A stretch of DNA of 32,000 nt. Origin: an uncultured delta proteobacterium (lineage in GTDB: Bacteria; Myxococcota_A; Polyangia; Haliangiales; Haliangiaceae). The DNA lies in NCBI GenBank assembly GCA_963743525.1, contig CAVUQH010000008.1, positions 511,667 to 543,666 on the forward strand, in the 5' to 3' direction. Shown here piece after piece: positions 1-32,000 of this stretch. The position numbers and the translations under genes are program-made. Positions within the stretch are counted from its first letter, which is position 1, and every line of letters begins with the position of its first letter. The notes beneath the pieces are model-generated. The model ran no database searches. It was given only the letters and a program-made list of their open reading frames with translations, and was not told the origin of the DNA.

Positions 1-560
1 TCCACCGGCGCGTCGTAGACCGCGTTCATCAGCATCTCGTGGGCCAGCTCGGCGAACATCTCGCCGACCCGTTTGGGCACTCCGAGGTGCGCGATGAACC
101 GCTCGACCTTGCCCACCACCTGATCGCGGTGCTCGGTGCCGCCGATCTTTTCCTGGAAGCCGTTGAAGCCCCAGTCGAGGAAGGCCGAGAACGGCGGCCC
201 CGGATCGTGCGGCCGCAAGATCCGCCGCAACACCATCATCATCTCCCATCGGCGCGGCGCGCTTTCGAAGTCGCGTCGACCGAACACGTTGGAGATCTGC
301 GGCACCTCGACGACGTGTCGCATCGTCGCCTTCATCGGCTCTGCGGTGAACAGCAGACCGCGCAGCGACGGGTTGTCGCGGATGGCGCCGATCATCAGAT
401 CCCCGTCGAAGGAGTCGGTGATGAGCAGCTGAGTTTGCGGGAGCTGTTCAGCGACGTGAGCCGGATCGTCGACGGCGGTGGCTTCGAAGCCGGCGCATGC
501 GAGGAATCGCAGCACGCGGCGGCTGACCATCTTGTTGCGTTCGAGCAGAAGAGCGCGCAC
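1..560 (-). CDS. Receiver-like (possibly pseudo-) response-regulator domain protein; 3' end lies outside the window
   Basis: Absent from the ORF track because it runs off the left edge. Manual minus-strand translation from GTG at 560 gives VRALLLERNKMVSRRVLRFLACAGFEATAVDDPAHVAEQLPQTQLLITDSFDGDLMIGAIRDNPSLRGLLFTAEPM...GVPKRVGEMFAELAHEMLMNAVYDAPV. It shows a CheY-like alternating pattern with an Asp at the acceptor position (LLITD), but E-R-N where the acidic DD pair usually sits. GC3-rich codons. The 39..566 + ORF is its antisense shadow. The start is uncertain: the frame stays open upstream and ATG at 533 is an alternative. Confidence 0.5.
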   Translation of the reverse strand, partial: MRALLLERNKMVSRRVLRFLACAGFEATAVDDPAHVAEQLPQTQLLITDSFDGDLMIGAIRDNPSLRGLLFTAEPMKATMRHVVEVPQISNVFGRRDFESAPRRWEMMMVLRRILRPHDPGPPFSAFLDWGFNGFQEKIGGTEHRDQVVGKVERFIAHLGVPKRVGEMFAELAHEMLMNAVYDAPV

Positions 561-677
561 GGATAAGATCAGAGTCGGGGCGCTGATGGAGGCATGGAAA
601 GCCGCGCCGCCCGAGTTCAGTACAATAACAAAATTACGCGTAGGCCGCAATTCGAAGATCGTGCTAGCTTCGTGACC
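561..677. promoter_or_regulatory. Divergent intergenic region with an AT-rich island (about 612-665); presumed promoters for both flanking genes
   Basis: A local GC drop (gagttcagtacaataacaaaattacgcgtaggccgcaattcgaagatcgtgctagc) lies between a minus-strand and a plus-strand gene start. No individual -35/-10 could be assigned confidently. Confidence 0.3.
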
Positions 678-2039
678 ATGCAGGTGTTTCGGCTGCGAAG
701 GGCCAGACTCCGCAGTAGAGGTGTAGGTTCCTCGTGGGCGTGTATCGGCGCGTGTGCGCTACTCGTCGCCTGCGGCGGAAGTGCGACCGAAGGCGGGGGC
801 GCCAGGGGCCCCGGCGGCGACTCCAGCCACGTGGGCGACACCACCGATCATGGCGCGGGCGACGCGACCGATACCGGTAATCAGACCGACGGTACTGCGG
901 GCCAGTCCGGCGACACGGGCGACGGTACGGCCGCTGCCACCCCCGACGGCAACGGTGACGCCGGGGACGCCACCGGCGACGCGACGCCTGCGCCCAGGGC
1001 GCCCAAGAACCCCAAGTTCAAGCCGTCCGGCGACCCGGTCGAGATGTCCAAGTTCCTCGTCGCTCCCGCCGAAAAGGCGATGAAGGAGAAGAAGTACCCG
1101 CTGGCCATCGCCTACTACCAGGGATTGGTCGCGGCGCGCGGCAAGGCCAGCAAGGAGGCGATGAGCCTGGTCGAGGCGCTGGTGCAGGAGAACCAGTACC
1201 AGCGCGCCATCGACGTCCTCGACGACTTCATCGCCGAGACCGACGATCCCAAGGCGCTGCACCAGGCCAAGACCGCCCGCGAGAACCTGTCCAAGTTCGA
1301 GAACCCGTTCTCGCGCGAGTTCAAGCCCGTCTATCCGGGCAAGGAGGCGGGCGAGGCGTTCAAGCTGGGCCGCAAGGCGTTCGCGAACAAGAAGTACGCC
1401 GACGCGCTGCTCTACTATCAGATCGGTGTCGCCCTCGACCCCGAGCTGGTCGGCTTCCTCCGCGAGATCGGCGCCACCTACGACAAGCTGGGCGCGGTCA
1501 AGGAGAAGGTCGATTACCTGGGCAAATACCTGTGGCTGCAGCCGTTCGGCAAGAACTCCGACTTCGCGCGCAAGCTGCTGGCCAAGCACAAGAAGCTGAC
1601 CAGCAAGCTCAGCATCGTGTCGCCGTTGCCCTGCGACTACGTCTGGCTCAACGGCCAGCTGGTGCCGCACAAGCTGCCGCTCAAGGACCTGCTGGTCGGA
1701 CCGGGCTACTACGCCGCCATCTGCTGGAACCAGGGCTTCGAGCTGCAGTACGTCGAGGAGATCGACCACCTGGAGGCGGGCAAGAAGGGGACCATCAAGT
1801 TCAACTGGGCGGTCATCGTCAACAAGCTCGAGAACCCGTACGGCCGGCTCCAGGTCGAGGATGCCCTCAACCCGGGCACCATGCGGTCGGTCCCGCTGTC
1901 CCTGTCCAAGGGCTTCGGCATCCCCGTCCCGGCCGACGGCCGGGCCCTGAAAGTGCACCTCACCTCCCTGAACGGGGCGAAAGACCAGACCCGGTATATC
2001 AAGATCGCGCCCGGTTCCACGGAGGTCGTAAAGTGGTAG
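678..2039 (+). CDS. TPR-like repeat lipoprotein with a long Gly/Asp/Thr-rich linker
   Basis: Internal ATG at 678 of ORF 594..2039. N-terminus is MQVFRLRRARLRSRGVGSSWACIGACALLVAC-GG (lipobox LVAC). It is followed by a low-complexity G/D/T tract, then helical repeats such as YPLAIAYYQGLV and YADALLYYQIGVALDP (TPR-like). It sits 34 bp upstream of the kinase gene. Confidence 0.7.
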   Translation: MQVFRLRRARLRSRGVGSSWACIGACALLVACGGSATEGGGARGPGGDSSHVGDTTDHGAGDATDTGNQTDGTAGQSGDTGDGTAAATPDGNGDAGDATGDATPAPRAPKNPKFKPSGDPVEMSKFLVAPAEKAMKEKKYPLAIAYYQGLVAARGKASKEAMSLVEALVQENQYQRAIDVLDDFIAETDDPKALHQAKTARENLSKFENPFSREFKPVYPGKEAGEAFKLGRKAFANKKYADALLYYQIGVALDPELVGFLREIGATYDKLGAVKEKVDYLGKYLWLQPFGKNSDFARKLLAKHKKLTSKLSIVSPLPCDYVWLNGQLVPHKLPLKDLLVGPGYYAAICWNQGFELQYVEEIDHLEAGKKGTIKFNWAVIVNKLENPYGRLQVEDALNPGTMRSVPLSLSKGFGIPVPADGRALKVHLTSLNGAKDQTRYIKIAPGSTEVVKW

Positions 2040-2073
2040 AGTCTCCGCGCTCAGCGGAGCCGGCAACACAGGG

Positions 2074-3327
<1,254 letters not shown>

Positions 3328-3345
3328 TCAGCGAGAAGCGCTCCC

Positions 3346-3723
3346 ATGTCCAGCGAGTGGATATCCAGCAAGTCGCCGGCGTTTGCCGGTGCTGTGCTGG
3401 GAATGATGGCCGGCCTGGCCGCGTTCGGCTTCGGTGCCCTGGGCCTGTTCGGGCCCGAATCAGCCATGCCGATTCCCCAGGGGATCGCCCTGGTCGTCGC
3501 CGGGCTGATCAACTGGTCCAGCTGTTTCTTCGCCCTCAAGCGGGTGCGCCTGGCCTGGGCGTTCGCGCTGTCGCTCAACGGCACGGCGATCCTGGTGTTC
3601 ATCTTCGGCGCGCCCAAGGTGCGCGACGCCTGGCACACCAACATGGGCGTCGGCTACCTGCCCGCGCTCATCTTTCTGTCGATCACGGTCCTGCTGGCCA
3701 TCTCGTCCGACGAGTACAGCTAG
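3346..3723 (+). CDS. Small integral membrane protein, about 4 predicted hydrophobic helices, unknown function
   Basis: 125-aa ORF with four hydrophobic stretches (AFAGAVLGMMAGLAAFGFGALGLF, GIALVVAGLINWSSCFFAL, LAWAFALSLNGTAILVFIFGA, VGYLPALIFLSITVLLAI). Good GC3 bias. It starts 18 bp after the kinase stop. Confidence 0.6.
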   Translation: MSSEWISSKSPAFAGAVLGMMAGLAAFGFGALGLFGPESAMPIPQGIALVVAGLINWSSCFFALKRVRLAWAFALSLNGTAILVFIFGAPKVRDAWHTNMGVGYLPALIFLSITVLLAISSDEYS

Positions 3724-3738
3724 AGAGCGGGCGGTGTT

Positions 3739-4362
3739 CTACGGAACGCCGGCGATCTTGTGCAGCTGTAGCGACAGCCGCCAGCGCGGGTTGTCGCGGA
3801 CCAGCTCGAGGGTGCGCGCCAGCTGGGCACCGTAGTCGGCGTCCATGCACGGCTGCGCGAACCAGGTGTCGCAGCGCGGGTAGCGATCTTCGTAGGCGCG
3901 CAGGACGGCGGCGTCGACGCTGTCGTCGACCACGACCTTGACCTCGTCCGGATCGAGCTCGGCCAGGCGAAAGCGGCCGTCGTGGAAGCGCGGCTTGGGC
4001 GAGACCGTCAGCCAGTCGACGGGCGCGGCCGGGACCCGGGTGCCGTTGCTCTCCATGTGGATGCGGAAGCCGGCGCCGGCCAGCGCGGCGCGCAGTGGTT
4101 CGTCCCACTGCAGGGTCGGCTCGCCGCCGGTGACCACGACCATGCGCGCGCCGGCGCCGTCGAGGTCGAGCAGGCGATCGCGGATGTCGCCCGCGGACAG
4201 CCGCTCGGCGCCGCCGGCATCGAAGTCGGTGTCGCACCAGCTGCAGGCCAGGTTGCAGGCGGCGAAGCGCAAGAAGACGCAGGCGCGCCCGGCGTGGGCG
4301 CCCTCGCCCTGGATGGTCGGGCCGAAGATCTCTTTGACCAGGTAGCCGCTGTCGCCGGCCAT
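3739..4362 (-). CDS. queE: 7-carboxy-7-deazaguanine synthase (radical SAM)
   Basis: Internal ATG at 4362 of ORF 3739..5055. MAGDSGYLVKEIFGPTIQGEGAHAGRACVFLRFAACNLACSWCDTDF matches the QueE N-terminus (xxEIFxTxQGEG plus a CxxxCxxC cluster followed by DT). GGEP motif present (VVVTGGEPTL). The 5' extension of the tracked ORF is antisense to the 4387..5301 gene. Confidence 0.85.
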   Translation of the reverse strand: MAGDSGYLVKEIFGPTIQGEGAHAGRACVFLRFAACNLACSWCDTDFDAGGAERLSAGDIRDRLLDLDGAGARMVVVTGGEPTLQWDEPLRAALAGAGFRIHMESNGTRVPAAPVDWLTVSPKPRFHDGRFRLAELDPDEVKVVVDDSVDAAVLRAYEDRYPRCDTWFAQPCMDADYGAQLARTLELVRDNPRWRLSLQLHKIAGVP

Positions 4363-4386
4363 GATTGGCGCTAGGCTACCCGTTCG

Positions 4387-5301
4387 ATGCGGCCCCTGCC
4401 ATCCATCATCGGTGCCGTCGCGCTGATCGGTGCGGCGGCCTGCCACGACGGTGGCAAGCGCAGCTCCGATCCGCCGCCGGTGCGGGCCGAGCAGGCACCG
4501 GCCGACGATGCCGGCAACGCGGGCTGCCAGCGACTGCCGTTCGCCGCCGACATCGCCCTGCCGGAGGCGAGTGGGGCGGTCTATTTGCCCGGCCCGCCGG
4601 CGACGGTGCTGGTCGTCGCCGACAGCGGCAACCGCGGCCAGTGGGCCGAGCTCGACGCCGGCGACGGAAGGGTCGTCGGCCACGGACGGCTGCCGCTGGA
4701 CGGCGGCGCCTCCGACGACCTCGAGGGGCTGTCGGTGCTGGGCGGGCGCTTCTACGGCCTGACCTCGTCGGGCTACCTGCGCGAGTGGGAGCGGGCCGAC
4801 GGTGGCTTTCGCCAGGTGCGGGACGCCTACCCGATCGCGACCCCGGGCGAGGGCTCGCCATCCTTGTCGTGCAAGCATGCCGGCAAGGTCAACTGCGACG
4901 CCAACTTCGAGGGGCTGTGTCTGGCCGACGCGCCGGCGGGCGGCTGCGTTGGCTGGGCCGCGGCCAAGGACAACGGCACCCTCTACTGCCTGGTCCGTGC
5001 AGACGACGGTCGCCTTCGGGTCGACCGCGGCCGGGCGGTCAAGATCGCCGGCCACGGGCTGGTCAGCGGCTGCACCATCCTGCCCGGCGGCGACCTGCTG
5101 GTCGGCACCAATCTGTTCGGCGGCAACACCGTCTACCGGGTCAGCGGCGCGGGCGGCGCGAAGCCCCGGATCCGGGTGATCGACCGGCTGGGACCCGGCT
5201 TTGGCGAGGCGATCGCGGCCAGCCCCGACGGCGTGGTCTACCGCTTCTCCGACACCGGCGGCAGTCCCAGCATGATGGCCCGCTACCAGTGCCCGCGCTG
5301 A
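4387..5301 (+). CDS. Lipoprotein, possibly YjiK/SdiA-regulated-like beta-propeller (tentative)
   Basis: MRPLPSIIGAVALIGAAAC-HDGG lipobox, then a short linker. Motifs EASGAVYLP...VVADSG and DDLEGLSV resemble the SGL/DxEG repeats of that propeller family. The family assignment is from memory only. Confidence 0.6.
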   Translation: MRPLPSIIGAVALIGAAACHDGGKRSSDPPPVRAEQAPADDAGNAGCQRLPFAADIALPEASGAVYLPGPPATVLVVADSGNRGQWAELDAGDGRVVGHGRLPLDGGASDDLEGLSVLGGRFYGLTSSGYLREWERADGGFRQVRDAYPIATPGEGSPSLSCKHAGKVNCDANFEGLCLADAPAGGCVGWAAAKDNGTLYCLVRADDGRLRVDRGRAVKIAGHGLVSGCTILPGGDLLVGTNLFGGNTVYRVSGAGGAKPRIRVIDRLGPGFGEAIAASPDGVVYRFSDTGGSPSMMARYQCPR

Positions 5302-5314
5302 GCTTTTTCGGCAT

Positions 5315-5340
5315 CCGCGCCGGGCGCGGTAAGCTTTTGT
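5315..5340 (+). terminator. GC hairpin (ccgcgc-cgg-gcgcgg) followed by taagcttttgt, between the lipoprotein gene and nrdR
   Basis: 6-bp perfect stem at 5315-5320/5324-5329 with a 3-nt loop (or a 5-bp stem with a 5-nt loop), followed by a TTTT run ending 2 nt before the nrdR GTG. Flanked by direct agctttt repeats (5301-5307 and 5332-5338). Confidence 0.3.
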
Positions 5341-5341
5341 C

Positions 5342-5821
5342 GTGCAGTGCCCGTTTTGCGACGGCGACTCGCAGGTCTCCGACTCGCGCGCGACCGCGGA
5401 TCATCAGATTCGGCGGCGACGCATCTGCACCCAGTGCAAGCGCCGCTTCACCACCTACGAACGGATCGGCTCGCCCAGCCTCAAGGTGATCAAACGCAGC
5501 GGCAAGACCGAGCCGTTCTCGTCGGAGAAGCTGGCAGCCTGCCTTGCGCGGGTCACCCGCTACCGCCCGGTTACCGCCGATCAGCTCGCCCGCCTGGGAA
5601 GGGCGATCGAGGCCCAGCTGGTCAACGCAGGCACCAGCAAGATCACCTCCGCTCAGGTCCTCGAGCAGGTGCTGGCCCGGCTGCGCGATCTGGACCGGGT
5701 CAGCTTCAACCGGCTGGCGGCCAACTACACCGACGAGGCCGGCCGCCTGCGCACGGACGCCCCGGTCGGCGAGGACGACGGCGACGATCAGCTGGATCTG
5801 TTCGGCGGCGACGACGAATGA
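5342..5821 (+). CDS. nrdR: Transcriptional repressor NrdR (zinc ribbon + ATP-cone)
   Basis: (GTG)QCPFCDGDSQVSDSR...RRRRICTQCKRRFTTYERI is the NrdR CxxC...CxxC zinc ribbon. It is followed by an ATP-cone (VIKRSGKTEPFSSEKL...). It has an acidic C-terminal tail. Confidence 0.9.
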   Translation: MQCPFCDGDSQVSDSRATADHQIRRRRICTQCKRRFTTYERIGSPSLKVIKRSGKTEPFSSEKLAACLARVTRYRPVTADQLARLGRAIEAQLVNAGTSKITSAQVLEQVLARLRDLDRVSFNRLAANYTDEAGRLRTDAPVGEDDGDDQLDLFGGDDE

Positions 5822-5855
5822 GCTTCGCCGCCCGGCGGTGCGGTAGAGTCCGGGC

Positions 5856-6674
5856 ATGCGTGAGGCGCCGACCGCTGCATCCCAGCGCATCTTTGCCCCC
5901 GGCATCTTCGACGACCAGGTCGCGCTGATCACCGGGGGCGGCTCGGGCATCGGCCTGACCACCGCTGCCGAGCTGGTGCGGTTGGGCGGACGGGTGGCGA
6001 TCTGCGGGCGCACCCAGGCCAAGCTCGACGCCGCCGTCGCCGAGCTCGGCGCCATCGCCGGCGCCGACCGGGTCCACGCCGCCACCTGCGACATCCGCGA
6101 GCCGGAGCAGGTCGACGCGTTCGTAACCGGTGTCGCCGAGCGCTTCGGTCGCATCGACATCCTGGTCAACAACGCCGGCGGCCAGTTCCCGTCGCCGGCG
6201 CAGATGATCTCGACCAAGGGCTTCACCGCGGTGATCAAGAACAACTTGATCGGCACCTTCACGGTGACGCGCGAGGTCGCCAACAAGGCGATGATTCCGG
6301 CCGGTCAGGGCTGCGTGATCAACGTGATCGCCAACATGTACCGCGGCTTCCCCGGAATGGTGCACACCGGCGCTGCCCGGGCCGGGGTCGAGAACATGAC
6401 CAAGACCCTGGCGGTGGAGTGGTCCCAGTTCGGCATTCGCGTCAACGCGATAGCGCCGGGCGTGATCATCTCCAGCGGCACCCAGCAGTACCCGCCGGCG
6501 ATCCTCCAGCAGGCGATCAAGAACACGCCAGCCAAGCGCGGCGGCACGGTCGACGAAGTTGCCGCGTCGATCGTCTTCCTCGCCTCGCCGGCGTCTCAGT
6601 ACATCAACGGTGCCACGCTGCGCATCGACGGCGCCCAGTCGCTGTGGGGCGACACCTGGATGATCCCGGACTGA
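5856..6674 (+). CDS. SDR-family oxidoreductase (enoyl/dienoyl-CoA reductase-like subgroup)
   Basis: ALITGGGSGIGLTTA (TGxxxGIG), NNAGG, GAARAGVENMTKTLAVEW, IRVNAIAPG. Confidence 0.85.
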   Translation: MREAPTAASQRIFAPGIFDDQVALITGGGSGIGLTTAAELVRLGGRVAICGRTQAKLDAAVAELGAIAGADRVHAATCDIREPEQVDAFVTGVAERFGRIDILVNNAGGQFPSPAQMISTKGFTAVIKNNLIGTFTVTREVANKAMIPAGQGCVINVIANMYRGFPGMVHTGAARAGVENMTKTLAVEWSQFGIRVNAIAPGVIISSGTQQYPPAILQQAIKNTPAKRGGTVDEVAASIVFLASPASQYINGATLRIDGAQSLWGDTWMIPD

Positions 6675-6675
6675 G

Positions 6676-7080
6676 CTAGTCGCGGCCGACGCCGAGGAGC
6701 TTGCTCATGGTCTTCTCGTCGGCGGGCGGGAACTCGTATTCGGTCAGCTGGTCCGACGGCACCCACAACAGGTCGGCGACGTTGAGCGCGCGCGGCGTCT
6801 GCCCGTCCGGCAGGCGACAGGAGTACATGGTCATCTGCACGTCGTAGTGCGCGTACGAGTGGTAATGTTCGCCCAGCTTGCCGACCACTTCGATGCGCGA
6901 GCCGATACGCCAGGCGACCTCGCGGACCAGGGCTTGCTCGTCGCTCTCGTCCATTTCGACCCGGCCGCCCGGGAACTCCCACAGCAGCGGGAGGACCGCG
7001 GTCGAGGTCCTCTGGGTTATCAGGTAGCGGCCGCCGTCCTCGACCACCGCGGCGACCACCCGAATGACGTCTTTGCCCAT
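6676..7080 (-). CDS. Nudix-fold protein (MutT/NudG-like) with a degenerate Nudix box
   Basis: Internal ATG at 7080 of ORF 6676..7215. MGKDVIRVVAAVVEDGGRYLITQR...LWEFPGGRVEMDESDEQALVREVAWRIGSRI. The box is GX5EX7REVA-WR-IG instead of REUXEEXGU. Confidence 0.8.
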   Translation of the reverse strand: MGKDVIRVVAAVVEDGGRYLITQRTSTAVLPLLWEFPGGRVEMDESDEQALVREVAWRIGSRIEVVGKLGEHYHSYAHYDVQMTMYSCRLPDGQTPRALNVADLLWVPSDQLTEYEFPPADEKTMSKLLGVGRD

Positions 7081-7135
7081 GCGAGGGCGATTATGGGCCC
7101 TGGCGGGCGGATTGCAACCCGTGTAGATTCGCCGC

Positions 7136-7561
7136 ATGTCGGTGAAACGGGTCCCCCCGGACGAGGCCGCCCGCCTATTGCAGGACGGCTGGCTGTACGT
7201 GGACGTCAGGTCCATTCCGGAATTCGACGAAGGCCACCCGCCGGGTGCCTACAACGTGCCGTTCATGCACCGAGACGCCCGAGGCATGCAGGCAAATCCG
7301 CGCTTCGTCGAAGTGATGCAGCGCCGGTTCGCCGACGCGCCCCGGTTGGTTCTCGGCTGCCGTTCCGGCGGTCGCTCGTTGCGCGCCTGCCAGGTGCTGC
7401 TCGAGCGTGGCTGGAAGGGCGAGCTCGTAGACATGCAGGGCGGCTTTGCCGGCGAGCACACGGCCGGCCAGCTGACCTGCCAGGGCTGGGAAGGCATGGG
7501 CCTGCCGATCGCCTTCGACGTCGAAGGCGGACACAGCTACACCGAGCTCGAGGAGGAGTGA
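7136..7561 (+). CDS. Single-domain rhodanese-like sulfurtransferase
   Basis: YVDVRSIPEFDEGHPPGAYNVP and the active-site loop CRSGGRS. Confidence 0.8.
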   Translation: MSVKRVPPDEAARLLQDGWLYVDVRSIPEFDEGHPPGAYNVPFMHRDARGMQANPRFVEVMQRRFADAPRLVLGCRSGGRSLRACQVLLERGWKGELVDMQGGFAGEHTAGQLTCQGWEGMGLPIAFDVEGGHSYTELEEE

Positions 7562-7562
7562 G

Positions 7563-7955
7563 ATGGCGATTCGATTCATCGAGATCCACGCGGCCGAGGA
7601 TGCCGAGAAGCTGAACACCGAGTGGTTCGTGCTCGAGAACCCGGGTGAGAAGCCGTTCAACACCCGCAACTGCGTGTTGTCGGTGCGGCGCAAGGGGCAG
7701 AAGAAGAAGCGCAACCTGGGCACCATCGATCCCGGCTTCGTCCTGGCGCCGGGCGAAAAGATGCGCGTCCTGACCGGCAACCCGGGGCGCAAGGCCCACG
7801 GTGAGGCGCCCAAGGACGACACGCCCAACTACAACCTGTTCCTCGGCGAGCCGGTCCTCGCCGTGCCCGGCCTCGAGCTGACGCTGTCGCTGCGCACCCT
7901 GCCGGTCTGCCGCGCCACCCACGACCCCGAGTCGTCAACCGGCGTGAAGAGCTAG
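7563..7955 (+). CDS. Small cytoplasmic protein, lamin-tail-domain (LTD)-like (tentative)
   Basis: ATG lies 1 nt after the rhodanese stop. IRFIEIHAAEDAEKLNTEWFVLENPGEKPF...FVLAPGEKMRVLTG resembles the LTD pattern (I.EI...EfveL.N.g....f.L.pG....v.tg). No signal peptide. Confidence 0.5.
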   Translation: MAIRFIEIHAAEDAEKLNTEWFVLENPGEKPFNTRNCVLSVRRKGQKKKRNLGTIDPGFVLAPGEKMRVLTGNPGRKAHGEAPKDDTPNYNLFLGEPVLAVPGLELTLSLRTLPVCRATHDPESSTGVKS

Positions 7956-8034
7956 CCTAGCCGGCGAGCCTGGCGCCACCCACGACCCGAGTCGTCGACC
8001 GGCGTGAAGAGCTAGCCTAGCCGGCGAGCTTGGC
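7912..8034. repeat. Tandem direct duplication, 62 bp + 61 bp, spanning the convergent gene junction
   Basis: Copy 1 (7912-7973): gcgccacccacgaccccgagtcgtcaaccggcgtgaagagctagcctagccggcgagcctg. Copy 2 (7974-8034) is identical except for one deleted c and two substitutions (a>g, c>t). Each copy contains both the TAG of the plus gene and the CTA (reverse TAG) of the minus kinase gene. Confidence 0.9.
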
Positions 8035-9978
8035 GATCAGGATCGTCAGGCCCATACCTACGCCGACCGAGACCAGGAAGGCAGCCGCCAGCAGCCACAT
8101 CGGCGTGCCGCCGTGGTGCGAGCTGCGCTCGTTTTGCAGGGCCGCCAGATCGCCGCCCATCGGCGCGGGACCGGCCAGCTCGGCGATCATCTCACCGCGA
8201 GAACGAAAGGCGGTGGGCGTATTGATCGGCGGGAAGACGCTGCCGCCGGGTCCGCGCTGCTGCTGCTGCTGCTGCTGGGGCGGCTGCTGCTGTGGACCCG
8301 GACCCTGTCCGGGCGGGCCGGCGAGGACGCGGTCCGCCTGGCGGGCGGCGGCCTCGATCTCCTCGCGGCTGGGCGCGCTGCCGGCCATCATCGTGCGCTG
8401 CTCGTGGGCGGCCGGCGCTTGCGGCGCGGCGGCCTCGCGCGAGGCCGCGAGCAGGCGGTCGGCGTCGCGGGCGGCGGCCTCGATCTCCTCGCGGGTCGGG
8501 GCCTGGGCCGCCATCATGGTCTTCTGCTCCGGCGCCGCGGTCGCCGGCCGGCTGGGCTGAGGCCGCGGTGCGGCCGGCTTGTGCTTGCCCGCTGGCACCG
8601 ATCCCGGTGAGCTCGGCGGGCGCGGGCGCGGGCGGGCCGCCATCGGCGCGCCGCCGCCGGGAGCCAGGGTCCGCCGCGGGGCGATATCGGGCACGCGGCT
8701 GGGGACCTTCGACGGCGCGGGCGACGGCGCGGGCGTGACCGAGGCTTTGCTCATCGCCCGGGTCGCCTCGTCGCTCTCGGACTGGGCGCGGCCAGTGCTG
8801 ACCTGCTCGTGCATCTCTTGCACCCGCTCCAGCGGGTTGAGCTCGATGCGCGTCGCCTCACCTTCGATGTCGTCGCCCTCGCCGCCGATCTCGGGCAGCT
8901 CGTCGGGCATCTGCGCGGCGACGTTGCTGTCGCCGTCGGTGGCGTCCCACTGCATCTCGTCGATGGTGCTGGTCTGCCGGCCCTCGATCAGCTCGCGCAT
9001 CCGCTGCGAGTGCTCCTCGAGCTCCTTGGCGAAGAACTCGTCGAGGAAGCGGGCCACGTCGCTGGCGCTGACCGACTTGCCTCGCTGATGGAGGACCTTG
9101 AGCAGTGCCTCGCCGAACGCCTCGGCGGTGGGGTAGCGCTCCTCCTTGCGGTAGGCCAGCGCCTTCATCACCACCGGGTCGAGCGCCGGGTCGAGCTCGT
9201 GGTTGACCGACGACGGGGTCGGCACGTGGCCGGCGACGATCGCCTGATAGGTCTCGTAGGTCGAGCCGCGCTTGAACAGCCGCCGGCCGGTCAAGAGCTC
9301 GTGGACGATGGTGCCCAGGGCGAAGACGTCGGTGCGTCGATCGACCGGCTGGGCCAGGCACTGCTCCGGCGACATATAGGCGAACTTGCCCTTGATGGTG
9401 CCGCTCTTGGTCTTGGTCTCGCGCACGGCGGCTTTGGCGATGCCGAAGTCGACCAGCTTGACCATGCCCTCGAAGGTGACGACCAGGTTCTGCGGCGACA
9501 CGTCGCGGTGGACGATGTTGAGCGGCTGGCCAGAGGCGGTGGTTCGCTGGTGGGCGTAGTGGAGGCCGGCACAGGCCTGGGCGACGATGCCCAGCGCCAG
9601 CGGTACCGGGACGCGACCGCCGGGCACCCGGCCCTTGGCCTTGCGCGCGATCTGCGCCAGCGACATGCCGGCGAGGAACTCCATGACCATGTAGTAGCGG
9701 TGGTTTTCCTCGCCCAGCTCGAGCGTCTGCACGATGTTCGAGTGGTCGAGCTGCGCGCCCAGGCGCGCCTCGTCCAGGAACATGTTGACGAACTCGGGGT
9801 CGTCGGCGAGGTGGTCGTGCAGGCACTTGACCACCACGTACTTCTCGAAGCCTGCCTCGCCGCCGATTCGGGCCAGGTAGATCTCGGCGGTCCCACCGAG
9901 CGCCAGCAGCGCCAGCACGTCGTACTTGCCGAGCCGGCGTCCGACCATGGCGCCCGCGTTGGCTGGCGGCCCACTCAT
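8017..9978 (-). CDS. Eukaryote-like Ser/Thr protein kinase with long Pro/Ala-rich linker, 42-aa tandem repeat, polyQ tract and C-terminal TM anchor
   Basis: LALGGTAEIYLA, VVVKCL, IVHRDVSPQNLVV, DFGIAKA, KGKFAYMSPEQ. C-terminal WLLAAAFLVSVGVGMGLTILIAKLAG is hydrophobic. Confidence 0.9.
   Translation of the reverse strand: MSGPPANAGAMVGRRLGKYDVLALLALGGTAEIYLARIGGEAGFEKYVVVKCLHDHLADDPEFVNMFLDEARLGAQLDHSNIVQTLELGEENHRYYMVMEFLAGMSLAQIARKAKGRVPGGRVPVPLALGIVAQACAGLHYAHQRTTASGQPLNIVHRDVSPQNLVVTFEGMVKLVDFGIAKAAVRETKTKSGTIKGKFAYMSPEQCLAQPVDRRTDVFALGTIVHELLTGRRLFKRGSTYETYQAIVAGHVPTPSSVNHELDPALDPVVMKALAYRKEERYPTAEAFGEALLKVLHQRGKSVSASDVARFLDEFFAKELEEHSQRMRELIEGRQTSTIDEMQWDATDGDSNVAAQMPDELPEIGGEGDDIEGEATRIELNPLERVQEMHEQVSTGRAQSESDEATRAMSKASVTPAPSPAPSKVPSRVPDIAPRRTLAPGGGAPMAARPRPRPPSSPGSVPAGKHKPAAPRPQPSRPATAAPEQKTMMAAQAPTREEIEAAARDADRLLAASREAAAPQAPAAHEQRTMMAGSAPSREEIEAAARQADRVLAGPPGQGPGPQQQPPQQQQQQQRGPGGSVFPPINTPTAFRSRGEMIAELAGPAPMGGDLAALQNERSSHHGGTPMWLLAAAFLVSVGVGMGLTILIAKLAG
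8257..8277 (-). repeat. (CAG)7 trinucleotide microsatellite in the coding sense, encoding Q7 inside the kinase linker
   Basis: Plus strand reads ctg x7 at 8257-8277, with further ctg triplets a few bases downstream. Protein context is PQQQPPQQQQQQQRGPG. Confidence 0.95.
8333..8535 (-). repeat. Two copies of a 126-bp (42-codon) in-frame tandem repeat inside the kinase linker
   Basis: Identical 28-nt cores gcgggcggcggcctcgatctcctcgcgg at 8341-8368 and 8467-8494. Encoded peptides are EQKTMMAAQAPTREEIEAAARDADRLLA... and EQRTMMAGSAPSREEIEAAARQADRVLA... Confidence 0.85.
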
Positions 9979-10066
9979 CCCTGGGGCAAGGATACTCGAC
10001 CGGCGACCCGGGCCGAAACTACTGGAGCCTGGGAAAACCGGACCGAAACGGCGCCGAAACGCAGAA

Positions 10067-10089
10067 GGGCCCGGCGCGCGGCCGGGCCC
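10067..10089 (-). terminator. Intrinsic terminator-like hairpin downstream of frr
   Basis: GGGCCCGGC-gcgcg-GCCGGGCCC: perfect 9-bp GC stem with a 5-nt loop, 25 nt after the frr stop. It is followed on the minus strand by TTCTGCGTTTCGG (an imperfect U-tract). Confidence 0.6.
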
Positions 10090-10114
10090 GTGTGGGGAAA
10101 CAGGTGCGTGGAGG

Positions 10115-10678
10115 TCAGACCTCCATCAGCTCCTTCTCCTTGTTGGCCGAGATCTCGTCGACCTGGGTGATGTACTGGTCGGTGAGGTCCTGGATCCTCT
10201 TCTGCCCCAGCTTGTTGTCGTCCTCGGAGATGTCCTTGTCCTTGAGGGCGTCCTTGAGCATGTCGTTGCCATCGCGCCGGGCGGCGCGGACGGCGACCTT
10301 GGCGTCCTCGGTCATCTTCTTGATCAGCTTGACCAGCTCCTTGCGCCGCTCCTGGGTGAGCGGGGGGATGGGCAGGCGGATCAGCTCCGAGTCGGCGACC
10401 GGGTTGATGCCCAGATCGCTGGCGCGGATCGCCTTTTCGATGTCGGGGATGAGATGTTTCTCCCACGGCTTGACCGTGATCAACCGCGCGTCGGCGACGT
10501 TGAGCGTGGCCACCTGGTTGAGCGGCGTCGGCGTGCCGTAGTACTCGACCTTGACCCCGTCCAGGAGCCCCAGGTTGGCGCGCCCGGTGCGCACCTTGGA
10601 CAGCTCGCGCTTGAAGGCCTCGATGGCCTTGTCCATCCCGTCCTTGGTTACTTCTTGGACCTCGTCGATCACGATCAC
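10115..10678 (-). CDS. frr: Ribosome recycling factor
   Basis: [43 protein letters not shown]...[18 protein letters not shown]...ISEDD is near-colinear with E. coli Frr. A GTG start at 10678 overlaps the pyrH stop (GTGTGA); GTG at 10672 is an alternative. Confidence 0.95.
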
Positions 10679-11439
10679 ACCTCCGCGAAACGCGCCTTCT
10701 CGTCGCTCTCGACGATGAGGGTACCAACGTTCCGGTCCCCGGCGACAGCACGGCTGATGTTTCCGGGCTTGTTCATGTCGAAAACCAGGATCGGCAGGCC
10801 GTTGTCGCGGCACAGGGCGAACGCCGTGGCGTCCATCACCTTGAGGTCCTGTTTGAGCGCGTCGGTGAACGTCACGTGGTCGTACAGCCGCGCGTCGTCG
10901 AACTTGTTGGGGTCCTTGTCGTAGACCCCGCGGACCTTGGTGCCCTTGAGCAGGACCTCGGCGCCGATCTCCATCGCCCGCAGCGCCGCCGCGGTGTCGG
11001 TGGTGAAGAACGGGTTGCCGGTGCCGGCGGCGAAGATGACCACGCGCCCCTTCTCCAGGTGGCGAATGGCGCGCCGGCGGATGTACGGCTCGGCCAGCTG
11101 CGACATCTCGATGGCCGACAGCACGCGAGTGACCATGCCGGCCTTCTCCAGCGCGTCCTGCAGTGACACCGCGTTCATCACCGTGGCCAGCATGCCGACG
11201 TAGTCGGCCGACGCGCGGTCCATGCCGCGCGCCGACTCGGACAACCCGCGGAAGATGTTGCCGCCGCCGACCACGACGGCGATCTGCACGCCGAGCTTGG
11301 CGGCGTCGTGGATCTCTCCGGCGACGTGGCCCAGGATAGCGGGGCTGATGCCATAGCCCTCGCTGCCCATCAGGGCCTCGCCGGAGATCTTGAGCAGGAC
11401 CCGGGAGTAGACCGGTGGAGGTGTCGGATCGTCCGCCAT
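10675..11439 (-). CDS. pyrH: UMP kinase
   Basis: Internal ATG at 11439 of ORF 10675..11568. [15 protein letters not shown]...[11 protein letters not shown]...[12 protein letters not shown]...[21 protein letters not shown]. Confidence 0.95.
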
Positions 11440-11458
11440 GGTGCCCGGCCGTTCCGGA

Positions 11459-12115
<657 letters not shown>

Positions 12116-12172
12116 GGTTCTCGATTCCTCTTGGTCTACGGGCTGGAAGGAAAGGGCGGGAAAGCGGGCGGG

Positions 12173-13045
<873 letters not shown>

Positions 13046-13236
13046 GTTTTTTCTCCGTTTTTGGGTTCCGCCGGTCCCGTCATCGGCGGCCGCGAACCCC
13101 CGGTTTTCGGTGGGCACGGCGCGGACGCCTCGGAGACCGTGAGTATTGCTAGGGCGACGCGATCTAACACGCCGGATCCCGGGTGCGCAAGGTCGGCCTC
13201 GGCGGCCCCTTGGCGCGGAGGATAAAGCGAGTATTT
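13046..13236 (-). promoter_or_regulatory. rpsB promoter/5' leader region with a bipartite hairpin next to the RBS
   Basis: Candidate sigma70-like elements on the minus strand are TTGCGC (13190-13185), 17 nt, then TTAGAT (13167-13162). Leader hairpin at 13063-13099: GGGTT/AACCC plus CCGCCG/CGGCGG stems with a 10-nt loop. It is followed by AAAAACGGAGAAAAAAC-ATG. Confidence 0.35.
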
Positions 13237-14466
13237 TCAGCGAATTGGGATCACCCCGAGGAGCTCGCGGCGGAGCCGATCGGCCCGCCGGGCAGCCATC
13301 TCGTCACCGGCCGCCCTCCATAGATCCGGGACCGCGACCTTCAGCTCGGGGTGTTCTGCCAGGGCTTTGGCTGCCGCCGCCGGCTTGGTGCCCGGCTCGA
13401 GCACCAGGCAGCCACGGATCACCGAGGGCGACTCGGACGGCGCCGGATCGTGATCGCCGGCGTGGTCGGGATCTTCGATGCAGGCGCGGCAGACGTTGTG
13501 GACCTCGGTGTCCCAGCGATAGATCGCGGTGCCCTCGGGCAGCGCCGCCTCGGCGGCGTCGAAGTCGGCCGCGTCGGCGGCCAGCTCGAACACTTCGGCG
13601 TCGCCGCGCCAGAGCAGCAGCAAGAACGGCAGCCGCGGCACCCGCCGGCCGTCGTGCTCGGCCCAGCCGACGGCGGCGCGGTCGTACAGCACGATGTCGG
13701 AGTAGCCGGCCGGGACCGGGAACATCGGCGGGTTGAGGATCTGCCCGTGGCACGGGCTGAGCGAACGCACCCACACGTGTTCGAAGTCGGGCCGGCGCTC
13801 GTCCGGATCGCCGGCGATCGGCAGCCGCAGCTTGACCATCTCCAGGTCGGCGACCCGCGGCAGACCGTCGTCGCCGACCGTGACATCGGCGAAGCCGAGG
13901 AGGCGCCAGGCCGCGGCGGCGCGCTCGCCCAGGCCCAGGGCGGTGGCGCAGACGCCGACGTTGTTCAGCGCCGCCTCGTCGCCCGGATCGTCGGCCAGGT
14001 AGCGATCGAACCAGGCCAGGGCGTCGCGCCACTGGCCGCGCTGCTTGTGCAGCAGCGCGCGGTCGAACGCCAGCACCGGGTCGTTGGCCAGCGCCATCGC
14101 CGAGTCGAAGGCGGCGATCGCCTGGCTGTCGTGGTCCGGGCCGCACAGGCGCAGGGCGTTGCCGTAGGCGGCGAACAGCGATCCGGTGCGGTTGGGGTCG
14201 GCGTCGGCCAGATCACCGGCGCCGGTCAGCGCACGGTGGGCCACGGCGGCAGCGGCGCGGGCCGGGTCATCGTCGCCGATCGGCTCGTCGGCTGCTCGCC
14301 CGTCGACGATCTCGCACAGGGCCACGCACGCCAGCCGCGCGATCTCGAGATCGCCGGGCCACGCGGCGGCGATCGCCTCGATCTCGCTCCGCTCCTCGCT
14401 CGCTCGCCCGTCCGCCTTGACGGCGCGCAGCCACGCGGCGGCGTCCCGGGGGTCCCTGGTCCCCAT
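13237..14466 (-). CDS. TPR-like N-terminal / unknown C-terminal domain protein
   Basis: 409-aa ORF with strong GC3 bias that starts 6 nt after the purT stop. Helical-repeat segments include [15 protein letters not shown] and [23 protein letters not shown]. No family was recognised for the C-terminal half. Confidence 0.65.
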
Positions 14467-14472
14467 CGGCGC

Positions 14473-15663
14473 CTACTCGTCGGCGCTGGCGATCTCGAGC
14501 TTGGCCACCGCCGCCCGCCCGGCCGACAGCGCCTGCTCCCAGTTGTCGCCTGTGGTCAGCACCACCGCCATGCGCCGCTTCACCCGCGCCATCGGCTTGC
14601 CGAAGATCCGCAGGTCGGTGTTGGGCTGCTCGAACACTTTTTCCACGCCGCGCACCATCGGGTGCTCGATGGCGCTGGGTGAGCGCACCGCCACCGACGC
14701 GCCCTCGGCGTAGCGGGTGATCTGCTGGAGCGGCAAGCCGAGAATGGCCCGCGCGTGCAGCGCGAACTCGCTCCAGGGCTGCGTCGCCATGGTCACCATG
14801 CCGGTATCGTGCGGCCGCGGGCTGATCTCGCTGAACAGCACCTCGCCGTTCTCGAGCAGGAAGAGCTCGACGCCGAAGATGCCGCGACCGCCCAGGCGAT
14901 CGGTCACCTTGCGCGCGATCTCCTGCGCGCGCTCCAGCTGCAGCGCGCTCATCGGGTGCGGCTGCCAGCTCTCGACGTAGTCGCCCGCCACCTGGCGATG
15001 CCCGACCGGGTCGCAGAACTTGGTGCCGTTGATCGCGCGCACCGTCAGCAGCGTGATCTCGCTGTCGAAGCGGATGAATTCCTCGACGATCACCCGGCCG
15101 GCTCCGGCACGCCCGCCTTCCTGCGCGTAGGCCCAGGTCTTCTCCAGCTCGTCCTCGCCGTGGGCCATCGACTGACCCTTGCCGCTCGAGCTCATGATCG
15201 GCTTGACCACCACTGGATAGCCGAGCTCGACCGCGGCTGCCCGCAGCTCGTCCAGCGAATCGGCAAACCGGTACTTGGCCGTCGGCAGCTCCAGCTCTTC
15301 GGCCGCCAGCCGGCGGATGCCCTCGCGGTCCATGGTCAGCCGCGCAGCCTCGGCGGTGGGAATGACCGTCCATCCCTCGTTCTCCAGCTCGAGCAGCGCG
15401 CTGGTCGCGATCGCCTCGATCTCGGGCACGATCAGGTCCGGCTTCTCCGCCTCGACCACCTCGCGCACCTTGGCGCCGTCGAGCATGTCGAAGACGTGCG
15501 ACCGATGGGCCACCTGCATCGCCGGCGCGTGCTCGTAGCGATCGCACGCGATCACCTCCACCCCCAGACGCATCAGCTCGATCACGACCTCCTTCCCCAG
15601 CTCCCCCGAGCCCAGCATCAGCACCCGAATCGCGTTCCCCTGCAGCGGCGTCCCAAATCTCAT
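14473..15663 (-). CDS. purT: Formate-dependent phosphoribosylglycinamide formyltransferase (GAR transformylase 2)
   Basis: Colinear with E. coli PurT: [77 protein letters not shown]. The start is either ATG 15663 or 15672. Confidence 0.92.
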
Positions 15664-15792
15664 GCCGCGCACCTTACACCGGGGACGCTCATTAGAAATT
15701 CACTTTTTTACCCAATCTTCTCCCGAGGTTGTCTCGCCCCCAGTCGCACCCGAGCCTTGCGCAGAGGCCGCCTCCGTTCGCATAGTTTCGCC
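15664..15792. promoter_or_regulatory. Divergent intergenic region with an AT-rich island (cattagaaattcacttttttacccaatcttctcc)
   Basis: A local GC drop lies between the purT start (minus) and the next plus-strand CDS. No confident -35/-10 assignment. Confidence 0.3.
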
Positions 15793-16722
15793 GTGGAGCT
15801 GGCGTTTGGATTGTCTTTGGCCGTCATCCTGGCGGGGGTCGTCATCGTTCGGGCCGCGCGCGGGGGTGGCTACAACCGCGTGCTCTACGACCTGGTGCAG
15901 ACCCGCGGCGGGCGCATCGTCCGCACCGGCGAGCTGGAGCTCGAGGTCGGCACCATGGTCGTTCGCGTGTCAACCTTCAGCGCGCCGCCGGCGGCGACGC
16001 ACTGGCGGGTGCGCTACCCGGTATCGGGAGTCTGCCCCTTCTCCGTGGTCCCCGGCGCCGGCCCGCCCACCGAGCACGCGTTCGCCGGACAGGACATCGT
16101 CATCGGCGTCGATGACGGCTTCGACCAGCGCTACGTCGTGCGCGGCCAGGATCCGCTGCTGTTGCGCCGGATGTGGAGCGCCGACGCCTGCCGCGCGCTG
16201 CTGGCCATCCCCGGTGCCAGTGTCGTCGGCTCGCGCGGTGGCCTCGAGATCGAGCGCCGCGGCGAGGCGCTGTCCACCGACGAGCTCGAGCGCGGCCTGG
16301 AGCTGGTCGCCGCCCTCGACGCGTGCGATCTGTGCGGCGCCGAAGCGCTGCGTGCGCTCGGCGGCTACCAGCCGCCGGCCGGCCCGTTCGACGAGCGCGA
16401 GCCGCCACGATCGACACCGCCGGGCCCGGGTGAGGTGACCGTGCTGCCGGTCTACGTGCGCGGCGCCGCCGCCACTCGCGCGGTCGCGGTCGGGCAGAGC
16501 GCGATGATCGGCGACGGCGGGCCGCTGGCCGGGCTCGATCTCGCCGCCGCCGGTATCGCCGACGAGATCGTCCGTCGCACCGGCGATGCGGTGCTGGTGC
16601 AGTCGGACGGAGAGCTGACGCTGACCTGGCCGCAGATCGTCCACGACGTCGCTGCGCTACGCGCCGGCGTCGAGCTGGTGCGCGGTCTGTTGCGCGCGCC
16701 GTCGCAAGGCCCGTACCGCTGA
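15793..16722 (+). CDS. Hypothetical protein with N-terminal TM anchor
   Basis: 3' part of tracked ORF 14755..16722 (the upstream part is antisense to purT). From GTG 15793 it reads VELAFGLSLAVILAGVVIVRAARGG..., with GC3-rich codons throughout. The alternative frame (15662..16438) is Arg/Ser/Pro/Ala-rich junk. The start and the 66-bp 3' overlap with the next gene are uncertain. Confidence 0.5.
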   Translation: MELAFGLSLAVILAGVVIVRAARGGGYNRVLYDLVQTRGGRIVRTGELELEVGTMVVRVSTFSAPPAATHWRVRYPVSGVCPFSVVPGAGPPTEHAFAGQDIVIGVDDGFDQRYVVRGQDPLLLRRMWSADACRALLAIPGASVVGSRGGLEIERRGEALSTDELERGLELVAALDACDLCGAEALRALGGYQPPAGPFDEREPPRSTPPGPGEVTVLPVYVRGAAATRAVAVGQSAMIGDGGPLAGLDLAAAGIADEIVRRTGDAVLVQSDGELTLTWPQIVHDVAALRAGVELVRGLLRAPSQGPYR

Positions 16723-17886
16723 CGCCAGCAGGCCGGCCGGCCGATCCTCGGCCAGCAGCGACGGCAGATCGAGATCGGGAAACGAGCCGCGGCCGAAGAA
16801 GACCCTCTCGGCCACGCCGGTCAGCGGGCCGACGCGCAGCGCCGCCAGCGCCAGCTCGACCGCGGCCGGCGCGCGCAACCGATCGAAGGCGCCGCGCAGC
16901 AGACGCCGCCCGCGAAAGCGATCGCGCAAGACCCGGCACTGGTACGCCCGCAGCACCGCCGGGTCCCTGCCGGCCAGCCAGGTTCGCGCGACGTCGATCG
17001 CCAGCCGGCTCTGTCGCAGGCACGGGTCGAGCCCACCGGCGGTGAGCGGCGACACCGCCCCCGACGCGTCGCCGACCAGCAGGCCGTGCTCGCAGGCGAT
17101 GCGCTCCAGCAGTCCGCCGACCGGGATGCGGCCGCCGCGGCGCTCGATGCGTGGTCCGCCTGCTGGCGCCAGTAGCTCGACCTCGGCGCGAAAGCGCTCC
17201 AGCGCCGGCACCGGTGCATAGCTCGGCCCGGCTCCGGCGACGCCGACGTGCACTTCGTGGCCGTCGTCGACCACCCACGCCAGATAGCCGGGCGCCAGCA
17301 CCGGATCGACGAAGCAGTGCATCACCGGCGCGCTGCCCGGGCGCGGCGACGGCACCACGTCCTCGACGCCGACCAGGAACCGCTGGTTGCGATCGAGGCC
17401 CAGCGCGCCGGCCACCCGCGAGCGCGCGCCGTCGGCGCCGATGACGAAGCGCGCCTCGATCGTGCGCGTGCCGCCGCCGGCCGCCCGCTCCAGCGCCACC
17501 TCGACGTGACCCGGTCGCGCGGTCGCGCCGGCAAACCGGTGCCCGCACCAGACGCGGGCGCCGGCCCGTTCCGCTTCGCCGCGCAGGCGGCGATAGAGCG
17601 AGCCCATCCGCCCGACGCGGAACTCGTCGTGCGAGCTGGTCAGGCGGAGCGATCGGCGCGCGGGCGAATACAGCACCACCTGCCGCACCGGCGGACCCAG
17701 ACAGTCGTCCGGAAGATCGAAATCCTCCAGGGTCCGGCGGACGAAGATGCCGGTCGTGTGCACCCGCTCGGCCAGGTGCCGCTTCTGATCCACCAGCACG
17801 GTCTCCAGCCCGGACTCGGCCAGGCCGCGCGCGCAGGTCAACCCGGCCAGGCCTCCCCCGACCACCAGGACGTCACAGCGTTCCAC
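16657..17886 (-). CDS. FAD-dependent oxidoreductase, geranylgeranyl-reductase-like family
   Basis: CDVLVVGGGLAGLTCARGLAESGLETVLVDQK (GxGxxG Rossmann followed by an acidic end), LLVGDASGAVSPLTAGGL (GD motif). Start taken as GTG 17886; TTG at 17937 is possible. Confidence 0.75.
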   Translation of the reverse strand: MERCDVLVVGGGLAGLTCARGLAESGLETVLVDQKRHLAERVHTTGIFVRRTLEDFDLPDDCLGPPVRQVVLYSPARRSLRLTSSHDEFRVGRMGSLYRRLRGEAERAGARVWCGHRFAGATARPGHVEVALERAAGGGTRTIEARFVIGADGARSRVAGALGLDRNQRFLVGVEDVVPSPRPGSAPVMHCFVDPVLAPGYLAWVVDDGHEVHVGVAGAGPSYAPVPALERFRAEVELLAPAGGPRIERRGGRIPVGGLLERIACEHGLLVGDASGAVSPLTAGGLDPCLRQSRLAIDVARTWLAGRDPAVLRAYQCRVLRDRFRGRRLLRGAFDRLRAPAAVELALAALRVGPLTGVAERVFFGRGSFPDLDLPSLLAEDRPAGLLASAVRALRRRAQQTAHQLDAGA

Positions 17887-17963
17887 GCCACCCGAACGCC
17901 GTGGCCCGGCCCGGCTATTCCAGGGCCACCGCGACAACCGACGATCTCCGCTATGCTCGGCGC

Positions 17964-20900
17964 GTGAACGAGATCGTCGGCGACGGGCGCTTCGAGCTGG
18001 TACGCCGGCTGGGCGCAGGCGGCACCGGCGTGGTCTACGAGGCGCTGGACCGCGAGCGCGATCTGCGGGTGGCGCTCAAGCAGCTGACCCGCCTGGATGC
18101 GCAGTCGCTGTACCGGTTCAAGAGCGAGTTCCGCGCCTTGCAGGACATCGACCACCCCAACCTGGTGCGGCTGGGCGAGCTGGTCGAGGACGGTCGCAGC
18201 TGGTTCATGACCATGGAGCTGGTCGAAGGCGAGGAGATCGTCGCCTACTGCCGGCCCGGCGGCCGCGTCGATCACGACCGCGTGCGGCACACCTTTGCCC
18301 AGCTGGCAGCCGCCATCGAGGCGCTGCACGCGTCGGGCAAGATTCACCGCGACATCAAGCCGGCCAACGTCCTGGTCGATGTCCGGGGCCGCGCGGTGCT
18401 GCTCGACTTCGGCCTGCTGTTCGACACCTTCAGCACCGAGGCCGCCGAAGAAGCCGTGGTCGGCACCGCCGCGTACATGGCACCGGAGCAGGCGGCGTCC
18501 AAACACATCGGTCCAGCCGCCGATTGGTACGGCTTTGGCGCGGTCCTGTACGAAGCCCTCACCGGGGTGCAGCCGTTCGTCGGCAACCTGGTCGAGGTGC
18601 TCACGGAGAAACAGGTGCGCGAGCCGCCGCCGCCGCGCGAGCGGGCGCCCGAGACGCCTCCGGATCTCGACGCGCTGTGCACCGCGCTGCTTTCGTTCGA
18701 GCCGTCGGTGCGACCGGAGCCGCGGCAGATCGCGCGCGGGCTGGGCGTCGATGCCGCGCCGGCCACGAGCAGCGCGCCGGGCGTCAGCTCGTCGATGATG
18801 GGCGACGAGCTGTTCGTCGGCCGCGAGCCCGAGCTGGCGGCGCTGGCCGCTCTGTTCGAACGGGCGCGAAGCGGGCAGATGGCCCTCGGCTTCGTCGTCG
18901 GCGATTCGGGTGTGGGCAAGAGCTCGCTCCTGCGTCACTTCACCAACGAGGCGCGCGCCGCCGAGCCGACCTCGTTGATCCTGCGCGGCCGCTGCTACGA
19001 GCGCGAGTCGGTTCACTTCAAGGCGTTCGACGGGCTCATCGATGAGCTCAGCCGGCACATGACGCGAATGGGTGAGGAGGACAGCTGGGACATCCTGCCC
19101 GCCGACAGCGCGCTGCTGCCGCAGGTGTTCGCGGTGATGGGGCGCGTGCGCGGCATCGCTCGCGCGACGCGCCCGTTGCGTGGTCCCCGCGATCCCAGCG
19201 CGCTGCGCACGCGGGTCTTTGCCATCCTGCGCGAGATCTTCTCCAACCTCGCCGCCCGCCGGGTGGTGGTCATCACCATCGACGACTTCCAGTGGGCCGA
19301 CGCCGACAGCCAGGCGCTGCTGTCGGAGCTGGTGCGCGAGCCCGGCGCACCGCCGATCTGCCTGCTGGTGACCTCGCGCGACGCGTCGCTGGCGCCCGCC
19401 GGCGCCGAGGTGATCGAGGTGCCGTCGCTGCCGCGCGACGACGCCGAGGAGCTGGTCCGCCGACTGCTCGAGCACACGCGGGTCGCCGGTGCCGACGCTC
19501 GCGCCATCGCCGCCGAGAGCGGCGGACACCCGCTGTTCATCGACGAGATGGTCCGGCACGCGGCGCTGTCTGGTGAGCCGGGCATGCACCTCGACGACGC
19601 GATTCGCGCGCGGGTGGCCCGGCTGCAGCCGGAAGCGGCGCAGTTGCTCCGCGTGGTCTCGGTCGCCGGCGTGCCGCTGGCGACCGACGTGATCCGCGCA
19701 GTGGCGACCCTCGACCCGGGACAGATGGAACGCGCGACGTCGCAGCTGCGGGTGGCGCGCATGGTTCGCTCGCCGCGCCAGGGGCAGCTCGAGGTTTATC
19801 ACGACCGGGTGCGCGCGGCGGTGATCGAATCGATCGACGCCGGCGAGCGCCGGGCGATGCACGGGCGGCTGGCCGCGGCGCTCGAGACCCGCGACCTGGC
19901 CCGCGAGAGACCGGAGGTGATGGTCCGCCACCTGGTAGCCGCCGGCGATCACCAGGCTGCAGCGGCCTACGCTCTGCGCGCGGCCAAGCGCGCCGCTGAT
20001 GCCTTCGCCTTCGACCGCGCCGCGGACCTCTACCACCTGGCGCTGGAGAGTGGCGACCAGGACGCCGCCGGCAAGCGGGCTCTGCGCATCGAGCTGGCCA
20101 CGGTGCTGGCCCACGCCGGGCGCGGGCGCGATGCGGCGCCGCTCCTTCTCGAGGCGGCCAGTGGCGCCGATCCGGCGACCCGGACCGAGTGCCAGCGCCT
20201 GGCCGCGCGCCATCTCCTGCAGAGTGGCCACTTCGAGCAGGGGATCGACGCCCTGGGTGAGGCGCTGGCCGAGCAATCGCTGGTGCTGCCCAAGACGCCC
20301 AGGCGTGCGCTGGCGTCACTGTTGTGGCAGCGAATGCGCTTGCGCATGCGCGGGCTGCGCTGGCATCGCCGCCACGCGCGCGAGGTCGCCGACAGCGAGC
20401 TCGCCCGGGTCAACGTGCTCCTCGACGTCGGTGAGGCGCTGGGCATGTTCGACAGCATCCGCGGCGCCGACTTCCAGGTGCGCGGCCTGCGCGAGGCGCT
20501 GCGCCTGGGCGAGCCGACCAGGGTCGTGCGCGGGCTGTGCGTCGAGGCGATCTACGCCGCGTCACAGGGGGGCCGCAGCGTCGCCCGCTCACGCGATCTG
20601 GTAGTCCAGTTGCAGTCACTCGTGCGCGAGGTCGGCGACCCGTTCCTCGAGGCGCTTGCGGTCACCGCCGTCGGCATCGTCGACTATCTGGGCGGCGATC
20701 TGGTCGAGGCCAGCAAGCGCCTGGCCGAGGTCGTCGACCGCTTCGGCGATCTGGGCTCGTCGTGGGAGCTCAACAACGCGCGGCTGTTCCACTCGTTCAC
20801 CGTCCGCTGGACCGGCCAGCTCGATCGCCGCGCCGAGGTGCGCGAGGTCGACATCGGCGACGCCCACCGCCGCGGCGACATGTACATGGAGACCGCAGTG

Positions 20901-21512
20901 CGACTGACCAGCAGCTTGCTGCTGTTGGCCCAGGACCGCCCCGACGATGCCGAGCTCGACCTCGACGCGGTCTCCTGGCGGCCGCCGACGGTCGGCTTCC
21001 ATCTGCAGCACTGGTGGGAGCTCGAGGCCCGCACCGAGCTGGCGATCTATCGCGGCGACGTCGCCGATCGCCTGCCCGAGCTGGAGCCGCAGTTTCGCGC
21101 GCTGGGCAAGTCGCTGCTGTTGCGCATCCAGTTCGTCCGCGCCAACTCGGCCTGGGTGTGGGCGCGCTTGTGCCTGGCACTGGGCGAGGCGCGCACTGCC
21201 GAGGTCGCCCGCGCCGCGCGCAAGCTGGCCCACGAAGGCGTCGACAACGCCGCGGTCTGGTCGGCGCTCCTGCGCGCCGCGCTGGCTTCCGCGCGCGACC
21301 CGCGCGGCGCCGCCGAGATCCTGGCCGAGGCGGCGCCGGTCGCCGAGCGGATCGGCATGCCGCTCCTGGCCCGGGTCTGCGAGCTGCGGCGGGCGCAGCT
21401 GCGCGAGAACGCCTCCCACGCCGCCGACGCGATCCGCTGGTTGCGCGGGCAGGGCGCCGTCGATCCGGAGCGCTTGGCGACCGTGCTGGCGCCCGGCTTT
21501 ACTTTGCCGTGA
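17964..21512 (+). CDS. Ser/Thr protein kinase fused to AAA/STAND-type NTPase and helical-repeat C-terminal region (PknK-like architecture)
   Basis: LGAGGTGVVYEA, VALKQL, IHRDIKPANVLV, DFGL, GTAAYMAPEQ. Then FVGREPELAALAALFERARSG...VVGDSGVGKSSLL (Walker A) and VVVITIDDFQWAD (Walker B). About 600 aa of Ala/Leu/Arg-rich helical repeats follow. Start taken as GTG 17964; GTG 17901 is an alternative. Confidence 0.85.
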   Translation: MNEIVGDGRFELVRRLGAGGTGVVYEALDRERDLRVALKQLTRLDAQSLYRFKSEFRALQDIDHPNLVRLGELVEDGRSWFMTMELVEGEEIVAYCRPGGRVDHDRVRHTFAQLAAAIEALHASGKIHRDIKPANVLVDVRGRAVLLDFGLLFDTFSTEAAEEAVVGTAAYMAPEQAASKHIGPAADWYGFGAVLYEALTGVQPFVGNLVEVLTEKQVREPPPPRERAPETPPDLDALCTALLSFEPSVRPEPRQIARGLGVDAAPATSSAPGVSSSMMGDELFVGREPELAALAALFERARSGQMALGFVVGDSGVGKSSLLRHFTNEARAAEPTSLILRGRCYERESVHFKAFDGLIDELSRHMTRMGEEDSWDILPADSALLPQVFAVMGRVRGIARATRPLRGPRDPSALRTRVFAILREIFSNLAARRVVVITIDDFQWADADSQALLSELVREPGAPPICLLVTSRDASLAPAGAEVIEVPSLPRDDAEELVRRLLEHTRVAGADARAIAAESGGHPLFIDEMVRHAALSGEPGMHLDDAIRARVARLQPEAAQLLRVVSVAGVPLATDVIRAVATLDPGQMERATSQLRVARMVRSPRQGQLEVYHDRVRAAVIESIDAGERRAMHGRLAAALETRDLARERPEVMVRHLVAAGDHQAAAAYALRAAKRAADAFAFDRAADLYHLALESGDQDAAGKRALRIELATVLAHAGRGRDAAPLLLEAASGADPATRTECQRLAARHLLQSGHFEQGIDALGEALAEQSLVLPKTPRRALASLLWQRMRLRMRGLRWHRRHAREVADSELARVNVLLDVGEALGMFDSIRGADFQVRGLREALRLGEPTRVVRGLCVEAIYAASQGGRSVARSRDLVVQLQSLVREVGDPFLEALAVTAVGIVDYLGGDLVEASKRLAEVVDRFGDLGSSWELNNARLFHSFTVRWTGQLDRRAEVREVDIGDAHRRGDMYMETAVRLTSSLLLLAQDRPDDAELDLDAVSWRPPTVGFHLQHWWELEARTELAIYRGDVADRLPELEPQFRALGKSLLLRIQFVRANSAWVWARLCLALGEARTAEVARAARKLAHEGVDNAAVWSALLRAALASARDPRGAAEILAEAAPVAERIGMPLLARVCELRRAQLRENASHAADAIRWLRGQGAVDPERLATVLAPGFTLP

Positions 21513-23046
21513 GCTCGGCGGAGACGCCGTAGCGGCCCAACAGGTCGCCGGTCAGCGCCTCGAGCCCGGTCAGCGCCGCTTGCTGGTCAACCTTGGCCCG
21601 CTCCATACTGAGCCTGGCCTGCGCCAGCTCGTCCTGGCGCGCCAGCACGTCGAAGCTGCGCGACTCGCCGGCCTGGAACAGCACCTTCTCGTTGTCCAGG
21701 TTCTTCTCGGCCAGCTCGATGGCGACGCCGGCGACCTCAATCCGCTTGCTCGCGGCGCGGAGCAGGTTCATCGCCCGCACCACCTCGACCGACAGGTCGC
21801 GCTGCAGGGTGGCCGCGTCGAGCCTGGCCTGGCTGACCCGGCCGCGGGCCACGGCGTCGGCGCCGCGCGCGCCGCGGTTGCCGAGTGCCTGCCGGTAGGT
21901 GAGGCTGGCGGTGGCCGAGAACGACGAGAAGGTACCCATCTGCTTGAGCGTGTCGCCGACGCCGGTGCTGCTGGCGTCGGGGCCGATGCTGGCGGCCGCG
22001 TCGAGGTGCGGGCGCAGCGCGTCGGCAGCGACGTCAACGTCGACGCCCGCGGTCTTTTCCTGCAGCCGCGCCAGCGCCAGGCGCGGGTTCTGCTCGCGGG
22101 CGCGCGCCAGCGCCTTGTCGAGATCGAGCGCGGCCGGCACCTCCTTGGGCAGATCGGCCGCGGTCAGATCGATCTCGCCGGGGCCGATCTCCAGTCCGAC
22201 CAGGCGGCGCAGGCTGAGCGACTGCTCCGACCGCTGGATCTCGGCGGCCAGCACCGCTTGCTCGCGCACGGCGATGGCCTGCTCGACCGCCAGCGCCTCG
22301 GTCGGCGCGGCGACCTTCTGGCCGATGGCCAGGCGGGTGATGCGCAGCTGCTCGCGGGCCAGGTCGAGCGACTGTTTGCGGATCTCCAGGGTGCGGTCGG
22401 CAAAGGCGAGCTCCCAGTAGCCGGCGATCACCTGCTGCACGGCTGCCGTTGCGGCGATCTGCCGCTGCAAGCCGGCGGCGTCGTGGGCCAGGCGCGCGCG
22501 TCGCTGCTGGGCGCGCGCCACTTTGCGCCCGCTTCCGGCCAGCAGCGGGTGGGTGATGCTGGCGATCAGCGAGCCCTGATACGTCGTCGAGTCGGCGTTC
22601 ATGCTGCTGCCGGGGCCGAGGACGATGGCGTAGGTGGTCGCGGCCCAGCCGCCCTTCAGCTTGACGTCAACGGTGCCGCCGGTCGGCAGCGCCCGGGACA
22701 GCTCGCCCTGCATCGACAGGCTGTCGTCGGCGGTGATCTGGAACGGGTTGCCCGCGACCACGTCGTGGCGCAGCGACGCCCACAGGCCCGTCGCCGACAG
22801 CTGCCAGTCGTCAACGCCCTCGGCCTGCAGCTCGCCGGCGTTGGCGATGGCGACGTCAACCGCCGTGCGCGCCAGCTCCGGGTTCTGCTGCACGATGACG
22901 TCGAGCAGCTCGCTGAGGTGGATGGAGCGCGGTGGGCGCTGGTTGGCAGCTTCGGCCGAGACGTCGGACGGTTCGCCGTCCGCGGGCTGGGCGTGGGCCT
23001 GCGGTGCCAGCAGCGCCAGCGCCAGACAGGCGGTCAGGATCTTCAT
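21499..23046 (-). CDS. TolC-family outer-membrane efflux channel
   Basis: Internal ATG 23046 of ORF 21499..23112, preceded by GAGG. Signal peptide MKILTACLALALLAPQAHA-QP. LSELLDVIVQQNPELARTAVDVAIANAGELQA plus two-fold repeat organisation is typical of outer-membrane factor proteins. Confidence 0.85.
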   Translation of the reverse strand: MKILTACLALALLAPQAHAQPADGEPSDVSAEAANQRPPRSIHLSELLDVIVQQNPELARTAVDVAIANAGELQAEGVDDWQLSATGLWASLRHDVVAGNPFQITADDSLSMQGELSRALPTGGTVDVKLKGGWAATTYAIVLGPGSSMNADSTTYQGSLIASITHPLLAGSGRKVARAQQRRARLAHDAAGLQRQIAATAAVQQVIAGYWELAFADRTLEIRKQSLDLAREQLRITRLAIGQKVAAPTEALAVEQAIAVREQAVLAAEIQRSEQSLSLRRLVGLEIGPGEIDLTAADLPKEVPAALDLDKALARAREQNPRLALARLQEKTAGVDVDVAADALRPHLDAAASIGPDASSTGVGDTLKQMGTFSSFSATASLTYRQALGNRGARGADAVARGRVSQARLDAATLQRDLSVEVVRAMNLLRAASKRIEVAGVAIELAEKNLDNEKVLFQAGESRSFDVLARQDELAQARLSMERAKVDQQAALTGLEALTGDLLGRYGVSAELTAK

Positions 23047-23050
23047 CAGT

Positions 23051-24217
23051 TCAACCTCGCATTGCCTCGGCGGGCCGGATGCGCGCAGCGCGGATTGCCG
23101 GCAAGAAGCCACCGATGACGCCCATGATGGTGCCGAACAGCAGGGCCCAGAACAGGGTCCCCGCCGTCGGATCGAAGGTGAAGACGATCTCGGACCAGGT
23201 GGCGAAGTTCATCATCGAGAACTCGACGAAACCCATCAGCAGCGCCGCGACCATGCCGATGAGGCCGCCGGTCAGCGCGATCATGATCGCCTCGAGCAGG
23301 AACGACAGGAGGATCGAGAAGCGCGAGAAGCCGAGGGCGCGCAAGGTTCCGATCTCTCGCTGTCGCTGGGCGACGGCGCCCTGCATGGTGATCAGCGCGC
23401 CGAGCATGGCGCCGAACGAGAAGAAGATGGCGATGATCATGCCCATGATCTTCATGAACTTCGCCGTGTCCTCGCTGGTGTTCTCGTAGTAGGCGCGCTC
23501 GCGCATGGCGTCCAGCCCCAGCCGCTTGTCGCTCTCGACCTTGGCCGCGAAGGTGTCGTAGGCCGCGGGTGAGGTGAGCTGGACGGTCACCGACGACACC
23601 AGGTTGTCGCGGCCGAACGAGCTGCGCACGGTGTCAACGTCTGCCCAGATCTCCGACTCGTGCGACGAGCCACCATCCTCGAACACGCCGACCACCGTGA
23701 CCGGGCGGTTGGACTTGAGCTCGAAGCTGTCGCCCAGATCGACGTGGGAGAAGCGGCCGCGGATGCGATTGCCGATGATCACCTCGTCGGTGCCAGGCCT
23801 GGCCGGGCGGCCGTCGACGATGTGCACACCGCTGTGGAAGGTCAGGGCGTTGTCGGGAACCCCGCGGACCTGCACGTTCGACACCTTGCCCGGCTCGCCG
23901 ACCTTCTCCAGGGCGATGACCACGACCAGCTCGCCGACGCCGAGCGGACCGTCGGCGTCGCGCTTGACCCCGGGGCTGTCCATCACCAGCTTGGCGGTGG
24001 CCAGGTCGATGCTGCTCGACAGCTCGGCGTCGGAGCCGTCGCGAAGGACGATGGCCCGGTCGTTGCTGCCAGTCGCGGCCATGGTCTTCTTGATGCCGTC
24101 GCTGAGCATCATCGCCGCGGCCAGGACGAACACCACCAGGCCGATACCCAGCGCCGTGGCGATGGTGGTCGCCTTGCGCACCAGCAAGCTGCGGACGTTG
24201 TAGCTGATGGGGACCAT
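23051..24217 (-). CDS. ABC transporter permease, MacB/FtsX type (permease 2)
   Basis: N-terminal TM (ATTIATALGIGLVVFVLAAAMM), about 200-aa periplasmic domain, C-terminal FtsX module (REIGTLRALGFSR...). GAGGAG RBS present. Stop lies 4 nt before the tolC-like start. Confidence 0.85.
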   Translation of the reverse strand: MVPISYNVRSLLVRKATTIATALGIGLVVFVLAAAMMLSDGIKKTMAATGSNDRAIVLRDGSDAELSSSIDLATAKLVMDSPGVKRDADGPLGVGELVVVIALEKVGEPGKVSNVQVRGVPDNALTFHSGVHIVDGRPARPGTDEVIIGNRIRGRFSHVDLGDSFELKSNRPVTVVGVFEDGGSSHESEIWADVDTVRSSFGRDNLVSSVTVQLTSPAAYDTFAAKVESDKRLGLDAMRERAYYENTSEDTAKFMKIMGMIIAIFFSFGAMLGALITMQGAVAQRQREIGTLRALGFSRFSILLSFLLEAIMIALTGGLIGMVAALLMGFVEFSMMNFATWSEIVFTFDPTAGTLFWALLFGTIMGVIGGFLPAIRAARIRPAEAMRG

Positions 24218-24227
24218 GTCGTTCTCC

Positions 24228-25415
24228 TCAGCCGACCCGCCGGATGGCGTCGACGATCTCGATCCGCGAAGACCGGTACGCGGGGATGGCAGCGGCGACG
24301 ATACCGAGCAGGATCGACAGCCCGAGGGCCATCAGCGCGGTGCTGGAGCTGACGCGGAAGACGGGGAAGAAGTTGCCCATGTTCTCTTCCAGCGCCGGGC
24401 CGATGCCGTTGTTGATCATGCCGTAGGCGCACAGCAGACCCAGTCCACCGCCGATCAGCCCGAGCGTGGCCGCCTCGCCGAGGATGAACATCACCAGGTG
24501 TCGGGGCATGAAGCCGATGGCGCGCAGCACACCATACTCGTTGGTCCGCTCGCGCACGCCCATGGCGATGGTGTTGCCGAGGATCAGCAGCATGATGGCC
24601 AGGATCACCAGCGACACCACGTTGATCGCCGTGAGCACGGCGGTCAGCATGCCCATGAACGAGATCGCCAGCTGCCGTTCGCTCATGGTCAAGGTCTGGT
24701 CCGGGTAGCCGGAGAACAACTGATCGATCTTCTTGGAGATCTCGGCGCTCCTGGACGGGTCACTGATGCGGCTGGCGATCCAGCCGACCTTGTCCTTGCG
24801 CTGCTCGGGCAGCGACTCGTTCATGTAGTTCCAGTGGAAGTAGAAGCTGTTGCGGTCGGCCGACTTGCGCGTGGCGCGGTAGATGCCGGAGATCTCGAAG
24901 TCCCAGTTGCCGGGGAAGATCGTGCCCTCGAGAGTGACCTTGTCACCGACTTTCCAGCCGAACTTCCGCGCCAGCTGATCGCCGACGATGGCGCCGCGGC
25001 GGTTGCTCAGCCACGCCTTCTTCTCCTCCGGCGTCAGGCTGATCTCGTCGTAGACGCGGAGGAACGACTCCGGGTCAACGGCCATGTTGGCGAAGAACTC
25101 CTTCTCCTTGTTGGGGTTCTTGGCGCCGAACCAGTTGGCCCAGGTGACGTCGGTGACGCCCAGCGGCTGGCCGTTGACGTCCTTGTTCTGCCGCAGCTTG
25201 TCCACGTAGCTCAGCGGCAGCGGCATGATGAAGGTGATCTTGTGCCGCGTGCCCAGGCGATCCTTGGCCGCGTACTTGGCCCCCGCCTGCCAGGCGTCGA
25301 GCACGGTGCGCAGGCCCATGAACGCCAGCATCGTCACGACGATCGCCAGGATCGTCAGCCCCGTGCGCACCTTGTTGCGCAACAGGTTCTTCGCCGCGTA
25401 GGTGGCGGCGTTCAT
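24228..25415 (-). CDS. ABC transporter permease, MacB/FtsX type (permease 1; clearly different in sequence from permease 2)
   Basis: AAKNLLRNKVRTGLTILAIVVTMLAF, periplasmic domain, RERTNEYGVLRAIGFMPRHL FtsX module. ATGA overlap with the ATPase stop. Confidence 0.85.
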   Translation of the reverse strand: MNAATYAAKNLLRNKVRTGLTILAIVVTMLAFMGLRTVLDAWQAGAKYAAKDRLGTRHKITFIMPLPLSYVDKLRQNKDVNGQPLGVTDVTWANWFGAKNPNKEKEFFANMAVDPESFLRVYDEISLTPEEKKAWLSNRRGAIVGDQLARKFGWKVGDKVTLEGTIFPGNWDFEISGIYRATRKSADRNSFYFHWNYMNESLPEQRKDKVGWIASRISDPSRSAEISKKIDQLFSGYPDQTLTMSERQLAISFMGMLTAVLTAINVVSLVILAIMLLILGNTIAMGVRERTNEYGVLRAIGFMPRHLVMFILGEAATLGLIGGGLGLLCAYGMINNGIGPALEENMGNFFPVFRVSSSTALMALGLSILLGIVAAAIPAYRSSRIEIVDAIRRVG

Positions 25416-26167
25416 TGCAGCTGTCCCTTGTCGAGCTTGCGCACGATCGACGCGCGCTCGGCGGCGGCGGGATCGTGGGTGACCATGATGATGGTCTTGT
25501 CGAACTCCTTGTTGAGCTTGCCCAGCAGGTCGAGAACTTCACTGGCGCTGTCGCGGTCGAGGTCACCGGTCGGCTCGTCGGCGACGATGATCTTGGGGTC
25601 GTTGACGATGGCGCGGGCGATGGCCACGCGCTGTTCCTGACCACCGGACAGCTGCTTGGGCAGGTGGCTCACGCGGTCGGCCAGGCCGACTGCCTTGAGC
25701 GCGATGTTCGCCCGCTTCTTGCGCTCCTTGCCCGACAGGTGGGTGAGCAGCAGCGGCAGCTCGACGTTCTGCAGCGCGGTGAGCACCGGGATCAGGTTGA
25801 ACGACTGGAAGACGAAGCCGATGTTGGCCGCGCGCCACCTGGCGCGGGTGCCCTCGCTCATGCCGCCGACGTCGGCGCCGTCGATCTGCACCGTGCCCCG
25901 CGTCGGCACGTCGAGGCCGGCGATCAGGTTGAGCAAGGTCGATTTGCCCGAGCCTGACGGCCCCATCAGCGCCTCGAAGGCGCCCTGCTGCACGTCGAGG
26001 TCGAGGTCCTGGAGCACGTCCAGGCGCTCCTTGCCGCGCCAGTAGGTCTTGCTGATCTGGCGCAGCTTGATGATGTGCTCGATCTCTTTGGTGCCGCGAT
26101 AGACCGCTTCTTCGCCCGCGCGCTCCTTCTCGTCACCCGTCTCCGTCTCCGTCGTCGCGTCGCTCAT
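25412..26167 (-). CDS. ABC transporter ATP-binding protein (MacB/LolD-like)
   Basis: Internal ATG 26167 of ORF 25412..26590. GPSGSGKSTLLN (Walker A), LSGGQEQRVAIARA (signature), IIVADEPTGDLD (Walker B), MVTHD (H-loop). ATGA overlap with the adaptor stop. Confidence 0.92.
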   Translation of the reverse strand: MSDATTETETGDEKERAGEEAVYRGTKEIEHIIKLRQISKTYWRGKERLDVLQDLDLDVQQGAFEALMGPSGSGKSTLLNLIAGLDVPTRGTVQIDGADVGGMSEGTRARWRAANIGFVFQSFNLIPVLTALQNVELPLLLTHLSGKERKKRANIALKAVGLADRVSHLPKQLSGGQEQRVAIARAIVNDPKIIVADEPTGDLDRDSASEVLDLLGKLNKEFDKTIIMVTHDPAAAERASIVRKLDKGQLQ

Positions 26168-27405
26168 CCGTCGGTCCTTTCTTCGACGCGCTGTCCGTCG
26201 GACAGCGACCCGCTTGGATTCTTGACCACGTGGGTGCCCGCCGGCGGGCCCTGCGTGAGTACGAAGCCGCCGGCGTATTTCTCGCCCACGGCGACGGGGG
26301 TCATGCGCAGCTTGCCGTCGTCGATCACGAACACCACCTTGCTGCCGCCGCGGTTGGTGATCGCATTTTCGGGAACCACCAGCTTGGGCTGTTCCTTCAC
26401 CGCTTCGGCGTCGAGCGCCTGGGTCAGGAAGCTGGCGCGGGCGCTCATGTCGGGCAGCACGCCGGTCGGCTCGTCGACGAACGAGACCTTGACCGTGACC
26501 GTGGCCTTGGCCCGGTTGACCACCGGCACGATCTCCTTGACCTTGCCGCGGAACCGCTTGCTGGGGAACGCATCGAGGACAATCTCGCACGGCCCGCCCG
26601 CCTTGACCATGTGCAGGCGGCCTTCGGGGACGTCGGTCTCGACCACCAGGGTCGAGAAGTCGGCGATCTCGACCGCGCCGGTCAGCTCGGCGGCGGCGCC
26701 GCCGGGAACCGGTGTGATGACCTCGCCGATCTCGGGCGGCTTGTTGAGGATGCGGCCGGCGAGCGGCGCCAGCACGGTGAAGCCGTCGAGGTTGATCTCG
26801 AGCGCCTTGACCTGAGCCTGGGCGGCCCGGACCTCGGCGTCGGCGGCGCGGGCCGACTGCTCCAGCGAGCTCTGCCGCGCCTCGAGGTCGTCGGCGGTGG
26901 CCTCGGGGCGGACGCCGCGGGTGGCCAGCTTGCGCGCGCGCTCGGCCTGCAGCCTGATCTCGGTCAGGCTGGCGCGGGACGCCTGGGCACGGGCGCGGGC
27001 GGCGGCGACCTGGGCCTGGGCCTGGGCGATGGCGGCCGTCTGATCAGAGGTATCGAGGACGTACAGCACGTCGCCGGCCTTCACCGTCTGTCCCTGCTGC
27101 ACGTCAACCCGCGTCACCTTGCCGCTGACCTTGGGCGCGACCTTCGAGATCCGCTCGGCCTGAACGTAGCCGGTGCTGGTCAGCTCGATCGACGCCTGCG
27201 CCGGCGACACCAGCGTGATCTCGGTGACGTCGACCTTGGTCTGGAACACCTGGGCGCGCAGGTACGGGACCGCGAGGAAGTAGATCGCTCCACCGGCCGC
27301 GGCCACGATGACCAGGGCGATGATGATCTTCCTGGCCAAACCGCTGGAGGGCGGCGTTTCGCGGTCGATACGGAGGGACGCAAGGTCGCTGGAAAGGTCC
27401 GACAT
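26164..27405 (-). CDS. Periplasmic adaptor (HlyD/MacA membrane-fusion family)
   Basis: TM anchor KIIIALVIVAAAGGAIYFLAV, lipoyl-like VSGKVTRVDVQQGQTVKAGDVLYVLD, long Ala/Gln/Arg coiled-coil hairpin, barrel segments. Start is ATG 27405; 27423 and 27447 are alternatives. Confidence 0.85.
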   Translation of the reverse strand: MSDLSSDLASLRIDRETPPSSGLARKIIIALVIVAAAGGAIYFLAVPYLRAQVFQTKVDVTEITLVSPAQASIELTSTGYVQAERISKVAPKVSGKVTRVDVQQGQTVKAGDVLYVLDTSDQTAAIAQAQAQVAAARARAQASRASLTEIRLQAERARKLATRGVRPEATADDLEARQSSLEQSARAADAEVRAAQAQVKALEINLDGFTVLAPLAGRILNKPPEIGEVITPVPGGAAAELTGAVEIADFSTLVVETDVPEGRLHMVKAGGPCEIVLDAFPSKRFRGKVKEIVPVVNRAKATVTVKVSFVDEPTGVLPDMSARASFLTQALDAEAVKEQPKLVVPENAITNRGGSKVVFVIDDGKLRMTPVAVGEKYAGGFVLTQGPPAGTHVVKNPSGSLSDGQRVEERTDG

Positions 27406-27447
27406 GGGCAGCTGCCGGAACATAGCGGAGCAGTTGCCCGCTGGCAA

Positions 27448-27548
27448 AGCCGATCGCGCGACGTCACGCTTGTTAGAACTGCTGGAGAAGATTTAACAAA
27501 ACTTCACCAGTCGCAGTGGCGCGACCCCGTGATCGCGATGCCCGGTAG
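27448..27548 (-). promoter_or_regulatory. AT-rich island upstream of the efflux operon with TTGTTA-N18-TAACAA inverted repeat / candidate -35 and -10
   Basis: 27470-27499: ttgtta gaactgctggagaagatt taacaa. Read on the minus strand this gives TTGTTA (-35-like), an 18-nt spacer and TAACAA (weak -10-like), about 45-65 nt upstream of the adaptor start codons. Confidence 0.3.
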
Positions 27549-28502
27549 TCAGCCCGATAGCGCGTCGGCCAGCGCCTCGGCGACCAGCGCGGCGTTGGAC
27601 AGCCGCTCTTGCGGCTCCTTGGCCAGCACCTGGGCGAAGAACTGGTCGATGCGCGGGCCCAGCTGCGGCTTGAGCCCGTAGGCGCTGGGGATCGGATCGC
27701 GGACGTGGGCGACCATCGCCTCCAGCGGCGTGCGCCCGCTGAACGGGCGGATGCCGGTGAGCATCTCGAAGGTGATGATGCCCAGGGCGTAGATGTCACA
27801 GCGCCAGTCGGTGACGTGGCCGACCTTGGCCGCCTCGGGCGCGAGATAGGCGGGCGTGCCGACGGTGGTGTGCTTGCCGGTGATGTTGACCGGCGTGCGC
27901 TGCGAGTCGGCCAGCTGCGCCAGGCCGAAGTCGAGGACCTTGACGAACGGCGACAGCGGCGACGGGTAGTCGGTGAAGTGGATGTTCTCCGGCTTCAGAT
28001 CGCGGTGGACGATGCCGGCGGAGTGGGCTTCGCCCAGGGCGCTGGCGCACTGCGCGACGATCGACAGGGTCTCGCCCGGCGCCAGCGCGCCCTGGCGCTC
28101 GAGTCGGTCGCGCAAGGTCTCGCCCTCGAGGTACTCCATGACGATGAACGAGTAGCCACTGGGCGTGGCGCCGCAGTCGTAGAACTGGATCGCGTGGGGC
28201 GAGCGCAGTCGGGCCACCGCCTCGACCTCGCGGCGGAAGCGCACGGCGGAGTCGTCGTCGGTGAGCTCGGTGCGCAGCACCTTGACCGCGACCTCGCGCC
28301 CGACCGACACCTGGTGGGCGAGGTAGACGCGCGCCATGTTGCCGGCGCCCAGCAGGCGGCGCACCCGGTAGCGGCCGAGCAGGCTGTGGCCGATCAGGCG
28401 ATCGGTCTCGTCGGCGATGGGGTTGGGGTCGAGGATGGGTGGGACGGTCAACAACACGGACTCCGGGTCAAGCAAGCGCCGCGCCAGGCCGGCATGCACC
28501 AA
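27549..28502 (-). CDS. Eukaryote-like Ser/Thr protein kinase, kinase domain only (about 317 aa)
   Basis: LGAGNMARVYLA, VAVKVL, VHRDLKPENIHF, DFGLAQ, GTPAYLAPE. No sensor or TM domain. The start is non-ATG (TTG 28502 or GTG 28499). Confidence 0.88.
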   Translation of the reverse strand: MVHAGLARRLLDPESVLLTVPPILDPNPIADETDRLIGHSLLGRYRVRRLLGAGNMARVYLAHQVSVGREVAVKVLRTELTDDDSAVRFRREVEAVARLRSPHAIQFYDCGATPSGYSFIVMEYLEGETLRDRLERQGALAPGETLSIVAQCASALGEAHSAGIVHRDLKPENIHFTDYPSPLSPFVKVLDFGLAQLADSQRTPVNITGKHTTVGTPAYLAPEAAKVGHVTDWRCDIYALGIITFEMLTGIRPFSGRTPLEAMVAHVRDPIPSAYGLKPQLGPRIDQFFAQVLAKEPQERLSNAALVAEALADALSG

Positions 28503-28640
28503 GGTTCGCGGGGTTGAGCGGTAAGAGGGGCGCCAGGGTGTGTATGGCGGGACACGCCTGTGGTGTTCGCCGGCGTGAGGAGGCCGTGAGGTGGGGGCCG
28601 GACGCGACAGGTCTGGCTACCGTGGGAGCCGATGCGTGGC

Positions 28641-29351
28641 TCACGGCTCTGCTCCCAGCAGCTCCTCCCAGTGGGTGGAGAAGGCGAGGTAGTCGACCGG
28701 ATCGAAGCGCCCGGCGTCGAGCGCATCGCGCTGGGCCGGGGTGAGCGAGTCGCGGAAGCGGCCGGCCATCTCGTCGAGGAGGTCGAGGATGTCGCGGGCG
28801 AAGCCGACCACCGTTGCCGGACGCCACGGCGGCATCACTTCGCCGTTCATCACCGCCTCGACCACGCGCTGGCGCACCTGGTCGGCGGTGTCGCGGACCG
28901 TCTGTTCGAGGGCGTCGCGCTGGCTCTGGTCGAGGCCGACCCGCCGGGCAAAGTCGTCGAGGTTGCGCTGGACGCGGGCGCGCTGCGGCGCGAGCAGCTC
29001 TTTGGCCACCGGCAACATGCGGTCGCGGTAGGCGAGCATGTTCTCGCCCGGCAGCGGCGCAAACGCGGCGGCCAGCGCGCCGACTTCGGTGGGCACCTTC
29101 ACCCGCGGCATCTCCCGCGGGGGCGCGTTGGCCGTGTCGTTGCGCACGGGGTCATCACCCGCGGGCGCGGGCGACCTGTCGCCGGGTCGATCGCGTTCGG
29201 CGCGCACCGCGGCCAGGGCGTGATCGAGCTCGCGCGCGGCGTGCTCGTCGCTGAGCGCGGCGCCAGCCTTGCACGCCTGCCACCACGCAAGTACCGTGGT
29301 GGTCGCGAAGAGCAGAGTGAGCGTCCGCCACGTCTGCGTCGTCACCGGCAC
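28641..29351 (-). CDS. Exported/anchored protein with LTxxQ-type motifs (Spy/CpxP/ZraP-like, tentative)
   Basis: GTG start. Signal/anchor WRTLTLLFATTTVLAWWQA. Two helical motifs, GLDQSQRDALEQTV and SLTPAQRDALDAG, about 65 aa apart resemble the paired LTxxQ motifs of the CpxP/Spy family. GC3 bias is good. Confidence 0.55.
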   Translation of the reverse strand: MPVTTQTWRTLTLLFATTTVLAWWQACKAGAALSDEHAARELDHALAAVRAERDRPGDRSPAPAGDDPVRNDTANAPPREMPRVKVPTEVGALAAAFAPLPGENMLAYRDRMLPVAKELLAPQRARVQRNLDDFARRVGLDQSQRDALEQTVRDTADQVRQRVVEAVMNGEVMPPWRPATVVGFARDILDLLDEMAGRFRDSLTPAQRDALDAGRFDPVDYLAFSTHWEELLGAEP

Positions 29352-29398
29352 GGCGTTGACTATACCGCGGGCAGTTCCGGCAGCGTCAGGGGGGATTC

Positions 29399-31051
29399 AT
29401 GACACGGCGATTCCATGCCGTCGTGCTGTTGTTTGGGGTTTGTGCGTGCAGCGCCGCGGATACCCGCGTCGATCCGGCAGAGCTGTCGCTGCGCGACCTG
29501 CTGGGCATGTCGCCGGAGGTCGCCGCCGGCTGGAGCGACAGCGAGCGGGCGGCGGCGCGCGGCGTCATCGAGGCGCGGCTCGACGATGCCGCCGGCGCCG
29601 AGTCGGTGCCGCTCGGCGCCGGGCGCACCGATCGGCAGTCGATGATCGCCAGCCTCGACAGCTACGACCGGCTGCGCGACGGTCGCGGTCGCGACGCGGT
29701 TCCGCTGGCGCGCGCCGACCTCGACGGCTTCGACGTGATCGTGTCGCCGATCGGCATGGCCGGGCTGGAGGCGGAGGAGGGTGTCGACGCGCCGATCGAG
29801 CTGAAGGGCTGGGATCGCCCGGTGCTGGCGGAGCTGGCGCGCACGAGGCGGCGGGTGATCGTCGCGCTGGCGCGGGCGTCGGGCGGCACCGAGGAGACGC
29901 TGCGCGTCGAGCCGGCCGAACAGGTCGGGTTCGGCGCCGCGCGGCTGTCGGATCCGCCGGCGCTGCTGGTCAACCCGGTGCTGCTGGCGGCCGTCGACCC
30001 GGAGGCCGACGCCGACGCGCAGCCGGCGGCGATGCGCAGCGGCGGCGGCGGGGCGCCGTCGTCGGCTCCGGCGCCGGCGCGCGCGGTGGCCGCGGGCAAC
30101 CCCTACGCCTTCTATGGATCGGTGGCCGAGTGCGCCGCCGCCGAGCGGTTGCGCTGCGAGTCGTGCCTGCCGTCGTCGACCTGCGACGCCGAGTCGCGCG
30201 ACGCCAGCGACGGCAACGCCGAGTGCACGGCGCTGGCTGCCGACGACGGCGTCGGCTATTTCCTGTTCTGCGCCAACCTGGCGCTGGCGATCCGCACGGT
30301 CGAGACCTGCACGGGCGAGGCCGTGCCCGGCTGCACGCCGGTGTCGACCGCCAGCAATCAGATCAGCGCGCTGGATGCCAACCGCGACTTCGTCGACGAT
30401 CCGGTCTGCCGCGACGGGCTGGATTCGTGTCTGAGCAAGCTGTACGGCGACCCCGCCGACGACTACCCCGGCCCGCCCAGCGACGCCGGCCCGTCGCCCG
30501 AGCCGCCGCCGGCGCGCGATCCGACCGCGTCGTGCGGCGGCAGCGACACCAACTGCGATTTCTCGCCCCAGTGCTCGGCCAGCTGCGGTGATCCCGACTG
30601 CTCCAACACCATCGACTGCAACTCGAGCTGCGACGACAGCTCGAGCGGCAGCAGCAGCGGTGGGTGCGGCGGCTGCGGCAGCGACTCGTCGAGCTCCGGC
30701 GGCGGCAGCTGCAGCTCGTGCGGCAGCGACTCGTCGAGCTCCGGCTCCGGCTGCGACTCCAGCTGCGGCAGCTCGAACAGCGGCGGCAGCGGCTGCGGCA
30801 GCTGCAGCAACGACTCGAGCGGCGGCAGTGGCTGCGGCGGCAGTTGCGGCGGCTCCAACAGCAGCGGCAACGGTTGTGGCAGCAGCAGCTCGTCGAGCTC
30901 GAGCTGCAGCGCATCGGGCGCCACGGCGCGGCACACGGCGGCGACGGCGGTGGCGGTCATCTGGGCGATGTTCCCGCTGCCGCTGCTGATGTGGCTGCGG
31001 CGGCGCGAGCGCCGGCGATCCACTGACGGCGACGACGGAGGTGAGTCGTGA
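29399..31051 (+). CDS. Cys-rich Ser/Gly-repeat lipoprotein with MYXO-CTERM-like C-terminal sorting tail
   Basis: MTRRFHAVVLLFGVCAC-SA signal/lipobox-like N-terminus. About 31 Cys. C/S/G array GGCGGCGSDSSSSGGGSCSSCGSDSSSSGSGCDSSCGSSNSGGSGCGSCSNDSSGGSGCGGSCGGSNSSGNGCGSSSSSSSSC. Tail is C-SASGATARHTAATAVAVIWAMFPLPLLMWL-RRRERRR. Confidence 0.75.
   Translation: MTRRFHAVVLLFGVCACSAADTRVDPAELSLRDLLGMSPEVAAGWSDSERAAARGVIEARLDDAAGAESVPLGAGRTDRQSMIASLDSYDRLRDGRGRDAVPLARADLDGFDVIVSPIGMAGLEAEEGVDAPIELKGWDRPVLAELARTRRRVIVALARASGGTEETLRVEPAEQVGFGAARLSDPPALLVNPVLLAAVDPEADADAQPAAMRSGGGGAPSSAPAPARAVAAGNPYAFYGSVAECAAAERLRCESCLPSSTCDAESRDASDGNAECTALAADDGVGYFLFCANLALAIRTVETCTGEAVPGCTPVSTASNQISALDANRDFVDDPVCRDGLDSCLSKLYGDPADDYPGPPSDAGPSPEPPPARDPTASCGGSDTNCDFSPQCSASCGDPDCSNTIDCNSSCDDSSSGSSSGGCGGCGSDSSSSGGGSCSSCGSDSSSSGSGCDSSCGSSNSGGSGCGSCSNDSSGGSGCGGSCGGSNSSGNGCGSSSSSSSSCSASGATARHTAATAVAVIWAMFPLPLLMWLRRRERRRSTDGDDGGES
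30590..30915 (+). repeat. Imperfect tandem coding repeats (about 45-bp period) built from TGC/AGC/TCG/GGC codons
   Basis: Exact 27-nt duplicate tgcggcagcgactcgtcgagctccggc at 30674-30700 and 30719-30745. Related degenerate units are on either side. The composition creates spurious long ORFs in several frames on both strands. Confidence 0.8.
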
Positions 31052-32000
31052 GGCGCGCCGTCGTCGACTGGCTGGCGCAGTGGATCGGCCGCGACTGGGC
31101 GGCGGTGCTGGCGCCCGGGTGGTTCACCTTTGCCGGGCTGGCGGCGATTGCGGCCGGGCTGCTGGCGGCGCGTGCGGCGCGGGATCGGGGCCAGGACCCC
31201 GAGCGCGTGCTGCGCGCGATCGCCTGGGGCTACGTCGCCGCGGTCGTCTGCGGCATCGCCGGACCGATGCTGTGGGACGCCGGCGATCGACTGCTGGCCG
31301 GTCGCGCGCCGCGCTTGCGCTGGGCCGGGATGACCTCGTGGGCCGGTTTCGCCGGCGGCATCGCCACCATGGCCTGGGTCTGGCGGCGCTCGGCGCCGGC
31401 GGGCGCGCCGGCGTCGGCGGTGCCGCTGTTCGATCTGTTGGTGGCGCCGATGGGCGTGGCGCTGGTGTGCGCGCGGCTGGGCTGCTTCGTCGCCGGCTGC
31501 GACTTCGGCAAGGTGTCGTCGGCGCCGTGGGCGATGCGCTTTCCCGCTGGCAGCCCGGCCTGGCACGCGCACGTGTCCGCCGGTCTGGTGCCGAGCGGGA
31601 GGGCGTGGTCGCTGCCGGTCCACCCGACCCAGCTGTACGAGGCGTTTCTCGGGTTGGCGATCGCGGTCGTTGCGCTGTGGCTCGGTCGCACCGCCTGGGC
31701 GCGCGCGCGTGCCGGGCGGGTGGCGCTGGCCGGCGTGATCCTCTACGCCGTCGGGCGCTTTGTCATCGAGGATCTGCGCGCCGATATGGGCCGCGGCTTC
31801 TTTGGTCCGCTGTCGCTGGGCCAGGCGATGTCGCTGGCGGTCGTGGTCGCGGCGGCCGCTGCGTTGGCCGCCACCCACCGCCGCGCGATCGTTGCGGCGG
31901 CGGGCGCCGCGCTGGTCGCGCTGGTCTTCGCTTCGCACCCGGCCGCCGCGCAGGAGAGCGAGCCGCGGCCGATCGATCCGTACGGGGGCGGGACCGCGTC
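31048..32000 (+). CDS. Lgt-family (prolipoprotein diacylglyceryl transferase-like) membrane protein with extra C-terminal TM/extension; 3' end outside the window
   Basis: Absent from the ORF track (no stop in the window). I translated the frame by hand from GTG 31048, which overlaps the upstream TGA as GTGA, and found no stop to position 32000. Motifs: CARLGCFVAGCDFGK (cf. E. coli GRIGNFINGELWG), LPVHPTQLYEAFLGLAI (cf. HPSQLYE), YAVGRFVIEDLRAD (cf. GxFRFxxEFFRxPD), GPLSLGQAMSLAVV (cf. GLSMGQILS). Then AIVAAAGAALVALVFASHPAAAQESEP... Confidence 0.8.
   Translation, partial: MRRAVVDWLAQWIGRDWAAVLAPGWFTFAGLAAIAAGLLAARAARDRGQDPERVLRAIAWGYVAAVVCGIAGPMLWDAGDRLLAGRAPRLRWAGMTSWAGFAGGIATMAWVWRRSAPAGAPASAVPLFDLLVAPMGVALVCARLGCFVAGCDFGKVSSAPWAMRFPAGSPAWHAHVSAGLVPSGRAWSLPVHPTQLYEAFLGLAIAVVALWLGRTAWARARAGRVALAGVILYAVGRFVIEDLRADMGRGFFGPLSLGQAMSLAVVVAAAAALAATHRRAIVAAAGAALVALVFASHPAAAQESEPRPIDPYGGGTA

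What the first reader, a model, noticed from the sequence alone, without database searches (positions are those of the whole stretch)
29399..31051. Cysteine-rich protein with sorting/lipidation signals at both ends (lipobox + MYXO-CTERM-like tail)
Seen: the N-terminus MTRRFHAVVLLFGVCACSA has a basic n-region, a hydrophobic core and Cys residues in a lipobox-like context. The protein has about 31 Cys in 550 aa. The roughly 130 aa before the tail are almost exclusively C/S/G/D/N. They form closely spaced Cys pairs (CGGC, CSSC, CDSSC, CGSC, CGGSC) separated by Ser/Gly spacers. The C-terminus reads Cys503-SASGATARHTAATAVAVIWAMFPLPLLMWL-RRRERRR, that is Cys, then a hydrophobic helix, then an Arg cluster. 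Established: this tripartite layout is the one described for the MYXO-CTERM putative sorting signal (TIGR03901). It is proposed to be cleaved, with attachment at the Cys, for surface display. Inference: the protein would be acylated or anchored at both ends, joined by a metallothionein-like or disulfide-ladder stalk. I cannot map that to any characterised family. The array could bind metal, act as a redox buffer or carry several acylation sites.
Basis: partly seen in the sequence, partly recalled or inferred. Interest (0 to 1): 0.72.

Follow-up and report, generated by a model that had tools for sequence, protein, structure and literature searches.

The report
Cysteine-tailed envelope protein with dedicated Lgt
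This gene encodes a myxobacterial envelope protein with a lipoprotein signal at one end and a conserved cysteine, membrane helix and arginine tail at the other. It is almost always fused in an operon to its own divergent copy of the enzyme that attaches lipids to cysteines, which makes it a natural test case for how C-terminal cysteine sorting tags get lipidated.

Summary
ORF 29399..31051(+) is real (GC3 0.92) and has 31 Cys in 550 aa. Residues 379-503 are 94% C/S/G/D/N. The tail reads Cys503, then a TM helix, then RRRERRR.

It is not a TIGR03901 MYXO-CTERM member. The window tail gives no hit. Distant relatives reach 14-17.5 bits against a cut-off of 20.

The protein belongs to a small family with no Pfam or NCBIfam model, from Kofleriaceae/Haliangiales. 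The family has 139 representatives among 1.84 billion proteins. Members share an invariant lipobox Cys, two confidently folded domains with no PDB match, and a disordered Cys/Gly/Ser/Asp stalk of variable length. The C-terminal module is the most conserved part. The last Cys lies 19-20 residues before an invariant Trp.

The key new fact concerns gene context. In 36 of 38 testable loci the next gene, usually overlapping by 4 nt, encodes a divergent Lgt-family diacylglyceryl transferase. That enzyme is usually fused to an OmpA-like 8-stranded barrel. A third small membrane protein also co-occurs.

Best reading: this is a dedicated substrate-transferase module, and Cys503 is the likeliest extra lipidation site. 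This is inferred, not shown. The array behaves as a spacer, not a metallothionein.

The parts
29399..31051 (+). Gene for the 550-aa Cys-array envelope protein (here called 'CAP'). It has an ATG start and a TGA stop at 31049-31051.
   Evidence: ORF list. GC3 is 0.92. There are 99 homologous clusters and 139 representatives at 50% identity.
29399..29449 (+). Lipoprotein-type signal peptide. It has a basic n-region (R3, R4) and a hydrophobic core. The lipobox is V-C-A-C17.
   Evidence: C17 is invariant in alignment A1. The lipobox-like pattern is matched in the window protein and in 56 of 82 homologues under a strict rule.
29456..30007 (+). N-terminal alpha/beta domain (residues about 20-203). 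It contains the invariant motif L29..R32-D33-x-L35-G36.
   Evidence: AF2 pLDDT is mostly above 90. Invariant columns are listed. Foldseek found no PDB match.
30095..30523 (+). All-helical domain (residues about 233-375) with 10 conserved Cys. It starts at the invariant GNPY-x-F-x-G-S..EC motif.
   Evidence: AF2 pLDDT is above 90. C245, C276, C291, C304, C312, C337 and C344 are invariant. C253, C256 and C262 are at least 90% conserved.
30524..30634 (+). Conserved Cys-dense segment (residues 376-412): CGGSDTNCDFSPQCSASCGDPDCSNTIDCNSSC.
   Evidence: It is 92% identical to the orthologue. C379, C392, C401, C407 and C411 are conserved.
30635..30904 (+). Variable, disordered Cys/Gly/Ser/Asp array (residues 413-502).
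   Evidence: pLDDT is below 50. The DNA shows degenerate tandem repeats. It is 69% identical to the orthologue, with indels. Length ranges from about 0 to 250 aa in relatives.
30905..31018 (+). Conserved C-terminal module (residues 503-540). It comprises invariant Cys503, a spacer, a TM helix (about 513-533, with invariant W522 and P526) and the RRRERRR cluster.
   Evidence: Invariant columns are. The helix is predicted. Cys-to-Trp spacing is 19 aa in 51 of 94 homologues and 20 aa in 15 of 94. Identity to the orthologue is 95%, with 11 synonymous differences. There is no TIGR03901 hit.
31019..31048 (+). Short acidic cytoplasmic tail, STDGDDGGES.
   Evidence: A tail is present but variable in relatives. 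50 of 94 have more than 10 aa after the basic cluster. 63 of 94 end in E-[VDAE]-x-x.
31037..31041 (+). GGAGG Shine-Dalgarno-like sequence, lying inside the end of the CAP gene. It sits 6 nt upstream of the GTG start of the next gene.
   Evidence: Read directly from the sequence.
31048..31998 (+). Divergent Lgt-family (prolipoprotein diacylglyceryl transferase) gene. Its GTG start overlaps the CAP stop (GTGA). It is cut off by the end of the window. In orthologues it continues into a Pro-rich linker and an 8-stranded OmpA-like barrel.
   Evidence: PF01790 E 3.7e-33. TIGR00544 scores 58.7 bits against a cut-off of 118.9. The full-length orthologue is in L001. Synteny holds in 36 of 38 loci.
28641..29351 (-). 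Third conserved gene of the module. It encodes a 236-aa protein with an N-terminal TM helix followed by a conserved helical domain. It is transcribed divergently here.
   Evidence: tblastn finds it in about 27 loci, usually just downstream of the Lgt gene. Alignment is A3. Hints of LTXXQ or Metal_resist are weak and below threshold.

Best explanation
**Shown**
- The ORF encodes a member of a small family of envelope proteins restricted to Kofleriaceae/Haliangiales.
- The layout is:
  1. a lipoprotein signal peptide with lipobox Cys17;
  2. two folded extracytoplasmic domains, the second helical with 10 conserved Cys;
  3. a disordered Cys/Gly/Ser/Asp stalk of very variable length;
  4. a strongly conserved C-terminal module.
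- The C-terminal module consists of an invariant Cys, a basic spacer of about 10 aa, a TM helix containing Trp and Pro, an Arg cluster and a short cytoplasmic tail.
- The gene is translationally coupled to a divergent Lgt-family diacylglyceryl transferase. That enzyme keeps every phosphatidylglycerol-binding residue. It is usually fused, through an eighth helix resembling a signal peptide and a Pro-rich linker, to an OmpA-like 8-stranded outer-membrane barrel.
- A third small membrane protein completes the module.

**Inferred**
- The Lgt paralogue is the dedicated lipid transferase for this one protein.
- The canonical-looking lipobox at Cys17 needs no special enzyme. The invariant Cys503, held at a fixed distance from the C-terminal helix, is therefore the most likely extra acceptor of a thioether-linked diacylglycerol.
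- The protein would then be lipid-anchored at both ends.
- The array serves as a flexible spacer that could be cross-linked by disulfides.

**Open**
I cannot say whether the C-terminal helix is then cut off, as myxosortase does for MYXO-CTERM, or retained.
For: **Gene pairing**
- An Lgt-domain gene follows on the same strand in 36 of 38 loci with enough DNA. 34 of these show an exact 4-nt overlap.
- The pairing holds for homologues at only 27-36% identity (L002, L048, L049).
- It holds for a relative that lacks the central domain (L044).
- It holds for P0473, which has almost no array.
- A second paralogous pair lies in the same assembly as L002 (L045).

**Partner enzyme**
- PF01790 E about 1e-32.
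- R143, T198, E202, Y235, R239, E243, R246 and G154 are kept.
- It scores 58-74 bits on TIGR00544. Polyangiaceae Lgts that PGAP names as Lgt score 96-110.
- It differs from those Lgts at Y26 and in the HGGL side-cleft motif.

**Tail**
- C503, W522 and P526 are invariant.
- Cys-to-Trp spacing is fixed at 19-20 aa in 66 of 94 homologues.
- The tail is the most conserved segment, and it carries synonymous changes.
- Distant members end right after the basic cluster and score 14-17.5 bits on TIGR03901.

**Literature**
The MYXO-CTERM Cys is thought to be lipidated by an unidentified "Lgt-like acyl-transferase" before myxosortase cleavage (PMC11980579).
Against: - No experiment or structure shows which Cys is modified, or whether any is.
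- The partner could act only on the N-terminal lipobox.
- I could not show that these genomes also carry a separate housekeeping Lgt. The last homologue search was saturated by Polyangiaceae.
- Half of the family has more than 10 residues after the Arg cluster, often ending in a conserved E-E-V-x-x motif. That fits a retained cytoplasmic tail better than a discarded sorting peptide.
- No CPBP or myxosortase-type protease is conserved nearby.
- One partner of a distant relative (P0201) has housekeeping-like Y26 and YGGL motifs.
- One locus (L043) has the third gene but no Lgt. There the CAP gene is frameshifted.
Confidence: 0.45

Rival explanations
1. The partner Lgt (or the housekeeping Lgt) modifies only the N-terminal lipobox Cys17. 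The C-terminal segment is an ordinary stop-transfer anchor with a functional cytoplasmic tail. It may dock in the membrane with the Lgt-barrel protein and the third protein as a structural envelope-spanning complex.
For: - The lipobox is canonical-looking and invariant.
- Many tails extend well past the Arg cluster and end in a conserved E-E-V-x-x motif.
- Pro and Trp in the helix suggest specific helix packing.
- No protease is conserved nearby.
- The partner has a Pro-rich linker and an OM barrel, which suggests a trans-envelope scaffold.
Against: - A canonical lipobox needs no private enzyme.
- The terminal Cys is invariant at a fixed distance from the helix, even where the array has vanished.
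- The pair has duplicated as a unit.
Confidence: 0.27
2. The tail is a true but divergent MYXO-CTERM sorting signal. After lipidation, the genome's myxosortase (MrtX) cleaves it and the protein is displayed on the cell surface through the type II secretion system.
For: - The tail has the tripartite layout and comes from a Myxococcota host.
- Distant family members score 14-17.5 bits on TIGR03901 (cut-off 20) and end right after the Arg cluster.
Against: - The window protein and its close relatives give no TIGR03901 hit.
- The helix contains Pro. Haft describes MYXO-CTERM helices as free of Pro and charged residues.
- There is a charged spacer and a C-terminal extension.
- An N-terminal lipid plus surface display by type II secretion would be an unusual combination.
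- The presence of mrtX in these genomes was not tested.
Confidence: 0.12
3. Many cysteines of the array, each preceded by small Gly or Ser residues as in a lipobox, are diacylglycerylated by the partner Lgt. The result would be a poly-lipidated protein.
For: - Nearly every array Cys has G or S at positions -1 and -2.
- A private Lgt is encoded next door.
- Anchoring at both ends would hold the array at the membrane surface.
Against: - The number and positions of array Cys are not conserved.
- Members with almost no array keep the Lgt partner.
- The Gly/Ser context follows from overall composition, so it is not independent evidence.
Confidence: 0.07
4. The array is a metal-binding or redox-buffering (metallothionein-like) domain. 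The neighbouring Lgt gene is incidental.
For: - Cys reaches 15% in the array, and the window protein has CxxC and CxxxC pairs.
- The third gene gives weak sub-threshold hits to Metal_resist and LTXXQ families.
Against: - The CxxC register is not conserved among homologues.
- The array is predicted disordered and is dispensable in some members.
- The location is extracytoplasmic and therefore oxidising.
- There are no Pfam or NCBIfam metal-binding hits.
- Synteny of 36 of 38 loci, mostly with a 4-nt overlap, is not incidental.
Confidence: 0.06

Closest known systems
MYXO-CTERM sorting signal (TIGR03901) with myxosortase MrtX (Haft 2023 preprint 10.1101/2023.06.07.544157; mBio 2025, PMC11980579)
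   Same: - The host phylum is Myxococcota.
- The C-terminal layout is an invariant Cys, a TM helix, then an Arg cluster in the cytoplasm.
- Lipidation of the Cys by an Lgt-like enzyme is the proposed first step.
- A head, Cys-rich stalk and tag architecture resembles TraA (from memory).
- Distant family members come close to the HMM cut-off (17.5 against 20 bits).
   Different: - The window tail gives no HMM hit.
- There is a charged spacer of about 10 aa between the Cys and the helix.
- The helix has invariant Trp and Pro.
- There is an extra cytoplasmic tail.
- The protein also has an N-terminal lipobox.
- This is one dedicated target with its own Lgt-family gene, rather than dozens of targets served by a CPBP protease.
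- No protease is encoded in the module.
Canonical lipoprotein pathway enzyme Lgt (PF01790, TIGR00544; E. coli structure 5AZB)
   Same: - The partner has the Lgt fold (Foldseek 5azb E 4e-6; profile E 3e-20).
- It keeps R143, G154, H196-P-x-Q-L-Y-E202, Y235, R239, E243 and R246.
   Different: - It scores half the equivalog cut-off.
- Y26 and the H103-G-G-L motif are replaced.
- It carries an eighth helix ending in A-x-A|Q, a Pro-rich linker and an OmpA-like barrel.
- It is translationally coupled to a single protein.
- It is not next to lspA. The M. xanthus housekeeping lgt is next to lspA (PMC8689077).
Dedicated sorting-enzyme and single-target gene pairs, e.g. MrtJ with a JDVT-CTERM protein (Haft 2023)
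   Same: It is a conserved two-gene neighbourhood of one membrane enzyme and one protein carrying a Cys-containing C-terminal tripartite tag.
   Different: The enzyme here is a lipid transferase homologue, not a CPBP endopeptidase. The lineage is different, and there is no NF033191 hit (6.3 bits).
OmpA/OmpX/NspA-type 8-stranded outer-membrane barrels (PF13505)
   Same: The C-terminal domain of the partner has 8 strands with pLDDT above 90. TM-scores are 0.65-0.74 to 1qjp, 4rlc, 1p4t and 1qj9. PF13505 is recorded for 3 members.
   Different: The barrel is fused behind an inner-membrane enzyme. In L049 a barrel-like protein is instead a separate gene with its own signal peptide.
Metallothioneins and Cys-rich metal-binding repeats
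   Same: High Cys density, with CxxC and CxxxC pairs in the window protein.
   Different: The array is exported and predicted disordered. It is dominated by Gly, Ser and Asp. Its register is not conserved, and it is dispensable in some family members.

Membership tests
MYXO-CTERM (TIGR03901.2) | HMM score at or above the curated cut-off (20 bits) | tested here: not met
   There is no hit at E<=10 for the whole protein, the 59-aa tail or the 40-aa tail. Tails of distant relatives score 9.7-17.5 bits.
MYXO-CTERM (TIGR03901.2) | Invariant Cys in a short signature motif (often GCGC) directly before the TM helix | tested here: inconclusive
   The Cys is invariant. It is followed by a conserved x-V-A-[RK] motif and a spacer of about 10 aa. 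Distant members have C-K-C.
MYXO-CTERM (TIGR03901.2) | TM helix without charged or proline residues (Haft 2023) | tested here: not met
   The helix reads W522-A-M-F-P526-L-P528. P526 is invariant.
MYXO-CTERM (TIGR03901.2) | Arg-rich cluster at the extreme C-terminus | tested here: not met
   RRRERRR is present but is followed by 10 residues. 50 of 94 relatives have more than 10. Some distant members do end at RRPS.
MYXO-CTERM (TIGR03901.2) | Cleavage by myxosortase MrtX and surface display through the type II secretion system | not testable with these tools
   This needs the whole genome and an experiment. No CPBP gene is conserved within about 5 kb in 40-odd loci.
Bacterial lipoprotein (lipobox, PROSITE PS51257-type rule recalled from memory) | Basic n-region, hydrophobic core, [LVI..][AST..][GAS]-Cys within the first 15-35 residues | tested here: met
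   MTRRFHAVVLLFGVCAC17 fits the pattern. C17 is invariant in A1. LipoP and SignalP were not available.
Lgt family (PF01790), applied to the downstream partner | Pfam gathering score | tested here: met
   115.3 bits against 24.9. Partners in L001, L002, L048 and L049 score 98-114 bits.
Lgt equivalog (TIGR00544), applied to the downstream partner | Curated equivalog cut-off of 118.9 bits | tested here: not met
   58.7 bits. Other partners score 40.7-74 bits. Polyangiaceae Lgts score 96-110 and P0204 scores 138.7.
Lgt, catalytic and PG-binding residues (E. coli numbering; PMC8689077) | R143, Y235, R239 (plus E202, E243, R246, G154) and the H103-G-G-L motif | tested here: inconclusive
   All PG-binding residues are kept. 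H103-G-G-L is replaced by W-A-G-F, F-W-G-Y or Y-C-G-F, and Y26 by W or F. N146 to C and E151 to C are shared with Polyangiaceae Lgts, so they are not paralogue-specific.
8-stranded OM beta-barrel (PF13505), partner C-domain; lies beyond the window end | Eight antiparallel strands with structural similarity to OmpA, OmpX or NspA | tested here: met
   The AF2 model of P0104 has 8 strands with pLDDT above 90. Foldseek TM-scores are 0.65-0.74 with E about 1e-5 to 1e-6.
Metallothionein-like metal-binding domain | A conserved Cys register forming metal clusters | tested here: not met
   There are no family hits. The register is not conserved. The array is absent in P0473 and P0413. Metal content is not testable here.

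The most novel reading that the evidence does not exclude
The partner is a specialised Lgt that puts a diacylglyceryl thioether on a cysteine lying upstream of a C-terminal membrane helix. That is a lipobox in inverted topology.

This would be the first identified enzyme class for lipidating Cys-containing C-terminal sorting tags. The same step is still missing from the MYXO-CTERM/myxosortase pathway.

Here the enzyme is caught in a one-enzyme, one-substrate operon and is physically tied to an outer-membrane barrel.
Probability: 0.35. Interest if true: 0.85.

Novelty: new variant of a known kind. Interest (0 to 1): 0.7.

Why it matters
The MYXO-CTERM field has found the protease, myxosortase. 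It has not found the enzyme that lipidates the invariant cysteine. Lgt is only a "leading candidate", and the inverted topology of the substrate is flagged as a problem (PMC11980579).

This locus supplies comparative-genomic evidence of the kind that revealed other sorting enzymes. A protein with a Cys, helix and Arg tail is encoded, almost without exception, in a translationally coupled pair with its own divergent Lgt. That yields a compact two-gene system that can be expressed and analysed by mass spectrometry.

It also reveals an unusual fusion of an inner-membrane lipid transferase to an OmpA-like outer-membrane barrel. In addition there are two confidently predicted domains with no structural relatives in the PDB.

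Tried and rejected
**Searches that found nothing useful**
- Exact lookup of the window protein's contig found no record.
- A single-sequence PDB search with the partner Lgt found nothing. A profile was needed.
- Foldseek of the CAP model against the PDB gave no match (best E 0.2).
- For the third protein, the profile search against the PDB found nothing. Pfam gave only sub-threshold Metal_resist and LTXXQ hints, so I do not call it a Spy/CpxP homologue.
- There are no tRNA or Rfam features in the window.

**Ideas tested and dropped**
- Cys parity. I asked whether the mature protein always has an odd number of Cys, meaning pairs plus one free Cys. The split was 37 even to 30 odd, so this gives no support.
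- I first read N146 to C and E151 to C in the partner as signs of altered chemistry. I rejected this. Lgts from Polyangium, Sorangium and Minicystis that PGAP names as Lgt, and a protein that passes TIGR00544, have the same RxGC..GC[DC]xG signature.

**Questions left unsettled**
- The last homologue search, with a Polyangiaceae-type Lgt, aimed to find a second, canonical Lgt in Kofleriaceae. The 120 rows shown were all Polyangiaceae, so the question is open.
- P0200 (L046) and P0207 (L047) are Lgt homologues without a CAP neighbour. They are not informative about the family.
- A search for other conserved neighbours, especially a CPBP protease, found none. A TPR protein appears in about 8 loci and kinases in about 7.
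Full report
**1. Observation**

The ORF at 29399..31051(+) is present and encodes 550 aa. GC by codon position is 0.66/0.64/0.92. That is the signature of a real gene in this roughly 70% GC genome. The long overlapping ORFs on both strands are shadow frames.

The protein has exactly 31 Cys. Two are in the signal peptide (15, 17), ten lie between 245 and 344, and nineteen lie between 379 and 503. Residues 379-503 are 94% S/G/C/D/N. Other ORFs of the window contain 0.88% Cys. The enrichment gives P about 1e-15 for the protein and 5e-18 for the array. The DNA of the array is a degenerate tandem repeat with periods of 39 and 81 nt.

**2. Known families**

Pfam and NCBIfam (release 20.0) give no hit at E<=10 for the whole protein, the first 358 aa or the isolated tail. 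In particular there is no TIGR03901 (MYXO-CTERM) hit.

**3. The family**

A word-indexed search found 99 clusters. An exhaustive phmmer run against 1.84 billion representatives found only 139 at E<=1e-3 and 85 at E<=1e-10. Named sources and 41 genome loci are essentially all Kofleriaceae, Haliangiales or "Deltaproteobacteria" MAGs. Every source calls the protein hypothetical.

The alignment of 39 members (A1) shows these conserved features:
- C17 is invariant, in a lipobox-like context.
- An L..RD.LG motif is invariant.
- A GNPY.F.GS..EC motif opens a domain with 10 conserved Cys.
- A Cys-dense segment is conserved (C379...C411).
- A low-complexity Cys/Gly/Ser/Asp array follows, with variable length and sequence.
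- C503, W522 and P526 are invariant, followed by a basic cluster.

AlphaFold2 run with this alignment gives pLDDT above 90 for residues about 21-200 (alpha/beta) and 235-375 (helical). It gives below 50 for 379-509, and predicts a helix at 509-543. Foldseek finds no PDB relative (best E 0.2).

**4. The tail**

- The last Cys lies 19 residues before the invariant Trp in 51 of 94 homologues, and 20 residues before it in 15 of 94.
- The consensus is C-[SNQ]-V-[AT]-[RK].
- Against the 82% orthologue (L001), the tail is the best-conserved segment at 95% identity. It carries 11 synonymous codon differences, which indicates purifying selection.
- By contrast the array is 69% identical, with indels.
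- The helix contains Pro. The Cys is separated from the helix by a charged spacer. Half of the family has more than 10 residues after the basic cluster, and 63 of 94 end in an E-[VDAE]-x-x type ending, most often E-E-V-x-x.
- These traits conflict with the published description of MYXO-CTERM, which has no Pro or charge in the helix and often a GCGC motif.
- Distant family members (27-34% identity) end immediately after the Arg cluster, and some carry C-K-C. Their tails score 14-17.5 bits on TIGR03901, just under the cut-off of 20.
- I therefore treat the tail as a divergent relative or analogue of MYXO-CTERM, not a member.

**5. The decisive context**

The next gene starts at GTG 31048 and overlaps the TGA stop, giving GTGA. 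A GGAGG sequence lies 6 nt upstream. The gene encodes an Lgt-family protein, with PF01790 E 3.7e-33.

Across all loci with at least 300 nt downstream, 36 of 38 have an Lgt gene on the same strand starting at the stop of the family gene. 34 of these overlap by exactly 4 nt. The two exceptions both have frameshifted family genes. L035 still has the Lgt gene. L043 has lost it.

The pairing survives:
- down to 27-36% identity (L002, L048, L049);
- in a relative that lacks the central domain but keeps the array and a C-Q-V-S-R...RRRRR tail (L044);
- in P0473, which has almost no array.

A second, paralogous pair occurs in the same assembly as L002 (L045). Other neighbours are not conserved, with one exception. 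A roughly 220-aa membrane-anchored helical protein (window 28641..29351, minus strand) is present in about 27 loci. It gives only weak LTXXQ and Metal_resist hints.

**6. The partner enzyme**

A profile of 33 partners matches E. coli Lgt (5AZB) at E 3e-20. The residues that hold phosphatidylglycerol are all kept: R143, S/T198, E202, Y235, R239, E243 and R246, as listed in PMC8689077. G154 is kept as well.

The partners score only 58-74 bits on the Lgt equivalog model TIGR00544, whose cut-off is 118.9. Polyangiaceae Lgts that PGAP names as Lgt score 96-110. Relative to those, the partners differ at Y26 and in the H103-G-G-L side-cleft motif.

The RxGC..GCDxG signature first looked special. It is shared with the Polyangiaceae enzymes, so I do not use it as evidence.

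Full-length partners continue into:
- an eighth helix ending in A-x-A|Q;
- a Pro-rich linker;
- eight beta strands with pLDDT above 90.

The strands superpose on the OmpA, OprF, NspA and OmpX barrels with TM-scores of 0.65-0.74. In L049 a barrel-like protein is a separate gene with its own signal peptide (...CAQAQ|TPE). This suggests the eighth helix of the fusions is an internal signal peptide. That step is inference.

**7. Mechanism**

*Shown:* the architecture, its conservation, the obligate gene pairing and the retention of the lipid-binding site.

*From established knowledge:* Lgt transfers diacylglycerol from phosphatidylglycerol to a Cys thiol next to a membrane helix. The MYXO-CTERM Cys is thought to be lipidated by an unidentified "Lgt-like" enzyme, with inverted topology noted as the difficulty (PMC11980579). 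No later paper in the library names that enzyme.

*Inference:* the partner is the private transferase of this protein. The N-terminal lipobox looks canonical. The pairing tracks the terminal Cys and helix rather than the array. Cys503 is therefore the likeliest additional acceptor.

The array behaves as a variable spacer. Its length runs from about 0 to 250 aa. It has no conserved register and no Cys parity rule (37 even to 30 odd).

*Open:* whether the helix is later removed. The conserved cytoplasmic ending and the absence of a nearby protease argue for retention in this subfamily.

**8. Limits**

- I could not show that these genomes hold a second, housekeeping Lgt.
- I could not run LipoP or SignalP.
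- I could not scan whole genomes for mrtX or for other proteins carrying this tail.
- The rival in which the partner serves only Cys17, and the tail is a structural anchor, remains credible.

**9. Verdict**

It is partly wrong: this is not a TIGR03901 member, and the metallothionein idea is unsupported.

The locus is a previously undescribed three-gene envelope module. It is built around a dedicated Lgt paralogue and is best classed as a new variant of Cys-based C-terminal anchoring systems.

Noticed in passing
window 31048-31998 (+), continuing beyond the window; full length in L001 9632-11137 and L002 7951-9681: An inner-membrane Lgt homologue is fused to an OmpA-like 8-stranded outer-membrane barrel. 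The connection is an extra helix ending in A-x-A|Q, which looks like a signal peptidase I site, plus a Pro-rich linker. In L045 and L044 the barrel is missing. In L049 a barrel-like protein is a separate gene.
   Followed up: yes
window 28641-29351 (-): A 236-aa protein with an N-terminal TM helix and a conserved C-terminal helical domain (motifs YRDR..P.A...APQR.RV and L..DQR..L...FD..DYL.FS..WE). It co-occurs with the pair in about 27 loci. It gives only sub-threshold LTXXQ and Metal_resist hints. Just 47 bp separate its start from the CAP start.
   Followed up: partly
C-termini of homologues (e.g. P0020 ...EEVVS, P0062 ...EEVAS, P0042 ...QEVQP); TPR gene at L002 5110-5964 (-): Many family members end in E-E-V-x-x after a variable cytoplasmic tail. 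A TPR protein is a neighbour in about 8 loci. This recalls EEVD-TPR recognition in eukaryotic chaperones. The link is speculative.
   Followed up: no
L043 2316-4719; L035 4869-6611: Two loci have frameshifts inside the repetitive Cys array. In L043 the Lgt gene is also absent while the third gene remains. The cause could be assembly error or decay of the module.
   Followed up: partly
window 21499-27447 (-): A MacB-type tripartite efflux operon: an outer-membrane factor, two MacB_PCD/FtsX permeases and a HlyD-family adaptor. The orthologous locus L001 also has the ABC ATPase. It is conserved with L001 but not with more distant loci.
   Followed up: partly
window 17445-21512 (+); also 2074-3327 (+), 8017-9978 (-), 27549-28502 (-): Four Ser/Thr protein kinase genes lie within 32 kb. 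One encodes a protein of about 1200-1350 aa that combines a kinase domain with a STAND-type ATPase (AAA_16/NACHT).
   Followed up: no
window 29360-30934 (-) and 29269-30591 (+): These are very long Ala/Arg-rich open frames overlapping the gene. They are shadow ORFs of a high-GC coding region (first-position GC 0.89-0.92), not genes.
   Followed up: yes
L044 3865-5849: A more distant module. It encodes a 379-aa lipoprotein with an LAGC lipobox, no central Cys domain, an Asp/Ser/Cys array and a ...NCQVSRG...RRRRR* tail. A 282-aa Lgt gene overlaps it by 4 nt.
   Followed up: partly

Follow-up and report, generated by a model that had tools for sequence, protein, structure and literature searches.

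At its downstream edge, the window (the whole stretch of 32,000 nt analyzed here) carries the beginning of a gene of the Lgt family. Lgt is the enzyme that lipid-anchors bacterial proteins by transferring diacylglycerol to the lipobox Cys thiol of prolipoproteins, and it is usually regarded as one housekeeping enzyme for all lipoproteins. Directly upstream lies a gene for a Cys-rich protein (in the following called the partner), followed further upstream by a third conserved gene in reverse orientation. The individual features are:

28641..29351, minus strand: third conserved gene, product of 236 aa with an N-terminal anchor ahead of a helical part
29399..31051, plus strand: partner gene, 550 aa, directly upstream of the Lgt-like gene
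29447-29449, plus strand: Cys17 of the lipobox signal peptide, the first element of the partner
30560-30925, plus strand: disordered Cys/Gly/Ser-rich array of the partner
30905-30931, plus strand: last Cys motif of the partner, CSASGATAR
30947-30997, plus strand: C-terminal helix of the partner, AVAVIWAMFPLPLLMWL
30998-31018, plus strand: Arg cluster of the partner, RRRERRR
31037..31051, plus strand: coupling junction, with GGAGG at 31037-31041, a 6-nt spacer and then GTGA
31048..32000, plus strand: 5' part of the Lgt-like gene (codons 1-317) with the Lgt core (7 TM), helix 8 and the start of a linker
31117..31131, plus strand: GWFTF, with Trp opposite E. coli Tyr26 in the family alignment
31474..31509, plus strand: variant of the signature motif, RLGCFVAGCDFG (RLGCFVAGCD), from the alignment to E. 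coli Lgt
31621..31644, plus strand: HPTQLYEA block, equivalents of E. coli H196-E202 conserved
31753..31779, plus strand: GRFVIEDLR block, containing the counterparts of R239 and E243, with that of Y235 just upstream
31810..31833, plus strand: LSLGQAMS block
31876..31950, plus strand: helix 8, HRR-AIVAAAGAALVALVFASHP-AAA, with a basic n-region, a hydrophobic core and an AxA site before QE
31885-31932, plus strand: hydrophobic segment AIVAAAGAALVALVFA inside helix 8
31951..32000, plus strand: start of a Pro-rich linker (QESEPRPIDPYGGGTA), which in relatives leads to an 8-stranded barrel, outside the window here

The Lgt-like gene and its neighbors

The Lgt-like frame runs from GTG 31048 to base 31998 over 317 codons without a stop; the window holds the first ~60% of the gene and the remainder lies beyond the edge. 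Because ORFs running off the source go unlisted, the gene is absent from the ORF list. Its start codon (31048-31050) overlaps the TGA stop codon (31049-31051) of ORF 29399-31051. An earlier note on this DNA had described the open frame, the GTGA overlap, the blocks typical of Lgt and the altered motif RLGCFVAGCD; all of these were located by coordinate and confirmed. The gene is real, as judged by ~100 clusters of homologs with 45-61% identity, an ortholog of 501 aa with 82% identity (L001:10001-11506, the best match in the GTDB representative set) and a dN/dS of 0.23 between the two. The three genes of the module showed dN/dS values of 0.23, 0.24 and 0.45 and are all under purifying selection; the value of 0.23 resembles those of neighboring accessory genes (0.12-0.22) and does not discriminate between the explanations weighed below.

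With 115.3 bits against Pfam LGT (PF01790; cutoff 24.9, E = 3.7e-33, profile positions 13-238 of 240), the window protein is a true member of this family above the gathering threshold. Yet all its scores with the NCBI Lgt equivalog models stayed below the cutoffs, with 58.7 bits for NCBIfam TIGR00544 (cutoff 118.9) and 79 bits for NF000778 (cutoff 334). The full-length ortholog from L001 reached 49.6 bits on TIGR00544; this range of 49-59 bits compares to 113-135 bits for operon-type Lgts of Polyangia. Both results agree with the description as a divergent Lgt-family gene in the earlier note. The E. coli Lgt structure 5azb aligned to the window protein with E = 4e-6, with RLGNFINGELWG opposite RLGCFVAGCDFG.

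The partner consists of a lipobox signal peptide, two folded domains, the Cys/Gly/Ser-rich array, the Cys motif, the helix and the Arg cluster, in this order. We counted 31 Cys residues, close to the ~30 thiols noted before, 19 of them within the last 180 residues. A fold search with the partner yielded no significant matches. Only 139 representative clusters among 1.84 billion belong to its small and restricted family, in which the lipobox Cys is nearly invariant and the terminal Cys motif is conserved; both fit a lipidation substrate. The lipobox is canonical and could be served by any Lgt, so that the need for a dedicated enzyme is not obvious.

For the tail of the partner, previously assigned to MYXO-CTERM, the tripartite design of this class (Cys motif, TM helix, Arg-rich cluster) was recovered and is kept in ~40 representatives, but the curated models did not recognize it. 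Matches of the window partner tail to TIGR03901 or TIGR03382 were lacking at E ≤ 10, the tail from L023 scored 16 bits with the MYXO-CTERM models (cutoff 20), and ten further tails reached 13.4 bits at best (cutoff 15.85). The partner tails share a motif of their own, C-[NS]-V-A-R ... W-A-L-x-P-L-P. We found no CPBP protease gene in the window or in the loci examined.

A partner homolog is located directly upstream of the Lgt-like gene in 11 of 13 assessable loci of the clade described below, usually with a 4-bp overlap. The GTGA/ATGA overlap is repeated in L001, L023, L024, L025, L028 and L026, and adjacency and overlap persist in relatives with as little as 38% identity. Together with the GGAGG at the junction, this supports the translational coupling to the Cys-rich gene proposed earlier. 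A partner-like upstream gene is absent at L003 and L070, which are basal members of the clade, and at L047.

Homologs of the third gene share 33-68% identity, in positions that vary between loci: it is divergent in the window and on the same strand, upstream or downstream, in relatives. Its product carries the motifs YRDRxLPxA..APQRxRV, LTPxQR and FDxxDYLxFSxxWE. As to a relationship with the periplasmic chaperones CpxP, Spy and ZraP, the matches to Pfam LTXXQ (13.4 bits, cutoff 24.3) and Metal_resist (13.5 bits, cutoff 29.2) were below threshold (E = 0.08-0.13), and a profile search against PDB gave no relevant match.

Active-site residues and the partner-linked clade

Relative to E. coli numbering, RLGCFVAGCDFG retains R143 and G154, whereas N146 is replaced by C, N149 by A and E151 by C, with D at position 152. 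Equivalents of R143, R239, E243, Y235, D129, G154, H196 and E202 are present in all 78 family members and in the window protein. By this alignment, the catalytic core of the Lgt-like protein is intact, and the invariance of R143, R239, E243, D129, Y235, G154 and H196 argues for retained catalysis.

Among the residues essential in E. coli, three are changed: Y26 is W in 73 of 78 members, N146 is C in 78 of 78 and H103 is W, F or Y. The variation at N146 and H103 is natural and occurs in lspA-linked Lgts, too. N146C and E151C were found in all 120 relatives, among the matches listed, of the Lgts from the ileS-lspA-lgt-lgt operon in L004, whose lgt2, at 135.5 bits, lies above the equivalog cutoff of TIGR00544. 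That distant Lgts have C or C/D in place of N146/E151 has already been reported, and Cys146/Cys151 are known in functional Lgts, e.g., that of L. interrogans (PMC13251419); none of the rows in the supplementary tables of this study is from Haliangium, Kofleria, Sorangium or Myxococcus. The earlier suggestion that Cys in place of Asn marks an altered, special form of the enzyme was thus not upheld, since the Cys variant is the norm in this lineage. For the same reason, we rejected a new chemistry based on this Cys. The exchange of Tyr26, a residue essential in E. coli Lgt (PMC13251419), is different: Y26W is specific to the partner-linked family, compared to Tyr in 119 of 120 lspA-operon-type Lgts among the matches listed.

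A phylogeny of RLGCF-type and canonical Lgts had been proposed previously. In our neighbor-joining tree, calculated with capped distances, the partner-linked Lgts form one distinct clade of 23 taxa (bootstrap 60/60) without any lspA-linked member. Motif, lspA and partner statistics were based on loci from a metagenome scan with generic patterns, which mostly yielded general Lgts. None of 28 GCD-type loci was adjacent to lspA, compared to 9 of 16 GCC-type loci (p = 1.6e-5), and the lspA contexts of the latter were confirmed by Pfam Peptidase_A8. There is no lspA in the window, either.

The Lgt-like family is widespread in Kofleriaceae-labeled MAGs, and the clade includes L003 from a Polyangiaceae MAG; Polyangiaceae-labeled MAGs encode another Lgt type as well (P0280, P0304). 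Protein searches seeded with the operon-type Lgts of L004 and with Polyangiaceae-type Lgts returned, among the matches listed, only their own close relatives. Two operon-type proteins (P0128, P0188) and one Polyangiaceae-type protein (P0241) share the assembly ERZ26871208, probably a whole metagenome, with the partner-clade gene P0031. The tetranucleotide comparison for the Lgts of this assembly is of low resolution, since even within the window the correlation between the two halves is no more than 0.72. At least two lgt copies occur in ~10% of genomes (PMC13251419).

Helix 8, linker and barrel

The extra hydrophobic segment noted before (AIVAAAGAALVALVFA) is present and is part of a signal-peptide-like helix, which in full-length relatives leads to an outer-membrane-type barrel. 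This architecture of helix 8 was recognized in all 74 family members, although internal AxA sites in Ala-rich sequence are easily matched by chance, a caveat for the predicted cleavage. In the AF2 model of the homolog P0034 (pLDDT 85), a helix at 275-288 is followed by disorder and by eight strands at 309-459 (pLDDT 88-98). Foldseek matched this C-terminal domain to the OmpA TM domain (1qjp, TM 0.81, rmsd 3.0 Å), to 1bxw (0.70) and to 1p4t (0.67), and the matches included NspA, OmpX and OmpW. The last strand carries a β-signal G-x-x-[YF]-x-F, with G in 74 of 74 members, the aromatic residue in 73 and the final F in 52. Pfam OMP_b-brl was found in only three homologs among those listed.

The full-length relatives are therefore confidently modeled to end in an OmpA-like 8-stranded barrel, which in the largest branch of the clade is encoded in frame with the Lgt core. 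For the window gene, this domain lies outside the window and is predicted from the ortholog in L001 with its 82% identity. We considered an uncleaved tether from the inner to the outer membrane as a general model and rejected it, because the linker is too short (<~18 aa) in 20 of 74 members.

Interpretation and relation to known systems

On the basis of the family membership, the intact core, the clade, the pair of genes conserved together with a third one, and the barrel fold of the full-length relatives, the best reading in our opinion is a dedicated Lgt paralog that lipidates its coupled partner, and we give this about an even chance of being correct. The Lgt-like gene itself would then encode a specialized, paralog-type member of the Lgt family with the fold of a phosphatidylglycerol:prolipoprotein diacylglyceryl transferase. 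The enzyme would keep the thiol diacylglyceryl-transfer chemistry and act on the partner, either at its lipobox Cys or at the Cys next to the C-terminal helix. Helix 8 may serve as an internal signal peptide exporting the C-terminal part, which, at least in members with short linkers, signal peptidase would have to cut for the barrel to reach the outer membrane. The OmpA-like barrel is probably the outer-membrane anchor or receptor of the partner, and the third protein of ~220 aa may be a periplasmic helper.

It is also conceivable, but unlikely, that the gene encodes the housekeeping Lgt of a Kofleriaceae lineage, with the Cys motif as the norm and the barrel, the Cys-rich lipoprotein and the third gene as lineage accessories or one substrate among hundreds. 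The intact core, the wide distribution among Kofleriaceae-labeled MAGs and the normal occurrence of Cys146/Cys151 in lspA-linked and in functional Lgts such as that of L. interrogans would all be expected, and a second Lgt has so far been demonstrated in no carrier genome. Such an enzyme should, however, not score 49-59 bits on TIGR00544 where operon-type Polyangia Lgts score 113-135, carry W for the essential Y26, or lie beside lspA in 0 of 28 loci. Nor should it fall into a clade of its own, with 100% support, that varies together with one partner gene and includes L003, a Polyangiaceae MAG member, while Polyangiaceae-labeled MAGs encode another type (P0280, P0304). Second lgt copies are, moreover, no rarity (~10% of genomes; PMC13251419).

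A domain that does not lipidate the partner is another explanation to which we assign a low probability. It would transfer glycerol-lipid or glycerophosphate to another acceptor or have lost its transferase activity. The partner, rich in Cys, Asp and Ser and perhaps metal-binding, would together with the Spy/ZraP-like third protein and the barrel build an envelope module for stress, metals or structure, with the enzyme as its scaffold. Y26W and the other changes at positions essential in E. coli point in this direction, as does MSMEG_5408 of M. smegmatis (Y26H, N146C), presumed to be of low activity. So do the Spy/ZraP-like hints from LTXXQ and Metal_resist in the third protein and the partner array, whose ~19 Cys together with Asp, Ser and Gly resemble metal-binding low-complexity regions. 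These hints are below threshold, however, and the PDB profile search was empty; the invariant R143, R239, E243, D129, Y235, G154 and H196 speak for retained catalysis, and the lipobox Cys and terminal Cys motif of the partner fit a lipidation substrate. That the fused ORF results from a lost stop codon or an assembly error, with two real genes, one for a short Lgt and one for an outer-membrane protein, is very improbable. Family members of only 264-322 aa exist, P0031 stems from a nanopore assembly that also has a split ileS, and in some members a Met immediately ahead of the signal-like segment (MRDAGPR...) makes independent initiation of the barrel conceivable. Nevertheless, the continuous frame is shown by more than 70 sequences of independent origin, from varied sources and assemblers, and it recurs in the GTDB genomes L001 and L002.

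The module occurs across a clade of soil myxobacteria and is a plausible candidate for a dedicated protein-lipidation system. If a well-supported Lgt clade indeed co-evolves with one cargo, a clear example of lipidation dedicated to one substrate would be at hand in a diderm. The combination of an inner-membrane enzyme and an outer-membrane protein in one frame is an architecture for which we found no description in the literature. The three genes offer a compact, genetically tractable test of Lgt-type lipidation at a Cys beside a C-terminal anchor. Should the gene merely be the housekeeping Lgt of its lineage, the barrel fusion would stay a curiosity and the wider interest would fall.

Compared to E. 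coli Lgt (PDB 5AZB/5AZC), the window family shares the Pfam family, alignable residues 34-280 and the equivalents of R143, R239, E243, Y235, D129, G154 and H196-E202. It differs by N146C, E151C, N149A, Y26W and H103W/F, by scores below the equivalog cutoffs, by its location away from lspA or thyA-type housekeeping neighbors and next to one coupled partner gene, and by the addition of helix 8, linker and outer-membrane barrel. The GCC-type Lgts of Polyangia (ileS-lspA-lgt(-lgt); L004, L109, L110) also have Cys at 146 and 151, but they possess Y26, N149 and C152, reach 113-135 bits with TIGR00544, lie beside lspA and lack barrel and partner. Second Lgt copies are similar in being divergent extra homologs altered at Y26 and N146, some of them adjoining lipoprotein cargo (PMC13251419). 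Examples are MSMEG_5408, a second copy in M. smegmatis, plasmid-borne copies beside conjugation lipoproteins in Firmicutes and the Lgt pairs of Streptomyces (PMC13251419). Our literature search revealed no second Lgt with an outer-membrane barrel fusion or a coupled protein with Cys array and Cys-helix-Arg tail.

With the MYXO-CTERM/myxosortase (MrtX) system, the partner has in common a tail of Cys motif, TM helix and Arg cluster after a disordered Cys-rich region, but its tails fail TIGR03901 and TIGR03382 and it bears an N-terminal lipobox in addition. TraA of the MYXO-CTERM pathway works with the barrel protein TraB, and the published myxosortase model requires an unidentified "Lgt-like acyl-transferase" (PMC11980579). 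We consider it rather improbable that the clade provides the enzyme missing from MYXO-CTERM-class sorting in a one-enzyme/one-target form. An Lgt-derived transferase would then lipidate the Cys outside the C-terminal anchor helix, with the co-translated OmpA-like barrel, released by signal peptidase, as outer-membrane receptor of the lipidated cargo, and the module would represent a self-contained, envelope-spanning system for lipidation and delivery. A Cys in this position has an inverted topology relative to the lipobox.

The pairs of MrtJ and JDVT-CTERM proteins (Haft) likewise place a membrane processing enzyme next to its single tail-bearing target in a conserved two-gene neighborhood, with a CPBP protease there and an Lgt-family transferase here. 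Finally, the clade barrel resembles OmpA, OmpX, NspA and OmpW in the fold match of the AF2 model to 1qjp, the preceding signal peptide and the terminal β-signal, but its coding sequence continues the frame of a polytopic inner-membrane enzyme, and a Pro-rich tail follows the barrel.

The Lgt-like gene and its surroundings

The Lgt-like gene runs for 317 codons without a stop on the forward strand, from a GTG at 31048 to the window edge, and this start overlaps the TGA of ORF 29399-31051 in a GTGA junction. The open frame, the overlap and the Lgt sequence blocks, all described in the earlier note, were each recovered in place. A GGAGG (31037-31041) lies 6 nt 5' of the GTG. The gene is absent from the ORF list because that list omits ORFs running off the source. 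The protein matched the Pfam LGT model with 115.3 bits (cutoff 24.9) but stayed below the cutoffs of all NCBIfam Lgt equivalog models (TIGR00544, 58.7 vs 118.9). In the alignment to E. coli Lgt (5azb; E = 4e-6), RLGNFINGELWG faces RLGCFVAGCDFG. A protein search yielded ~100 homologue clusters with 45-61% identity, mostly 480-555 aa long, several of them labelled Kofleriaceae (Myxococcota; Polyangia; Haliangiales). The locus L001, on a 2.16-Mb contig, encodes a complete 501-aa orthologue (82% identity) in the same gene order as the window.

Features of the window discussed here:
2074-3327, 8017-9978 and 27549-28502, three further Ser/Thr kinases
17901-21512 (+), 1203-aa protein, Ser/Thr kinase domain and then an AAA_16/STAND-type NTPase
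21499-27447 (-), tripartite efflux cluster: OEP (TolC-like), two MacB/FtsX permeases, ABC ATPase, HlyD-type adaptor
28641-29351 (-), third gene of the module, 236 aa, N-terminal anchor, conserved with the enzyme-partner pair
29399-31051, Cys-rich partner protein
31048-32000 (+), Lgt-like gene

The remaining window is ordinary myxobacterial chromosome (rpsB-tsf-pyrH-frr, NrdR, SDR and purine genes), with several Ser/Thr kinases and the MacAB/TolC-type efflux system. No lspA, second Lgt or CPBP protease was found within the 32,000 nt. The efflux cluster adjoins the module in the window and in L001; this adjacency is lost in more distant relatives, so the cluster is probably unrelated. A 491-aa, Arg/Pro/Gly-rich antisense ORF runs across the partner/Lgt junction (30463-31938, reverse strand; GC3 0.82). 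Given this composition and the two conserved genes on the other strand, it is almost certainly a shadow ORF of high-GC DNA.

A conserved gene pair and its signature motif

In four relatives with 47-51% identity (L023, L024, L025, L028) and in the short-form relative L026 (38%), the upstream gene likewise ends 4 bp within the Lgt-like start, at GTGA or ATGA junctions, and the upstream proteins are homologous to the Cys-rich protein of the window (35-81% identity). The proposed coupling to a Cys-rich gene thus extends down to 38% identity. We sorted 80 added metagenome loci by Lgt motif type. Where a locus offered 700 nt or more of upstream sequence, an LspA signature adjoined 9/16 Lgts with a GCC-type motif, compared with 0/28 of the GCD type (Fisher p = 1.6e-5). 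A partner-like gene lies directly 5' in 11 of the 13 assessable GCFx[AS]GCD loci (three of these 11 calls were made by eye or tblastn, having missed crude thresholds); the remaining GCD sub-types all lack one. When 106 Lgt cores (258 columns) were compared by neighbour joining, every partner-linked enzyme fell in one separate 23-member clade (bootstrap 60/60) without any lspA-linked member. Comparison with L001 gave dN/dS values of 0.23 (enzyme), 0.24 (partner) and 0.45 (third gene); neighbouring genes had 0.12-0.22.

The motif R-x-G-C-F-x-A-G-C-D-[YF]-G is near-invariant across the family. With E. coli Lgt as the anchor of the alignment and the source of the numbering used here, Cys occupies the N146 and E151 positions in 78/78 family members. 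The earlier note had taken Cys-for-Asn as the mark of an unusual enzyme, a view that fails on comparison. In the classic ileS-lspA-lgt-lgt operon of locus L004, from a Polyangia MAG, both Lgt copies carry the two Cys (RIGCFLNGCCYG and RLGCFAAGCCWG), as do 120/120 of their relatives, and the second copy exceeds the TIGR00544 equivalog cutoff (135.5 bits). Two more GCC-type Lgts lie within ileS-lspA(-lspA)-lgt operons (lspA verified by Pfam Peptidase_A8). Published distant Lgts have C or C/D in place of N146 and E151, and L. interrogans Lgt with N146C partially complements E. coli (PMC13251419). The Cys variant is therefore the norm for this lineage. The catalytic core is intact, with R143, R239, E243, Y235, D129, G154, H196 and E202 conserved in 78/78. 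Family-specific are Y26W (73/78; Y in 119/120 L004-copy relatives), N149A and D at position 152.

Several other Lgt forms were seen alongside. The tandem L004 genes (8830-9753 and 9755-10633, 3' of ileS-lspA) differ by a Cys-rich periplasmic insert (NLCRAP...CHPPKDCF) in the first only, and relatives of both size classes are plentiful (5654 matches at E <= 1e-10). An additional class, RxGC[FW]xVGDDYG (Cys146, Asp151, Asp152), occurs in 21 metagenome loci (L057, L064, L066, L067, L071-L074, L078, L080, L083-L085, L094-L097, L102, L103, L105, L106), with an LspA signature beside 0/14 of those with enough flank. A ~500-aa Polyangiaceae-type Lgt (L027, L111, L112, L113; MHPILFRIPLP..., R[IL]GCYLFGCDFG) has additional C-terminal TM segments plus an acidic tail; it adjoins an opposite-strand DUF6250-like gene, lies upstream of TsaE in two loci and has no lspA beside it in these four. 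Two ~425-aa Lgt-domain proteins (P0109, P0113) with precomputed PDZ matches (PF17820, PF00595) are another kind of fusion.

The C-terminal barrel, the partner and the third protein

The extra hydrophobic segment pointed out in the earlier note is present, and in full-length relatives is better described as a signal-peptide-like helix 8 preceding a linker and a barrel. In 74/74 full-length members it has a basic n-region and a hydrophobic core, with Q/D/A coming after a small-x-small site (HRR-AIVAAAGAALVALVFASHP-AAA|QE in the window). In the AF2 model of the homologue P0034 (74-sequence alignment, mean pLDDT 85), the Lgt core is followed by a helix (275-288) and a disordered linker, after which eight long barrel strands span 309-459 (pLDDT 88-98). 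Foldseek matched this barrel to the OmpA TM domain (1qjp; TM 0.81, rmsd 3.0 A) as well as to NspA, OmpX, Ail, OmpW and PagL, and an OMP-type beta-signal is present in the final strand (G 74/74, aromatic 73/74, F 52/74). Since the window stops 16 residues past the AAA|QE site, its gene is predicted to encode the barrel by orthology to L001. Work by Pailler in 2012 and Mao in 2016 reportedly gave E. coli Lgt seven TM segments and a cytoplasmic C-terminus, because of which helix 8 would traverse the membrane outwards, as a signal peptide does. The linker spans ~2 to ~80 residues and is under ~18 in 20/74; if the barrel lies in the outer membrane, short-linker members would have to be cleaved, or the barrel part separately translated.

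The lipobox Cys of the partner (Cys17) is nearly invariant; the protein has ~ten conserved Cys and the blocks DPx[DE]LxLRDxLG, LLVNPVLLAA and GNPYSFYGS..EC. Its AF2 model (50-sequence alignment) shows two confident domains (~25-200 and 240-370, pLDDT ~95), then a disordered Cys/Gly/Ser/Asp-rich stretch (388-509) and a terminal helix; Foldseek returned no solved relative (best E 0.5). The ~30 thiols proposed earlier correspond to 31 Cys, 19 of them within the last 180 residues. The tail, kept in ~40 representatives, reads C-[NSQ]-[VIA]-[ASTG]-x-[RK], 8-15 residues, W-[AG]-[LF]-x-P-[LVI] and RRR[EA]RR, by sequence the tripartite design of MYXO-CTERM-class signals. The suggested Cys-based sorting tag thus stands in its design but not in model scores, as partner tails failed every curated sorting-tail model: TIGR03901 gave 16 (cutoff 20) for the L023 tail and no match for the window tail, TIGR03382 13.4 (15.85) and GlyGly-CTERM ~13 (15.5). 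The family is small (139 representative clusters among 1.84 billion). Its low-complexity region (window 30560-30925; L001 9428-9900) contains near-repeats such as GSCSNDSSSGGGC; length and composition differ strongly between relatives (Ser/Gly-rich in the window, Asp/Gly-rich in L024, L025 and L028), which suggests rapid repeat turnover.

The third protein (33-68% identity) carries the motifs YRDRxLPxA..APQRxRV, LTPxQR and FDxxDYLxFSxxWE and matched only LTXXQ and Metal_resist, both sub-threshold. Its gene shifts position among L001, L023, L024, L025, L028 and L029: it is divergent in the window and in L001, lies upstream in L023, and in L024, L025 and L028 overlaps the Lgt-like gene at its 3' end.

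Possible roles and comparison with known systems

We favour, at about even confidence, an Lgt paralogue dedicated to lipidating its partner. Indirect evidence argues for a paralogue: the low equivalog score, Y26W, the constant separation from lspA and the separate clade co-varying with the partner. In addition, the clade member L003 comes from a Polyangiaceae MAG, and MAGs labelled Polyangiaceae encode another Lgt type as well; more than one lgt copy per genome is common (PMC13251419). The same observations speak against a lineage-specific housekeeping Lgt, which we consider unlikely, even with a signature that is normal for the lineage. We consider a non-lipidating or other-substrate role just as improbable; the conserved catalytic residues and the lipobox Cys of the partner speak against it. 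That the fused ORF is an artefact is highly improbable. Separately, the 278-aa "short" Lgt-like protein P0031 (L028 6001-6837) may be an assembly truncation, not a natural barrel-less form, because the same nanopore assembly (ERZ26871208) has ileS as two ORFs (L109 284-3016), probably by frameshift error; as a counterpoint, the third gene comes next with a 4-bp overlap.

Our literature search turned up no report of an Lgt with a fused outer membrane barrel. In the myxosortase model, an "Lgt-like acyl-transferase" still to be identified lipidates the MYXO-CTERM Cys before cleavage; since processing takes place in E. coli, the authors of the model prefer the housekeeping Lgt for this step (PMC11980579). 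The module described here joins an Lgt-family enzyme to a single target with a tail of that design, with a barrel and a small helper besides. Other sorting systems have similar "one sorting enzyme, one target" pairs, but the enzyme of this module is a transferase.
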